Assembly (NCBI GenBank): GCA_001801885.1
Contig: MGYU01000075.1
Location: 1 to 52,668 of the forward strand
Source of the DNA: Gammaproteobacteria bacterium RIFCSPLOWO2_12_47_11
GTDB lineage: Bacteria > Pseudomonadota > Gammaproteobacteria > Eutrophobiales > Eutrophobiaceae
Length of the DNA: 52,668 bases
Direction of reading: 5' to 3'
The notes beneath the pieces are model-generated. The model ran no database searches and was not told where the DNA came from. It worked only from the letters and a program-made list of their open reading frames with translations. The position numbers were made by a program, and so were the translations under genes. Below, one piece after another: positions 1 to 52,668 of the stretch. The stretch's first letter is position 1, and every line of letters begins with the position of its first letter.

Positions 1-18
1 TTCCAGACAAAGTAAAAA

Positions 19-1011
19 TTATACGACAGTTGACATCAGATCTGTTGTGCGCTGCAGGACTTCAATACCTGCTCCGGGTTTATGTGCGTTTTCACTGATC
101 TGCCGGCGGAAGGTGCGGGCACCGGGTTGTCCCTGGTACAAGCCGAGGATATGCCGGGTCATTGCATTGAGAGGGACACCCAGTGATAATTGTTGTTTAA
201 CATATCCCCTGAATTTATCCAGTATTTCATCTCTGCTAGGCGGTCCGGAGTTGTCATTAAAAATCATCCTGTCTGCTTCCGCTAACAGGTAAGGGTTTTG
301 ATAGGCAGCACGGCCAATCATTACGCCATCGACATGAGGCAACTGAATCTTGATTTCTGCCATGCTGGTGAAGCCGCCGTTGATAATAATTTCGAGTTCA
401 GGAAAATCTTTTTTGAGTTGATAGACCTTTTCATATTCCAGGGGCGGTATCTCGCGGTTTTCTTTCGGGCTCAGACCATTCAACCAGGCCTTGCGCGCGT
501 GCATGATAAATGTTTTGCAACCAGCAGCGCTTACCGTTTGAACAAATGAAATTAATTCTTCATAGCTGTCGCGGTCATCAATGCCAAGACGCATTTTTAC
601 TGTCACCGGGATGCTGACGTTGTTCTGCATGGTGCCGGCACATTCAGCCACAAGTTCCGGTTCTGCCAGCAGACATGCGCCGAATTTCCCTGATTGCACC
701 CGGTCACTCGGGCAACCCACATTCAGATTCACTTCATCATAACCCATGTCTTCTGCAATTTGTGTGCATGCAGATAATTCAGCCGGATCACTGCCACCGA
801 CCTGCAAGGCCAGAGGATGTTCACGTTCTGAATAATCCAGCAGGTGATCGCGATCGCCATGCACAATCGCCCGGGATGTAATCATTTCGGTATAAAGCAG
901 GGTATGTTTGCTGATGAGGCGCAGGAAATACCGGAAGTGGCGGTCAGTGCGGTCCATCATGGGGGCAATGGATAATTTTCTGTCAGGTTTTTGCTTCAAT
1001 ACGTTCTCCAT
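19..1011 (-). CDS. dusA: tRNA-dihydrouridine(20/20a) synthase DusA
   Basis: The translation aligns along its length with my memory of E. coli DusA (SIAPMMDRTDRHFRYF, NLNVGCPSDRVQSGKFGACLL, PKENREIPPL, DGVMIGRAAYQNP). I prefer the internal ATG at 1011 (MENVLK) over the track start at 1047. Confidence 0.93.
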   Translation of the reverse strand: MENVLKQKPDRKLSIAPMMDRTDRHFRYFLRLISKHTLLYTEMITSRAIVHGDRDHLLDYSEREHPLALQVGGSDPAELSACTQIAEDMGYDEVNLNVGCPSDRVQSGKFGACLLAEPELVAECAGTMQNNVSIPVTVKMRLGIDDRDSYEELISFVQTVSAAGCKTFIMHARKAWLNGLSPKENREIPPLEYEKVYQLKKDFPELEIIINGGFTSMAEIKIQLPHVDGVMIGRAAYQNPYLLAEADRMIFNDNSGPPSRDEILDKFRGYVKQQLSLGVPLNAMTRHILGLYQGQPGARTFRRQISENAHKPGAGIEVLQRTTDLMSTVV

Positions 1012-1082
1012 TTCAATACACCATCCCTGGCACTGGATTCTGTACATTCCTGTACAGAATGACGATATATATTGCTTGAATT

Positions 1083-1751
1083 TTAAAACCTGGATTTTTC
1101 AAGAATCATCCGGGTAAAAACAGTCCTTAAATAGAAACCCCGTGGTAATGTCTTGACGATATCACCATCGGCATTGATGCCTGATCGTAATGATCTGGCG
1201 TTTTGTGCCTTGGGTCTGATTTGCAGATACTTGCCGTATCTTGCCGTGATCTGATCCAGTTGTCCCATCATGACCATATTCATCAGCTCATCCCAGTCCT
1301 GACGAAGTATTTTTTCCTGTGACAGATTGGGACTCCAGAGAATAGCATTTCCAATTCGTCTTTGGGCCAGAGGAATAGTTGTATCTGCCTCAACCGGCAC
1401 CCACAAAACACGGGACAATTTTCGTCTGACCAGTGAATCTTCCCAATGTGAACTGTCACCGGGCAGAAGTGAGACAGTACATACAAAGGTGGATTCTTTC
1501 GGTTTTCCATTTTTCCCTATGGGCAGGGTCTTCAGTTCAACACCAATATGGCGGAAATCAGGCTCGGGCAATGAGCCTGCACTGGCACCCAGATAATCTT
1601 CCAGCAGTTCGCCAATATGTCCTTTGGCCCTGGTCAATTGTTCAGGTAATACGGTTTGCCGGAGCGTGGCTATCTGTTGCAGGGTTTTGCCCGCAATGGC
1701 AGCTGCTCTTTCCATGAGAACAGCTTCGGAATCCGGCGGTAACACTCTCAT
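1083..1751 (-). CDS. mutH: DNA mismatch repair endonuclease MutH
   Basis: 222 aa. Motifs resemble E. coli MutH: GASAGSLPEPDF..GVELKT, STFVCTV, RRKLSRVLWVPVE, YLQIRPKA, LPRGFYLR. Confidence 0.92.
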   Translation of the reverse strand: MRVLPPDSEAVLMERAAAIAGKTLQQIATLRQTVLPEQLTRAKGHIGELLEDYLGASAGSLPEPDFRHIGVELKTLPIGKNGKPKESTFVCTVSLLPGDSSHWEDSLVRRKLSRVLWVPVEADTTIPLAQRRIGNAILWSPNLSQEKILRQDWDELMNMVMMGQLDQITARYGKYLQIRPKAQNARSLRSGINADGDIVKTLPRGFYLRTVFTRMILEKSRF

Positions 1752-1757
1752 TATTGC

Positions 1758-4424
1758 CTAGTTGGACTCCAGGCTGGTAATAATGGAATTCCGGAGACAT
1801 TCATATTTTATCGGATCAGTGATGATTTTGTTTTTTCTGTCAGTGATAAAAAATATATCTTCGACGCGGGCACCATAGGTCGCAATTTTTGCACCATGCA
1901 ATCTGGCACCACAGAAATCGAGCGCCATGCCGATCCTTGAAAGAATGCCGGGACGGTCTGTGGTAATGACCTCCATGATATTGCGATTATTCTTTTTATC
2001 CGGTGTGAAATTGATTTGTGTTGGAATAGCAAAATGTTTTAATTGACGTGATCTGACACGGGCAATTCTCCGGGGCAAATTATCAGGTGAAATCAGCGCC
2101 TGTTGTAATCCTTTTGTCAGTTCTTCGCGTCTTTGTCTGCCACTGACAATTTCACCGGACCTTTCCAGAATAATATATGAGTCGAGTGTATAGTCATTAT
2201 CAGAAGTAATAATGCGCGCATCCATAATAGTGAAACCCAGTCTGTCCATGGTGCGTGTAGTCGCGGCAAATATATTATCGCAGTTTTTCATGTATATAAA
2301 TACTTCAGTGCCGCCACGGGATGATTTCTCCCGGATCATGATCAGGGGTTTTTCTGTATCGGTGATTTTGCTGATGGCTTCAGTATGCCAGGCGATTTCA
2401 TCGGCTGAATAACGGATAAAGTAATCATTGCCCAGGCTTTTCCAGAGTAAGTTAATATCCAGTGTTGTTCTATTCTTGTTCTTGATCAGTGCCAGGGCCT
2501 GCTGTTTGGTTTCATCGATCAATGCTTTCTTGTTGATCGGTTTTTCCAGACCACGCCTCAGGGCCAGCAGGGTTTTCTGGTACAGATCAGCCAGCAGTGC
2601 TTCTTTCCAGCTGTTCCAGAGTTCAGGATTGGTGCCTCGTATATCGGCAACAGTCAGCAGGTAAAGATAATTCAGATGGTTCCTGTCACGGATTATTCCC
2701 GCAAACTTGTTTATGACTTCCGGATCACTGAGGTCCATACGCTGCGCAGTTTTGGATATTAGCAGATGGTTTTCCACCAGCCAGCCCACCAATCGCGCAT
2801 CATATTCACTCAGACCATGCAGCTTGCAGAATTTGACAGCATCTTTTGCGCCCAGGATGGAATGATCGCCGCCACGGCCCTTGGCGATATCATGAAACAG
2901 GCCAGCCAGGTACAATAATTCCTGCTTGGGAAGTGTGGTAAGTATCTTGTTATAAACTGTATTTTGTTTGCCACTATCAGGTATTGCAAACAAACGCATG
3001 TTCTGCACAACAAACAGGATATGTTCATCCACCGTGTAGACATGAAATAAATCGAACTGCATCAGTCCTTCAATATCACCGTATGCGGGCAGGTATTTGC
3101 TGAGAATTCCATAGCGATGCATGCGCCTGAGTTCATGTCCGACATGCCGCGGTTGCCGGATAATTTCCATAAACAGGCTGCGATTGCGTATGTCCTGGCG
3201 GAATTCCTTGTCAATCAGGCTGCAATGTTTATGAATGAGCCTGACTGTACTGGCCCGGACCCCCTGTATTGACGGGTTTTGCTGGATTAAAAGGAAGAGT
3301 TCCAGCAAGGCAAAAGGGTAACGTTTGAATACATTATTATTGCAGGCTTCCAGAAAATTATTACGGATCTGGAAGCGGCGATTCAGTGGTTTTATCTTTT
3401 CCCTGCGATTTGCATATATGATCGCCTCCTGGAAATGTTGTAACAATATTTCATTCAGGATATTCAGTTCGCGTACGGTCCGGTAGTACATTTTCATGAA
3501 TTGTTCGACACCACTGTTGTCCTGCGAGCGGAAACCGAGCAATTCAGCCACATTGCGCTGGTAATCAAACAGCAGCCGGTCTTCACGATGATTGGTAATA
3601 AAATGCAATGCATAACGGATACGCCAGAGCAGGGACTGCCCGGCATTCAGGATCCGGTATTCCTCAGCCGACAGAAAATCATGTGTGATCAGGTCTTTTA
3701 ATGTATCAGCCCCAAAGTGCCGTTTCGCCACCCAGCCGATCATCTGGATATCGCGCAGACCTCCAGGCCCTTCTTTTATATTAGGCTCCAGTTTATGTTC
3801 CGAGTTATCGTATTTTTTGTGTCTTTCAATTTGTTCTTTAAGTTTTGCCTCAAAGAATTTTTTGGTGGGCCATATCTTTTTAGGGCCGGTTTGCCTGCAC
3901 ATCTCATTATATATGGAGGCGTTTCCAGCCAGTAATCGGGACTCCATGAGATTGGTGGCGACGGTAATGTCATTTTTTGCCTCATAAATACAGTCCTTGA
4001 TAGTACGCACGCTATGTCCGACTTCCAGGCCGATGTCCCAGAGAAAGATCAGGAATTTTTCTATGGACTGGTTTAATGGTTTGCTGCGCCGTGTGTTGAC
4101 CAGGATCATCAGATCAATGTCCGAGGCCGGATGCAGTTCACCGCGTCCGTAACCGCCGACCGCAACCAGGGCCAGTTCATCATTTGTAATGATGTGCCCC
4201 CATGCGGCCATCAACAATTGATCGATCAGCCAGGCACGTTGTTTAACCAGCGTGTTGACCGGCATGCCAGCAACAAATGCCTCATTGAGCAGTTGATGAC
4301 CGGTGCTCCAGGCCTGTTTGAACACACTGAGGGGTTGCCTTGTTTGTTGTAATTCCCGGATGAATAATTGCTTGTTGAATAAATCGGCAAGTAACTCGGG
4401 GGCAGCTATGTGGGTTTGCTGCAT
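1758..4424 (-). CDS. glnD: [protein-PII] uridylyltransferase / uridylyl-removing enzyme GlnD
   Basis: 888 aa. It has a nucleotidyltransferase motif (GGYGRGELHPASDIDL), an HD domain (LFHDIAKGRGGDHS) and two C-terminal ACT-like regions. The mutH-glnD-map arrangement is canonical. Confidence 0.95.
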   Translation of the reverse strand: MQQTHIAAPELLADLFNKQLFIRELQQTRQPLSVFKQAWSTGHQLLNEAFVAGMPVNTLVKQRAWLIDQLLMAAWGHIITNDELALVAVGGYGRGELHPASDIDLMILVNTRRSKPLNQSIEKFLIFLWDIGLEVGHSVRTIKDCIYEAKNDITVATNLMESRLLAGNASIYNEMCRQTGPKKIWPTKKFFEAKLKEQIERHKKYDNSEHKLEPNIKEGPGGLRDIQMIGWVAKRHFGADTLKDLITHDFLSAEEYRILNAGQSLLWRIRYALHFITNHREDRLLFDYQRNVAELLGFRSQDNSGVEQFMKMYYRTVRELNILNEILLQHFQEAIIYANRREKIKPLNRRFQIRNNFLEACNNNVFKRYPFALLELFLLIQQNPSIQGVRASTVRLIHKHCSLIDKEFRQDIRNRSLFMEIIRQPRHVGHELRRMHRYGILSKYLPAYGDIEGLMQFDLFHVYTVDEHILFVVQNMRLFAIPDSGKQNTVYNKILTTLPKQELLYLAGLFHDIAKGRGGDHSILGAKDAVKFCKLHGLSEYDARLVGWLVENHLLISKTAQRMDLSDPEVINKFAGIIRDRNHLNYLYLLTVADIRGTNPELWNSWKEALLADLYQKTLLALRRGLEKPINKKALIDETKQQALALIKNKNRTTLDINLLWKSLGNDYFIRYSADEIAWHTEAISKITDTEKPLIMIREKSSRGGTEVFIYMKNCDNIFAATTRTMDRLGFTIMDARIITSDNDYTLDSYIILERSGEIVSGRQRREELTKGLQQALISPDNLPRRIARVRSRQLKHFAIPTQINFTPDKKNNRNIMEVITTDRPGILSRIGMALDFCGARLHGAKIATYGARVEDIFFITDRKNKIITDPIKYECLRNSIITSLESN

Positions 4425-4427
4425 GGT

Positions 4428-5195
4428 TCAGAGATCCTCTTCGGGACGTTTGGTCAGGACTTCGTGACCCTCTGCGGTGACCAGCACGGTATGTTCCCAT
4501 TGTGCGGACAAATTCCGGTCTTTGGTGACGACAGTCCAGTCATCTGACAGGAGTTTTACATGACGCTTACCGGCGTTGATCATGGGTTCTATGGTAAAGG
4601 TCATGCCTGCTTCCAGTGCCTGGCCGGTGTCTTTTTCACCATAATGCAGGATTTGCGGATCTTCATGAAATTCCTTTCCAATGCCGTGTCCACAGTATTC
4701 CCTGACCACAGAGTAGTGATGAGATTCTGCACATTGTTGTATGGCATGACCAATGTCCCCCAGCCTGACTCCGGGTTTGACCATCTTGATGCCGGTACGC
4801 ATGCATTCATAAGTCGTCTGTACCAGGCGTTTTGCCAGTATCGAAGGTGTGCCGACAAAGAACATCTTGCTGGTATCACCATGGTATTCGTCCTTGATGA
4901 CCGTGATATCGATATTAATAATGTCGCCATTCTTGAGTTTTTTGCCGCCCGGAATGCCGTGACAGACGACATGGTTGACCGAGGTACAGATCGATTTCGG
5001 GAAACCGCGATAATGCAACGGGGCCGGAACGGCTTGCAGAGTGCCAACAATGTAATCATGGCAAATCCGGTCCAGTTCAGCCGTGGTGGTCCCGGGTTGC
5101 ACATGGGTTTCTATCATCTGCAGGACCTTGGCCGCCAGTTGGCCAGCGATACGCATTTTTTCAATTTCAGCCGGGGTTTTGATTGTTACGGACAT
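4428..5195 (-). CDS. map: type I methionine aminopeptidase
   Basis: Metal-ligand motifs are present: NHVVCHGIP, DIINIDIT, GHGIG, FTIEPM, EHTVLVT. The start is set at MSVTIKTPAEIEKMR (ATG at 5195); the track start at 5225 adds 10 atypical residues. Confidence 0.94.
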   Translation of the reverse strand: MSVTIKTPAEIEKMRIAGQLAAKVLQMIETHVQPGTTTAELDRICHDYIVGTLQAVPAPLHYRGFPKSICTSVNHVVCHGIPGGKKLKNGDIINIDITVIKDEYHGDTSKMFFVGTPSILAKRLVQTTYECMRTGIKMVKPGVRLGDIGHAIQQCAESHHYSVVREYCGHGIGKEFHEDPQILHYGEKDTGQALEAGMTFTIEPMINAGKRHVKLLSDDWTVVTKDRNLSAQWEHTVLVTAEGHEVLTKRPEEDL

Positions 5196-5225
5196 ATTAA
5201 ATAATAGATAAGCAATTGTTATCAC

Positions 5226-5504
5226 AAGACTTCTATGTTATAAAACGCCCGCAGTTTAGTAGCTACCCCTGAAAATGTCACCCGTGATTTTTTTCAGAAA
5301 TAGAAATTTAGCATTCGCCCAGGCGAGCGTTATGTGCGATTGCAAAATGGCAGTATATCCCTATACTGCAAAACCTCTGAAAAGTTCAGAGTTCAATTAA
5401 CCCCACACGCGCACTGTAACTGTGTAATGGGTGCCCGGACAGAGTATCTGGACGGGTTATTACACGGGGTGTGCGGAGGCTTAACCCTACAGGAGAATAT
5501 AGTT
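5226..5504 (+). promoter_or_regulatory. divergent map/rpsB promoter region with candidate structured rpsB 5' leader
   Basis: A 279-nt gap lies upstream of rpsB. An imperfect hairpin spans 5422-5465 (GTGTAAT...ATTACAC enclosing CCCGGACAG/CTGGACGGG), followed by SD AGGAG at 5491. In gammaproteobacteria S2 autoregulates through a structured leader. Confidence 0.3.
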
Positions 5505-6506
5505 ATGTCTAATATCACCATGCGTGAAATGCTGGAGGCTGGCGTTCATTTCGGCCACCAGGCCCGGTTCTGGAACCCCAAAATGGCCCCTTTTCTGTTT
5601 GGCCAGCGTAACAAGATCCATATTATCAATCTTGAGCAGACACTACCGCTCTATCACGATGCCATAAATTTTGTCAGCAAGCTCACCGCCCGCAAAGGCA
5701 AGGTCCTGTTTGTTGGCACCAAACGCGCAGCACAATCCATTATTCAGGAAGAGGCCACACGTTGTGGCATGCCTTATATCAATCGCCGCTGGCTGGGTGG
5801 GTTATTGACGAATTTCAAAACTGTCAGGCAATCGATTAACCGTCTCAAGGACCTGGAGGCACAGAAACTTGACGGGACGCTGGACCGGATAGGCAAGAAG
5901 GAGCAGTTGATCCGCCGCCGTGAACTGGAAAAGCTGGAAAAGACATTGTCCGGAATAAAGGATATGCCAGGTCTGCCAGATGCCCTGTTCGTTATTGATG
6001 TGGGGTATGAATACATCGCTGTTAAAGAGGCGCAAAAACTGGGGATTCCGGTCGTCGGCGTGGTGGACAGCAACAACAGCCCGGATGGCATTGATTACAT
6101 CATACCCGGTAACGATGATGCCATACGTTCTATCAGGTTATATGCGAAAGGTATTGCTGACACGATCATAGAAAGCAGGCAATCCGTTGCACATCTGGGT
6201 GATGCGGGTGAGGGTGATGAATTTGTCGAGCTGGATGAAAGTGGCGTTCCTGTCGCAAAGGCTGATGCCGGGCCAACATCCAAAATCAAGGTCAAGAAAA
6301 AAGCAAAGCCCGGCAAAAAAGCAGACGTTAAAGTTGCCGATGTTGACAAGAAACCGGAAGTAAAGGCCGATGCTGACAAGAAACCGGAAGTAAAGGCGGA
6401 TGCTGACAAGAAACCGGAAGTAAGAACAGATGGTGCCGAAGCAAAAGCGGTGACAAAAAAGGCCACCAGGAAAACGGTCACCAGGAAAAAAGTGGCTAAA
6501 AAATAA
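5505..6506 (+). CDS. rpsB: 30S ribosomal protein S2 with about 80-aa lysine-rich C-terminal extension
   Basis: The protein starts [27 protein letters not shown] (ATG 5505, SD AGGAG 9 nt upstream). S2 homology runs to about residue 250. The tail is K/A/D/P/E/V-rich with [10 protein letters not shown] repeats. Confidence 0.95.
6346..6434 (+). repeat. in-frame 30-nt tandem repeat (about 3 copies) inside the rpsB 3' extension
   Basis: The unit gacaagaaaccggaagtaaaggcSgatgct occurs at 6355-6384 and 6385-6414, with a partial third copy from 6415. It encodes [10 protein letters not shown]. Confidence 0.9.
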
Positions 6507-6571
6507 TTGAAGGAGTAAGGGTTTTACGCAAGGATATTTTCAAGAGTAGAGAAAAATAGAGGAATTTTGGT

Positions 6572-7465
6572 ATGCAGATCACAGCCGGAATGGTTAAAGA
6601 ATTACGCGAGCGTACCGGCGCTGGTATGATGGATTGCAAAAAGGCCCTGGAAAAGGCCAAGGGTGATATCGAGAACGCGATTGAGGCCATGCGAAAATCA
6701 GGTGTTGCCAAGGCCGCAAAAAAGGCCGGTCGTATTGCAGCGGAGGGTAATATACTCATCAAGCAGAATGCTGAAACAGGTGAGACAGTCATCCTTGAAG
6801 TGAATTCCGAAACGGACTTTGTTGCCAAGGATGATAATTTCAAGAGCTTCAGCGAGCAGGTTGCGGACTGCATCCTGGCCAATCATCCCGCCAATGTAGA
6901 TGTACTCATGACCGTGCCGATTGCTGCCGGTTCCGGACAAACAGTCGAAGAAACGCGCCAGCAACTGGTCGCCAAGCTTGGCGAGAATCTCAGTGTCAGG
7001 CGGTTTTTGCTGCACAAACTGCAGGGTGACAGACTCGGTATTTATTTACACGGTACGCGGATAGGCGTACTTGTCGACATGCAATCGGGTGATGATACGC
7101 TGGCCAAGGACATTGCCATGCATGTAGCAGGTCATCAGCCACCACCAGTGTGTATTTCTGAGGATCAGATTGCAGCGGAAACGCTGGCAAAGGAAAAGGA
7201 TGTGTTTATTGCCCAGGCGCGGGAGAGCGGCAAGCCGGATAATATCATTGAAAAAATGGTTTCCGGACGCATTGCCAAATTCAAAAAGGAAATTACCCTG
7301 CTGGGCCAGCCCTTTGTTAAAGATCCGGAGACCACGGTTGACAAGCTACTGGCCAGGGCCGGAGCCAAAGTCAATCAGTTCATCCGCTATGAAGTCGGCG
7401 AGGGACTGGAAAAACGCAGTGATAATTTTGCTGAAGAAGTAATGGCACAGGCCAGGGGAGAATAA
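6572..7465 (+). CDS. tsf: translation elongation factor Ts
   Basis: The N-terminal UBA-like motif [24 protein letters not shown] is present, and the gene lies directly downstream of rpsB. Confidence 0.95.
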
Positions 7466-7469
7466 ACCC

Positions 7470-8210
7470 TTGGCAACCCCGGCAGAGATCAACAACAGTA
7501 TCAAATACCGGCGGGTTCTCATAAAACTCAGTGGCGAGGCTTTACTGGGCAATGCTGCGTATGGCATCGATCCTGCCATGATCCGGCGCATGGCCGAAGA
7601 GGTGACGGAGCTGGCCAGTGCCGATGTGCAGGTGGCCATTGTGATTGGTGGCGGTAATATCTTTCGGGGTGCAGGACTGGCTGCTGCCGGCGTAGACAGG
7701 GTCACGGCTGATCAAATGGGGATGCTCGCGACCATCATGAATTCACTTGCCATGCAGGATGCCCTGGAGCGGTTGGGGAAACATGCCCGCGTCATGTCGG
7801 CCATCAAAATGAACCAGATTTGTGAAGACTATATCCGCCGCCGTGCCATCCGCCATCTTGAAAAAGGCCGCGTTATTATACTGGCGGCCGGTACCGGCAA
7901 TCCTTTTTTTACAACGGACTCCGCGGCCAGCCTGCGGGCCATCGAGATCAATGCAGATTTACTGATTAAGGCCACCAAAGTGGATGGTGTCTATTCGGAT
8001 GATCCGGTCAAAAACAAATCTGCAAAACGTTATGTACAGCTGAGTTACGATGAAGTCCTGGAGCGAAAACTTAAAGTCATGGATGCCACGGCTGTTGTAC
8101 TATGCCGCGAAAACCATATGCCTCTCAGGGTGCTGGACATGACCCGGCCTGGTGCCCTGATGCGGGCAGTACAGGGTCTGGATGAAGGCACATTAGTAAC
8201 GAGCAAGTAG
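7470..8210 (+). CDS. pyrH: UMP kinase
   Basis: Motifs [36 protein letters not shown] and [12 protein letters not shown] are present. The apparent start is TTG at 7470. Confidence 0.94.
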
Positions 8211-8225
8211 TTAGGGAGGAAGGCG

Positions 8226-8783
8226 ATGACAAAGAATATTATCAGTAATGCTGATCAGCGCATGAACAAAAGTCTGGAAACATTGAAGCACGATTTGGGC
8301 AAGATCAGGACCGGTCGTGCACACACCAGTTTGCTGGATCATATTACCGTGAATTATTACGATAGCGAGGTACCTATCAACCAGGTGGGTAATGTCGGCG
8401 TGCTTGATGCCAGGACTTTGACCATAAACGCCTGGGATAAAAGTGCCATCCCGAATATCGAGAAGGCTATTTTAAGCTCTGATCTTGGTCTCAACCCGGT
8501 CACTGCAGGCGATGTCATTCGCATACCCTTGCCACCCCTGACTGAAGACAGGCGCAAGGAATTGATTAAAGTAGTCAGAGCAGAGGCCGAGAAGGCCAGG
8601 GTGGCCATCCGCAATATCAGGCGTGATGCCAATCATTCTTTCAAGGAAATGATAAAAAACAAAAGTATCTCGGAAGATGAAGAGCGACGTTCCGAGGATC
8701 GGGTCCAGAAATTGACGGATGATCACATCACTCTCATCGACAAGCTGATTGAAGAGAAAGAGAGTGAATTGATGGAAATCTGA
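8226..8783 (+). CDS. frr: ribosome recycling factor
   Basis: 185 aa with [39 protein letters not shown] and RNIRRDAN. Confidence 0.95.
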
Positions 8784-8824
8784 ACTGTCTGTTTCCTGTT
8801 ACATAATCAGTTTTTATCCTGTCA

Positions 8825-9580
8825 ATGACACATGCCGAAATTGAATTGAGTAAAACCATTCCCCATCATGTCGCTATTATCATGGATGGCAATGGCCGTT
8901 GGGCAAAACGGCGCAACCTGCCCAGGATCGCAGGTCACAAGGCCGGGGTTGCCACTCTCCGAAATATCGTCAAGGTTTGTGCAACTAAAAAGATTGAAGC
9001 CCTGACGGTGTACGCCTTCAGTAGTGAAAACTGGAAACGGCCTGGTTCAGAGGTCTCTCGCCTGCTTGAGTTATTCATGACTTCCCTGAAAAAGGAAGTG
9101 GACGCATTGCACAAAAACAATATCAGATTGCGGTTTATCGGGGATTTGAAAGTCTTTCCGGCAAACCTTCAAACACAGATAGCAAAAGCCACAAAAAAAA
9201 CTGAACGAAATACCGGGCTGCAATTTACGGTTGCAATCAACTATGGCGGTCGTTGGGACATTACCAGTGCTTTCAAGCGATTGGCTGTTGAAATCGAGAC
9301 CGGGAAGATCACTGTTGATGAAATTAATGAGGCACTGATAACCTCAACTGTTTCCTTGTCCGATGTGCCTGAACCTGATCTGTTCATACGCACCGGCGGG
9401 GAGATGCGCATCAGTAATTATCTGCTCTGGCAGATTGCCTACACTGAATTGTATTTTACTGATTGCCTGTGGCCGGATTTCAATATGGAGGAATTCAATG
9501 CCGCACTTACCTGGTATGCCGGGCGGGAAAGACGTTTCGGTCGTACCAGTGAACAACTGAAACAGGCCAGACATGCTTAA
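8825..9580 (+). CDS. uppS: di-trans,poly-cis-undecaprenyl-diphosphate synthase
   Basis: Motifs HVAIIMDGNGRWA, LTVYAFSSENWKRP, DLFIRTGGEMRISNYLLWQIAYTELYF and RRFG are present. Confidence 0.95.
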   Translation: MTHAEIELSKTIPHHVAIIMDGNGRWAKRRNLPRIAGHKAGVATLRNIVKVCATKKIEALTVYAFSSENWKRPGSEVSRLLELFMTSLKKEVDALHKNNIRLRFIGDLKVFPANLQTQIAKATKKTERNTGLQFTVAINYGGRWDITSAFKRLAVEIETGKITVDEINEALITSTVSLSDVPEPDLFIRTGGEMRISNYLLWQIAYTELYFTDCLWPDFNMEEFNAALTWYAGRERRFGRTSEQLKQARHA

Positions 9581-10391
9581 ACAACGTATTCTGACAGCCG
9601 TTATTCTGGGTTCGATTGTCATTGCCATCATCACCACAGGTTCACAAGTCCTGTTTTCTTTACTGATGGGTTTATTTGTTCTGGTTGGCGCATGGGAATG
9701 GGCAGGTTTATCAGGTCCTGATAAGCAACTGTACAGGATTGGTTATGCGATGCTTACAGCCGGGCTGTCATATCTTTTATTTTTGATTTTAGATAAAACC
9801 TCCAGTCATGGAATTTATATCATGGGTACATTATGGTGGTGTCTTGCCTCCATCATGGTGTTCTTTTATCAATGTGGCAGGCCAGCCATTCCAGAAAACA
9901 ATATATTGAAATATCTGTTCGGTTTTTGTGTCCTGATCCCGGCAACTCTCGGTCTGATTTATCTCTATGGTGCCGAAGGTGGCCTGCTACTGGTCCTGTT
10001 ATTGTTTATCCTGATATGGGTAATAGACAGCTCGGCCTATTTTGTTGGCAGGTGTTGGGGGAAGAAAAAACTTGCGAACCGGGTCAGCCCCGGCAAAAGC
10101 TGGGAGGGATTTATAGCAAGTCTGTTTGCCGCAGGCATTATGGCACTTGTCTATGTGAAATCAGGTCTTATATCAGTAACGAATACTACATACCTGATTA
10201 TTCTGTTTATTATTACGGCTGGATTTTCTGTAATTGGAGATCTGTTTGAGAGTATGTACAAACGCAATGCGAATCTGAAAGATAGCAGTCAATTATTACC
10301 GGGGCATGGGGGTGTGCTGGATCGTATTGACAGCCTGACAGCGGCAGTACCCGTTTATGCGCTGGGATTATGGCTGCTGGAGGCCAAATAA
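9573..10391 (+). CDS. cdsA: phosphatidate cytidylyltransferase
   Basis: Polytopic membrane protein carrying the CTP-transferase signature SPGKSWEG....[33 protein letters not shown]. Confidence 0.93.
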
Positions 10392-11572
10392 TGCCAAATG
10401 TAACTATTTTGGGTGCAACGGGCAGCATCGGTGTGAATACCCTGGATGTCATATCGCAACATCAGGACCGGTATAAGGTGTTTGCTCTGACGGCAAACAG
10501 TAATGTAGAGGTGTTGGCAAAACAATGTATTGAGTGGAACCCAAAGTACGCCGTGATGGCTGATGAAGCCTCTGCGGACCAACTAGAACAGAGACTTCGT
10601 GCACAGGGAGTAGGGACGGAGGTTCTGGCAGGACTGGCGGGTCATGAGTATGTCGCCAGGCATGCGGAAACGGATTATGTCATGGCCGCTATCGTGGGCG
10701 CTGCGGGTTTATTGCCAACCCTTGCTGCCGCCCGTGCCGGGAAACGGGTTTTACTGGCCAACAAGGAGGCCCTGGTCATGTCCGGCCGGTTATTCATGGA
10801 TGCCATCAGGGACCATCATGCCGAATTATTACCGATCGACAGTGAACATAATGCGATTTTTCAGTGCATGCCGGCGGACATATCAAAAGGTCTGGAAAAA
10901 TCCGGTGTAAAACGCATTTTGATAACGGCTTCCGGTGGCCCTTTCCGTACCACCCCGTTGCATGAATTATCGAATATGAATCCTTCACAGGCCTGCGCCC
11001 ACCCCAATTGGGACATGGGACGCAAAATATCTGTGGATTCCGCTACGATGATGAATAAAGGGCTGGAGGTCATTGAGGCCTGTTGGTTATTCAATACCAC
11101 ACCCGAAAATATCCAGGTGGTATTGCATCCCCAGAGCATAATTCATTCCATGGTGGAATATGCGGACGGTTCAGTACTGGCCCAACTGAGTAATCCGGAC
11201 ATGCGCACACCGATCGCCTACGCACTGGCCTGGCCGGAACGCATAGAGGCAGGCGTTGAGCAACTGGATTTGTTTGAAATTGCGCGGCTGGATTTTGAAC
11301 GCCCGGATTATCAGCGTTTCCCCTGTCTGAAACTGGCACAGGAGGCCATGCAGTCAGGTGGTACAGCAACAGCCATATTAAATGCTGCCAATGAAATTGC
11401 GGTGCAGGGATTTCTTGATGGTCACATCCGGTTTACCGATATTGCCAGGATCGTCGAGACCACGCTGGAGCAGGTTTCACATCATGAAGCCAGTAACCTT
11501 GAAATTATCCTGACTGACGATGGGGCCGCCCGTGAATTTTCCATACATCAAATCAGGGAACTGGCAGCATGA
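10391..11572 (+). CDS. dxr: 1-deoxy-D-xylulose 5-phosphate reductoisomerase
   Basis: The protein starts [14 protein letters not shown] (ATG 10391, overlapping the cdsA stop as TAATG). It also has [17 protein letters not shown] and NKGLEVIEA. The track start at 10370 is probably an upstream artefact. Confidence 0.94.
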
Positions 11573-12927
11573 TGGATTTTATTCAAAACCTGCTGGCTTT
11601 TATCGTTGCGCTCGGCATTCTCATCTCCTTTCATGAGTATGGTCATTTCTGGGTGGCCAGAAAGTGTGATGTGAAAATCCTGCGATTCTCGATTGGGTTT
11701 GGCCGGCCATTATGGAAAAGGTATTTTGGCAGTGACAGGACTGAACTGGTCCTGGCCGCCATCCCGCTGGGTGGTTATGTAAAAATGCTGGATGAACGTG
11801 AGGGCACTGTTCCACCACAGGATTTAAACCGCGCTTTTAATCGAAAACCCCTGGGTCAGCGGACTGCGATTGTGCTCGCGGGCCCCATCTTTAATTTTAT
11901 ATTTGCCATTTTCGCTTACTGGATGATGTATATGGTAGGCCTGACGGGTTTAAAGCCCATTGTCGGTGAAATCAGTCCGGCTTCAATTGCCGCCAGTGCC
12001 GGTATCAAACCCGATGATGAGATCGTTGCTGTTGGTCCACGCAAGACAGCCACCTGGACCATGGTCGTAGATGCCTTGCTTAACGATATTATGCGTACCA
12101 GTGAAGTAAAATTTACCTTGCATAATCCACAGAATCGGGAGCGGGAGGTATGGGTTAATATCAAAACGATATCAATAGATGATATTGCCGAGACAGGCAT
12201 ACTGGAAACACTCGGAATCAAACCCAAGCAATTAGTGGTGCCGGCCATTATTGGTGATATACAAAACGGTCTTGCCGCTGACCGGGCCGGGCTAAAATCC
12301 GGTGATCAAATCCTTGCAGTTGATGGTCATTCCGTTTCCAGCTGGGCCGGATGGGTAGATTATGTCCGTGCGCATCCCGGACAGATATTGCAGGTAGAGA
12401 TAGAGCGTAATGAAGCACGCCTGACAATATCACTGCAGCCCGAGAGGAAAGAGACTGAATCAGGCGAGATTATCGGCTTTATCGGGGCGGTGAATCAACC
12501 GCCAGAGATGTTGATTGCAGAAGAGTCTTATTCATTATTTCCGGCTTTCGCCAAGGCACTGGTTCGAACCTGGGATATGTCGTGGTTGACGTTACGGATG
12601 CTGGGTAAAATGCTGACCGGTGATGCTTCAGTCAAGAATCTCAGTGGTCCCATCAGTATCGCCCAGTATGCCGGGCAATCCGCGCAAAATGGCATTGCAG
12701 CGTTTCTCTGGTTTCTTGGTATAGTCAGTGTCAGTCTCGGGGTACTGAATTTGTTGCCGGTCCCGTTACTGGATGGCGGACATTTAATGTATTACCTAGT
12801 AGAATTCGTGAAAGGCAATCCTGTGTCAGAGTCTGCACAGATCATCGGACAACAGATAGGGCTGACGCTATTATTCGGTCTGATGATACTGGTATTTTAT
12901 AACGATATTATGCGTCTATTTGGATAA
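11569..12927 (+). CDS. rseP: sigma-E protease regulator RseP (site-2 zinc metalloprotease)
   Basis: An HEYGHF zinc motif lies in TM1, PDZ-like central regions are present, and the C terminus has [12 protein letters not shown]. Its start overlaps the dxr stop. Confidence 0.93.
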
Positions 12928-12956
12928 GCATAGATAAAAATATAAATAACAATAAT

Positions 12957-15266
12957 ATGCAAAATAAACTTAATACTTTAGTTTATATATTTGTTCTGTT
13001 GCTTAGCAATTTTTCCGCCCACGCCGTTGATCAGTTCACGATTGAGGACATCCGGGTAGAGGGATTACAGCGCATCACCCCGGGTACCGTATTTAATTAT
13101 TTGCCCATGAAGGTCGGGGATACTTTTGATGATACCCGCTCTGCAGAAGCGGTCAGGGCCCTGTTCAAGACCGGTTTTTTTGATGATGTGCGCCTGGAGC
13201 GGGATGGCGGTGTGCTGGTATTCATTATCAAGGAACGCCCGGCCATTGGCAGCATCACCATGAACGGAAACAAGGACATTAAATCAGAAGACCTGCTGAC
13301 CAGCCTCAGGCAGATAGGTTTTGCCGAGGGCCGCATATTTAACCAGGCACAACTGGATGGCCTGGAACAGGAACTCAGGCGTCAATATTTTTCTCTCGGC
13401 AAATATTCAGTTGATGTGAAATCCAACGTTATACCGCTGGAGGATAACCGGGTAGACGTAATTATCGATATTTCTGAAGGTATTGCTGCCAAGATACGTC
13501 AGATCAATATAGTGGGGAATGATTCTTTCAAGGAGAAACAATTGCGCAAGCAATTCAAGCTAAGCACACCCACCATGTTTTCGTTTTTTACGAAAACCGA
13601 TCAATATTCCAGGGAAAAACTAGGCGCCGATTTGGAATCACTGCGCACATTTTATCTGGATCGCGGTTATATCAACTTTAATGTGGAATCAACCCAGGTT
13701 TCGATTACACCGGATAAAAAGGACATCTATATCACTATTAATATACTTGAAGGCGAACTCCATACCATTTCCGGGATCAAGCTGGCGGGAGAATTCATAT
13801 TACCTGAAGAAGAATTATTCAAGGTTATCAATGTAAAACAGGGCGAACTTTTTTCCCGTCTCAAATTAACCAAAACGACTGAAGCCATCACCAATCTGCT
13901 GGGTGATGAAGGATATGCATTTGCCAATGTCAACGGCATTCCTGATATCGACGGGAAAAACAAAACAGTAGCCATTACTTTTTTTGTTGACCCCGGCAAA
14001 CGTTCCTATGTACGCCGGATCAACTTCAGTGGCAATACCAAGACCAGGGATGAAGTGCTCAGGCGGGAAATGCGGCAACCCGAAAGTGGCTGGATATCCA
14101 CGCAGAAGGTTGAACGGGGCAAGGTGCGATTGCAACGGCTGGGGTATTTCAGCGAAGTCAATGTCGAAACGCCGGCTGTGCCTGGCACCACTGATCAGGT
14201 TGATGTGAATTATACTGTAGTGGAACAACAATCCGGAAGATTTTCTGCCGGTATTGGTTTCTCGCAGAGCGCCGGTCTTATCTTCCAGACCAGTATTACC
14301 CAGGACAATTTTCTGGGCAGCGGCAAGTTCGTCGGTTTTGATTTCAATAACAGTGAAATTAACCGGCGATTTGGCCTGAGTTATACTAATCCTTACTGGA
14401 CGGTGGACGGGATCAGCCGTGGTTTTAGCGGCTTTTACCGGGAGACTGATGCGCAGAATGCCAACCTCACGGCATTCGAGTCCACTGTATTTGGCGGGGG
14501 CATGAATTTTGGTATACCCGTTACCGAGTTTAATTTTTTGTTTAGCTCATTCAGTTATGAAAATACCGAAATCAGCAGGCTTAATACTGCCGCAACCCAG
14601 GTCACGGATTTTTGTGCGAGTAATGCCAGTATCAATGATTGTACGTTCGACATTTTCAGGCTGATCAACCGGTTTACATATGATACCCGCAACAAGGCTA
14701 TTTTCCCTGATCGAGGTATGTTGCATTCCATAGAGGGGGAAGTTGGCCTGCCGTTCATCGGTAATTCTGTGAAATTCTACAAGATTGACTACAAGACCCA
14801 ATGGTATACAAATTTTTATGAGGATTATGTTGTTACCCTGAAGGGTAATGCTTCTTATGGTGATGCCTATTCAGATACATCCAAAATGCCTTTCTTTGAA
14901 AATTTCTATGCCGGTGGTCCCCGCTCTGTCAGGGGCTATGAAGATAATACTCTGGGCCCGCTGGATTCGAATAACCAGCCCTTGGGGGGCAACTTCAGGC
15001 TGACCGGTGGTGCAGAAGTGATACTACCTCTGCCTTTTTTCAAGGACGTAAAATCAGTACGTATTTCCGGGTTCTTTGATGCAGGCAATGTGTACGATCT
15101 GGACAGAGAGAGTATTGATTTTGGCACGCTGAGATATTCTGCCGGATTGAGTGGCATTTGGGTGTCACCTTTTGGTATAGTAAGCGTCAGTGTTGCTCAA
15201 CCATTTAACGATGAATCGACTGACCGGTTACAACCATTCCAGTTCACTTTTGGTTCTTCTTTCTAG
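12957..15266 (+). CDS. bamA: outer membrane protein assembly factor BamA
   Basis: 769 aa with a signal peptide, POTRA repeats (IEDIRVEGLQRI..) and a C-terminal beta-barrel ending FQFTFGSSF. Confidence 0.95.
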   Translation: MQNKLNTLVYIFVLLLSNFSAHAVDQFTIEDIRVEGLQRITPGTVFNYLPMKVGDTFDDTRSAEAVRALFKTGFFDDVRLERDGGVLVFIIKERPAIGSITMNGNKDIKSEDLLTSLRQIGFAEGRIFNQAQLDGLEQELRRQYFSLGKYSVDVKSNVIPLEDNRVDVIIDISEGIAAKIRQINIVGNDSFKEKQLRKQFKLSTPTMFSFFTKTDQYSREKLGADLESLRTFYLDRGYINFNVESTQVSITPDKKDIYITINILEGELHTISGIKLAGEFILPEEELFKVINVKQGELFSRLKLTKTTEAITNLLGDEGYAFANVNGIPDIDGKNKTVAITFFVDPGKRSYVRRINFSGNTKTRDEVLRREMRQPESGWISTQKVERGKVRLQRLGYFSEVNVETPAVPGTTDQVDVNYTVVEQQSGRFSAGIGFSQSAGLIFQTSITQDNFLGSGKFVGFDFNNSEINRRFGLSYTNPYWTVDGISRGFSGFYRETDAQNANLTAFESTVFGGGMNFGIPVTEFNFLFSSFSYENTEISRLNTAATQVTDFCASNASINDCTFDIFRLINRFTYDTRNKAIFPDRGMLHSIEGEVGLPFIGNSVKFYKIDYKTQWYTNFYEDYVVTLKGNASYGDAYSDTSKMPFFENFYAGGPRSVRGYEDNTLGPLDSNNQPLGGNFRLTGGAEVILPLPFFKDVKSVRISGFFDAGNVYDLDRESIDFGTLRYSAGLSGIWVSPFGIVSVSVAQPFNDESTDRLQPFQFTFGSSF

Positions 15267-15292
15267 CTTCTTATGGAGTCTATGCAATTTAT

Positions 15293-15799
15293 ATGAATAC
15301 CATTTCCCGTTTATTGATGATTTTGCTGTTAACAATCCCGTTCCAGACTGTTAATGCTGAGGACTATAAATTAGGCGCCGTGAATGCCATACGTGTGCTT
15401 GAAAAATCGCCGCAGGCAGATACCGCAAGAGGTATAATTGAAAAGGAGTTTGCCCCCAGGGACGCGCAACTGGTAGCACAACAGAAGGAAATCAAGGCAA
15501 TGGAAGATAAAGTAGTCAAGGACGGGGCGATAATGAGTGAAGATGAACGCAGTAAACTGGAGCGTGATATTATCAACAAGAAACGCGACCTGAAACGCGA
15601 ACAGGATGAATTCAGGGAAGATTTTAATTTCAGGAGAAATGAAGAATTTGCCAATATCCAGAGGGACATCGTAGCTGCGATCCAGCAGGTTGCCAAAGAT
15701 AACAACTATGATGTGGTTTTAAGCGACGGGGTTATCTATGCCAGTCCCAAGGTTGATATCAGTGATCTGGTGATTGAATATCTTAAAAAACCGAAATAA
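15293..15799 (+). CDS. skp: periplasmic chaperone Skp (OmpH family)
   Basis: 168 aa with a signal peptide and a charged coiled-coil body. It occupies the canonical position between bamA and lpxD. Confidence 0.88.
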   Translation: MNTISRLLMILLLTIPFQTVNAEDYKLGAVNAIRVLEKSPQADTARGIIEKEFAPRDAQLVAQQKEIKAMEDKVVKDGAIMSEDERSKLERDIINKKRDLKREQDEFREDFNFRRNEEFANIQRDIVAAIQQVAKDNNYDVVLSDGVIYASPKVDISDLVIEYLKKPK

Positions 15800-15850
15800 T
15801 GAGTCTTGCCCGGGTCTGGTATGAAGTTAATTTTTTAATCGTTATGTATC

Positions 15851-16864
15851 ATGACACTTACTCTTGGGGAAATCGCCAGACACATAAAAGCTGAGTTGTA
15901 CGGCGCCCCTGAATATGAGATACATGCAATCAATACCCTGCAAAAAGCATCTACAGGTGAAATCAGTTTTTTTTCCAACAGGCGTTATTTAACCTGGCTG
16001 AAATCAACCACTGCATCGGCCGTTATCCTCAGCAAGGAAGACCGGGAGCTTTGTCCAACAGCCACGCTTGTTGTAGATAATCCCTATCTTGCTTATGCCT
16101 TTACCGCCAGACTTTTGTATCCCGAGCCAGAGCACAAACCCGGGATCAGTTCATCCGCGCATATTGATCCTTCAGCCAAAATACATTCGACTGCCTTTAT
16201 AGGTCCACACGTCACCATCGGCACCGATACTATTATCACAGAAAATGTGTTCATAGGGGCAGGATCTGTTATCGGCAATAACGTGATTATCGGTACAAAC
16301 AGCAAACTGTACGCAAATGTTGTGATGTATGATGGTGTAAAAACAGGTGAGCGTGTCATATTACACTCCGGTGTAGTTATTGGTGCCGATGGTTTCGGGA
16401 TTGCAAATAACAAAGGGCGATGGGTCAAGATTCCCCAGATTGGAAGTGTAGTCATCGGCAATGATGTTGAGATAGGGGCCAATACAACGGTAGATCGTGG
16501 CGCCCTGGATAATACCATCATTGATGACGGGGTAAAGATAGATAATCAGGTACAGGTGGGACATAACGTACATATAGAAGAACACACGGCGATTGCCGGA
16601 TGTGTGGCCATTGCCGGTAGCACCCGAATTGGCAAACGCTGTATTATAGGCGGAGCCTGCGGGATCAGCGGACATATTGAAATTGCTGATGATGTTACAT
16701 TGATGGGGATGACCGGAGTGGCAAACTCAATCAAGGAGTCTGGTGTTTATGCCTCTGTCATCCCTGCGATGGATGTAAAGCTATGGAGAAAAAATGCTGT
16801 GAGCTTCAAACAATTGCATACATTTGCCACACGCATCAGAAAAATTGAAGATAACAACCAATAA
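15851..16864 (+). CDS. lpxD: UDP-3-O-acylglucosamine N-acyltransferase
   Basis: Left-handed beta-helix hexapeptide repeats throughout. N-terminal FFSNRRY motif and GFG..N..G.W.KIPQ.G.V.IG motif. Confidence 0.94.
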   Translation: MTLTLGEIARHIKAELYGAPEYEIHAINTLQKASTGEISFFSNRRYLTWLKSTTASAVILSKEDRELCPTATLVVDNPYLAYAFTARLLYPEPEHKPGISSSAHIDPSAKIHSTAFIGPHVTIGTDTIITENVFIGAGSVIGNNVIIGTNSKLYANVVMYDGVKTGERVILHSGVVIGADGFGIANNKGRWVKIPQIGSVVIGNDVEIGANTTVDRGALDNTIIDDGVKIDNQVQVGHNVHIEEHTAIAGCVAIAGSTRIGKRCIIGGACGISGHIEIADDVTLMGMTGVANSIKESGVYASVIPAMDVKLWRKNAVSFKQLHTFATRIRKIEDNNQ

Positions 16865-16882
16865 AACTGAAAGATCACAAGA

Positions 16883-17332
16883 ATGGGTACACTCAACATC
16901 CAACAAATCAAGCATTTCCTGCCTCATCGTTATCCATTTTTGCTTATCGACAGGGTATTGTCCTATGATCCATATAAATCAATCCTTGCTGTCAAGAATA
17001 TTACAGTCAATGAGCCTTTTTTCCAGGGGCATTTCCCGGTCAAACCGATAATGCCCGGGGTGCTCATAATAGAAGCAATGGCACAAGCGGCAGCATTACT
17101 TGGGTGTGTTTCCACATCAGAAGTTAACAGGGATGGCAATCTGTATTACCTGGTTGGTGTCAATGATGTGCGTTTCAAGCGTCCGGTTGAACCGGGTGAT
17201 CAATTGATGCTGGATGTCCAGTTTGACAAGGTGCGACAAAACCTGTGGAAGTTTCATGCGACAGCGACTGTGGATGAGCATTTTATTGCCTCTGCAGTAT
17301 TGTTAACGACTGTTATGGAACCTGATTCTTGA
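16883..17332 (+). CDS. fabZ: 3-hydroxyacyl-ACP dehydratase FabZ
   Basis: [37 protein letters not shown]. Confidence 0.95.
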
Positions 17333-18102
17333 TTCATTCAACTGTCCTCATTGATCCAGATGCCCGGATTGGTGAAAACGTTTCAATCGGGCCATATTCT
17401 GTTATCGGGCAGGATGTAACTATAGGTGAGGATACCTGGATAGGTTCGCATGTGGTTATTAAAGGGCCCACCAAAATTGGTAAATCCAACAGAATATTTC
17501 AGTTCTGTTCCATAGGCGATGATCCCCAGGATAAAAAATTCAACAACGACAGCAATTCCATGCTGGAGATCGGTGACCATAATGTCATACGCGAATACTG
17601 CACGATAAACCGGGGTACTGACCATGGTGGCGGCAAGACCATCATAGGCAATGACAACTGGATCATGGCCTATGTCCACATTGCACACGATTGTAATATT
17701 GGAAGTAATATTATATTTGCCAATAACACAACCCTCGCCGGACATGTGATTGTAGATGATTATGCGATCTTCGGTGGTTTTACCGGGATACATCAATTCT
17801 GCCAGATAGGAAAACACTGTTTTACCGCAATAGCTTCTGTGGTTGTCAAAGATGTGCCACCTTATCTGATAATCTCCGGTAATACAGCCAGGCCTAATGG
17901 ACTGAACCGGGAAGGACTGAAAAGGCATGGTTTTAAAACCGAAACAATTAATTTATTACGCAAGGCCTATAAAATTGTGTACCGGGAAGGACTGACCGTA
18001 ACACTGGCCCTGGAAAAATTACAGGATCTGGCCGTAAAATCCGCAGAGGTCAGATATTTTGCTGAATTTATCTCACAATCGAAGCGTGGGATAGTGCGTT
18101 AG
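17329..18102 (+). CDS. lpxA: acyl-ACP--UDP-N-acetylglucosamine O-acyltransferase
   Basis: Hexapeptide repeats, GGFTGIHQFCQIG and NREGLKRHGF. The TTG start overlaps the fabZ stop. Confidence 0.94.
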   Translation: MIHSTVLIDPDARIGENVSIGPYSVIGQDVTIGEDTWIGSHVVIKGPTKIGKSNRIFQFCSIGDDPQDKKFNNDSNSMLEIGDHNVIREYCTINRGTDHGGGKTIIGNDNWIMAYVHIAHDCNIGSNIIFANNTTLAGHVIVDDYAIFGGFTGIHQFCQIGKHCFTAIASVVVKDVPPYLIISGNTARPNGLNREGLKRHGFKTETINLLRKAYKIVYREGLTVTLALEKLQDLAVKSAEVRYFAEFISQSKRGIVR

Positions 18103-18156
18103 GTTCAAAAAATCTTCTTAATTGATCAATTTAATCTGGTTATAACATAACAGAGC

Positions 18157-19299
18157 ATGCCTTCTATTGGTATTGTTGCCGGTGAAGTGTCGGGGGACAT
18201 ACTGGGCGCTGATTTGATATCTGCGATCAGGAAACAATGTCCTGAAATGCAGTTTATTGGTATTGGCGGTGACAGGATGAAAAGTGCAGGTTGTGATTGC
18301 CTCTATCCGGTAGAAAAGCTGTCCGTGATGGGTATCTCAGAGGTATTTCGTCATTTCCGGGAATTGTCAAGTGTACGTAATTCCATCAGGGGCCATTTTT
18401 TGAATAATCGCCCTGATGTATTTATCGGTATTGATGCCCCTGATTTCAATTTTCCCCTGGAGCGGATATTACATAATGCGGGTATCAAAACCATCCATTA
18501 TGTCAGCCCTTCGATATGGGCCTGGCGTGAATATCGTCTGAAATCAATTGCTAAATCGGTAAATTTGATGCTGACACTGTTTCCGTTTGAGCCGGCATAT
18601 TACGAGAAATACAATATACCGGTCCGGTTTGTTGGACACCCATTGGCCAGTAAAATTAACCTGGAACCGGATCAGGGGGCTGCCAGAGGACAACTGGGTT
18701 TATCAGAGGCTGACAAAATTATTGCCCTGATGCCAGGCAGCCGAAAAAGTGAATTGGGGAAACTGGTCGAACCATTTTTAAAGACAGCACTATGGTGTAA
18801 TCAGCATGCCGGCCAATTACATTTTGTAGTAAATCTGGTTAATGAAGATACCCGGGAATATTTTGAGGAATGCGTGCGCAAAATCTCACCGGAAATCCAC
18901 TTAACCACATACACCGGGTCATCATTACAAGTGATGGAGGCAGCTGATGTGGTATTACTGGCATCAGGAACTGCCGCACTTGAGGCAATGTTATTGAAAC
19001 GCCCTATGGTGGTTGCTTATAAAGTCAGCTGGCTGACATACCAGATTGCCAAAAGACTCATCAGGGTGCCTTATGTATCACTGCCAAATCTGCTGGCAGG
19101 GAAACAGTTGGTGCCTGAATATCTTCAGGATGATTGCCAGCCTGAAATTATGGGCCAGGCAATACTGGACTGGCTGAATAATACAAACAGTGTTACAAAA
19201 CTGGTTGATGAATTCACGCACATACATAATCGGATCAGGCTGGATTCCGGTGAATTAGCGGCAACAGCAGTACTGGATATGATCAATGCAAGGTCCTGA
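18157..19299 (+). CDS. lpxB: lipid-A-disaccharide synthase
   Basis: [55 protein letters not shown]. Confidence 0.94.
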
Positions 19300-19882
19300 G
19301 TACAAGATTCCTGAAAATACGGTTATTGCCGGCGTGGATGAAGTTGGCAGGGGCCCGCTGGCCGGGCCGGTGATTGCAGCAGCAGTCATCCTGGATCCTG
19401 AACGACCCATCTATGGACTGGCAGATTCAAAATCCATCAATGAAAAAAAACGGGAAAAACTGGCACAGGAAATCATGCTGAAATCCAGGGCCTGGGCAAT
19501 AGCACGCGCGGAAGTATATGAAATCGATGAACTCAATATACTTCAGGCCAGCCTTCTGGCCATGTGCCGTTCTGTTGATGCACTTAACATCAAACCCGGA
19601 CTGGTACTGGTCGATGGCAAACATTGTCCAGAGATGGAACTGCCAGTTAAGGCCATTATCAAGGGTGATACAAAAGTAGCCGCAATTTCTGCAGCATCGA
19701 TCATTGCCAAGGTTGCCAGGGACAGGGAAATGACAGACCTTGATCATGAGTATCCAGGATATGGATTTGCAGTTCACAAAGGTTATCCAACCATGGCGCA
19801 TATTCAGGCATTGAAACAACTGGGAGCATGTCCGATTCATCGTCGTTCTTTTGCGCCAGTTAAAAATTTGTCCCAGAATTAA
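19286..19882 (+). CDS. rnhB: ribonuclease HII
   Basis: [36 protein letters not shown]. Overlaps the lpxB 3' end. Confidence 0.94.
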
Positions 19883-19904
19883 TATATTTGCAGTTTTCCA
19901 GATA

Positions 19905-22900
19905 ATGCCTGACACATTTGTTCATCTTAATGTCCATACAGAGTTTTCCCTCGTTGATGGCATGTTACGTATTGATGATCTGACAAGTGCCGTCGTACAG
20001 GCAGGCATGCCGGCTTGTGCAGTGACTGAACAGAACAATATGTTCTCAGTGATCAAGTTTTATCGTGCAGCAGAAGCAAAAGGGGTAAAACCTGTTATCG
20101 GTGCTGAAATCGGGGTCATTAACAATGAATCTTCAAATGAAGCCTGCAGAATGACACTGTTATGCCAGAATCTTGATGGTTATCATAACCTCGCAAAACT
20201 TATCACCAGAAGCTATACAGAGTGTCAAATACAGGGCGTTGCCTATGTGAAAAAGGAATGGCTTGCGGCTTATGCGCATGGATTGATTGTGTTATCAGGA
20301 GGCAAGGATGGGGATGTTGGCCAGGCACTTATTTCAGGTAATGAACAACATGCATGTGAATTGCTGCAATACTGGAAGTCTGTTTTCGGGGACAGGTATT
20401 ATCTGGAATTGCAACGTACCGGACGTTCAGGTGAAGAACAATATATCGTGGGTGCTGTTCATCTGGCTGAAAAATATGATATGCCTGTCGTTGCAACCAA
20501 TGATGTAAGGTTTCTTGTGCGGGAGGATCACGAGGCGCACGAGGCCAGGGTTTGTATACAACAGGGTTACACATTGAATGATCCAAGACGCCCCAGGCAA
20601 TACAGTGAGGAACAGTACTTACGGAGCCCACGTGAAATGATTGATCTGTTTCTGGACATACCCGAAGCAGTTGAGAATACACTTATCATTGCAAAACGTT
20701 GTAATCTTGAACTCAAGCTGGGCGAAAATTATTTACCACATTTCCCTGTCCCGGATGGTTATAACCAGGATGATTGGTTACGGCATCAGGCGAAAAAAGG
20801 ACTGGCACATCGCAGTACTGCCGGATTTATATCACCTGAAAAATTTTCTGATTACCAGCAACGCCTGGATAATGAACTTGATGTAATTATCGGTATGGGA
20901 TTTCCAGGTTATTTTCTGATCGTTGCAGACTTTATTCAATGGGCCAAGGATCAGGCAATTCCGGTGGGGCCTGGACGTGGTTCCGGTGCAGGTTCACTGG
21001 TTGCTTATGCGCTGGGAATCACCGAACTTGACCCTCTGCAATATGATCTGCTGTTTGAAAGATTTCTGAACCCTGAGCGTGTATCACTGCCCGATTTCGA
21101 TATTGATTTCTGTATGGACCGGCGTGATGAGGTCATCGATTATGTATCCACCAGTTATGGACGTGATCATGTTTCGCAGATCATTACACACGGTACGATG
21201 GCAGCAAAGGCCGTAGTCAGGGATGTCGGCCGGGTACTGGGTTTCCCTTATGGTTTTGTAGATCAAATTGCAAAACTAGTCCCGTTTGAACTGGATATAA
21301 CACTGGAAAGGGCACTGGAAAAGGAACCGGTTCTTAAACAACGCTACGATCAGGAAGAGAATGTTAATACCCTGATTAACCTGGCATTAAAACTTGAGGG
21401 TCTTGCCAGGAATGCGGGACGGCATGCCGGCGGGATAGTTATAGCACCGGAACCACTGACGCATTATATGCCGCTATATTGTGAACAGGGATCCACAGCC
21501 ACAGTCAGCCAGTTTGATATGGGTGATGTGGAAGCTGTGGGTCTGGTCAAGTTTGATTTTCTTGGTTTGAGAACACTGACTATTATTGACAATACGGTGC
21601 ATGATATTAATCGATCACTAAAGAGTGATGACAAAAAACTGCACATAGCCTCAATCCCCATGAATGATCAGATGGCTTATGATTTAATCAGGCGCACCGA
21701 GACCACGGCAATTTTTCAGCTTGAATCTGATGGGATGAAAAAGCTGATAAAAAGACTGCAACCTGACAGTTTTGATGATCTAATTGCCCTGGTGGCACTG
21801 TTCAGGCCAGGACCATTACAGTCAGGCATGGTTGATGATTATATAGAACGCAAGCATGGCCGGGCCAGGGTGCATTATCTGCACCCGAAACTTGAACATA
21901 TACTGCGCCCTACATATGGAGTAATCCTGTATCAGGAACAGGTCATGCAGATTGCCCAGATACTTGCCGGTTATACACTTGGAGCAGCTGATCTCCTGAG
22001 GCGGGCCATGGGCAAGAAAAAGCCTGAAGAAATGGCAATGCAGAGAGAGATATTTACCAGTGGTGCGGTTGCAAACGGAGTGGATGTCCACATAGCAACC
22101 ACTATTTTTGATTTAATGGAGAAATTTGCCGGTTATGGTTTCAATAAATCACACTCTGCAGCCTATGCGCTAATCGCCTATCAGACAACCTGGCTGAAGG
22201 CCCATTATCCGGCTGCATTCATGGCAGCAGTATTGTCATCTGATATGGATAACACAGACAAGGTGGTTATGTTGCTGGATGAACTTAACCGTATGCAAAT
22301 CAGGCTGGAATTACCGGATGTCAATAAAAGTGCTTACATGTTTACAGTGGAAGACAGTCAGACGATACGTTACGGCCTGGGCGCTATCAAGGGTGTAGGC
22401 AGGGCCGCCATAGACAATATTATCCAGGAACGGGAACGAAACGGGAGTTTTGGCGATCTTTTTGATTTATGCCGCAGGATAGAGCTGAAAAAAGTCAATA
22501 AACGTGTTTTTGAGGCGTTAATCAAGTCCGGCGCAATGGATGCACTCGGACCCGCCAGGAGCAGTCTGATGGCAAGTCTGGGATCTGCGTTACAACTTGC
22601 CGAACAGTCCAAACAGAATGCCATCAGTGGACAGGATGATATGTTCGGACTGGATGAAGTTCTTCATCATGGTCGAAAAGACAATCAAAAATCCGAGTTT
22701 ATTCATGTAGCAGACTGGAGTAATGAGGAGCGGTTGGGTGGAGAAAAGGAAACGTTGGGTATTTATCTGACCGGGCATCCCATCATCCGGTATGAGGAAG
22801 AACTGGATAAATTTATCTCTACCAGATTAAAAGATCTGCGGCCTGGTAATGTAGTGGTGGCGGGTTATATTCACAGAATCAGAAGCCGTTCAGGGATCAG

Positions 22901-23354
22901 GGGCAGGATGGCGGAGGTTATTCTTGAAGACCGTACCGCACGGACCCATGTCACAGTCTATTCAGACAAATTTGAACAATACCGGAATCATTTGATAAAA
23001 GATCAGTTGATAATTGTAAGGGGCGAAGTAGTCAAGGATGATTTTATTGAATCAGGGTATTCAATCACCGCCAGGGAAATTTATGATATAGAACAGATCA
23101 GGGACAAGTGTGCCAGGATCAGGATTAAATTATCGGCCGCACTTTCATTAAAGGACACGACTGAATCGATACAGAAGATTCTCTCATCAAATCGCAGTGG
23201 TAACTGTAAAATCAGCATTCAATATCAAAATTCCAACGCAATCTGTAATCTTGATATGGGTGAAAAGTGGAGGGTAAATGCCAACGATAAATTACTGGAA
23301 TCATTGAAAATTTTACTGGGAAACGATAATGTTTCACTTGAATATATAATATAA
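19905..23354 (+). CDS. dnaE: DNA polymerase III alpha subunit
   Basis: The protein starts MPDTFVHLNVHTEFSLVDG (PHP domain). It has polymerase core motifs (GPGRGSGAGSLVAYALGIT, PDFDIDF, FNKSHSAAYAL) and an OB-fold C terminus. The track start at 19851 overlaps rnhB and is unlikely. Confidence 0.95.
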   Translation: MPDTFVHLNVHTEFSLVDGMLRIDDLTSAVVQAGMPACAVTEQNNMFSVIKFYRAAEAKGVKPVIGAEIGVINNESSNEACRMTLLCQNLDGYHNLAKLITRSYTECQIQGVAYVKKEWLAAYAHGLIVLSGGKDGDVGQALISGNEQHACELLQYWKSVFGDRYYLELQRTGRSGEEQYIVGAVHLAEKYDMPVVATNDVRFLVREDHEAHEARVCIQQGYTLNDPRRPRQYSEEQYLRSPREMIDLFLDIPEAVENTLIIAKRCNLELKLGENYLPHFPVPDGYNQDDWLRHQAKKGLAHRSTAGFISPEKFSDYQQRLDNELDVIIGMGFPGYFLIVADFIQWAKDQAIPVGPGRGSGAGSLVAYALGITELDPLQYDLLFERFLNPERVSLPDFDIDFCMDRRDEVIDYVSTSYGRDHVSQIITHGTMAAKAVVRDVGRVLGFPYGFVDQIAKLVPFELDITLERALEKEPVLKQRYDQEENVNTLINLALKLEGLARNAGRHAGGIVIAPEPLTHYMPLYCEQGSTATVSQFDMGDVEAVGLVKFDFLGLRTLTIIDNTVHDINRSLKSDDKKLHIASIPMNDQMAYDLIRRTETTAIFQLESDGMKKLIKRLQPDSFDDLIALVALFRPGPLQSGMVDDYIERKHGRARVHYLHPKLEHILRPTYGVILYQEQVMQIAQILAGYTLGAADLLRRAMGKKKPEEMAMQREIFTSGAVANGVDVHIATTIFDLMEKFAGYGFNKSHSAAYALIAYQTTWLKAHYPAAFMAAVLSSDMDNTDKVVMLLDELNRMQIRLELPDVNKSAYMFTVEDSQTIRYGLGAIKGVGRAAIDNIIQERERNGSFGDLFDLCRRIELKKVNKRVFEALIKSGAMDALGPARSSLMASLGSALQLAEQSKQNAISGQDDMFGLDEVLHHGRKDNQKSEFIHVADWSNEERLGGEKETLGIYLTGHPIIRYEEELDKFISTRLKDLRPGNVVVAGYIHRIRSRSGIRGRMAEVILEDRTARTHVTVYSDKFEQYRNHLIKDQLIIVRGEVVKDDFIESGYSITAREIYDIEQIRDKCARIRIKLSAALSLKDTTESIQKILSSNRSGNCKISIQYQNSNAICNLDMGEKWRVNANDKLLESLKILLGNDNVSLEYII

Positions 23355-23452
23355 ACAACATCAGCGGAATTTAATCAAACAAATGGACACATTACAGAAT
23401 GGCTGACAAAACAACAAATGGCTCCAAAGAGAATGACGGCAAGGAATCAGTC

Positions 23453-24403
23453 ATGAATTTCCTCGATTTTGAACAACCCATTGCCGAACTTGATGCCAAA
23501 ATCAGGGAATTACGTTATGTGGGTGATGACAAGGAGATTAATATCAACGATGAAATTATTCGCTTGCAAAAAAAGAGCAAGGACATGATTTCATCCATAT
23601 TTTCGTCTCTGACCGCCTGGCAGATTTCCCAGGTATCACGTCATCCTGCCCGCCCGTACACGTTGGACTATATAGGTCGTTTATTTTCTGATTTTGATGA
23701 ATTGCATGGAGACAGGAATTATTCGGATGATCCGGCTATTATTTGTGGTATTGCCAGATTCAGGGACCAGCCGGTAGCAATTATCGGACATCAGAAAGGT
23801 CGTGATACGAAAGAGAGAATCTACAGAAATTACGGCATGCCCAGACCCGAGGGATATCGCAAGGCATTAAGAATTATGAAGTTGGCTGAACGTTTTTCAC
23901 TGCCGATTTTTACATTTATTGATACACCTGGCGCATATCCCGGGATAGGTGCCGAAGAACGTGGGCAGAGTGAAGCCATATCCAGAAATTTATTGGCCAT
24001 GTCCGGTCTCAAGACGCCGATAATCTCGACCGTCATAGGTGAAGGTGGTTCAGGCGGTGCTTTGGCGATTGGTGTATCCGACAGATTATTGATGCTTGAA
24101 TACAGTACCTACTCTGTCATTTCTCCTGAAGGTTGTGCATCTATACTTTGGAAGAGCGCTGACAAGGCGGAGGTGGCTGCGGAAGTGATGGGGATTACGG
24201 CGAAACGCCTGTCAGAACTCGGGCTTGTTGATCAGGTAGTCAATGAACCATTGGGCGGTGCGCACCGTGACTATGCTGCTGCAGCAACTTATCTTGAGAG
24301 TGCGTTATCCGGAATATTTGATGATTTATGTAGCAGAAGCATTGAGCAACTGTTGACAGAAAGACAAACAAAAATACGTCAGTACGGATTTTATAATGCC
24401 TGA
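23453..24403 (+). CDS. accA: acetyl-CoA carboxylase carboxyltransferase alpha subunit
   Basis: [17 protein letters not shown] matches the E. coli-type N terminus, and [20 protein letters not shown] is present. AAGGA lies 8 nt upstream of the ATG at 23453. An alternative upstream ATG at 23399 would add 18 aa. Confidence 0.93.
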
Positions 24404-24463
24404 TATCATGACTGGACAACGGTTCATTATTTCCGGTTTTGTTTCTCTATTTGTCGCTAACAC

Positions 24464-25795
24464 TTGAATAAGTTATCAATATCATTTGCCCGCATACTGG
24501 AAATTATTTGCAGGCTGCCAACCCCTGATCGACTCTGGCTTGCATACAGTGGCGGCGTGGATTCCAGTGTGTTACTGCATATTCTTGCCAATAACAGGGA
24601 GAATCTGGTATCAGAACTGACAGCAGTGCATGTAAATCACCAATTGAGCCCGGATGCGGATACCTGGGCTAGTTGTTGCAGATCCATATGCGAAAAAACA
24701 AATATCGAGTTTAAAATAATTACTATTAATGCAAAAAAAATAAAAGGGTTCAGTCAGGAAGCACACGCCAGAGAAATGCGTTATGCTGCACTGGAAAATG
24801 TTATAGGGGAAGGTGATCTGTTATTAACAGCCCATCATAAAGATGATCAGGCGGAAACACTGATTCAGCAATTGATGCGTGGAGCCGGTCCGGAAGGTCT
24901 GGCTGGAATGCCGGAAATAAAAAAATACGGACATGGCTGGCTGGCAAGGCCATTACTGGAATATTCAAGAGAACAGATAAGGGATTATGCAGAGCATCAT
25001 GGTTTGATATGGATTGAAGATGAAAGCAATCAGGATACCAATATAGACAGGAACTATATTCGTACTCATGTCATTCCATGTTTGCAACAGCGCTGGCCAT
25101 CCACAGTGGACGTTATATCACGTTCTGCAAGTCATCAGGCTGATGTTATCAATATACTCAAGGAAATTGCAGAACATGATATAGAAAATAATTCTGGAGA
25201 TAAATTAAATATCCTGAATATTGTTGATCTTAAAAAATTATCAGATACAAGGATGAGAAACCTGATCAGATACTGGCTGAAAAAAAATGGACATCAACCT
25301 GCAAGCACTACTGTTACAGAAATTATAATCAAGGAACTTATTTACGCGGGAGATGACAGAATGCCAAGTATTAGATGGCATGAAACTGAAGTCAGACGTT
25401 ATCGCAACAATATTTATGTTATGAAACCTTTGACGGAATTACACTTGGACACTCCGTTATCATGGAACCTGGACAAGCCACTGGATTATGATTATGGCCG
25501 CCTGGTAGCCACGCAGGTTGTAGGCAAGGGAATAAGATCTGAATTAGTAAATAATAACCTGATTGAGGTGCGATTCAGGACAGGCGGCGAAACAATACGC
25601 CCTGCAGGAAGAAAAGAAACGCACAAACTCAAGAAATTATTTCAGGATTCAGGTGTACCACCATGGCAACGTGACAGGGTGCCGTTATTATTTATTGACG
25701 GTAAACTTGCCGCCGTCACCGGTTACTGGATAGACGAAAGTTTTATTGCCAGGGGAACAGAGCCGGGTTGGGAAGTATCACTGACTGAATATTAA
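24464..25795 (+). CDS. tilS: tRNA(Ile)-lysidine synthetase
   Basis: PP-loop motif LAYSGGVDSSVLL, HHKDDQAETL and a TilS C-terminal domain. The apparent start is TTG. Confidence 0.9.
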   Translation: MNKLSISFARILEIICRLPTPDRLWLAYSGGVDSSVLLHILANNRENLVSELTAVHVNHQLSPDADTWASCCRSICEKTNIEFKIITINAKKIKGFSQEAHAREMRYAALENVIGEGDLLLTAHHKDDQAETLIQQLMRGAGPEGLAGMPEIKKYGHGWLARPLLEYSREQIRDYAEHHGLIWIEDESNQDTNIDRNYIRTHVIPCLQQRWPSTVDVISRSASHQADVINILKEIAEHDIENNSGDKLNILNIVDLKKLSDTRMRNLIRYWLKKNGHQPASTTVTEIIIKELIYAGDDRMPSIRWHETEVRRYRNNIYVMKPLTELHLDTPLSWNLDKPLDYDYGRLVATQVVGKGIRSELVNNNLIEVRFRTGGETIRPAGRKETHKLKKLFQDSGVPPWQRDRVPLLFIDGKLAAVTGYWIDESFIARGTEPGWEVSLTEY

Positions 25796-25804
25796 ATAAC
25801 TTGA

Positions 25805-26608
25805 TTGGAAAGCAGCATAGTATTAAAAATAATTCATAATTATATGATTAATATGAGTATTATCAGAAAGCTCCTGGGCAGGACCAATTCAACCAGCGGG
25901 GTATCACCTTTACGGCAGCATGCCGCACAGCTTGCTGAACATGAAGGACTCAACCAGCGTTTACAAAATATCTATGGACGGGAAAAGATTGAACTACAGA
26001 TGCTCTATGAGAAATGGGTGGTCAAGGACACCTGGCTGTTAAAACATGAAGCCTTGCCTCTGTTATTTGGTATTGATCCGGAAAGCAATACACAGCTATT
26101 ACAGCCTGAACTGCTAGATAATATCAATCAACAGTGGTGCCATTCTAAAGATTGTGTGGAGCAGGGATTACTTAAGGTGATTAACCGGGAACAAGCAGAA
26201 GAAAACTGGCGCGTCAGCCCACTCGATATCTATCGCTGGGCCAGGATCAGCCGTATGCAGTTACCCGATGTCTTTAACAGGATGATGGAATATGTCTCCA
26301 GAACTATAAAACAACCGGAATTACAAAAAGCTTCCCAGGACGATTCCAATATTGATTATGGTTATATTAAATTTGATGAAAACCGGGAGAAGGTGTTGGG
26401 TATTGCTCTTGCACTGTTGGCTGCCTACCCGGAGAAGTGCAAAAACAGCCGTGGACAGGTGAAGGTGGATAAAATTGCCGGCCTGATATATGAGAAAGGT
26501 GAATTATGGCTGGGTAATGAATCACTGGATCTGTCAACAACTGTAATCAGGGATTTAATCAGTAAGTGGTTAAATACCCTGCCAGCGCCACCAGACGCTA
26601 ATGGGTAA
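25805..26608 (+). CDS. hypothetical protein (no recognisable domain)
   Basis: Long ORF with no competing conserved gene on the opposite strand. The start is uncertain (TTG 25805, or ATG 25844/25853). The 3' end overlaps the convergent vWA-FHA gene by 11 nt. I recognise no motif. Confidence 0.55.
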   Translation: MESSIVLKIIHNYMINMSIIRKLLGRTNSTSGVSPLRQHAAQLAEHEGLNQRLQNIYGREKIELQMLYEKWVVKDTWLLKHEALPLLFGIDPESNTQLLQPELLDNINQQWCHSKDCVEQGLLKVINREQAEENWRVSPLDIYRWARISRMQLPDVFNRMMEYVSRTIKQPELQKASQDDSNIDYGYIKFDENREKVLGIALALLAAYPEKCKNSRGQVKVDKIAGLIYEKGELWLGNESLDLSTTVIRDLISKWLNTLPAPPDANG

Positions 26609-28115
26609 ACGGCGCCCTGGTATTCTGCATTTCAGTCACTTCTTCGAATGTATAGTCTGCCGGTAACAGCGTAAATCTGAGATTAATATCACCGATTTCA
26701 ATAATATCGCCTTCACGCAGGATTTGTTTATCGGTCTTTTTATTATTTACATAGACCCCGTTTAATGAGCCCAGGTCGGTGATTGTAAATATATCACCTT
26801 TGTCACGATCAATTTCGGCATGCCTTCTTGAAACAGAACTGTCCCGCAGTGTCATTTCATTATCTGTACTCCGCCCGATTCTCCATATGGTGTTTGTTAT
26901 CGGGTAACGTTTTTTTGTCTCGTCCTGGAATACCAGATATGCATAGGGTTTGAATTCCTTATAACTATTGGATACCGCCTGCCTCTTTTTATCCTGATTG
27001 TTAATGATCAGGAAAAAAGCAGCGATTGTAATTATCAATAGAATGATCAGGGCTGCTGGTATCCCGTACCATAACCACAAATTTATCTTACCGGCTGGCA
27101 ATTCTCTGGTAATGACGACAGGCTGTTGAGCAAGTGCTTGGGCAGGGGTAATTCCAGCTTGTGCAGGCTGGGTGGGTTCCGCCTGTTTTAGTGTACGAGT
27201 TGTGGGTAAACTAACCGGAATTTCGGCCTGGTATTTGCCAGTATCCGTTTCAAACAACAGATTAATAATAAAGTTTTCTTTACTCCGGCCGTTGAGCAAT
27301 GAAGATAAATCGATATTGAATCTGCCGCCATTATCAATACTGTCAAAGGGATTATTCAAAAAAGCCTCTGGCAATTTTAAATTGCGGTCCACTTCAATAA
27401 ACTGGCCGCCGGTTTCATCACTCAGCCTGCGTAATGTTTGCAGGGCGACTGAAAGCGCCACAGAGCGTGGATAACCCAGTCCGGTTATCACAACACCCGT
27501 CTGTTTTGCGGCCTTGATGACATCATTATGAAAATAGGCCGTATCTTCCGCCAGACCATCAGAAAAAAGATAGACTGATTTACGATCAGCTTTCACTTTT
27601 CCAAGCAGATCAATCGCTGTCAGAACGCTTCGGTATAATTCTGTAGTTTGACCAATAGCACGTAATCTTTCTGCTGCCGTCTTAATCTGTTCATTTGATG
27701 TCCCGATAGGTACTTCAAGCGATAATGCCTTGTTAAAACTGGCCAGGCCAATCCTGTGGTGTTCACTGGAGGAGCCCAGTATACTTGCAATATCCTTTTT
27801 ATTCTGGTCTATGATGTTTTGACGGGCCGGATCGCTGGTGTCAATTACCAGCAAGATTGCTGTGACGGCATCTTTCCAGGGATAATGTTCTGTATTACTT
27901 ACAGACAGTGTTTTGTCATCTCCGCTGGCCGTAATCGCGAGGACTGGCTCGGCGGTTTTTAATCGATAATCGCAATTTAATTTTTTATTTGACCCGGATG
28001 GGAGGCAGGAAACGGCAAGATTATCTGAAATTACCGGCACCCCGTAAACAGGATGCGCCGCCATAAATAGTATGGATAACAATAAAATTACGGTTATTTT
28101 AGTTTCTCTTTTCAT
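26598..28115 (-). CDS. signal peptide + periplasmic vWA-like domain + single TM + cytoplasmic FHA domain protein
   Basis: The signal peptide is KITVILLLSILFMAAHPVYG. vWA/MIDAS-like elements are LLVIDTSDP, GQTTELY and YLFSDGL. The TM segment is WLWYGIPAALIILLIITIAAFFLII. The FHA signature is WRIGRSTDNEMTLRDSSVSRRHAEI....GSLNGVYVNNKK...GDIIEIGDINLRF. Confidence 0.85.
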   Translation of the reverse strand: MKRETKITVILLLSILFMAAHPVYGVPVISDNLAVSCLPSGSNKKLNCDYRLKTAEPVLAITASGDDKTLSVSNTEHYPWKDAVTAILLVIDTSDPARQNIIDQNKKDIASILGSSSEHHRIGLASFNKALSLEVPIGTSNEQIKTAAERLRAIGQTTELYRSVLTAIDLLGKVKADRKSVYLFSDGLAEDTAYFHNDVIKAAKQTGVVITGLGYPRSVALSVALQTLRRLSDETGGQFIEVDRNLKLPEAFLNNPFDSIDNGGRFNIDLSSLLNGRSKENFIINLLFETDTGKYQAEIPVSLPTTRTLKQAEPTQPAQAGITPAQALAQQPVVITRELPAGKINLWLWYGIPAALIILLIITIAAFFLIINNQDKKRQAVSNSYKEFKPYAYLVFQDETKKRYPITNTIWRIGRSTDNEMTLRDSSVSRRHAEIDRDKGDIFTITDLGSLNGVYVNNKKTDKQILREGDIIEIGDINLRFTLLPADYTFEEVTEMQNTRAPFTH

Positions 28116-28124
28116 GTGTCATTA

Positions 28125-28643
28125 TTATTTGTCCGGAAACATCGGATCGGGTAGATCATAAAACTGTATTTTAATACTTTCTTGCCCTGATCGGGGTGCA
28201 TCCCTCAATTCATCGATAATATTATCACGATCTTCGACTTCACCAAGTTGCGCTATCCCTTTGTTCAGATTTGAATTTGCCTTGATTACCATCTCATGCA
28301 ATGCATTTGAATACTCCAGCCGGTGTGCCCGGGGGGGAGAAGGTGATGCCAGGTTCTCAATCCGGGACACCCAAAGATATACAGCCCCGCCTTCTCCGGT
28401 GATCTTGTTCGGTTGCCGAACATGGGCCGCAATTAGTTGAAACCGCTCTGGCAGAATTTCAGAAGTAGGCCAGCCGAGCAGGGGAGGATAGGATAAGTAA
28501 GTTACGATATAGAATACCGAAGTTAATATGATCGTCCCGGCCTTTACTTTCCATGACCAGTTGGAGTAAAGATTGATACTGAGCAATATCAATCCAATTA
28601 AAACATAGGCAGCAACCAGTCCTGGTATTCCCAAGATAAACAT
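28125..28643 (-). CDS. 2-TM membrane protein, unknown function
   Basis: It has two N-terminal hydrophobic helices followed by a soluble domain of about 110 aa. It lies 9 nt upstream of the vWA-FHA gene and 34 nt downstream of the ExbD-like gene. No motif recognised. Confidence 0.6.
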   Translation of the reverse strand: MFILGIPGLVAAYVLIGLILLSINLYSNWSWKVKAGTIILTSVFYIVTYLSYPPLLGWPTSEILPERFQLIAAHVRQPNKITGEGGAVYLWVSRIENLASPSPPRAHRLEYSNALHEMVIKANSNLNKGIAQLGEVEDRDNIIDELRDAPRSGQESIKIQFYDLPDPMFPDK

Positions 28644-28677
28644 ATTTATCCCCTGTTTCCAAAGATTATTATGATTT

Positions 28678-29274
28678 TTATTGACCTAATATGACAAGCT
28701 GTTTTGGCAGAAAATTAATGTCAGAGATATCTCCGTCTCTTCCTACCTTGAACCGTAATACGGTTTTTTCATCACCCTTGTTCTCAAGAGTAACCGTCCC
28801 GTAGTATTTGACTTCAAGTTTTGGATTGACCTTGTCCAGACGAATTTTTGTCTCTACCGGTTTGCCGGTTTCCGTTGCATAGTAATGGAGGTTTAAAACA
28901 TATTCGCCCGGGACCACACCACGCAATGTGACCACTTCCTGGTTCAGCGGGTTGGATACTTCTTCGCCATTGATAGTGATTGTATCGTTGATTAACCCAC
29001 GATCATCACGATCAAGATGTAATAATCCTGCCGCCGGATTTCTGAACCATATGAGCTGTCCTTCCGGATCTTCTATCCAGGTATCGATATCATCCGGGCT
29101 GTTGTCTTCCCAGGTAATGGTAATAATGTATTCTGCCTTGGGGTCAATAATGCCGGATTTGGCCTCTGGATTCATAAACATAATCGCAACCAGGAACAGA
29201 AAGGTAAATCCGAGCAAGGCATTGAATAACAAATCTGTAAACGGGTCCGCCTGAGTGCGTTGCTTGTAGAACAT
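28678..29274 (-). CDS. ExbD/TolR-like TM subunit with non-canonical periplasmic beta-rich domain
   Basis: The N-terminal DPFTDLLFNALLGFTFLFLVAIMF resembles the ExbD/TolR TM helix with its conserved Asp (TP-x-I-D-V-M-L-V-LL-IFM). The remainder (DIDTWIEDPEGQLIWFRNP...LHLDRDDRG...PGEYVLNLHYY) is unlike the ExbD periplasmic domain. It recalls DUF2135/YfaP-like beta-sandwich motifs from memory. It lies 4 nt downstream of the ExbB-like gene. Confidence 0.6.
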   Translation of the reverse strand: MFYKQRTQADPFTDLLFNALLGFTFLFLVAIMFMNPEAKSGIIDPKAEYIITITWEDNSPDDIDTWIEDPEGQLIWFRNPAAGLLHLDRDDRGLINDTITINGEEVSNPLNQEVVTLRGVVPGEYVLNLHYYATETGKPVETKIRLDKVNPKLEVKYYGTVTLENKGDEKTVLRFKVGRDGDISDINFLPKQLVILGQ

Positions 29275-29278
29275 TAGA

Positions 29279-30061
29279 TCAGTTTATCTTGGGTAGTATA
29301 TAAACCTGGGCCAGGTGTCTGGTTGCCTCCATCAATTTATCCACGCTGGTGTCGAGCATGTGATATTGACTGGCAGCCAGCATACTACCGACCAGGCCTG
29401 CCAGGGTTGTATACAGTGCAGTACCCATTCCTATACTCATATGTTTCAGGATCTTCTGCATGGATGTCACATCAAAATCAGTAATGTTGGCAACCGAGCC
29501 CAACATGAAAATGAACCCGATGATGGTGCCGAGCAGACCAAGTTTGATCATGATGTCAGCCGAGAACCAGCCTATTTCATGCGGCCGTTTCAGTTTTGAT
29601 TCGTATACTTCAATCAGATCGGTATTGCTGTCTACAATATGATCATCCGTCTTTGCGTGATTAGTACCCTTGTTAAGCAGGTCATGTATATAACTTGTGA
29701 CTATGCAATCAGGAAGTACTGTATTTCCATTAATATGTACCTTGTCACCTACCATATGTAATTGAATGTTAGCATTATCACGCACCAGTGCTTCAACTAC
29801 TCTTGAATCATTGATTTGCCTGGAGATATACGCAACACGCAAGGCACAATGGATGGCCACAAATATATACAGGATGGTAATTGCATAGGATATATAACTT
29901 TTATCGCTTGAATATAATAACAGCAACACATTTTCGTGCCATGCCAGGGTGACTGCGAAGATAAATATGCCAGTGAAGATAAGCCAGGCAAGCAATAAAT
30001 GGTGCATTCCCTCTTGTAAAGATTCTTCTGGTGTAATGAAGGTTTTTATATCAATTTTCAT
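29279..30061 (-). CDS. MotA/TolQ/ExbB proton-channel family protein (atypical, 4 predicted TM)
   Basis: The C-terminal half has the family signature KLGLLGTIIGFIFMLG and GMGTALYTTLAGLVGSMLAASQY. Two extra N-terminal TM helices are present. The start is set at MKIDIK (30061), which overlaps the DUF302-like gene stop by 11 nt. The track start is 30097. Confidence 0.8.
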   Translation of the reverse strand: MKIDIKTFITPEESLQEGMHHLLLAWLIFTGIFIFAVTLAWHENVLLLLYSSDKSYISYAITILYIFVAIHCALRVAYISRQINDSRVVEALVRDNANIQLHMVGDKVHINGNTVLPDCIVTSYIHDLLNKGTNHAKTDDHIVDSNTDLIEVYESKLKRPHEIGWFSADIMIKLGLLGTIIGFIFMLGSVANITDFDVTSMQKILKHMSIGMGTALYTTLAGLVGSMLAASQYHMLDTSVDKLMEATRHLAQVYILPKIN

Positions 30062-30536
30062 ATGGTTTTGACCATTCCAGTGCTGCGTAATCGACAATTT
30101 TTATTAATTGGTTGTTCAAGGCATGCATCAGTTCATTTAACCTGATATCGGTATTTTGTTCAGGCCATAGTGGAGCTGAAATAATATATGAGTTTGCCTT
30201 GCCTCTTACCGTAACCCGGCCCGGGCAGGTATTGATCAGTTCCGGGTCCAATTCAAGCATTTTCTGGGCAAATGTCAGGTTACAATACAATATTACCTCG
30301 TAATCAGGAAAATCTTCATTTCCACGCAATTTGATCGCCTGCCCAATATGCAGGCGATCCACAATTCGCAGATTATGTTCTGTCATTGCAAATTCAATGT
30401 CTTCAAGAATGTCCTGCAGCGATTTGTCAGAGGATATTTCATAATTATTATTTTGACCGCTTGCATGGGCATGTGTATGAAATGAAAGAAACAGGCTGAG
30501 AAAAATTATAACGAATATATGAGGATATTGATGCAT
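30051..30536 (-). CDS. secreted DUF302-like protein
   Basis: Signal peptide IFVIIFLSLFLSFHTHAHA. The body (NLRIVDRLHIGQ...YEVILYCNLTFAQKMLELDPELINTCPGRVTV) fits my memory of the DUF302 pattern. Confidence 0.6.
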   Translation of the reverse strand: MHQYPHIFVIIFLSLFLSFHTHAHASGQNNNYEISSDKSLQDILEDIEFAMTEHNLRIVDRLHIGQAIKLRGNEDFPDYEVILYCNLTFAQKMLELDPELINTCPGRVTVRGKANSYIISAPLWPEQNTDIRLNELMHALNNQLIKIVDYAALEWSKPYEN

Positions 30537-30567
30537 TAATCAGACATATTGTTCTGGTAAAAAAAGG

Positions 30568-31131
30568 TCATTCTCTAATGATCACTTTTGTCCCAATGGT
30601 CACATACTGCTTTAATTCCATGATCTGTTCATTGGTAAGCGCGATACAACCATTGGTCCAGTTAAAGCCATTATGAATCTGGAGTTGTTGATCATCCTGC
30701 TGGCCGATGCCATGTATACCGATATATCCTCCAAGCCTCGTGTCCTGCGGAGGTTTTTGTCGGGTCTTGTAGGCAACAGCAATTTTTTTAAATTCGTTGG
30801 CAGAAATAACATTATTTTTATAGCCATACCAGGCATCCAGTAAATTAGGATAGTCAATCTGTATGAAGTAGTAAAACTGGCTGTCATTCTTGAAGTCTAT
30901 GACTTTGTAAATACCGAGAGGTGTTTTTTTGTCGCCATGTTCCCGCTTGGTGCCATTTCCGCCCTTGCCGGTCGCGATATGAAACTGTTTAACAGTCTGC
31001 TCTCCTTTTACAACAGCAAGTTCCTGTTTTGATTTGGTAATGACGATGTCATAGTCATTACTCATGGCATAAGCCATATTGCACAGCAACATCAAGCACA
31101 GTGTTTTCAGTATTATTCTTCGTATTAGCAT
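30568..31131 (-). CDS. L,D-transpeptidase (YkuD domain)
   Basis: Signal peptide plus the catalytic signature GIHG......TNGCIALTNEQ (H-x-G ... S/T-x-G-C-I-x-L). Confidence 0.85.
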   Translation of the reverse strand: MLIRRIILKTLCLMLLCNMAYAMSNDYDIVITKSKQELAVVKGEQTVKQFHIATGKGGNGTKREHGDKKTPLGIYKVIDFKNDSQFYYFIQIDYPNLLDAWYGYKNNVISANEFKKIAVAYKTRQKPPQDTRLGGYIGIHGIGQQDDQQLQIHNGFNWTNGCIALTNEQIMELKQYVTIGTKVIIRE

Positions 31132-31420
31132 GTCGCTGCCTGTTCCCCTTTCGTTATGATTATTAATTGTAACCTCTTTTATTTCATAGAGAAATCATCC
31201 CCGCAGGAACTTGCTGTTAGGCCTATTCTGTGCTGCCAGGTTAAAGGGCGTTATTATTAGCATTACAGGTTTCAGGCCTTCGCTATAACTGGTTGAAATA
31301 TAGATTTTAGATCCTGAATGATTGTTTAAAATACATATCGTCCAGGTAATGCGAGGGCAATGAATCGGAAGGTGGAGCTGAATCTGGTGGTTGGTGATTA
31401 GTGAGAAGGAGTCAAGGAAA

Positions 31421-31458
31421 CAAACAACAAATAAATAAGGGGCCTTACGGCCCCTTAT
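31421..31458 (-). terminator. rho-independent terminator of pqqA
   Basis: A perfect 10-bp stem ATAAGGGGCC/GGCCCCTTAT (31435-31444 / 31449-31458) has a 4-nt loop (GTAA on the minus strand). It is followed on the minus strand by TTATTTGTTGTTTG. It lies 26 nt after the pqqA stop. Confidence 0.8.
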
Positions 31459-31483
31459 CGCTAGCTTTTAAAGCTTCAGTACA

Positions 31484-31558
31484 TTACTTGTTGTTGATGT
31501 ACATGGTCACTTCGAAGCCAAAACGAATGTCGTTATATTCTGGTGTAGTCCACTTCAT
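31484..31558 (-). CDS. pqqA: coenzyme PQQ precursor peptide PqqA (24 aa)
   Basis: The hand translation is MKWTTPEYNDIRFGFEVTMYINNK*. This is close to Pseudomonas-type PqqA (MWTKPA.TDLRIGFEVTMYF..R as I recall it), including the E-x-x-x-Y crosslink pair. SD GAGGAG lies 6 nt upstream. It is too short for the ORF track. Confidence 0.9.
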   Translation of the reverse strand: MKWTTPEYNDIRFGFEVTMYINNK

Positions 31559-31643
31559 GATAATCTCCTCATTCTGATTTAGATTGAAAATTTTTGTAGC
31601 CTAGGTTGCCTGTTAACGGGATCCATAAACTACCAATTTGTCG

Positions 31644-31660
31644 TTGCAGTATCTGTGCCA
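31644..31660 (-). promoter_or_regulatory. sigma-54 (-24/-12) promoter upstream of pqqA
   Basis: The minus strand reads TGGCACAGATACTGCAA, against the consensus TGGCAC-N5-TTGCW. The GG/GC spacing is exact and there is one mismatch. It lies about 85 nt upstream of the pqqA ATG. Confidence 0.6.
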
Positions 31661-31701
31661 GTCTGATAATCATTTCATCATGATTAATAATAATACTAAA
31701 T

Positions 31702-31714
31702 AATCAATCACTTA
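31702..31714. promoter_or_regulatory. IHF-like site (WATCAANNNNTTR) between putative enhancer and sigma-54 promoter
   Basis: AATCAATCACTTA lies in an AT-rich tract about 45 nt upstream of the -24 element. Confidence 0.3.
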
Positions 31715-31735
31715 TATATATTATTGCAATGCAGT

Positions 31736-31758
31736 AAACCATTCGGATTCGATGGTTT
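31736..31758. promoter_or_regulatory. inverted repeat AAACCAT-N9-ATGGTTT, candidate enhancer (UAS) for the adjacent sigma-54 activator
   Basis: Perfect 7-bp arms lie about 80-100 nt upstream of the -24/-12 element, in the divergent pqqA/histidine-kinase spacer. Confidence 0.3.
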
Positions 31759-31837
31759 TGAATATCGTATTGGTTAATGATACTCATAGGCTTGGTCTAT
31801 ATGAACCAACTGCCGCATCAGTTATACTCCTCACACT

Positions 31838-33310
31838 ATGTGGTTCAGGCGCCCGAAATCTCTCAGGAATCTGTTAGTTATCCATGAGATCGCCTTTGTC
31901 CTGCTGGTGGCCGTGACCGGATCACTGGGCGGCCTCTCTGCCTATTTCTGGCAGCAATACTCGGCGGAATCCGTACGTATAAATAACCTCATATTCAGTC
32001 TGGAGCAGATCCGTGGCAGCCTTTTCCGGCAGATCCAGGAGGCAATCAGGGCCAGACTGCTGGAGGATGCCGGGGCCCTGGAACTCTATGGTGAATACTC
32101 GCGCAGTATTGATCAACAATTCAATCATCTGAGACAGAATTCAATCTCTTCTGAAGAGGATGTGGCAATCCAGAACCTCCAGGCCTCATACCGTGAAATA
32201 CAAAAGGACATGAACAAGATATTCACTGACCCTTATATGATCAGCCGCACTGTGCGTATGAAGATACTTGATCCACGCTTTGCCCAGAGCATGGTGGGAA
32301 AATTTGAAGGGAAATATCTGGAGATGAAAGCCCTGTTAAATGAGGAACATGAAGAACTGGATCTGGTGCTTCAACGCTGGACCAGTTATGCACCTGTCAT
32401 TATTCCGATTCCATTGTTTCTGGCAATAATACTGGTCTTGTATGCGCGATATATTCTGAACCGTGAATTTATCCAGCCGATGTCGCGTGTCATGACCGGG
32501 GCGCAAATCATCAGTCGTGGGAATCTGGAAAACAAAATTCCTGCCAATGGGGTGGAAGAAGTTTCACAACTGGCCCAGACCATAAACACCATGGCCAGTG
32601 ATCTTGAGGCAAGCCGTTCGGCCCTGGTGGAAAGTGAGAAACAGGCCGCGCTGGGCGCCCTGGTTCCCGTCGTTGCTCACAATATACGTAATCCGCTCGC
32701 CAGCATCAGGGCAACAGCGCAAGTCCTGGATGATGTGGTGGACAAGAAAGAACTGCAGGAAAGCAAGCAGGCCATACTGGAAACTATCGACAGACTGGAG
32801 CGGTGGGTCAGTTCACTGGTGTCTTACCTGCACCCGTTAAAACCAAATTACAGACTGGTCTACGCCAGCAATATGATCGATGCAGCATTATCGCTACTCA
32901 AAATCAAACTCGATGAAAAGGAAGTGACGATTGAAAAAGCCGGTTGGGAAAATGATCTGCGCCTGAATGCGGACCCTAATCTGCTGGAGCAGGCACTTTA
33001 TGCCTTGCTGGCAAATGCAGTAGATGCCTCTCCACAACAATCGGTAATAACTATCAAACTGAAGAACAGGGATAACCATCTTGAAATACACATTCAGGAC
33101 ATGGGTGCGGGACTGCCATTTGATCCAAAACCGAATAATCTTGCACCCGGCCCAACTACAAAGCGTTTTGGCACAGGACTGGGTATTCCAATCGCCTATA
33201 AAATATGTCAACAACATGGCTGGAAACTTGAATTTGAAATAAATAAAGAAGAAGGCACAACTGCAATCATAACAGCGCCAATCAGGGTAGTTGAGGAAAC
33301 AAACGAATGA
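31838..33310 (+). CDS. sensor histidine kinase (2 TM, HAMP, HisKA, HATPase_c)
   Basis: The H-box is VPVVAHNIRNPLASI, the N-box is LLANAVDAS, and the G-boxes are DMGAGL and GTGLGIP. Two TM segments flank a periplasmic region of about 150 aa. Confidence 0.88.
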   Translation: MWFRRPKSLRNLLVIHEIAFVLLVAVTGSLGGLSAYFWQQYSAESVRINNLIFSLEQIRGSLFRQIQEAIRARLLEDAGALELYGEYSRSIDQQFNHLRQNSISSEEDVAIQNLQASYREIQKDMNKIFTDPYMISRTVRMKILDPRFAQSMVGKFEGKYLEMKALLNEEHEELDLVLQRWTSYAPVIIPIPLFLAIILVLYARYILNREFIQPMSRVMTGAQIISRGNLENKIPANGVEEVSQLAQTINTMASDLEASRSALVESEKQAALGALVPVVAHNIRNPLASIRATAQVLDDVVDKKELQESKQAILETIDRLERWVSSLVSYLHPLKPNYRLVYASNMIDAALSLLKIKLDEKEVTIEKAGWENDLRLNADPNLLEQALYALLANAVDASPQQSVITIKLKNRDNHLEIHIQDMGAGLPFDPKPNNLAPGPTTKRFGTGLGIPIAYKICQQHGWKLEFEINKEEGTTAIITAPIRVVEETNE

Positions 33311-34725
33311 AAGAGGTCATCAATACACAACTGACATCCATGACAGTACCTGTGCTGGAAAAGCAGATTTTGATTGTTGAAGATGAAACTGTTTTTGCAC
33401 GGGCGATAGAGAAAAGATTGTCACGTGCAGGTTATAAATGCCAGATTGCCAGCGATATTAAAACTGCGGTTGAAAAACTTGACACATTCCCGCCTGATCT
33501 GATCCTGCTGGACATGCGTTTACCGGATGGTTCAGGTCTTGATTTTCTGGCCGAACTCAGGGCTAAACAAAGCACCAGCATTGCTGTCATCGTCATGTCA
33601 GCCTACGGTGAACTTGAAGATGCCGTTTCTGCCATGAAACTCGGCGCTTCAGATTATCTGAAAAAGCCGGTGGACCTGGATGAGCTGTTACTTAATGTAG
33701 AAAAGGTTCTGGACAAGAATGAACTGTCCAGAAAACTGACTTATTCAACCAAACGTGAACAACATGCAGTTGAAGGCGTGGAGTTTCTGGGAGAATGTCA
33801 AGCCATAGTGGAAATACGAAAACAGGTGGAACAGATCAGCCGCTTAACGCGCACTACAGACGCCATTCCACCTACCGTAATGATTCTCGGTGATACAGGA
33901 ACCGGCAAGGATGTTGTCGCGCGGTTACTGCATGCCAAAAGCAGTCGTAACGATAAACCATTTGTACATGTTGATTGTGCCTCTTTGCCCAAGGATTTGA
34001 TTGAAGCGGAATTGTTTGGTCATGAGAAAGGTGCATATACCAATGCCTATGTGGCAAGGACCGGTTTAATAGAGGCCGCGGAAGACGGTACCTTGTTTCT
34101 GGATGAGATTGGAGAACTGCCTCTCGATCTGCAATCAAAATTACTGGCGGTACTGGAGCGCAGGACCTTGCGCAGGGTGGGAACTACCCAGGAAAAGCCG
34201 GTTGCAGCCTGGTTTATTGCGGCAACTAACCACAATATAGATCAATTGACTCAAAAAGGTGAATTTCGATCCGATCTTTATTACCGGTTGAATGTATTGA
34301 ATATAACCATGCCGCACTTATGCGAACGTGGCCAGGATATCATGATCCTTGCCGGTTATTTTGCTAAACAAACAGCCAGACGCTACGGATTGAAAACACC
34401 TGCTTTTACCAGGGACGCAGAACAGGCACTCATGAATTATTCCTGGCCAGGCAATGTCCGTGAGATGAGACATTTGCTTGAACGCGTGGTGTTACTCGCC
34501 GGAGGCGGTGAGCTGAACAGTGAGATGCTGGCGCTTGCCCCGAGATCCGCCGGGACCAAATCGGAGGCCATAGCAGATTTGGGAGATTTGACACTTGATT
34601 CAGCCGAATTGTTGTTGATAAAACAGGCGCTGGAACGAACCAATGGAAATGTATCCAGAGCCGCACGTGAACTGGGTACTACGCGGATGGCATTAAGATA
34701 TCGAATGAAGAAATATAATTTGTGA
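33307..34725 (+). CDS. sigma-54-dependent response regulator (NtrC family: REC + AAA+ + Fis-type HTH)
   Basis: REC elements are ILIVEDE and LILLDMRLPDGSG. Walker A is GDTGTGKD and Walker B is LFLDEIGE. The sigma-54 contact loop reads GAYTNA (canonical GAFTGA). The C-terminal HTH is NVSRAARELGTTRMALRYRMKK. Its start overlaps the kinase stop. Confidence 0.9.
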   Translation: MKEVINTQLTSMTVPVLEKQILIVEDETVFARAIEKRLSRAGYKCQIASDIKTAVEKLDTFPPDLILLDMRLPDGSGLDFLAELRAKQSTSIAVIVMSAYGELEDAVSAMKLGASDYLKKPVDLDELLLNVEKVLDKNELSRKLTYSTKREQHAVEGVEFLGECQAIVEIRKQVEQISRLTRTTDAIPPTVMILGDTGTGKDVVARLLHAKSSRNDKPFVHVDCASLPKDLIEAELFGHEKGAYTNAYVARTGLIEAAEDGTLFLDEIGELPLDLQSKLLAVLERRTLRRVGTTQEKPVAAWFIAATNHNIDQLTQKGEFRSDLYYRLNVLNITMPHLCERGQDIMILAGYFAKQTARRYGLKTPAFTRDAEQALMNYSWPGNVREMRHLLERVVLLAGGGELNSEMLALAPRSAGTKSEAIADLGDLTLDSAELLLIKQALERTNGNVSRAARELGTTRMALRYRMKKYNL

Positions 34726-34745
34726 CTGGTGACTGGTGATTAGTG
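34722..34745. repeat. heptanucleotide tandem repeat GTGACTG GTGACTG GTGATTA GTG
   Basis: Read directly from the sequence. It spans the whole 14-nt convergent spacer and contains both stop codons (TGA of the activator gene, TAA of ndh on the other strand). Confidence 0.8.
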
Positions 34746-36071
34746 CAGTTTCATCCTGGGTCTGGCTTTACGCGTAAGCAGATCAGCAATTGTAGACAAC
34801 GTGACCCGTAAAAAACCGTGCAGTGCGAGTTGGTGCATTTTATATAATGACACATATACCAGGCGCGCGATGATGCCCTCAATAAATATGTTCCCTGAAA
34901 TCTTGCTTGCCAGGTTCCCCATGAGGCTGCCAACAGTTGAGTAACGGCTTAAGTTAACCAGAGAACCATAATCAACATATCTGTATTCAGGCAGTGGCTG
35001 ATTATCCAGCCTGGCCTTCATGGATTTCACCAAAAGCGAGGCCTGTTGATGGGATGCCTGTGCCCTGGGTGGAACGAATTCATTCGTACCCGGCATAGGG
35101 CAGGCGGCACAATCGCCAAAGGCAAAAATATTATCATCGCGTGTCGTCTGCAGGTTTGTTCTGACAACCAGTTGGTTAATGCGGTTTGTTTCAAGTCCAT
35201 CAATATCTTTCAGGATTGGAGGCGCCATTATACCGGCGGCCCAGACCTTCATTTCCGCGGGGATGAATTTGCCGCTCTCAGTATGCAATCCCTCGGGTGT
35301 GGCTTTTACAATACGCTGGCCTGAGAGAATATCTATATTCAGTTTACGCAGCGCCCGTTCTGTACATCTGGACAAACGCTCTGGTAAAGCGGGAAGTATC
35401 CTGTCTGCAGCATCAATGATAGTGATCTTTACATCCTTATCCGGGGAAATCCGATCCATTCCAAACTCAACAAGTTGATGTGTGGCTGCATATAACTCAG
35501 CGGACAGTTCCACCCCGGTGGCGCCACCACCGGCAATGGCAATATGCAGTTGACCTTCTCTCAAGGGTTCCTTCTGGGTATGGGCAGCCGCATATTTGCG
35601 CAACAATAGTTGATGAAAATGATCAGCTTCCTGCCGTGTATCGAGCATCTGACAATATTTCTTGACCCCGGGTATATCAAAATCGTTACTGACACTGCCC
35701 ACGGCAATAATCAGTGTGTCATAACGGAATGTACGCCTGGGAATATACTCCTCACCATGCTCGTCCACTGACGGCGCCAGACTGATTTCCTGCTTTCTGC
35801 GATCCAGGCCATCCATATAACCGAGCCGGAAACTGAAATGATGCCAATGTGCCTGGACCATATAGCCGACTTCATCTTCATTAGAGTTCAAAGAGCCGGC
35901 CGCGACTTCATGGAGCAGGGGTTTCCATAGATGTGTGCGCGAACCGTCCACCAGCATAATGTCTGCTTTTTTCTTTTTACCTAACTTGTGCCCAAGTCTG
36001 GTCGCAAGTTCCAGCCCTCCGGCACCACCGCCGGCAACAATAATTTTATGCAAACCGGATGATGTATTCAT
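34740..36071 (-). CDS. ndh: type II NADH:quinone oxidoreductase (NDH-2)
   Basis: KIIVAGGGAGGLELATRLGHKLGKKKKADIMLVD....HLWKPLLHEVAAGSL is nearly colinear with E. coli Ndh. The second dinucleotide fold is IAIAGGGATGVELSAEL. Confidence 0.93.
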   Translation of the reverse strand: MNTSSGLHKIIVAGGGAGGLELATRLGHKLGKKKKADIMLVDGSRTHLWKPLLHEVAAGSLNSNEDEVGYMVQAHWHHFSFRLGYMDGLDRRKQEISLAPSVDEHGEEYIPRRTFRYDTLIIAVGSVSNDFDIPGVKKYCQMLDTRQEADHFHQLLLRKYAAAHTQKEPLREGQLHIAIAGGGATGVELSAELYAATHQLVEFGMDRISPDKDVKITIIDAADRILPALPERLSRCTERALRKLNIDILSGQRIVKATPEGLHTESGKFIPAEMKVWAAGIMAPPILKDIDGLETNRINQLVVRTNLQTTRDDNIFAFGDCAACPMPGTNEFVPPRAQASHQQASLLVKSMKARLDNQPLPEYRYVDYGSLVNLSRYSTVGSLMGNLASKISGNIFIEGIIARLVYVSLYKMHQLALHGFLRVTLSTIADLLTRKARPRMKLH

Positions 36072-36136
36072 TTAATACTGTCCGTAATCCATATTGTCAT
36101 TCAGGAGATGATATAATACCTTTTTCAAGGTAACGA

Positions 36137-36445
36137 TTGATAATGTTAATTTCAGATTTCAGCGAGGTAGGCAAAGTGGATGAAAAAACACGTATCGAAC
36201 TGGAGGCAGCAGCATTTCGTGCCATGGTAAATCATCTGAGGGAGCATAAGGAAGTACAGAATATCGATTTGATGAATCTTGCCGGTTTCTGCCGGAATTG
36301 TCTTTCCAAATGGTATCTTGCCGCAGCAAAAGAAAGGGGTATAGACATGGATTATGAACAGTCCAGGGAGATCATTTATGGCATGCCGTATTCTGAGTGG
36401 AAAGCCAGATATCAACAAGGTGACAAGCAGGACATCTCCAAATAA
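36137..36445 (+). CDS. DUF1244 family protein
   Basis: ELEAAAFRAMVNHLREHKEVQNIDLMNLAGFCRNCLSKWY is the hallmark DUF1244 stretch as I remember it. Confidence 0.75.
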   Translation: MIMLISDFSEVGKVDEKTRIELEAAAFRAMVNHLREHKEVQNIDLMNLAGFCRNCLSKWYLAAAKERGIDMDYEQSREIIYGMPYSEWKARYQQGDKQDISK

Positions 36446-36680
36446 TCCGCCTGTAATTTGACCAGTACAATCGTGCATGCTATAAATTCAGCGAGTCTTC
36501 TGCTTTATAATACCGCTAGCTAATATTGCATGAACCAGACTGTTACAGCCATGTCCGACATGGTTGAATCTGGTTTATCGTTTCATAATTATATTATTTT
36601 TTACATAATTGTATCTGGAACGTTCTTGTGTAGTTTGTGTTTGGAATAATTCCCGGACAGAAAGACAGGGCAAAAAAAAT

Positions 36681-37229
36681 ATGAAAAAGATACAGGGTTA
36701 TACAAATTCCATCGTGATACTGCACTGGTTGATTGCCATAGGCGTATTCATCCTCATGGGCATGGGCTGGTACATGGTCGGTCTGGAAAAAGGAACGCCA
36801 GCCGTTACGCATTATTATAATCTGCATAAATCCATTGGTCTGATTACACTTGCCCTGGTTGCATTGTTAATCAGTTTCCGTTTACGTAACCAGCCGCCCG
36901 GCTTACCGGACTGTCTGCCAGCATGGGAAATCAGGGCGGCAAAAGCAGGTCATTACATTATTTATATTTTCCTGATCGTAGTTCCGTTGAGTGGTTATAT
37001 AGAATCCAATTTCGCCAAATGGGGCATTCATTTTTTCGGATATCATCTGCCATCATGGGGACCGGAAAATAAAAATTTATATACAATCTTTAATTGGATA
37101 CATGTTTACAGTTCCAATATTTTTGCCGGGCTAGTCACATTGCATTTTCTGGCCGCACTCAAGCACATGATAAAGCGTAATAAAATTGTATATCGTATGT
37201 TACCGTCATCCAGCAGGCCGGAAGCTTGA
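36681..37229 (+). CDS. cytochrome b561 family protein
   Basis: The protein starts MKKIQGYTNSIVILHWLIAIGVF. It has four TM helices with conserved His residues (HW.., ..H at LHKS, HVYSS, LHFLAALKH). The track start at 36609 is an upstream extension. Confidence 0.8.
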   Translation: MKKIQGYTNSIVILHWLIAIGVFILMGMGWYMVGLEKGTPAVTHYYNLHKSIGLITLALVALLISFRLRNQPPGLPDCLPAWEIRAAKAGHYIIYIFLIVVPLSGYIESNFAKWGIHFFGYHLPSWGPENKNLYTIFNWIHVYSSNIFAGLVTLHFLAALKHMIKRNKIVYRMLPSSSRPEA

Positions 37230-37271
37230 TAAAAATAAAGAAAAATACAGGAATGAGAATTCTGTTTCCGG

Positions 37272-37302
37272 CATCAAGGTTTCCATTTAATAAACCTTGA
37301 TG
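37272..37302. terminator. 11-bp perfect hairpin between convergent cytochrome b561 and TraB/GumN genes (possible bidirectional terminator)
   Basis: CATCAAGGTTT-(9 nt)-AAACCTTGATG. The right arm overlaps the last codons of the GumN-like ORF. The flanking T-tracts are weak. Confidence 0.3.
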
Positions 37303-38228
37303 ATTTCGTAGCCTTTATTTTCAAGAAGTTTCAGCAAGCCTTTTTCATCCGGCAGATGTGATGCGCCGACGGCGATAAATGCACCGCCATGTTGCAGATA
37401 AGGTTCCATCTTTTCCAGCATACGATGACTCCTGTCATAGAGTATGCGTTGCATAAACCTGTCAAAAATTGCTTCATCATAATGCGGTTGTTCGTTGAAA
37501 ATGACTGTACCTGCAAGGTCGCGGGCCAGATACATATCCACCAGATCGCGTGTCTTTCTGATTATGCCGGAATGATTACAAACTGTGTCATTGAGGATGA
37601 TGATCTGATCATCAACCGGAATCCCGTCAAGTATGCCGGCCAGTTCATCCATGGTTTCCAGTCCGTAGACAGTTTTGTTCGAGTCCAGGGCCTATTGCAT
37701 TAATACCTGTTCCTGGGTGGTTGCATTTACCGGGCGTGGCCTGCCAATCTGGGTAAAGGCAGCCCGGGGTTTGAGGCGCCGGACATTTTCTTCAGGAATG
37801 CCGTAATCAGTGATCTTCTCTACCAGTTTGTTATAGATTTCCTTATCCAGCATGGTTTCCAGATTGCTGTCATCTGTAAAGTAGATTGATTCAACAAATT
37901 GTTGATGCGCCTCCTGGTCCGGGACAACCTCTATCACCAGTGTACGGCTTTGCAATAATGCCAGTCTTACCGGCGGGGGAATGGCAGTGACCTTTCTGTC
38001 CTGGGAATGCATGGTGCCAAACAGATAGGAAACTCCTGCCTGCGGATACCGGATCTTCCATAACAAACCGTTACCATAAGGTATACTCCCACGTGCTTTT
38101 GTATTCAGGCCAGATTGGTTATGATCCTGCCGGTAGGGCTCACATATTCCGGGTAGAGATTCCCCGGCAGCGGCACCGGCTGGAAGAACACCAGCAGCCA
38201 AGAATAATAACAAGAATAAATTCAGCAT
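37287..38228 (-). pseudogene. TraB/GumN family protein interrupted by a single in-frame TAG (at 37692-37694)
   Basis: ORFs 37692-38228 and 37287-37652 are in the same frame. Translation across the stop reads ..TTQEQVLMQ*ALDSNKTVYGLETMDELAG.., which restores the family GLET motif. The N-terminal LLWKI...SYLFGTMH and the C-terminal VGASHLPDEKGLLKLLENKGYEI are typical of the family. Confidence 0.75.
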
Positions 38229-38293
38229 AGATTCCGCATTTCAAACATATACAGGCTTGATAATAATGCTGTTAGTTACTGCATAAATTGATA

Positions 38294-39745
38294 ATGAATA
38301 TCCGGTTCTCAATAGTTATATTCCGGTTAAAACCAGATCAGATCTTGCTGTGCTTGCTGGTAATTGTACTCGGCGGGTGCGCACCTTACCAGTATGAAGC
38401 AAAACCATTGCAAACAACACAACTCGAAGCAAAATTCATGTCCAGGAATCCGGATGATGTACGTCTGAACGAACATTTGCTTGGTTATGGTTACCCGATC
38501 AAACAATGGCCATTACCCGAATGGGACCTGGATGCATTGACATTGGCGGCCTATTATTTTCATCCTGAATTACAAGTTGCCATGGCAGATTTTCACAAAG
38601 CCATGATTCATGCAGAGATGGTCACGCGGAGGATTAATCCCGGTGTAGAAATACCCCTTGAATATCACAGCAACACCAGCGGTGGTGAATCACCCTGGAC
38701 GATTGGTCTGTTGTTTGATTTCATTCTGGAACGTCCTGCCAAACGGCAGGCGCGCTATGAGCAGGCAGATGCCGAGGTGAATGTCACCAGAATAAATATC
38801 AATACAACGGCCTGGAATATCTATAGTGGTTTACGGCGGCAATATTTCAACTATCAGTCAGTGTTGAAAAACCAGGAACAACTGCAGGCACAGGAAAAAA
38901 TAACAGAAGAGGTTTTGAAACTTCTGGCCAGACGTCTGGAACTCGGCGAGGCCAGTGAATTCGAGATGAGTTCCATACAGCTTGATTTGCAACGAGCACG
39001 TCTTGCACTGACAAATCACAAAGTCGCTGTAGTTGATGCCAAACATGCATTGGCTGGTAGTCTGGGTTTGCCGGTTACTGCGTTGGATAACATGAATATC
39101 GCATATGCTGATCCTGGCACGCTGATCACGATCAGTAGTCTTGGCCGGGATGAACTGCAATCAATTGCCTTGACACAGCGGCTGGATATACAACAGGCAT
39201 TGGCCCAATACAGTGTCCATGAAGCTGCATTACGGCTGGAAATAGAGAAACAATATCCAGACATTAATTTATCTCCGGGTTTTATATTTGACCAGAGTGA
39301 GAGTGACAGGATATGGGCATTGGGTACTGCATGGATATTACCCTTGTTTTATCCCCAGAATGAAGGTCCGATCAAGGAAGCATTGGCAGTACGTGAAAGC
39401 AAACAGGCTGAATTCCTGGCCTTGCAGGCACGTGTAATTAATGAGGTGGCTATGGCTGAGGGGCGTCTGCAGGCACAAAAATCAGCGCTGCAGGAAGCTG
39501 AACAATTACTGGAAGAAACGCGCGAGCGTAACCGGCAAATGCAAAGACAATTTGATCTGGGTTATGCCGATCATCTGCAATTAAGCAGAAGCCGGCTTGA
39601 AGTCGCAACTGTTGAACAGGCCGTTTCCGAATTGTGGTTTTCAGTGATCAAATCTGCCGGTCAGCTTGAAGATGCCATACAATACCCGTTGTTTATCAAA
39701 CAGACCTACCAGTATTTGTTGGATACTGCAGGTCCGGATGAATAA
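38294..39745 (+). CDS. outer-membrane efflux lipoprotein (TolC/NodT/CzcC family)
   Basis: Lipobox LGGC. Two coiled, repeat-like halves are typical of outer membrane factors. It is the first gene of a three-gene RND operon. Confidence 0.75.
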   Translation: MNIRFSIVIFRLKPDQILLCLLVIVLGGCAPYQYEAKPLQTTQLEAKFMSRNPDDVRLNEHLLGYGYPIKQWPLPEWDLDALTLAAYYFHPELQVAMADFHKAMIHAEMVTRRINPGVEIPLEYHSNTSGGESPWTIGLLFDFILERPAKRQARYEQADAEVNVTRININTTAWNIYSGLRRQYFNYQSVLKNQEQLQAQEKITEEVLKLLARRLELGEASEFEMSSIQLDLQRARLALTNHKVAVVDAKHALAGSLGLPVTALDNMNIAYADPGTLITISSLGRDELQSIALTQRLDIQQALAQYSVHEAALRLEIEKQYPDINLSPGFIFDQSESDRIWALGTAWILPLFYPQNEGPIKEALAVRESKQAEFLALQARVINEVAMAEGRLQAQKSALQEAEQLLEETRERNRQMQRQFDLGYADHLQLSRSRLEVATVEQAVSELWFSVIKSAGQLEDAIQYPLFIKQTYQYLLDTAGPDE

Positions 39746-39768
39746 CCGGATATATTAATAATAAAATC

Positions 39769-40848
39769 ATGAACCCAATTTACAAGTTAATCGGCTTGGT
39801 CATCCTGCTTGTTACAGTCCTGTTGGTATTCAACAGTGTTGCTGACAAAGGTATTTTATCGTTGGCAAGATTTACGTCGGAACCTGATAACGATGATGAT
39901 GAAGTAAAATCTGCACGGTCAGCCGTTGAAATCATTGATGGGCAAATTGCCGTCTATATAGACAGGCAGATACAGGAACAGGCCAATATTCAGACTGTCC
40001 GCCTGGAATCCGTTGAATACCGGAATGAAATTCATGCCTATGCCCGGGTACTGGATATCCAGTCACTGCTTGACTGGTGGTCACGTTATCGGGCAATACG
40101 GACAGAAAAAAAGATTGCCGAGGGTGCTGTACAGGTTTCAAGACAGGAATTTGAAAGACTGCAACTTTTACGCAGTGAGGCCTCGAATATTTCCGAGCGG
40201 CAACTGCAACAGGCCAGGCTGCTATGGATGAATGATCAGTCAAAACTTGATGCGACACAGGACAGACTGAAAGATATCCGTATCCAGTTAATCCAGGAAT
40301 GGGGCAGCAGTCTTGCAGACAAGCTGATGGATGAGGAGGAGTTCGCCAGGCAATTATTTGAACGGAAATCGGTGCTGTTGCTGGTGATACTGGAAGGACA
40401 TAAGGAATTACCTGGAAATACTTCTACATTATTTATCAGCGAACAGGGCAAGAACAGGAAACTGGCACAGGAAGCCTATTACATTTCACCCGCTTTATTA
40501 CCGGATAATCAGATCTACGGTCAGACCTATATTTTCCATACACCTGCCGCATCATTGCGTAGCGGTGTTTATCTCGATGCGTGGATCCCGGAGGGTAGCG
40601 AATCAACCACAGGTATATCAATCCCCCCGGAAGCGGTGATCTGGTATGCCGATAAACCCTGGGTTTATGTCAGGGACGGTGAGGAAACTTTTTTGCGCCG
40701 TGACCTGGATGAATATACCGTCACGCGGGAAGGGTGGATTGTAAAACGGGGTTTCCGGGCCGGCGAGCAGATTGTCCTGCATGGGGCACAGATGTTGTTA
40801 TCGGAAGAGTTCAGGTGGTCGATACCGGATGAAGATGATGACCCTTAA
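39769..40848 (+). CDS. putative periplasmic adaptor (membrane fusion protein) of the RND pump
   Basis: It has an N-terminal TM anchor, a coiled-coil middle and a beta-rich C terminus. It sits between the OMF and RND genes. The sequence is divergent, so the call is mainly positional. Confidence 0.55.
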   Translation: MNPIYKLIGLVILLVTVLLVFNSVADKGILSLARFTSEPDNDDDEVKSARSAVEIIDGQIAVYIDRQIQEQANIQTVRLESVEYRNEIHAYARVLDIQSLLDWWSRYRAIRTEKKIAEGAVQVSRQEFERLQLLRSEASNISERQLQQARLLWMNDQSKLDATQDRLKDIRIQLIQEWGSSLADKLMDEEEFARQLFERKSVLLLVILEGHKELPGNTSTLFISEQGKNRKLAQEAYYISPALLPDNQIYGQTYIFHTPAASLRSGVYLDAWIPEGSESTTGISIPPEAVIWYADKPWVYVRDGEETFLRRDLDEYTVTREGWIVKRGFRAGEQIVLHGAQMLLSEEFRWSIPDEDDDP

Positions 40849-40858
40849 GGCAGTAACA

Positions 40859-40965
40859 AGTGAAAAGTTACAAGTTACAAGAAATTATCAGTGATCAGAT
40901 TAACAGAAACTAAAAATTATATTTTCAACCTATAGCTTATTGCTTGTGACTTATAACTTGTAACT
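40859..40965. repeat. inverted pair of heptamer-repeat blocks in the MFP/RND intergenic spacer
   Basis: The left block is AGTGAAA AGTTACA AGTTACA AG (40859-40881). The right block, read on the other strand, is AGTTACA AGTTATA AGTCACA AG (40943-40965). The arms could pair across a loop of about 60 nt. Confidence 0.75.
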
Positions 40966-40971
40966 ATTTTT

Positions 40972-43900
40972 ATGTTAGCTGCCATCGTCAGGTTTTCGAT
41001 CCGGTTTCGTGGTGTCATCATTACGCTGGCATGCCTGTTGATCGCTTATGGTATTTATGAAATACCCCGTGCCGGTCTTGACATTTTTCCGGAATTCTCG
41101 CCCAAGCTGGTCATTATCCAGACGGAATCACCCGGCTTGTCCACGGAGCAGGTTGAAATTCTGGTTACACAACAGATTGAAAATGCCATAGGCGGGTTGA
41201 TAAACCTTCATCATATACGTTCGGAATCAATTCAGGGGCTTTCAATTGTTAATGTGGTCTTTGATGAAAAAAGCGATGTTTACCGTAACCGGCAACTTGT
41301 TTCGGAGCGGCTGGCCGGCATAAACAGCAGGTTGCCCGAAGGAGTGCACCAGCCGGTCATTGTTCCGCTGGCGTCTTCGTCTGCTACCGTATTGACTATC
41401 GGAATAACCAGTGACAGCCATAGCCTGATGGAACTGCGGGAGATTGCTGACTGGACGATCGTTCCACGTCTTCTGAGTGTCCCCGGTATAGCAGATGTCA
41501 ATGTTTTTGGCGGCGATATCCGTCAACTGCAGATACAGGTGGATCCTGAAAAACTGAAAGTTTATGGTGCCAGTATTCATGATGTTGTCACTGTTGCTGG
41601 ACAAGCCACTGCCATCAAGGGATCCGGATTTATTGAAAACCGGAACCAGCGCATAACTTTAACCACTGCCGGCCAGCCTTCGGATGAAGAATCCATTGGT
41701 AATGTCATCCTGAAACGGCATCAAGGCAGCAATGTTTATCTGAAGGATGTCGCTGAAATAAAAATGGGCGCCGAGCCGCCGTTCAGTGCTGCAGCCATGA
41801 TGGGCAAGCGGGGAATCGTGATGATGGTAATTGGTCAATACGGTGCAAATACCCTGACGGTTTCACGTGCGGCTGAAAATGCCCTGAATGAATTCAAGGT
41901 ATTGTTTGAAAAACAGGATATCAATCTTTATCCGGATTTATTCCGTCCTGCAAATTACATTGAGGTTTCACTCAAGAACATCTCGGGACATCTGATGGTA
42001 GGCGGTTTGTTTGTTGTGATCATCCTGGTTCTTTTTTTGTTTAATCTCAAGACGGCCTTTATTTCCGCGCTCGCCATCCCCTTGTCCCTGATAAGTGCAA
42101 CACTGGTTTTGTTGAATATGGGTATTAATCTCAATGTCATGGTGCTGGGTGGCCTGGCGATTGTACTGGGTGAAGTTGTGGATGACGCGATTATTGATAC
42201 GGAAAATATTTTCAGGCGCCTCAGGCAGAACCGGCTGCTGGAACAACCACGGCCTGTTGCCGAAGTAGTCTTCGATGCCTCAATGGAAGTCAGGAGTTCA
42301 GTGGTCTATGCAACCTTTATAGTGGCCATCGTATTCATCCCCTTGCTTACACTCAGTGGCCTTGCCGGCCGCTTGTTCTCACCACTCGGATTTTCCTATA
42401 TTCTCGCCATCCTGATGTCGCTGGTAGTCGCACTGACCGTAACGCCGGCCTTGTGTTACTTCCTGCTGGAGCGTGGCAAATTATCCAGTGCTGATCCACC
42501 CCTCATTCGATTGATAAAACCCGTCTATAGCTGGTTACTGCATCTTATTGGCCGTTTCCCCATGTTGACCATCTCGGTCAGCATCATTGTCTGTTTCCTG
42601 AGTTTCGGGATAGTCCCCAGGCTGGGTGGTGAGTTTCTGCCTGATCTGCGCGAAGGACACTATATCGTACATACTTCGAGTTTGCCCGGTACGTCCTTGC
42701 AGGAATCGATACGTATGGGCAATGAATTGACCAGGGAATTTCTGAAAATAACCGGAGTACGTTCCATTTCACAATGGGCAGGACGAGCAGAGCGTGGCGC
42801 GGATACTTTCGGCAGTCACTACAGTGAATTTGAAGTTGATCTTGTCCCCATGTCCGGCAGTGAGCAACAGCGGGTGCTCGATCAATTGCGTGGAGTAATG
42901 CGCTCCATGCCGGGCATCCTGTTTGAGGCGCACAATTTTCTGTCTGAACGGATAGACGAAACTATCTCGGGTTATCAGGCCCCGGTCGTTATCAATATTT
43001 ATGGCGAGGATCTGGAAGTGCTGGACCGGCTGGTGCAGGCTGTCGCAGAGGTCACACGTTCCGTCCCCGGTGGAACCGATATCCAGTTACGTTCCCCTCC
43101 GGGTACACCGTTGTTGCAAATAAGATTAAACCTGGAACAACTGGCAAGCTGGGGATTGCGCCCGGTTGAAGTCATGGACGCTATCCGGGTCGCCTACGAA
43201 GGTCATAAGGCCGGCAGGATCAACAAGGGCAACCGTATATATGATGTTGCAGTATTTCTCAAGGATGAACAACGGCAGCAGCCGCTTGATGTAAACAAGC
43301 TTCCATTACGTACCATGGACGGTGTCTTTGTTACACTGGATCAGGTTGCGGATATTGCCCAGACAGGTGGCCGTTATAATATCCTGCATCGGGGCGCCCA
43401 GCGTGTGCAGACAGTCACAACGCATGTCGAAAATCGTGATCTTGAGTCCTTCATGGATGAACTGAAAGAACGTGTGTTGGAAGAAATCAGATTTCCTGCC
43501 GGAACCTATCCGGAATTTACCGGCGCATCTATAGAACGCGCCAAGGCCAGGGAAGAATTGATCCTGCATTCAACCCTGGCCGGCATCGGTGTACTGATAC
43601 TGATCTTTATCGCCGTCGGCAATTCCCGAAATGTCCTGCTCATGTTGCTTAACCTGCCGTTCTCCCTGGTAGGCGGCATACTCGCGGTGTTGGTTACCGG
43701 GAATACCATCTCGGTGGGTTCCATGGTCGGATTTGTCACACTGTTTGGTATTACCGTGCGCAATTCCATCATGCTGGTTTCACATTATAAATATCTGATT
43801 GAAGTCGAGGGACTGGTGTGGAACATGGAAACCGCCATAAAGGGCGCCCAGGAGCGATTGCCTTCCATACTCATGACCGCACTGGTGACTGCGCTGGCCA

Positions 43901-44055
43901 TGCTGCCCATCGCCTTTGACAGTGACAACCCGGGGCGCGAGATCATGGGGCCGATGGCCAGTATCATTATCGGTGGCCTGGCCTCATCAACGCTGATGAA
44001 TTTACTGATCATGCCCACTATCATGCTCAATTTCGGCAGCTTTAAAAAACAGTAA
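40972..44055 (+). CDS. heavy-metal-efflux type RND transporter (CusA/CzcA family)
   Basis: 1027 aa with 12-TM RND architecture. The TM4 motif LAIVLGEVVDDAIIDTEN resembles the CusA-type A-x-G-x-x-V-D-x-A-I-x-x-x-E-N. Confidence 0.88.
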   Translation: MLAAIVRFSIRFRGVIITLACLLIAYGIYEIPRAGLDIFPEFSPKLVIIQTESPGLSTEQVEILVTQQIENAIGGLINLHHIRSESIQGLSIVNVVFDEKSDVYRNRQLVSERLAGINSRLPEGVHQPVIVPLASSSATVLTIGITSDSHSLMELREIADWTIVPRLLSVPGIADVNVFGGDIRQLQIQVDPEKLKVYGASIHDVVTVAGQATAIKGSGFIENRNQRITLTTAGQPSDEESIGNVILKRHQGSNVYLKDVAEIKMGAEPPFSAAAMMGKRGIVMMVIGQYGANTLTVSRAAENALNEFKVLFEKQDINLYPDLFRPANYIEVSLKNISGHLMVGGLFVVIILVLFLFNLKTAFISALAIPLSLISATLVLLNMGINLNVMVLGGLAIVLGEVVDDAIIDTENIFRRLRQNRLLEQPRPVAEVVFDASMEVRSSVVYATFIVAIVFIPLLTLSGLAGRLFSPLGFSYILAILMSLVVALTVTPALCYFLLERGKLSSADPPLIRLIKPVYSWLLHLIGRFPMLTISVSIIVCFLSFGIVPRLGGEFLPDLREGHYIVHTSSLPGTSLQESIRMGNELTREFLKITGVRSISQWAGRAERGADTFGSHYSEFEVDLVPMSGSEQQRVLDQLRGVMRSMPGILFEAHNFLSERIDETISGYQAPVVINIYGEDLEVLDRLVQAVAEVTRSVPGGTDIQLRSPPGTPLLQIRLNLEQLASWGLRPVEVMDAIRVAYEGHKAGRINKGNRIYDVAVFLKDEQRQQPLDVNKLPLRTMDGVFVTLDQVADIAQTGGRYNILHRGAQRVQTVTTHVENRDLESFMDELKERVLEEIRFPAGTYPEFTGASIERAKAREELILHSTLAGIGVLILIFIAVGNSRNVLLMLLNLPFSLVGGILAVLVTGNTISVGSMVGFVTLFGITVRNSIMLVSHYKYLIEVEGLVWNMETAIKGAQERLPSILMTALVTALAMLPIAFDSDNPGREIMGPMASIIIGGLASSTLMNLLIMPTIMLNFGSFKKQ

Positions 44056-44195
44056 ACCTGAAACATAACGTAATCTTTCATTAATACATATCAAAACTAT
44101 AAGCTATTACCGTACATGATATAGTGATAAAGCTGGGAATTGCTGACCAGTGACTGCTCTTATCATATGGGTGCTGATAGCCTGTATTTGTTTTC

Positions 44196-45452
44196 ATGAA
44201 TATATTGATAATTGACGATTCGAAGGATTTCCGGGCGCTGGTGAGATCATATCTTTCCAAACAACTCAAAGTGGCGCGGCTGGTTGACTACGAGGTAGAA
44301 AATCTGGGCAAGCCCGGTCCGGATTTCAAATGGTCAGACTATGATGTGCTGCTGCTGGATTACAATCTGGGCGGCGGTGAAAACGGGTTTACCTGGTTAA
44401 AGGAGTTTTCTTCAGCAACAGGATTCCCTCCAACCATTATTCTGACGGCAGAAGGTGATGAGTATATTGCAGTCAAGGCCATCAAACTGGGTGCCGCAGA
44501 CTATCTCAATAAAGTGGATATGTCTCCCAGGCGCCTGGTTGAAGCTATCATCGAGGCGACTGAATATACACCCCAGAAAAAAGCCGAACTGGAAAAAGAC
44601 AAAGTTCAGGCCGAAGGCCTGGTTCATGAGTTACATAATAAAAACCAGAAAGCATCCAGACAACCCGAAATCGGCTCTGCATATAAATTTGTCAGGGAGA
44701 TTGGCCAGGGCGCGATGTCCAAGGTTTATCTGGCCGAACGCGAGTCCGATCAATTATCTCTGGTACTCAAGATACTGGAGATAGACGCCTCAACCAGTGA
44801 AGTATCGGTCTGTCGATTCATGCAGGAAGCTGAACTGGTTTCAAAATTGTCCAGTCCGTTTGTTGTCAGGATTTATGATTATGGTCTGACAAATGAATAT
44901 TGTTTTATCGCCATGGAGTTTTTTTCCAGGGGTGATTTGAAGCAAAGGATGGAACTGAGATTATCTTCAGATCTTGCAATCAATTACATGACGCACATTG
45001 CCTACGGCCTGGATGCCATACACAGGATCGGAGTAGTACACAGGGACCTAAAACCGGCGAATATCATGTTCCGCGGTGATGACAGTCTGGCATTGGCGGA
45101 TTTTGGCATATCAAAAAAACTGGATTCCCCCTCTGAATTGACTACTCTCGGGCAGATACTTGGAACACCACATTATATAAGTCCTGAACAGGGCGAGGGC
45201 AGGGCCATCGATCCGCGCTCTGATATTTACAGTGCTGGCGTGCTGCTGTATGAGTTGCTGACACGGGAAAAACCTTACACGGCATCTACACCAGCCGCAT
45301 TGATCTACCAGCATGTGTATTCACCTGTTCCTGTATTGCCGGGGAAGTTGGCCGGATATCAGGAGATCATTAATACAACCATGGCCAAGCATCCGGCAGA
45401 ACGTTACCAGACGGCAGCGGAGCTGATCCGGGCACTGGAAGCAGTGGCATAA
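44196..45452 (+). CDS. response-regulator receiver domain fused to Hanks-type Ser/Thr protein kinase
   Basis: REC elements are ILIIDDS, VLLLDYNL, ILTAEG and KAIKLGAADYL. Kinase elements are the G-loop IGQGAMSKVY, the Lys in LVLKIL, the catalytic VHRDLKPANI, DFG, and GTPHYISPEQ. Confidence 0.88.
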   Translation: MNILIIDDSKDFRALVRSYLSKQLKVARLVDYEVENLGKPGPDFKWSDYDVLLLDYNLGGGENGFTWLKEFSSATGFPPTIILTAEGDEYIAVKAIKLGAADYLNKVDMSPRRLVEAIIEATEYTPQKKAELEKDKVQAEGLVHELHNKNQKASRQPEIGSAYKFVREIGQGAMSKVYLAERESDQLSLVLKILEIDASTSEVSVCRFMQEAELVSKLSSPFVVRIYDYGLTNEYCFIAMEFFSRGDLKQRMELRLSSDLAINYMTHIAYGLDAIHRIGVVHRDLKPANIMFRGDDSLALADFGISKKLDSPSELTTLGQILGTPHYISPEQGEGRAIDPRSDIYSAGVLLYELLTREKPYTASTPAALIYQHVYSPVPVLPGKLAGYQEIINTTMAKHPAERYQTAAELIRALEAVA

Positions 45453-45458
45453 CTCTGT

Positions 45459-46682
45459 CTAGCTGCTTTTTTCATTCATCCGGTCACCCAGCTTGTTTAA
45501 CCACCATTGGGCCTGTTCCCGGGTATTTTTATAGCTGATGGCCCGGTTCAGCGCTTTGGCCGAGCGTGACAGATCATTATTGTGGTAGGCAGCGATGCCC
45601 AGTAATAACCAGGCCTCGGCAATATGGATTATTTTTTCATCCTTGATGGCCTGTTCCAGGGAGATGATGGCGTTCTGCCAGTTCTCCTGTTCAAAATAAA
45701 CCTGGCCTATCCTGAAATAAATGCCGGGATCATTTTTTATCCTGGCAATCTCGGTCAGGACTTCTGTAGTGCGGCCAAATTCCCTGGCAAGCTGCCAACT
45801 GTTTGCCAGTAATTCAAGATTGTCAACACTTCTGGATACCTTGCCACGGTCAATCTCGTCGCTCAGCAATCTGGCCGCCTTAAGGGGGATTTCCTCATTA
45901 AGATAGAGTTGTACAAGCTGGATTATTTCCGGTTCACCCAGAATATTTTTTCTCAGTGCCAGCTCATAGATGGCCAGGGATTGTTTATATTGTTTCAGGA
46001 TTTGATAGGTAGCGGCCAGTTGCAGCCAGTAAATGTCCTTGCCGGGGTATAGCTTGATCATTTTTTCCAGCAGGGCAGCGGCATTCTTGTGATCATTGGT
46101 TTCATAAAATCCGGCAAGCAACATTTCATACCAGCCTTGTTCGGGTTTTTGTGATTTATCGATGGCTTTTTGTGTCTGGGAGATCATGTTTCCGTAATCC
46201 TCCAGCCGGTAATAGATAGTCGCTGCCATCATATGTGCTTCCGGTTTGGGGTTGGCCTCTTTTGCAAACCAGGCATTCAGATAGATCAGACTCTCTTTGT
46301 GTTTGTCGTCATTGGCCAAAAGCTGGGCAATGATAAAGTTAATAGTATGAGTGACTTCGTCCGGCAATGCATTTGATTCAACTGATTTTATGAAAGCGGC
46401 CGTTGCCTGGGAATATTTGTCCATCGCAATATAGACATAGCCCAGTGTCTGGTTTGCCACAGATTCTTCATATTGGCTGATGTTCGTGCTTAACAGCCCC
46501 GTCAATTTTGACTCGGCCTGTGTATATTCATTCTTGTCCATCAATTCGCGGGCGGCGGAAATGGCTTCATACGCATTATTCGAGAGCAGATACTGATCTT
46601 CCTGCTCTGCTGTTACAGGGCAGATGCAGGCAAACAGGGTGGTAATGAAAAAAAAGCCGGGTAGTATGTTTTTGAAGCTCAT
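45459..46682 (-). CDS. TPR-repeat periplasmic protein (TtpD-like, TonB2-cluster associated)
   Basis: Signal peptide and multiple TPR-like repeats. It lies immediately downstream of tonB, as in Vibrio TonB2 clusters. Confidence 0.75.
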   Translation of the reverse strand: MSFKNILPGFFFITTLFACICPVTAEQEDQYLLSNNAYEAISAARELMDKNEYTQAESKLTGLLSTNISQYEESVANQTLGYVYIAMDKYSQATAAFIKSVESNALPDEVTHTINFIIAQLLANDDKHKESLIYLNAWFAKEANPKPEAHMMAATIYYRLEDYGNMISQTQKAIDKSQKPEQGWYEMLLAGFYETNDHKNAAALLEKMIKLYPGKDIYWLQLAATYQILKQYKQSLAIYELALRKNILGEPEIIQLVQLYLNEEIPLKAARLLSDEIDRGKVSRSVDNLELLANSWQLAREFGRTTEVLTEIARIKNDPGIYFRIGQVYFEQENWQNAIISLEQAIKDEKIIHIAEAWLLLGIAAYHNNDLSRSAKALNRAISYKNTREQAQWWLNKLGDRMNEKSS

Positions 46683-46685
46683 TAA

Positions 46686-47342
46686 TTATTTTATCAGGGT
46701 AAATTTTATATCTTGCCGTGCACGTTTCTCGACAGGTTGTCCATTCACAATTTCAGTTGCAAACTTCCATCTGGAGACAGCCTCTATCACAGCACGATCA
46801 AATATACCGGGAGGTTCACCCTTGACCACTTCAATGTTTGAAACCGAACCATCGGTCATTATTGTAAATTCGACAGTCACCATGCCTTCAATACCGGCAC
46901 GTAATGCGCGTGGTGGATAGACCGGTTCAATCCGGGTTGTCGGGACAACATTGGTAGTGATCCCGGAAGTAGAGGGGATGGCAGATGGTGATGATTTAAG
47001 GTAATCACCCAGATAAGGCACCCCGTCAATGGCCAAAGGGACATTGATATTCGGCATGGAGAGATCCGGAGTAACCTGTTTTGGTTTTGGCACATCGGGT
47101 TGTGCAATTTTGGGTAAGGGTGGTGTTTCTTCAGGCGGAGGTGGTTCGTCCGGCCTGGGTTTTTTTTCTTCATCTACACGTGTTTGTTGTTCCAGCTGAA
47201 TAAAATCAATCCAGTTAATGCTTTCCAGGCGTGGCAAAGCAACCATTTCATTAGTCACCAGTTGATGGATTAAAAGAAACAGGAGTGCATTAATAATAAT
47301 GGAGACGCTGATGATTAACGGCTGTTTGATTACTCTGCGCAT
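46686..47342 (-). CDS. tonB: energy transducer TonB
   Basis: N-terminal TM anchor, Pro-rich spacer (PRPDEPPPPEETPPLPK) and a TonB C-terminal domain (YPPRALRAGIEGMVTVEFTI..DGSV..IEVV). Confidence 0.88.
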   Translation of the reverse strand: MRRVIKQPLIISVSIIINALLFLLIHQLVTNEMVALPRLESINWIDFIQLEQQTRVDEEKKPRPDEPPPPEETPPLPKIAQPDVPKPKQVTPDLSMPNINVPLAIDGVPYLGDYLKSSPSAIPSTSGITTNVVPTTRIEPVYPPRALRAGIEGMVTVEFTIMTDGSVSNIEVVKGEPPGIFDRAVIEAVSRWKFATEIVNGQPVEKRARQDIKFTLIK

Positions 47343-47373
47343 TTTGTGAACACCAAATTTCGGCTTTGCGTTA

Positions 47374-47778
47374 TTACTTGCGCTCGGCGGCTATGGCTAC
47401 ATTCGTGACTCCTGCCAGTCTGACCTGGTCAAGCACATCGACGGCTGTACCTGTGCGTGATTCCTTGTCAGCGAGAATGATGACGGTCCCTTCAGGGTTT
47501 TGTGCGTGCAGACGTTCGACGTGGGCACGGATGGTCCTCAAATCGACAAGTTGATTGTCTATCCAGATTTCCCCGCTTTTATTAATGGCGATAATCAGAT
47601 TTCCCCGCTCCTGGCGCACTGCTGTTTGTGCAGTGGGCCGGTTGACGTCTATCCCTGCTTCCTTGGTAAAAGAGGCCGTTACCAGAAAAAAGATCAGCAG
47701 GATAAACACTACGTCAATTAATGGTGTCAGGTTGACATTCGCTGCCGAGGATTCCTGATCTGTGTGACTATAGCGCAT
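47374..47778 (-). CDS. exbD: biopolymer transport protein ExbD/TolR
   Basis: VNLTPLIDVVFILLIFFLV TM helix with the conserved Asp. 134 aa. Confidence 0.9.
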   Translation of the reverse strand: MRYSHTDQESSAANVNLTPLIDVVFILLIFFLVTASFTKEAGIDVNRPTAQTAVRQERGNLIIAINKSGEIWIDNQLVDLRTIRAHVERLHAQNPEGTVIILADKESRTGTAVDVLDQVRLAGVTNVAIAAERK

Positions 47779-47780
47779 GG

Positions 47781-48281
47781 TTATATCTGTAGCAGGTCTT
47801 TGGCTTTTTCAAGTTGTGTTTTTACACGGTAGTCCAGATCTGAGCTGAAGAACAATCCGGCCAGTGCCGTAACCAGCCCGGCGATGGTTGGCAGGAGAGC
47901 GCGGGATATTCCCGAGGCCATACCCTGGGTATTGCCGGTACCGAATACCTTCAATACTTCAAAAATGGCGATCATGCCGGTGACAGTGCCCAGCAGTCCC
48001 AGTAATGGTAACACTGTAGTAATGGCCTTGATGGGGATCAGGTTTTCCTTGGAAGAGATCACAATATCGGCCAGCAGGCCTTCACGCACCCTCCATGCAT
48101 ACCAGGAGGAATGATCATTACGATGCTGCCATTTATTGAGGACCTCTTCCAATTTTTGCGGGAACACCATAAAAAAATACCAGTAGCGTTCGAGGATCAG
48201 GGCCCATAAGAAAAAAGACGTCACCAGCACGGCAAAAAATACGGGGCCGCCTGTCTCGAAGAATTCAAGTATCGAATCCAT
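47781..48281 (-). CDS. exbB: MotA/TolQ/ExbB proton channel protein (short ExbB)
   Basis: LPLLGLLGTVTGMI and GISRALLPTIAGLVTALAGLFF signatures. Confidence 0.88.
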   Translation of the reverse strand: MDSILEFFETGGPVFFAVLVTSFFLWALILERYWYFFMVFPQKLEEVLNKWQHRNDHSSWYAWRVREGLLADIVISSKENLIPIKAITTVLPLLGLLGTVTGMIAIFEVLKVFGTGNTQGMASGISRALLPTIAGLVTALAGLFFSSDLDYRVKTQLEKAKDLLQI

Positions 48282-48283
48282 AA

Positions 48284-49627
48284 TTATTTCTTCTGGTGGG
48301 ATTCCGCAAGCATGGCGACATAGGCAGCACTCTTTTCATCCAGAACATGGATCAGGCGGTTACTTTTTGATGAAAGAGCACTGTGTAGCAATAACAGGGG
48401 AATGGCAGTCATCAGTCCCTGAACTGTTGTCACCAGTGCCTTTGAGATGCCACCTGACATCACTCTGGGATCGCCGGTACCGAACAGGGTAATGGACTGG
48501 AAGGTTTCGATAATACCCGTAACCGTACCGAGCAGCCCCATCAGCAGGGCAATCTCACCCAGCAGGGCGACTACACGCAGGCCTTTTTGCAGTATGGGTG
48601 TTTCCTTGAGTATGGCCTCATCGAGTTTCAATCCCAGTGTTTCGGTATCTGCATCGGGATTGGCTTTGTAGACGGCCATTATGCGGCCGAGTGGATTATC
48701 CCCCGGCGCGTTGACATGCAACTGGACCTTGATCTTTCTGTCTATGCTGCTCAAAACGATGAAGCGTTTAAGTGCAATGAGCAAACCAATAATCCCGATA
48801 ACGATGATCATATAACCGATGATACCGCCCTGTTGTATACGGGTTTTCATATCAGGGACCTGAACCAGCAGGGCCAGCATTGCCCCACGGGTGGGATCAA
48901 CCGGAAAAGGAACCATGCCGGACGTGGACTGTTCAAGTGCCGCTGCCATGGATTGAAAACGGCCGGCGGGTTGTCTGCCGGGTTCAATGAAATGGTCACT
49001 CTCAGGCAGGTATCGCAGAAAATGGCCATTGGATACGGCATTAAATACACCTATGCGGGTGACATTCTGTTGCAGTTCATCACCTGTGCTGGTAATAATT
49101 TTTGCAGGAAAAGTTACAACCTTGCCTGCTTCCGCCAGTTCATCAAGGACTATATGCCATAATTTTTCCAGTTGGTCGATGGCAGGCAACGCCCGGCTGG
49201 CCGAAAGTGCATCAACAAGATCGTCACGTCCCGGCGTTTGGGTGGAAACAAGAGAGGTATCTATGATGGAATCAATATCGTTGGCGATCTGCCTGACCAC
49301 ACCATGCAATTCACCCAGTGAACCCATGCGTTGTGACATAATGGTATTCTGTGCATTGATTTCACGTTCATTCTGTTCGTAGATGGATTTCAGTTCTTCA
49401 CTGCGCTTTTCTTCCGCCTGTAAACGGGCCTTGGCTTCCATCAGCAGTTGTTGTTGCTGGTCATGCGCCTCCCTGAATTTCTGTTCGCGTTCAAGATTTT
49501 CCTGCCTTTCCAGTGTACGTTCCTTGCGTACCTGTTCTACCAATGCATCAATCGTGGCCGGCGCTTCTGCAGCGGCAGCAGAATTCATAAAAAATAATGA
49601 CAGTATGAGTAGTGTGTACGTTTTCAT
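48284..49627 (-). CDS. large MotA/TolQ/ExbB-family protein with periplasmic N-terminal extension (TtpC-like)
   Basis: Signal peptide, a coiled-coil N-terminal region, and a C-terminal ExbB signature (LMGLLGTVTGIIETF, GISKALVTTVQGL). Confidence 0.85.
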   Translation of the reverse strand: MKTYTLLILSLFFMNSAAAAEAPATIDALVEQVRKERTLERQENLEREQKFREAHDQQQQLLMEAKARLQAEEKRSEELKSIYEQNEREINAQNTIMSQRMGSLGELHGVVRQIANDIDSIIDTSLVSTQTPGRDDLVDALSASRALPAIDQLEKLWHIVLDELAEAGKVVTFPAKIITSTGDELQQNVTRIGVFNAVSNGHFLRYLPESDHFIEPGRQPAGRFQSMAAALEQSTSGMVPFPVDPTRGAMLALLVQVPDMKTRIQQGGIIGYMIIVIGIIGLLIALKRFIVLSSIDRKIKVQLHVNAPGDNPLGRIMAVYKANPDADTETLGLKLDEAILKETPILQKGLRVVALLGEIALLMGLLGTVTGIIETFQSITLFGTGDPRVMSGGISKALVTTVQGLMTAIPLLLLHSALSSKSNRLIHVLDEKSAAYVAMLAESHQKK

Positions 49628-50391
49628 TGTGAACGTTCCGGCGCCTGCACCGGGATCATGAAGAGATCAGGCGGTGATTGTTTGCGTGCTATAAGTATGC
49701 CCTTGGCTATAGACTGGTTATATTCAGCGGGCAGGGTCTTCCACGTTTTTCCCTGTTTGTCCCAGTAACCGCTCTGGCGGCCATCGAGGGTCTGGTAGAG
49801 CAGCGCAACCCGGCCTATGCGCAATGTATCAACAGTATATTTTTTATTGTCCTGCACTATGGCATCGCTGCTGGTGTTTATGGTGCGTCCGTAATCCATT
49901 TCAATCTGGTAGGATTCCATGATCCTGCGGTACTTGTCCGGTAATGACACATCTGGCCGGTCCATCATTTCCTTGACGATCTGCAACCGTGCCTGCCGTT
50001 CGTCCATGAGAAAGGGCATATCCAATGCAATAAATTTTTCCAGCACGTCTATCATGTTCAGCATAAGCGGCACGATATTACGTTGTGTTTCCTCTACACT
50101 GTCCAGTTGTTTCACGATGGAAGCGAGTGTTTCACTCTGTGTACTAATCAGTTTTTCAAGTTGTTGATTGTAGGATTTCAGGCTGTCTGTCTGTTGCAGG
50201 GTGATCCTGTATTCCTGCAACATGGCATTGGCATCATCGGCCAGATGGTCGATGGTTTTCTGTGAAAGCCTGGATTCCTCATTGGTCTTTACGGTATCCT
50301 CAATGGCCGTATCCAGTGCGGTTGTTCCCGCCAGACCCCAGGCAGGAATACACAGTACCAACAGGCCAAGTATTTTTCGGGATATTTTCAT
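49624..50391 (-). CDS. DUF3450 family protein (TonB2-cluster first gene, TtpB-like)
   Basis: PFLMDERQARL...DKYRRIMESYQIEMDYGRTI is characteristic of DUF3450. The start is set at MKISRKILGLLVL (signal peptide). The track start at 50475 adds 28 residues. Confidence 0.8.
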   Translation of the reverse strand: MKISRKILGLLVLCIPAWGLAGTTALDTAIEDTVKTNEESRLSQKTIDHLADDANAMLQEYRITLQQTDSLKSYNQQLEKLISTQSETLASIVKQLDSVEETQRNIVPLMLNMIDVLEKFIALDMPFLMDERQARLQIVKEMMDRPDVSLPDKYRRIMESYQIEMDYGRTINTSSDAIVQDNKKYTVDTLRIGRVALLYQTLDGRQSGYWDKQGKTWKTLPAEYNQSIAKGILIARKQSPPDLFMIPVQAPERSQ

Positions 50392-50433
50392 ATTAGTTGC
50401 CGGGAAATTTTCCTGTGGGGCTTTATAATTTGA

Positions 50434-50452
50434 GCAAATGATAAATGTTCTC
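50434..50452. promoter_or_regulatory. candidate Fur box upstream of the TonB2-type operon
   Basis: GCAAATGATAAATGTTCTC matches 13 of 19 positions of GATAATGATAATCATTATC. It lies 43-61 nt upstream of the ATG at 50391. Confidence 0.35.
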
Positions 50453-50582
50453 ACTATAGATATCCAATAATTCATAAAGTTTTCAAAAAGTCACAAATGA
50501 AATTTCAGAGAAAATACCTGCCAGAAATAAAGACCGGAATTTCAGTATTAATGAATATCAGGTTACGTGATATTTTACACTA

Positions 50583-51950
50583 ATGATGAGCCTGCGTTTT
50601 CGTCTTAATCTGTTTATAATTTTGCTGTTCGCATTGATATTTGTCAGCGGCAGTATTTATGTTATCCATAATGCACGCAAGGCAGTCAAGGACGAAGTCG
50701 GGGCAACCGCCTATTTGACTTTGCAACTGGTGAATATTGCACTGACTAATGTGGACAGCGGTGGACAGGCCGGGCAGCAGACCAGTGTACTGGAAAAAAT
50801 AGCCGCTCTTGAAAGTACCCGGCACCTCAATATCGAACTGTATCGTACCGATGATCCATTGCGCACCAAACCGGATCACTTATCTGCTAAGGAAATCCCT
50901 ATCACGGCCCAGGCACCATCATGGTTTATACAACTGGTGAAACCCGCCCCCATGGAGTTCCGGCATGTGGTTGATGAGTCCGGTATTCCCTATACGGAGA
51001 TCCTGATCAAGGCTGACCCGTCAGACGAGATCACAGAGGTATGGACTGAATCCAGGGGGGTTCTGGGACTGCTGGTAGTGTTTGTTGTACTGGCCAATGT
51101 ACTGGTCTATATCACACTGGGCCGTGGTCTGGCGCCACTGGAAACCATCCTGAAAGGGCTGGAAGGCATAGAACGCGGAGACTACAAGCTCCGGTTACCG
51201 GCATTCAATCTGCCGGAGCTGGCCAGGATATCGGAAAAATTCAACCACATGGCCGAGGTATTGAATCGCAGCAAAGAAGAGAACAGGTTTCTGATGCAAC
51301 GCTCTCTGGCCATACAGGAGAACGAAAGACGTAATCTCGCCTATGAACTGCATGATGAGCTTGGGCAGTCCATCACCGCCATCAAGGCAGTGGCAGTTTC
51401 AATTGAAAGACAACCGGACAAGGATGCTGCAGCAATTAATGAAAGTGCGGAAACAATAATCAGTGTTTCCAATCGCATGTACGATGTGGCACGCAATATG
51501 ATGCGCAGACTCAGACCGCCGTCTCTGGATGAACTTGGCCTGATCACGACTTTGCAGGACATGATAGATGACTGGAATGCCCGGCATCAGAAGATTTTCT
51601 GTAACTTCAGATTTGACGGGGATATGGGTGAATTGAATGAAGAAATCAACATCAGTTTATACCGGATAGTCCAGGAAGGGCTGACCAATATCGTTAAACA
51701 TGCGCAGGCAAATACCGTCAAGATATCCATGTCAGTCACCCAGGCAAAATCAGATGTAAAAAATTCACATCACAACCATGTTATATTGACCATAGAAGAT
51801 GATGGCTGTGGGTTTGATACAGGCGGTGTCCGTCCCGGACTGGGTTTGCTGGGCATGCGAGAACGGGCAGAGGCCCTGAATGGCACTTTAACCATGATCT
51901 CGAAACCTGGAGAAGGGTTAAAAATAAAAGTATTGATACCAATAAAATAA
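50583..51950 (+). CDS. sensor histidine kinase (NarX/UhpB-like: 2 TM, HAMP, HisKA_3, HATPase_c)
   Basis: H-box LAYELHDELGQSITAIK, N-box QEGLTNIVKHA, G-box DDGCGF..GLGLLGMRERA. Confidence 0.88.
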   Translation: MMSLRFRLNLFIILLFALIFVSGSIYVIHNARKAVKDEVGATAYLTLQLVNIALTNVDSGGQAGQQTSVLEKIAALESTRHLNIELYRTDDPLRTKPDHLSAKEIPITAQAPSWFIQLVKPAPMEFRHVVDESGIPYTEILIKADPSDEITEVWTESRGVLGLLVVFVVLANVLVYITLGRGLAPLETILKGLEGIERGDYKLRLPAFNLPELARISEKFNHMAEVLNRSKEENRFLMQRSLAIQENERRNLAYELHDELGQSITAIKAVAVSIERQPDKDAAAINESAETIISVSNRMYDVARNMMRRLRPPSLDELGLITTLQDMIDDWNARHQKIFCNFRFDGDMGELNEEINISLYRIVQEGLTNIVKHAQANTVKISMSVTQAKSDVKNSHHNHVILTIEDDGCGFDTGGVRPGLGLLGMRERAEALNGTLTMISKPGEGLKIKVLIPIK

Positions 51951-52606
51951 TGACGAAGATGCATGAGAGAAAAAAGATCAGGGTGTTACTGGCAGATGAT
52001 CATGCCGTAGTCAGGGCCGGCTACCAGATGTTGCTGAAAAACTCTGGTGATATTGAAGTTATCGGTGAGGCTGATTCCGGTGAGCGTGCCTGCAAGGCGT
52101 TTGCAGAACTGCAACCGGATGTCGTCGTGATGGACCTGTCCATGCCGGGCATTGGAGGTCTGGAGGCCATACGGCGCATTACTGCGCGTGATGCCAATGC
52201 GAGAATCCTGGTATTCAGCATGCATGATGATACCGTGTTTGTTGAACATGCTTTGCAGGCCGGTGCCCGGGGTTATCTCTGCAAGAGCAGCGCCCCTGAA
52301 GTTCTGGTTGAAGCCATCATTGAACTGGCCTCAGGTAAATCACACATTGATTCGGACATGGCCCAGAAACTTGCCCTGCAGAAGGCGCGCGGAAAAGATT
52401 CGCCCTTTTCCAATCTCTCCACACGTGAATTCGAGATCTTCTGTTTGCTGGCAGAGGGATTAAACACCAGTGAAATCGCAAAGCGGTTGTCGCTGAGTTA
52501 TAAAACGGTTGCCAATTACAGCACCCAGATCAAAAGCAAGCTGAATGTGACCACCGTCGCCGAACTGGCCCGTCTGGCGATCAGGAACAACATAATCAAC
52601 GCGTGA
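51950..52606 (+). CDS. NarL/FixJ (LuxR-type HTH) response regulator
   Basis: REC elements are VLLADDH, VVVMDLSMPG and a conserved Lys (LCKSS). The C-terminal HTH is LSTREFEIFCLLAEGLNTSEIAKRLSLSYKTVANY. Confidence 0.9.
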   Translation: MTKMHERKKIRVLLADDHAVVRAGYQMLLKNSGDIEVIGEADSGERACKAFAELQPDVVVMDLSMPGIGGLEAIRRITARDANARILVFSMHDDTVFVEHALQAGARGYLCKSSAPEVLVEAIIELASGKSHIDSDMAQKLALQKARGKDSPFSNLSTREFEIFCLLAEGLNTSEIAKRLSLSYKTVANYSTQIKSKLNVTTVAELARLAIRNNIINA

Positions 52607-52610
52607 TTTG

Positions 52611-52668
52611 GTGAATAGTGAATAGTGAATGGTGAATAGTGAATAGTGAATAGTGAATAGTGAATGGT
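52611..52668. repeat. tandem heptanucleotide repeat (GTGAATA/GTGAATG), at least 8 copies, truncated by the window end
   Basis: Read directly from the sequence. It starts 5 nt after the response-regulator stop codon. Confidence 0.9.

Follow-up and report, generated by a model that had tools for sequence, protein, structure and literature searches.

A conserved three-gene cassette of bacteria and phages is a candidate proton-driven motor of the MotA/ExbB type

Results

A six-gene cluster with a conserved core of three genes

Three adjacent genes within a compact six-gene cluster, here named A, B and C, form a conserved cassette. We consider this cassette to be the functional unit and, with moderate confidence, most likely an inner-membrane proton-driven motor of the MotA/ExbB type that represents a new family. 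If this is correct, an unnamed motor cassette is shared by many bacteria and well over a hundred phage genomes.

The cluster is real and lies within positions 26598-31131 of the window (the whole stretch of DNA that was analysed, 52,668 nucleotides), where six minus-strand ORFs (Table 1) are separated by 31, −11, 4, 34 and 9 nt when the third gene, which encodes subunit A, is taken to start at the ATG at 30061. With this start, the DUF302 gene and the beginning of the subunit A gene overlap by 11 nt; an alternative TTG start at 30097 would yield a subunit A of 272 aa. No convincing terminator was found when the cluster interior was scanned, and a strong terminator is present upstream of the cluster (31434-31459). 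Sec-type signal peptides can be read from the sequences of the Ldt, the DUF302 protein and the vWA protein. The ORF coordinates and gaps agree with a preliminary description of this DNA, which reported a six-gene minus-strand cluster with −11 to 34 nt spacing, and its domain assignments for the six proteins were borne out by Pfam and motif analysis.

Table 1. Positions of the cluster genes and of a second motor-related locus in the window
Feature	Coordinates	Strand	Length (aa)	Pfam match	Remarks
YkuD-type L,D-transpeptidase-fold protein (Ldt), secreted	30568-31131	−	187	YkuD 1.3e-24	First gene of the cluster
DUF302 protein, secreted	30051-30536	−	161	DUF302 5.1e-9	
Subunit A, 4-TM MotA/TolQ/ExbB-family channel protein	29279-30061	−	260	MotA_ExbB	
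Subunit B, ExbD-like TM helix and periplasmic β-domain	28678-29274	−	198	none	
Subunit C, 2-TM protein	28125-28643	−	172	none	
vWA-TM-FHA protein	26598-28115	−	505	FHA 1.8e-20, VWA_2 2.6e-8	
TonB2-type cluster	45459-50475				DUF3450, 447-aa MotA_ExbB protein, ExbB, ExbD, TonB_C, TPR protein

A survey of gene neighbourhoods showed that only the middle three genes travel together, which contradicts the earlier portrayal of all six as one conserved device. The order A-B-C on one strand was observed in each of the 181 loci that carry all three genes, with median gaps of −4 nt from A to B, suggestive of translational coupling, and +6 nt from B to C. The co-occurrence of these core genes extends far outside the source genome, in support of the earlier interpretation, and the 181 loci span Gamma-, Alpha- and Betaproteobacteria as well as phages, among them 29 records from cultured Rhizobium/Sinorhizobium phages and no fewer than 110 viral contigs. 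The abundance of the cassette in phages had been missed in the earlier work. In loci L069 and L071 the triplet stands alone amid unrelated housekeeping genes and, given its additional presence in phage genomes, the triplet is self-contained. Subunit C, formerly treated as a minor part, is a core subunit that follows B in all 181 loci. In loci where A is approximately 50-55% identical and C approximately 55-60% identical, B is 75-81% identical, which points to unusually strong constraint on B. Neither B, C nor the triplet has a Pfam, NCBIfam, PADLOC or PHROGs model, a RefSeq name or a paper in the searchable literature, consistent with the proposal that the system had no existing name.

Subunit A is a MotA/ExbB-family channel protein

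Subunit A matches the Pfam MotA_ExbB model (PF01618) at 2e-9, with 37.7 bits against a gathering cutoff of 22.9, and a profile of 13 homologs matches TolQ structures over the last two TM helices (E 9e-4), in support of its placement in the ExbB/TolQ channel family. In this alignment, 'GLLGT' corresponds to 'GLFGT' of TolQ and 'ALYTT' to 'ALIAT'. The hallmark motor motifs listed in the preliminary description could all be located: 'KLGLLGTIIGF' and 'GTALYTTLAGL' in subunit A, and 'DPFTDLLF' in subunit B. Across 158 homologs of subunit A, three Thr residues (T179, 98%; T218, 93%; T219, 100%) and three Gly residues (G175, G178 and G182, 98-100%) are highly conserved.

At 138-193 aa, the phage versions of subunit A are very short, and their cytoplasmic domain is nearly absent, so any cytoplasmic torque interface is missing there. 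This feature, the plentiful occurrence of the cassette in phages and the fact that ZorA provides the sole defence-library matches (PADLOC, plus the NCBIfam ZorA models) would fit an A-B pair that acts as a gated ion channel, dissipating or sensing the proton motive force instead of generating force. Such a channel could serve in superinfection exclusion, lysis timing or counter-defence in phages, and as a Zorya-like sensor triggered by C and the vWA-FHA protein in cells. We regard this as unlikely, as the ZorA matches (E 3e-5 to 8e-3) are weak and confined to the helices shared across the MotA/ExbB family, subunit A has no long ZorA-type tail, and no ZorC/D-like effector was found nearby. The cassette is also under strong purifying selection in the window's clade, where it is situated in conserved housekeeping synteny (accA, tilS) rather than in a defence island.

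Subunit B pairs an Asp-bearing helix with a predicted DUF2135/YfaP-like domain

The only TM helix of subunit B is N-terminal (residues 11-33) and is followed by a linker of approximately 14 residues and a periplasmic domain of all-β structure (residues 49-187); both the helix and the β-domain are predicted in an AF2 model with a pLDDT of 91. The 'DPFTDLLF' motif at the start of the helix includes Asp14, which 95% of 165 homologs retain and which shares a 'P-x-x-D-hydrophobic-hydrophobic-F' context with the window's own ExbD. Statistically significant similarity to ExbD, TolR or MotB was not found: hhalign placed D14 on the Asp of the window's ExbD over only 15 columns (probability 4%), the Pfam ExbD model matched one of 37 family members (at 0.005), and subunit B had no match in Pfam, NCBIfam, PADLOC or PHROGs, including the ExbD/TolR model PF02472 and the OmpA-like domain. 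The family profile aligned with residues 140-217 of Escherichia coli YfaP (hhalign probability 91%, E 1e-6), while the Pfam DUF2135 model does not match the window's subunit B and matches three of the 37 homologs at 2e-3 or weaker. This indicates that the β-domain is a distant relative of DUF2135/YfaP and not a member by the Pfam threshold. The initial view of B as an atypical ExbD-like subunit holds in that AF2, conservation and hhalign all point to a helix with a conserved Asp joined to a β-domain of non-ExbD type. The family comprises 1812 clusters at 50% identity, and its members among the matches listed are all unnamed or 'hypothetical'.

The β-domain features a strikingly conserved cluster of acidic and His residues (D62, D64, H86, D88, R89, D90, D91, D97, N111, E113, R118 and H130), predicted to be probably a metal- and/or glycan-binding site. 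This enzyme-like density of invariant polar residues, along with the missing ExbD homology, could mean that B is an independent membrane-anchored DUF2135 periplasmic protein, perhaps an enzyme or a binding protein, and that A pairs with an ExbD/TolR encoded elsewhere or works alone. We find this rather improbable, because A is adjacent to B in all 181 loci with a median overlap of 4 nt, including phages with no other ExbD, and because a simple anchor would not need the Asp that nearly all homologs retain in the TM helix.

Subunit C is a conserved 2-TM protein

Subunit C features a 2-TM hairpin, a 'GWP' motif with an invariant Gly just past TM2 and a periplasmic β1-β2-β3-α-β4-β5 domain, and it ends in a Pro-rich tail ('YDLPDPMFPDK'). 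It can be identified across a range that extends from marine Gammaproteobacteria to Rhizobium phages, G57 being retained by 99% of homologs and R105 by 94%, and it has no family match in Pfam, NCBIfam, PADLOC or PHROGs. The periplasmic domain is possibly OB-like, although this fold assignment is weak: the AF2 model has a pLDDT of 73 and Foldseek returned only weak OB-fold matches (E ≥ 0.1).

Accessory genes are lineage specific

The Ldt, DUF302 and vWA-FHA genes are accessory, lineage-specific add-ons to A-B-C. Of the 66 genome loci, 52 carry an Ldt gene upstream of A, all of them from Gammaproteobacteria, and the DUF302 gene is found only in a subset of the gammaproteobacterial loci that carry Ldt. 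The Ldt itself matches the LdtF/DpaA and ElsL models only in part, with scores well short of the cutoffs. Loci with Ldt or DUF302 mostly share an upstream HK/regulator and, in part, the downstream tilS-accA genes, so inherited gene order is inseparable from functional linkage here, and the association of Ldt and DUF302 with the cassette may reflect the former.

The vWA-TM-FHA protein comprises a signal peptide, a vWA domain (residues 85-245), a Pro/Ala/Gln-rich linker, a TM helix (approximately 345-372) and an FHA domain (411-475). The TM helix is followed by 'QDKKRQ' ahead of the FHA domain, which places the vWA domain on the periplasmic side and the FHA domain on the cytoplasmic side. The gene is directly downstream of C in 25 of the 66 genome loci, all of them from the window's own clade, and in all three loci found when the protein itself was used as a query. 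Its restriction to this clade and its absence from close relatives with the same flanking genes argue against its earlier description as an integral part of the system. The window also encodes, at 44196-45452, a fusion of a Hanks-type kinase and a receiver domain, which was counted among the precedents for the vWA-FHA protein.

A single obligate trans-envelope sensing or signalling machine, to which Ldt, DUF302 and vWA-FHA are all integral, would be in keeping with the tight gene spacing and absence of a detected internal terminator, the invariable adjacency of vWA-FHA to A-B-C where present (25 + 3 loci) and the retention of Ldt-A-B-C despite broken downstream synteny (for example, L027 and L031), but is very improbable given that vWA-FHA is missing from 41 of 66 genome loci (including the close relatives L002, L003, L021 and L023, with identical flanks), that the alpha- and betaproteobacterial copies and all phage copies lack Ldt and DUF302, and that both are also missing from the second cassette copy of one MAG (L050, compared with L004).

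Discussion

A model for the A-B-C motor

In our preferred reading of A-B-C as a proton-driven motor, subunit A would form an oligomer, a pentamer by analogy, around a dimer of the TM helices of B. Asp14 of B would take up and release protons against a conserved Thr ring in A (T179, T218/T219), and this proton cycling would cause relative rotation of A and B. The β-sandwich of B that resembles DUF2135/YfaP would occupy the place of the ExbD/TolR/MotB periplasmic domain. As a third core subunit, C would probably dock its hairpin outside the A ring, as TonB, TolA and GltG do on their motors, with its small periplasmic domain and Pro-rich tail serving as the output. Because the linkers of B and C are short, the complex would be expected to work close to the inner membrane, on its periplasmic side, and not to span the envelope in the manner of TonB. 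In the window's clade, the cassette appears to sit in an operon behind the secreted YkuD-fold enzyme and the DUF302 protein and ahead of the vWA-FHA protein, and these add-ons would most plausibly provide a periplasmic load or adaptor and a phospho-Thr-dependent regulatory link.

Comparison with known systems

Structure prediction has led to the proposal that inner-membrane-tethered vWA proteins encoded beside TolQR-like motors act as force transducers (Mol Biol Evol 2025, PMC12204202). The window's vWA protein is comparable in its periplasmic vWA domain, its Pro-rich/disordered linker to the inner membrane and the proximity of its gene to a TolQ-like motor gene. The proposed transducers feature an N-terminal TM helix (with an SHLS motif or as an Asp-bearing pore helix), a linker and a C-terminal vWA domain, whereas the order is reversed in the window's protein (signal peptide, vWA, linker, TM) and an FHA domain is added. 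Its TM helix also lacks His or Asp, and the adjacent motor has its own B and C subunits. The vWA domain matches DUF58 in Pfam just over the cutoff (23.7 bits against 23.4) and BatA weakly in NCBIfam (14.5 bits against 380); a Bat/aerotolerance operon was rejected, as the MoxR and TPR Bat genes were not found in the cluster.

Myxococcus GltG, from the Agl-Glt gliding system, is a bitopic protein on the MotA/TolQ-type motor AglRQS that has cytoplasmic FHA and periplasmic interaction domains (PMC11761067). The window's FHA domain matches the GltG model (1.6e-11), but the protein scores 43.5 against an NCBIfam cutoff of 650, GltG differs in having N-terminal FHA domains and a C-terminal TonB_C-like domain, and other Glt/Agl genes were not found with the window's protein. 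YfaP, the uncharacterised DUF2135 protein of the E. coli yfaS α2-macroglobulin operon, resembles the periplasmic domain of subunit B but lacks its inserted, invariant 'HLDRDDxG' loop, and no MotA/ExbB-family gene is annotated next to it in E. coli K-12.

Zorya is comparable in that ZorA belongs to the MotA/ExbB family and is also linked to phage biology. The cassette differs in having no ZorA tail, ZorB peptidoglycan-binding domain or ZorC/D/E, and assignment to ZorAB was rejected: PADLOC ZorA matches were at E 3e-5 or weaker over approximately 70-115 residues, NCBIfam ZorA scores were 15-18 bits against cutoffs of 500-700, and the other five proteins had no PADLOC match.

ExbB-ExbD-TonB and TolQ-TolR-TolA are 5:2 motors driven by the proton motive force, with a third, force-transducing subunit. 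A separate TonB system had been reported in the window and was found as a TonB2-type cluster (Table 1). Membership of the Ton system was rejected for the cassette, as Pfam detected no TonB_C domain in the cluster and subunit C shows no similarity to the window's TonB. Tol-Pal was likewise rejected, since the TolA, TolB and OmpA-family models (Pfam, NCBIfam) had no match among the six proteins, in agreement with the reported absence of a TonB, TolA, Pal or OmpA partner; no TBDT, TolB or Pal was found with the cassette. Subunit A is predicted to have four TM helices, as in MotA, rather than the three of ExbB/TolQ, the periplasmic domain of B is DUF2135-like instead of having the ExbD/TolR fold, and C has two TM helices and lacks an SHLS motif, a long periplasm-spanning linker and a TonB_C or TolA_C domain. 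The cassette resembles both motors in its overall plan: A belongs to the same Pfam family, with Thr and Gly residues of the last two helices conserved alike, the gene directly downstream of A encodes a small bitopic protein (B) whose TM helix bears an Asp, and a third membrane-anchored subunit with a periplasmic domain completes a set of three genes in one operon.

Gene content of the cluster

The six minus-strand open reading frames under study had been described from the sequence as a tightly packed group with −11 to 34 nt spacing, and the ORFs and measured gaps bear this out (31, −11, 4, 34 and 9 nt, in order). A consensus scan picked up a strong hairpin terminator just 5' of the cluster and no convincing candidate within it. 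The motifs named in that preliminary description, 'GLLGT', 'ALYTTLAGL' and 'DPFTDLLF', are all present. Four products match Pfam families, while the ExbD-like subunit B and the 2-TM protein C have no match in Pfam, NCBIfam, PADLOC or PHROGs, and none of these resources names B, C or the triplet that they form with the channel protein A. For the vWA-TM-FHA protein (vWA-FHA), a signal peptide and a positive patch following the TM helix place the vWA domain in the periplasm and the FHA domain in the cytoplasm, in agreement with the orientation described earlier. A 267-aa ORF (orf267) without a Pfam match converges on the vWA-FHA gene, overlaps its 3' end by 11 nt, and is kept across the clade at the same place, between the cassette and tilS.

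Features of the window discussed in the text
Feature	Position	Strand	Remarks
orf267	25805-26608	plus	267 aa
vWA-FHA	26598-28115	minus	505 aa; Pfam FHA 1.8e-20, VWA_2 2.6e-8
C	28125-28643	minus	172 aa
B	28678-29274	minus	198 aa
A	29279-30061	minus	260 aa (272 from upstream TTG); Pfam MotA_ExbB 2e-9
DUF302 protein	30051-30536	minus	161 aa; Pfam DUF302 5.1e-9
Ldt (YkuD-fold protein)	30568-31131	minus	187 aa; Pfam YkuD 1.3e-24
Hairpin terminator	31434-31459		3' of PqqA-like ORF
PqqA-like ORF	31486-31563	minus	24 codons (MKWTTPEYNDIRFGFEVTMYINNK); resembles PQQ precursor PqqA
σ54-type −24/−12 element	31645-31660	minus	TGGCACagataCTGCA; precedes PqqA-like ORF
Receiver-kinase hybrid	44196-45452	plus	N-terminal response-regulator receiver domain, Hanks-type Ser/Thr kinase domain (Pkinase 7e-47)
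TonB2-type cluster	45459-50475	minus	six genes: DUF3450, 447-aa MotA_ExbB protein, 166-aa ExbB, ExbD, TonB, TPR protein
Histidine kinase and LuxR-type response regulator	50583-52606	plus	kinase with LapD/MoxY-type periplasmic domain

Control of the Ldt operon by the divergent histidine kinase/σ54-type regulator pair was considered and rejected, as the σ54-type element serves pqqA and the terminator then intervenes. The position of this element 5' of pqqA, the terminator behind it and, in 26 related loci, the location of the PqqA-like peptide between that pair and Ldt indicate that the two-component system probably controls pqqA and not the Ldt operon. A histidine kinase with a LapD/MoxY-type periplasmic domain adjoins a LuxR-type response regulator elsewhere in the window; together with pqqA, this locus hints at PQQ-dependent alcohol oxidation in the source organism. 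The second motor locus reported in the window as a canonical TonB system is real and proved to be of the TonB2 type.

Conservation of the cluster across genomes

A scan with one genome per species returned 66 loci encoding a relative of B, which were compared by tblastn, the queries being all six proteins plus the flanking genes. The genes for A, B and C adjoin in essentially every one of these loci (individual loci, cellular or viral, carry L-numbers here), those of alphaproteobacterial MAGs (L052-L055) and Comamonas (L064, L065) included. The other genes are patchier. vWA-FHA was found in 25 of the 66 loci, every one within the window's own gammaproteobacterial clade, and is missing in close relatives that have the same flanks (orf267, tilS and accA; for example L002, L003, L021 and L023). 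A scan anchored on vWA-FHA returned three loci that all have A-B-C directly upstream. Ldt is encoded in 52 of the 66 and the DUF302 protein in a subset, all gammaproteobacterial, and loci with either gene mostly have a histidine kinase and a σ54-type regulator upstream in common. In one MAG (JANQNX01) there are two paralogous triplets, of which L004 is accompanied by Ldt, DUF302 and vWA-FHA (B 80% identical to the window protein) and L050 is bare (67%).

The fourth gene after C varies by lineage or is absent. In L051 (9136-9837) and L052 (8220-8933) it encodes a DUF3108-like secreted protein of ~235 aa (Pfam ~5e-7 to 8e-7), L053-L055 have ORFs of the same size at the same position, and in Comamonas badia (L065, 9111-9818) this place is taken by a lipoprotein-like ORF of 235 aa that lacks a Pfam match. 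A more distant gammaproteobacterial clade (L056-L062) features two tandem C paralogs where vWA-FHA would be, and no fourth gene is added in L069 and L071.

Across all sources, including the viral matches listed, every one of the 181 loci with all three genes has them in the order A-B-C on one strand, with median gaps of −4 nt (A to B) and +6 nt (B to C). A survey of gene neighbourhoods, the check proposed with the preliminary description, thus finds A-B-C together well outside the source genome, in bacteria and phages. The proposal of a six-gene PMF-coupled trans-envelope sensing or signalling module is therefore upheld in part: the observation is confirmed and A, B and C travel together, but vWA-FHA, Ldt and DUF302 do so patchily. 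The object of interest is a portable A-B-C cassette, smaller and far more widely spread than had been thought.

Carriage by phages

Two triplet-bearing metagenomic contigs also encode terminase, primase and other phage genes, and tblastn of GenBank phages identified homologs of B in 29 Rhizobium/Sinorhizobium phage records. One of these is the classical temperate Rhizobium phage 16-3, in which p040 is the homolog. In RHph_I1_18 the gene preceding B matches MotA_ExbB (4.6e-6), and both this phage and 16-3 have a nearby downstream gene with the hallmarks of C, namely a pair of TM helices plus the motif 'PRL..(L/M)P(Y/A)S'. RHph_I1_18 (L072) also has an annotated vWA-domain protein (6829-8262) ~2 kb downstream of A-B-C, past a tRNA block; this proximity may be coincidental.

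Single-protein scans of viral contigs returned near-identical relatives only, and a degenerate DNA pattern for the invariant M-H-L-D-R-D-D-L-G of B reached further, with at least 120 matches in IMG/VR. Adding a locus recovered by a previous scan brings the viral loci to at least 121. Grouped at 90% B identity, the 121 listed fall into 80 groups. HMMs for A, B and C detected all three genes in 110 of the 121 loci, and in the other 11 A or C was undetected, mostly because the cassette runs up to the edge of its contig. Among the matches listed, recurring neighbours are ClpP, T4-type RNase H, the large terminase subunit, Hsp20, ribonucleotide reductase and GDP-mannose 4,6-dehydratase. The last of these lies directly downstream of C in 14 of the 80 groups listed (for example L126, 8327-9379), which hints at surface glycans, and a family-9 glycosyltransferase gene follows C in L067 (9232-10227) and lies ~4 kb upstream of A in L070. 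These neighbours may tie the phage cassette to the remodelling of surface glycans. Carriage by many phages implies that the cassette works on its own, on an envelope target that is widely shared. The triplet is present in cultured Rhizobium phages (16-3, as p038, p040 and p042, and RHph, RL and P10VF phages) and cultured bacteria (Comamonas badia DSM 17552 and Melaminivora suipulveris), so the cassette is testable.

Features of the three subunits

A PDB search with the single A sequence gave no match, whereas a profile of 13 homologs retrieved TolQ structures (E 9e-4), followed by PomA, ExbB and MotA. The 'GLLGT' of A aligns to TolQ 'GLFGT' and 'ALYTT' to 'ALIAT', and T179, T218 and T219 are conserved in 98%, 93% and 100% of 158 homologs, respectively. 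The predicted topology is MotA-like, with two N-terminal and two C-terminal hydrophobic helices; the stretch between these pairs is ~85 residues in cellular copies and nearly absent in phage copies.

B belongs to a family of 1812 clusters at 50% identity (E ≤ 1e-3), every checked member of which is unnamed or 'hypothetical', and is the most conserved subunit of the triplet (75-81% identity, versus ~50-55% for A and ~55-60% for C at the same loci). Its confident AF2 model (pLDDT 91) has a TM helix (11-33) joined by a short linker to an all-β domain (49-187). D14 in this helix is kept in 95% of 165 homologs and can be aligned onto the Asp of the ExbD encoded elsewhere in the window, but the hhalign alignment spans just 15 columns at 4% probability, so the 'ExbD-like' label holds as a motif-level argument, together with gene position, that stops short of demonstrated homology. 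The β-domain appears instead to be related to DUF2135, as the family profile aligns with E. coli YfaP 140-217 (hhalign probability 91%, E 1e-6); a resemblance to PPC-type domains is fainter. It has an inserted 'HLDRDDxG' loop, and an unbiased alignment identified W55, D62, D64, D90, D91, G93, E113 and G123, many of them polar, as invariant. Foldseek of the whole model against the PDB gave leukocidin matches of low TM score, which were dismissed as meaningless, while matches in BFVD were viral β-sandwich proteins (TM ~0.4), such as a BACON-domain protein, and suggest a glycan-binding-type sandwich and nothing beyond that.

C is a 2-TM hairpin with a basic loop, so by the positive-inside rule both termini are expected to be periplasmic. 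The Gly of a 'GWP' motif right after TM2 is 99% conserved, and the domain is predicted as β1-β2-β3-α-β4-β5 (pLDDT 73) with a Pro-rich C-terminal tail behind it. Foldseek returned only weak OB-fold matches (E ≥ 0.1). C is unrelated to TonB, and homology to it was rejected.

A proposed motor and its relation to known systems

Gene linkage, the conserved pore Thr residues of A and the Asp in the helix of B lead us to regard A-B-C as rather probably a proton-driven motor of the MotA/ExbB type, in which B would act as axle, with C joined to the ring of A as a third subunit. The placement of A in its family, the residue conservation, the B fold and the gene order are directly supported, and we infer the complex, its stoichiometry, rotation, the docking site of C and the ligand. 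Short linkers in B (~14 residues) and C suggest that the motor would work near the inner membrane rather than across the periplasm. The GDP-mannose dehydratase and family-9 glycosyltransferase in phages, and the YkuD enzyme and DUF3108-like proteins in cells, loosely point to envelope glycans or the cell wall as the target, as a lead only.

More tentatively, the data could be joined into a single reading in which A-B-C would be an ion-driven envelope motor of a new class, to be set beside Mot/Pom, Ton/Tol, Agl, Gld/Por and Zor. Its B subunit (a β-sandwich of DUF2135-like type that would bind metal or glycan) and its output subunit C would be peculiar to it. Phages would use it as a portable cassette powering an envelope process in infection, and in free-living marine Gammaproteobacteria it would be tied to a YkuD-fold cell-wall enzyme and to vWA-FHA, the latter coupling it to Ser/Thr phospho-signalling. 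The receiver-kinase hybrid encoded elsewhere in the window is a candidate source of a phospho-Thr ligand for the FHA domain.

New motor families (Ton, Tol, Agl, Gld and Zorya) have each revealed a new process, and to our knowledge MotA/ExbB-type motors are the sole route by which inner-membrane energy reaches the rest of the Gram-negative envelope. The B family is large, strongly conserved and carried by many phages. Source annotations of the homologs, those in RefSeq from Comamonas badia and Melaminivora suipulveris among them, give B, C and the triplet no name. The literature searched holds no description of the triplet, although its coverage of subscription journals is incomplete and a prior description may therefore exist.

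Three of four sequence-level tests place the A-B-C system in the MotA/ExbB motor superfamily, and the features that define Ton, Tol-Pal, Zorya, Bat and the published vWA transducers set it apart from each, as had been concluded earlier for the first four. By analogy, the vWA-TM-FHA protein of the window genome is plausibly a load or regulator of the motor. vWA proteins beside TolQR-like motors have been proposed to be force transducers (PMC12204202), and GltG, which is bound to a motor, has FHA domains in the cytoplasm (PMC11761067); the domain order of the window protein is the reverse of both.

Follow-up and report, generated by a model that had tools for sequence, protein, structure and literature searches.

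PQQ, which methanol, ethanol and glucose dehydrogenases use as cofactor, limits methylotrophy, and to our knowledge the setting of its supply is poorly understood beyond a few model strains. The 52.7-kb stretch of DNA analyzed here (the window), which belongs to an uncultured gammaproteobacterium, raises this question in a particular form: is the small pqqA that stands alone beside a two-component system of the sigma-54 type a working gene, and what controls it? A first-pass annotation had described an unannotated 24-codon PqqA precursor with a Glu-x3-Tyr pair on the minus strand, forming a stand-alone unit with a hairpin and a T-tract. It had also described a sigma-54 element (TGGCAC-N5-CTGCA, exact spacing) about 85 nt upstream, an IHF-like site, a 7-bp inverted repeat, a divergent pair of histidine kinase and NtrC-family activator, and the absence of pqqBCDE from the window, and it had proposed that this system gates the PQQ precursor through sigma-54. 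Our analyses agree with most of this description, except for the place of the activator sites and the reach of the control. The features are collected in Table 1.

Table 1. Features of the pqqA locus and of the adjacent two-component system; positions are those of the window.
Feature	Position	Strand	Details
Intrinsic terminator	31423..31459	-	Stem GATAAGGGGCC/GGCCCCTTATT, loop GTAA, T-rich tail
pqqA CDS	31484..31558	-	24 codons and stop, translation MKWTTPEYNDIRFGFEVTMYINNK
Shine-Dalgarno GAGGAG	31565..31570	-	6 nt 5' of the pqqA ATG
5' untranslated leader (predicted)	31571..31636	-	About 75 nt, stem-loop at its start
-24/-12 element TGGCAC-AGATA-CTGCA	31645..31660	-	TGGCACAGATACTGCA; GG 31658-31659, GC 31646-31647
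IHF-like box TAAGTGATTGATT	31702..31714	-	YAANNNNTTGATW; TAAnnnnTTGATT; about 60 nt upstream of -12
Second, degenerate enhancer site (putative) TGAGTATCATTAACCA	31771..31786	-	TGG-N10-CCA; 22 bp centre-to-centre from the main palindrome
Main enhancer palindrome (putative) TGGTTCATATAGACCA	31793..31808	-	About 154 bp upstream of -12, 29 bp from the kinase ATG
GTTATACT box	31821..31828	+	Conserved block AGTATAAC in the alignment, just upstream of the kinase ATG
Sensor histidine kinase	31838..33310	+	TM1, periplasmic domain of about 150 aa, TM2, HAMP, HisKA (His281), HATPase; Pfam
NtrC-class response regulator	33307..34725	+	REC, AAA+ sigma-54 interaction domain, Fis-type HTH

Scanning genomes for the kinase gave 12 orthologue loci (58-79% identity), 11 of them with upstream sequence, in MAGs of uncultured Gammaproteobacteria. 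A metagenome scan with the back-translated FGFEVTMYINNK gave at least 120 loci, and the promoter and palindrome statistics refer to the 109 non-identical loci among the matches listed.

The small ORF has the properties of a PqqA. We required an HMM score above the curated cut-off and a length of 20-30 residues with Glu-X3-Tyr; the 24-residue peptide scored 47.0 bits with the NCBIfam equivalog TIGR02107 (cut-off 20) and 44.1 bits with the Pfam family PF08042 (PqqA, cut-off 21.1), and its PQQ-forming pair is Glu16 and Tyr20 (E16-V-T-M-Y20). Public contigs with the window sequence, from groundwater, soil and sediment metagenomes, have no gene called here, as had been supposed, and Rfam gave no match at the locus. 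In 15 loci picked via the kinase and not via pqqA, pairwise comparison of pqqA codons gave 725 synonymous vs 188 nonsynonymous differences, and 445 vs 28 when only codons 10-24 were counted. The Glu and Tyr are invariant in these loci, while the third positions of their codons vary. The aligned kinase-anchored intergenic regions keep a GAGGA-like block upstream of pqqA, and the coding sequence has a mean column conservation of 0.90. Because of the synonymous excess, pqqA is regarded as a selected coding gene and not as a relic; judged by these counts, 31484-31558 on the minus strand is a bona fide PqqA under purifying selection.

The gene seems to form a transcription unit of its own. A terminator scan found an 11-pair stem (6 G-C) with a T-tract immediately downstream, and RNAalifold on 11 loci recovered all 11 pairs, 4 of them with compensatory double changes, at a mean column conservation of 0.75. 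The G+C-rich stem-loop, T-tract and compensatory changes of an intrinsic terminator are thus all present, and covariation supports the terminator. The sequence of the 5' leader is not conserved. Hairpins recur at the same place in individual folds of the relatives (z -0.1 to -3.6), RNAalifold gave no consensus structure for the leader, and a shared structure was rejected, as the 5'-end hairpins of single folds have no common sequence; these folds hint faintly at a structured 5' leader common to the relatives. The exact window sequence was absent from the RNA runs searched, which contained relatives at about 97% identity only. Two metatranscriptomes, from sludge and from a bioreactor, yielded isolated contigs of 242 and 231 nt from such a relative; each runs from the leader through pqqA to the terminator, and neither flanking spacer is covered at all. 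The 5' ends of these contigs lie a few nt past the GC of the -12 element and precede the predicted start by about 5-10 nt; their 3' ends are 20-25 nt beyond the T-tract. The contigs fit a short monocistronic RNA, and we weighted them lightly because they are assemblies and the sister libraries carry over DNA.

Upstream of pqqA, 87 nt separate the GC of the -24/-12 element from the ATG. The GG and GC are exactly 10 bp apart, as required of a sigma-54 promoter of the form TGGCAC-N5-TTGCW, and transcription would start near 31634-31636. A single match is not significant alone, the chance expectation in the 52.7-kb window being 1.02, and the significance of the element comes from its conservation across loci and not from the match in the window. 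In the kinase-anchored intergenic alignment, conservation is confined to discrete blocks between unconserved spacers (0.45-0.55); GG-N10-GC is kept in 10/11 orthologous loci, and the element has a mean column conservation of 0.79. Among the matches listed, 83 of the 109 non-identical loci (76%) have TGGCAY-N7-GC less than 140 nt from the ATG, roughly 170-fold above the background rate of 0.031 per kb, with the family consensus TGGCACggnatCTGC. The IHF-like box is conserved as well (mean 0.81), and the strict IHF consensus was found in 17 of these 83 promoters among the matches listed vs 1.2 expected, with its centre 50-70 bp from -12.

Farther upstream lies a pair of palindromic sites. The main one is the best PWM match in the window (22.1 bits) and has 11 invariant columns out of 16 and a mean conservation of 0.95; its family consensus is TGGTTaaTattAACCA (TGGTT-N6-AACCA), which we do not recognize among the motifs of characterized NtrC-class members known to us. 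The second-best match in the window (15995-16010, 18.5 bits) was treated as chance, because it falls within a coding region without any -24/-12 element to accompany it. The degenerate second site has a mean conservation of 0.74, and tandem TGG-N10-CCA pairs with 22-23 bp spacing recur across many loci. Upstream activator sites of sigma-54 promoters are expected more than 80 bp away, often with IHF between; among the matches listed, one or two TGG-N10-CCA palindromes stand at a distance of 100-170 bp upstream of -12 in 81 of the 83 promoter-positive loci, against a palindrome background of 0.28 per kb. The 7-bp inverted repeat noted earlier (AAACCAT-N9-ATGGTTT) does exist at 31736-31758, but it falls in an unconserved spacer (mean 0.50) and was rejected as an enhancer. 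The conserved tandem pair is found instead at 31771-31808, beyond coordinate 31760, and the stretch 31700-31760 is accordingly abandoned as the activator target. We regard the tandem sites as the putative enhancer of the pqqA promoter, presumably bound by an activator protein. Together, the -24/-12 element, distant palindromes and IHF box strongly support a classical sigma-54 enhancer-dependent geometry, which suggests that pqqA is transcribed in a sigma-54-dependent manner.

The divergent pair next to these sites is a two-component system, its HAMP/HisKA/HATPase and REC/Sigma54_activat/HTH_8 domains being recognized by Pfam. No NCBIfam equivalog reached the cut-off with the kinase. Its periplasmic domain of about 150 residues (kinase residues ~35-183) is strongly conserved, has no Pfam match and was modelled as a four-helix bundle (pLDDT 81), the model showing weak matches to the sensor domains of Tar, Tsr, PcaY and NarQ. 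The regulator has the NtrC-class architecture (PF00072; PF00158, 206 bits; PF02954, HTH_8), with Walker A/B motifs and ELFGHE, and the nearest solved structures are Aquifex NtrC4 and NtrC1. Compared with the NCBIfam equivalogs (NtrC, AtoC, ZraR, GlrR, LuxO and others), it scored far under every cut-off, the best being AtoC with 358 bits vs a cut-off of 714. Its sigma-54 contact loop reads GAYTNA and not the canonical GAFTGA. Among the orthologues, 31/33 have GAFT(N/S/D/H)A, in which Phe/Tyr-Thr is kept and Gly5 replaced; on this comparison, the loop deviates from GAFTGA at its fifth residue, and the deviation is conserved. The GTTATACT box may be the -10 of the kinase/regulator promoter, and the palindrome would therefore overlap the -35 region of the kinase. 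Since the palindrome abuts the kinase start, the pair probably autoregulates.

Does this pair serve the pqqA promoter? Of the 11 MAG loci with a kinase orthologue and upstream sequence, 10 (all but L016) have pqqA and the kinase in divergent orientation, as do four further orthologue loci; the GC of these loci runs from 36 to at least 59%. In three more distant loci with a GC of 36-39% and the same divergent arrangement, a convergent cytochrome b561 gene lies 3' of pqqA. Among the 120 metagenome loci listed, pqqA adjoins kinase/regulator orthologues in 30, pqqB(CDE) in 5 and neither of them in 85, where the contexts include purEK-dsbA/cytochrome c, pyrC-pilT, and a MoxY-type kinase with a LuxR regulator. 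Tandem duplicates of pqqA are present in L029, L043, L057 and L088. Because the 85 listed loci share the promoter architecture without the pair, adjacency of the kinase and regulator is not required, and the cognate activator could therefore be another protein. Under such an explanation, the promoter and palindrome are real and are served by an enhancer-binding protein encoded elsewhere, the targets of the pair are other neighbours or the pair itself, and it stands beside pqqA through an accident of gene order particular to the lineage. The 85 listed loci that share promoter and palindrome beside housekeeping genes (purEK/dsbA, pyrC/pilT), the non-canonical GAYTNA/GAFTNA loop and the exceptional locus L016, which keeps the kinase, palindrome and -24/-12 element without pqqA, are in its favour. 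However, the adjacency recurs in the 30 listed metagenome loci, the MAG loci and the further orthologue loci over a GC range of 36-63%; the 29-bp distance between palindrome and kinase ATG is kept in every aligned kinase-adjacent locus; and no other sigma-54 activator was found near the pqq loci examined. We consider this explanation unlikely, while keeping it as the most serious of the alternatives. The adjacent two-component system is probably the activator of pqqA, which is the best-supported step of our proposal.

A second alternative would deny the sigma-54 promoter altogether: TGGCAC-N5-CTGCA would be a chance match, pqqA would be transcribed from a sigma-70 promoter, and the palindrome would be the operator of a conventional repressor or activator, or would serve the kinase operon only. 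One such match per window is indeed expected by chance, the AT-rich spacer contains weak sigma-70-like hexamers, and the 5' ends of the RNA contigs are a little upstream of the start predicted for sigma-54. Against this, the GG-N10-GC with TGGCA(C/T) is fixed in position in 76% of the 109 diverged loci among the matches listed while the flanks drift, and the distances of the palindromes (100-170 bp) and of the IHF box (50-70 bp) are those of sigma-54 enhancers, making this alternative improbable.

The remaining question is whether bacteria of this lineage make and use PQQ. PqqB, PqqC, PqqD, PqqE and XoxF were not found in the window by tblastn with the proteins of relatives (E<=1e-3), by Pfam or in gene tables, in agreement with the first-pass annotation as to pqqBCDE, and the 4.5 kb past its right end contain no pqq genes. 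The PqqB of L045 was chosen as a probe because its PqqA differs from that of the window by one residue. Homologues were detected on contigs of 2,565,083 bp (OZ242192.1, the L014 chromosome), 371,092, 2,125,472 and 1,172,272 bp, which we equated with kinase-bearing contigs by their equal size. On the complete chromosome OZ242192.1, pqqBCDE is about 870 kb from the kinase orthologue, and on a single 262-kb contig, pqqB-pqqC-pqqD-pqqE is about 33 kb from a kinase orthologue with 77% identity. Methanopterin/methanofuran genes lie beside pqqBCDE on the latter. In L017, a PQQ dehydrogenase of the methanol/ethanol family is encoded one gene from pqqA (TIGR03075, 633 bits vs 480). Homologues of it were found on contigs of 555,846 and 1,442,423 bp, sizes equal to those of kinase-bearing contigs, where XoxF is accompanied by a cupredoxin, an xoxJ-like binding protein, NAD-formate dehydrogenase and fhc (H4MPT pathway). 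Extra genes 3' of pqqA in L013 and L017 were considered as pqqB/C and proved to be an ABC transporter and an unknown protein, and cluster c14, 3' of pqqA in L074, was rejected as PqqB, having no Pfam match. Because relatives carry pqqBCDE and a PQQ dehydrogenase together with the kinase-pqqA module, the lineage, as judged from the genomes of these relatives, makes and uses PQQ. That pqqA is a relic, or has a role unrelated to PQQ, in a genome without pqqBCDE agrees with the lack of these genes in and just beyond the window, but is highly improbable given the strong purifying selection, the four relatives in which one contig or chromosome carries pqqBCDE as well as the kinase orthologue (contigs matched by size, contexts fetched for two) and the XoxF methanol dehydrogenase on kinase-bearing contigs.

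The pqqBCDE loci of relatives also show how far the control extends. Further copies of pqqA exist, a possibility raised at the outset: in L145, a second, diverged pqqA (MIWQTPEFSDVRFGFEVTMYINHC) precedes pqqB, with TGGCATAGTTTTCGC 43 nt before its ATG and TGGTTTATTTCAACCA farther upstream. The pqqB-linked pqqA genes of relatives are followed by a gap of 150-170 nt before pqqB. The palindrome and the -24/-12 pair were found in 6/6 pqqA-pqqB loci, and in the pqqA-pqqB operon of L116, the upstream 16-mer is identical to the palindrome of the window. In L147, which has no pqqA at pqqB, TGGCACGATTCTGGC (36 nt) and TGGTTGATATAAACCA stand before pqqB itself. Neither the palindrome nor the -24/-12 element was found upstream of xoxF in L017, L023 and L024, and a common regulator for xoxF was rejected on this ground. 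Present at the pqq loci and absent upstream of xoxF, the signature therefore marks PQQ biosynthesis genes specifically. As the same palindrome and -24/-12 element precede the pqq(A)BCDE of relatives, the whole pathway appears to be co-regulated. This looks like a PQQ-biosynthesis regulon, and not gating of the precursor alone. The earlier idea of gating through sigma-54 keeps the support of the promoter architecture, but its restriction to the precursor is dropped, and the adjacent pair enters it as the presumed activator. A wider proposal is that a dedicated, previously undescribed sigma-54 two-component system, with a four-helix-bundle sensor and a GAFTNA-loop regulator, controls the whole PQQ regulon via TGGTT-N6-AACCA, driving the orphan pqqA and pqq(A)BCDE in widespread uncultured XoxF-type methylotrophic Gammaproteobacteria of groundwater, soil, sediment and ocean; we hold the arguments for and against it to be evenly balanced.

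In the mechanism that we propose, a short monocistronic pqqA RNA of about 200-240 nt would run from the promoter at 31645-31660 to the terminator at 31423-31459. The promoter would be silent until an enhancer-binding ATPase at the tandem TGG-N10-CCA sites (31771-31808) loops onto it, aided by an IHF-type bend at 31702-31714. The most likely activator would be the divergent NtrC-class regulator (33307-34725). The adjacent kinase would phosphorylate it and may sense a small molecule through its periplasmic four-helix bundle. With a palindrome abutting the kinase start, the pair would probably regulate itself too. The system would switch the whole PQQ pathway, the orphan pqqA supplying extra substrate peptide. 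As a whole, we find it likely that 31484-31558 on the minus strand is a functional stand-alone copy of pqqA, encoding a ribosomal PQQ precursor in an uncultured gammaproteobacterium whose relatives live by XoxF-type (PQQ-dependent) methanol oxidation; sigma-54 dependence, the binder of the palindrome and the signal are the parts of this explanation that we infer.

These results provide a testable regulatory code for PQQ genes, in which a 16-bp palindrome and an IHF box accompany a -24/-12 promoter, and they offer a candidate pair of sensor and regulator. Many uncultured methanol oxidizers that are abundant in the environment have pqqA and pqqBCDE marked by this code. If the proposal is true, an external signal, and not the regulators of methanol dehydrogenase, sets cofactor supply. 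Furthermore, gene callers systematically miss the highly conserved 24-codon pqqA, so that PQQ synthesis may be judged incomplete by mistake in pathways reconstructed from MAGs. The GAFTNA loop beside a conserved sigma-54 promoter is also a natural test case for the tolerance of the sigma-54 contact motif.

In the classical pqqABCDE operons of Methylobacterium and Klebsiella, the transcript of pqqA is short and stops at a stem-loop, which leaves the precursor in excess over the enzymes. The locus of the window would give the same kind of small RNA with a stem-loop at its end, whereas this stem-loop is a full intrinsic terminator that no pqq gene follows. MxaY/MxaB-type systems are among the known regulators of pqq genes. 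Others are the ECF sigma factor RpoE6, which regulates pqq genes in Azospirillum (PMC12826043), and CbrAB/Crc, which has indirect effects on pqq in P. aeruginosa (PMC3480352), while the pqqA of Methylobacterium responds to methanol and lanthanides and is regulated separately from pqqBCDE (PMC5784242). As with known pqq regulators, the control of pqqA would here be separate from that of pqqBCDE and stronger, with a link to alcohol oxidation; unlike the present case, none of them (RpoE6, CbrAB/Crc, Methylobacterium, MxaY/MxaB) is known to act via a sigma-54 promoter at pqqA. A search of the literature on pqqA with sigma-54, rpoN or an enhancer-binding protein, incomplete in coverage, gave no precedent, which is absence of evidence only.

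The closest likeness in architecture is to NtrB/NtrC-class sigma-54 two-component systems with upstream activating sites and IHF, for example CbrAB, which acts on crcZ with RpoN and IHF (PMC3480352). These systems and the present one combine a membrane kinase with a REC-AAA+-HTH regulator, tandem palindromes more than 100 bp upstream of a -24/-12 element with IHF between, and a short, abundant monocistronic product. In contrast to characterized NtrC-class systems, the present one has no NCBIfam equivalog at cut-off, a GAFTNA/GAYTNA loop, an unassigned four-helix-bundle sensor and, as its proposed target, a cofactor precursor peptide. Regarding gene organization, Methylophilaceae have 3-12 copies of pqqA and one pqqBCDE set (PMC4109929). 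They resemble our loci in the pqqA detached from pqqBCDE, the second copy by pqqB (L145), the tandem duplicates and the PQQ-dependent oxidation of methanol, and regulation of the kind proposed here is not described for their pqqA copies in the literature searched. Our loci differ in belonging to Gammaproteobacteria known from metagenomes only, and in that the orphan copy has a conserved sigma-54-type promoter with an enhancer and, in one clade, a dedicated two-component system. The parts, an orphan pqqA and an NtrC-class system, are therefore known, and what is new is the regulatory arrangement that joins them.

Most of the pqqA leaders (31571-31636 on the minus strand of the window, and their equivalents in the related loci L007-L017) open with one or two stable hairpins, which begin a few nt past the predicted start, e.g. 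GUAC..GUAC and then CCNGG..CCNGG. The hairpins differ in sequence from locus to locus, and may act as 5' stabilizers of the short pqqA mRNA. In the RNA runs X24-X27 (31491-31525 of the window, 2936-2972 of the related locus L080), a different pqqA, encoding ..SWETPAFADV.., was present as a 139-nt contig. Its depth was 32 against 5-12 for the other aligned contigs in X24 and 183 against 15-21 in X25, while in X26 it was not well above theirs. These depths agree in part with expression of pqqA as short mRNAs of very high abundance.

Tandem pqqA duplicates about 125 nt apart were found in four loci of the purEK context (L029, L043, L057 and L088), e.g. MNWQTPEYNDIRFGFEVTMYINNK present twice, and each pair shares one upstream palindrome and -24/-12 promoter. 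In the L016 MAG (JARRRO010000097.1, 5000-5600), the kinase is retained together with the palindrome GTGGTTCATATAGACCAG and a -24/-12 element (CTGGCACGAAATTCGCC). No PqqA-like ORF follows that element within this region, where the sequence reaches a convergent cytochrome b561-like gene. Either pqqA loss or an assembly problem could account for the missing ORF.

PqqA of the same type as in the window is also encoded on 21 viral contigs (L152-L172, IMG/VR). The N-terminal half is variant in 15 of these (MKWE[TI]PSYED.., MWDKP[NS]YE.. or MNWEKPTFED..), and both the -24/-12 element and the palindrome are absent from the same 15. These variants also occur in metagenome loci (L052, L087 and L048), with capsid-like and SU10 adaptor genes as neighbors. 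Such a pqqA may be an auxiliary gene carried by phages.

The sigma-54 contact loop of the window regulator (33307-34725, residues ~242-247) is GAYTNA. Its orthologs carry GAFTNA (26), GAFTSA (three), GAFTDA (one) or GAFTHA (one), and GAFTGA was found in none of those compared. Upstream of the kinase gene (31821-31840, plus strand), a conserved GTTATACT box stops just 9 nt short of the ATG, with no Shine-Dalgarno sequence between the two. A nearly leaderless kinase mRNA is one possible reading, and a start codon at a different position is another.

Other features of the window are listed in the table. The t44 RNA, the sole Rfam match in the whole window, lies at the beginning of an ORF called from 5334, the first of a gene row whose gene sizes suggest rpsB-tsf-pyrH-frr. 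The two TraB/PrgY/GumN-family ORFs, of 178 and 121 aa, cover profile positions 1-110 and 149-261, while the relatives L007 and L022 have a single ORF of 317-347 aa. The split is probably a real disruption, since it recurs in contigs of several samples. The fusion protein has an unusual arrangement, with an N-terminal response-regulator receiver domain followed by the kinase domain; its gene adjoins a TPR protein gene and a TonB-ExbB-ExbD cluster.

Additional features of the window
Feature	Position	Strand	Remark
t44 RNA (RF00127)	5386-5485	+	Rfam, 52.7 bits
TraB/PrgY/GumN-family gene in two pieces	37287-38228	-	two ORFs vs one in relatives
Receiver domain-Ser/Thr protein kinase fusion	44196-45452	+	418 aa
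Second two-component system (MoxY-type kinase and LuxR-type regulator)	50583-52606	+	455 aa and 218 aa

The second two-component system consists of a 455-aa kinase (LapD_MoxY_N, HisKA_3 and HATPase domains) and a 218-aa regulator (REC and GerE). In the metagenome loci L049, L061 and L071, a pair of this type directly adjoins pqqA. In methylotrophs, MoxY-type kinase/LuxR-type regulator pairs have the methanol dehydrogenase genes as their targets.
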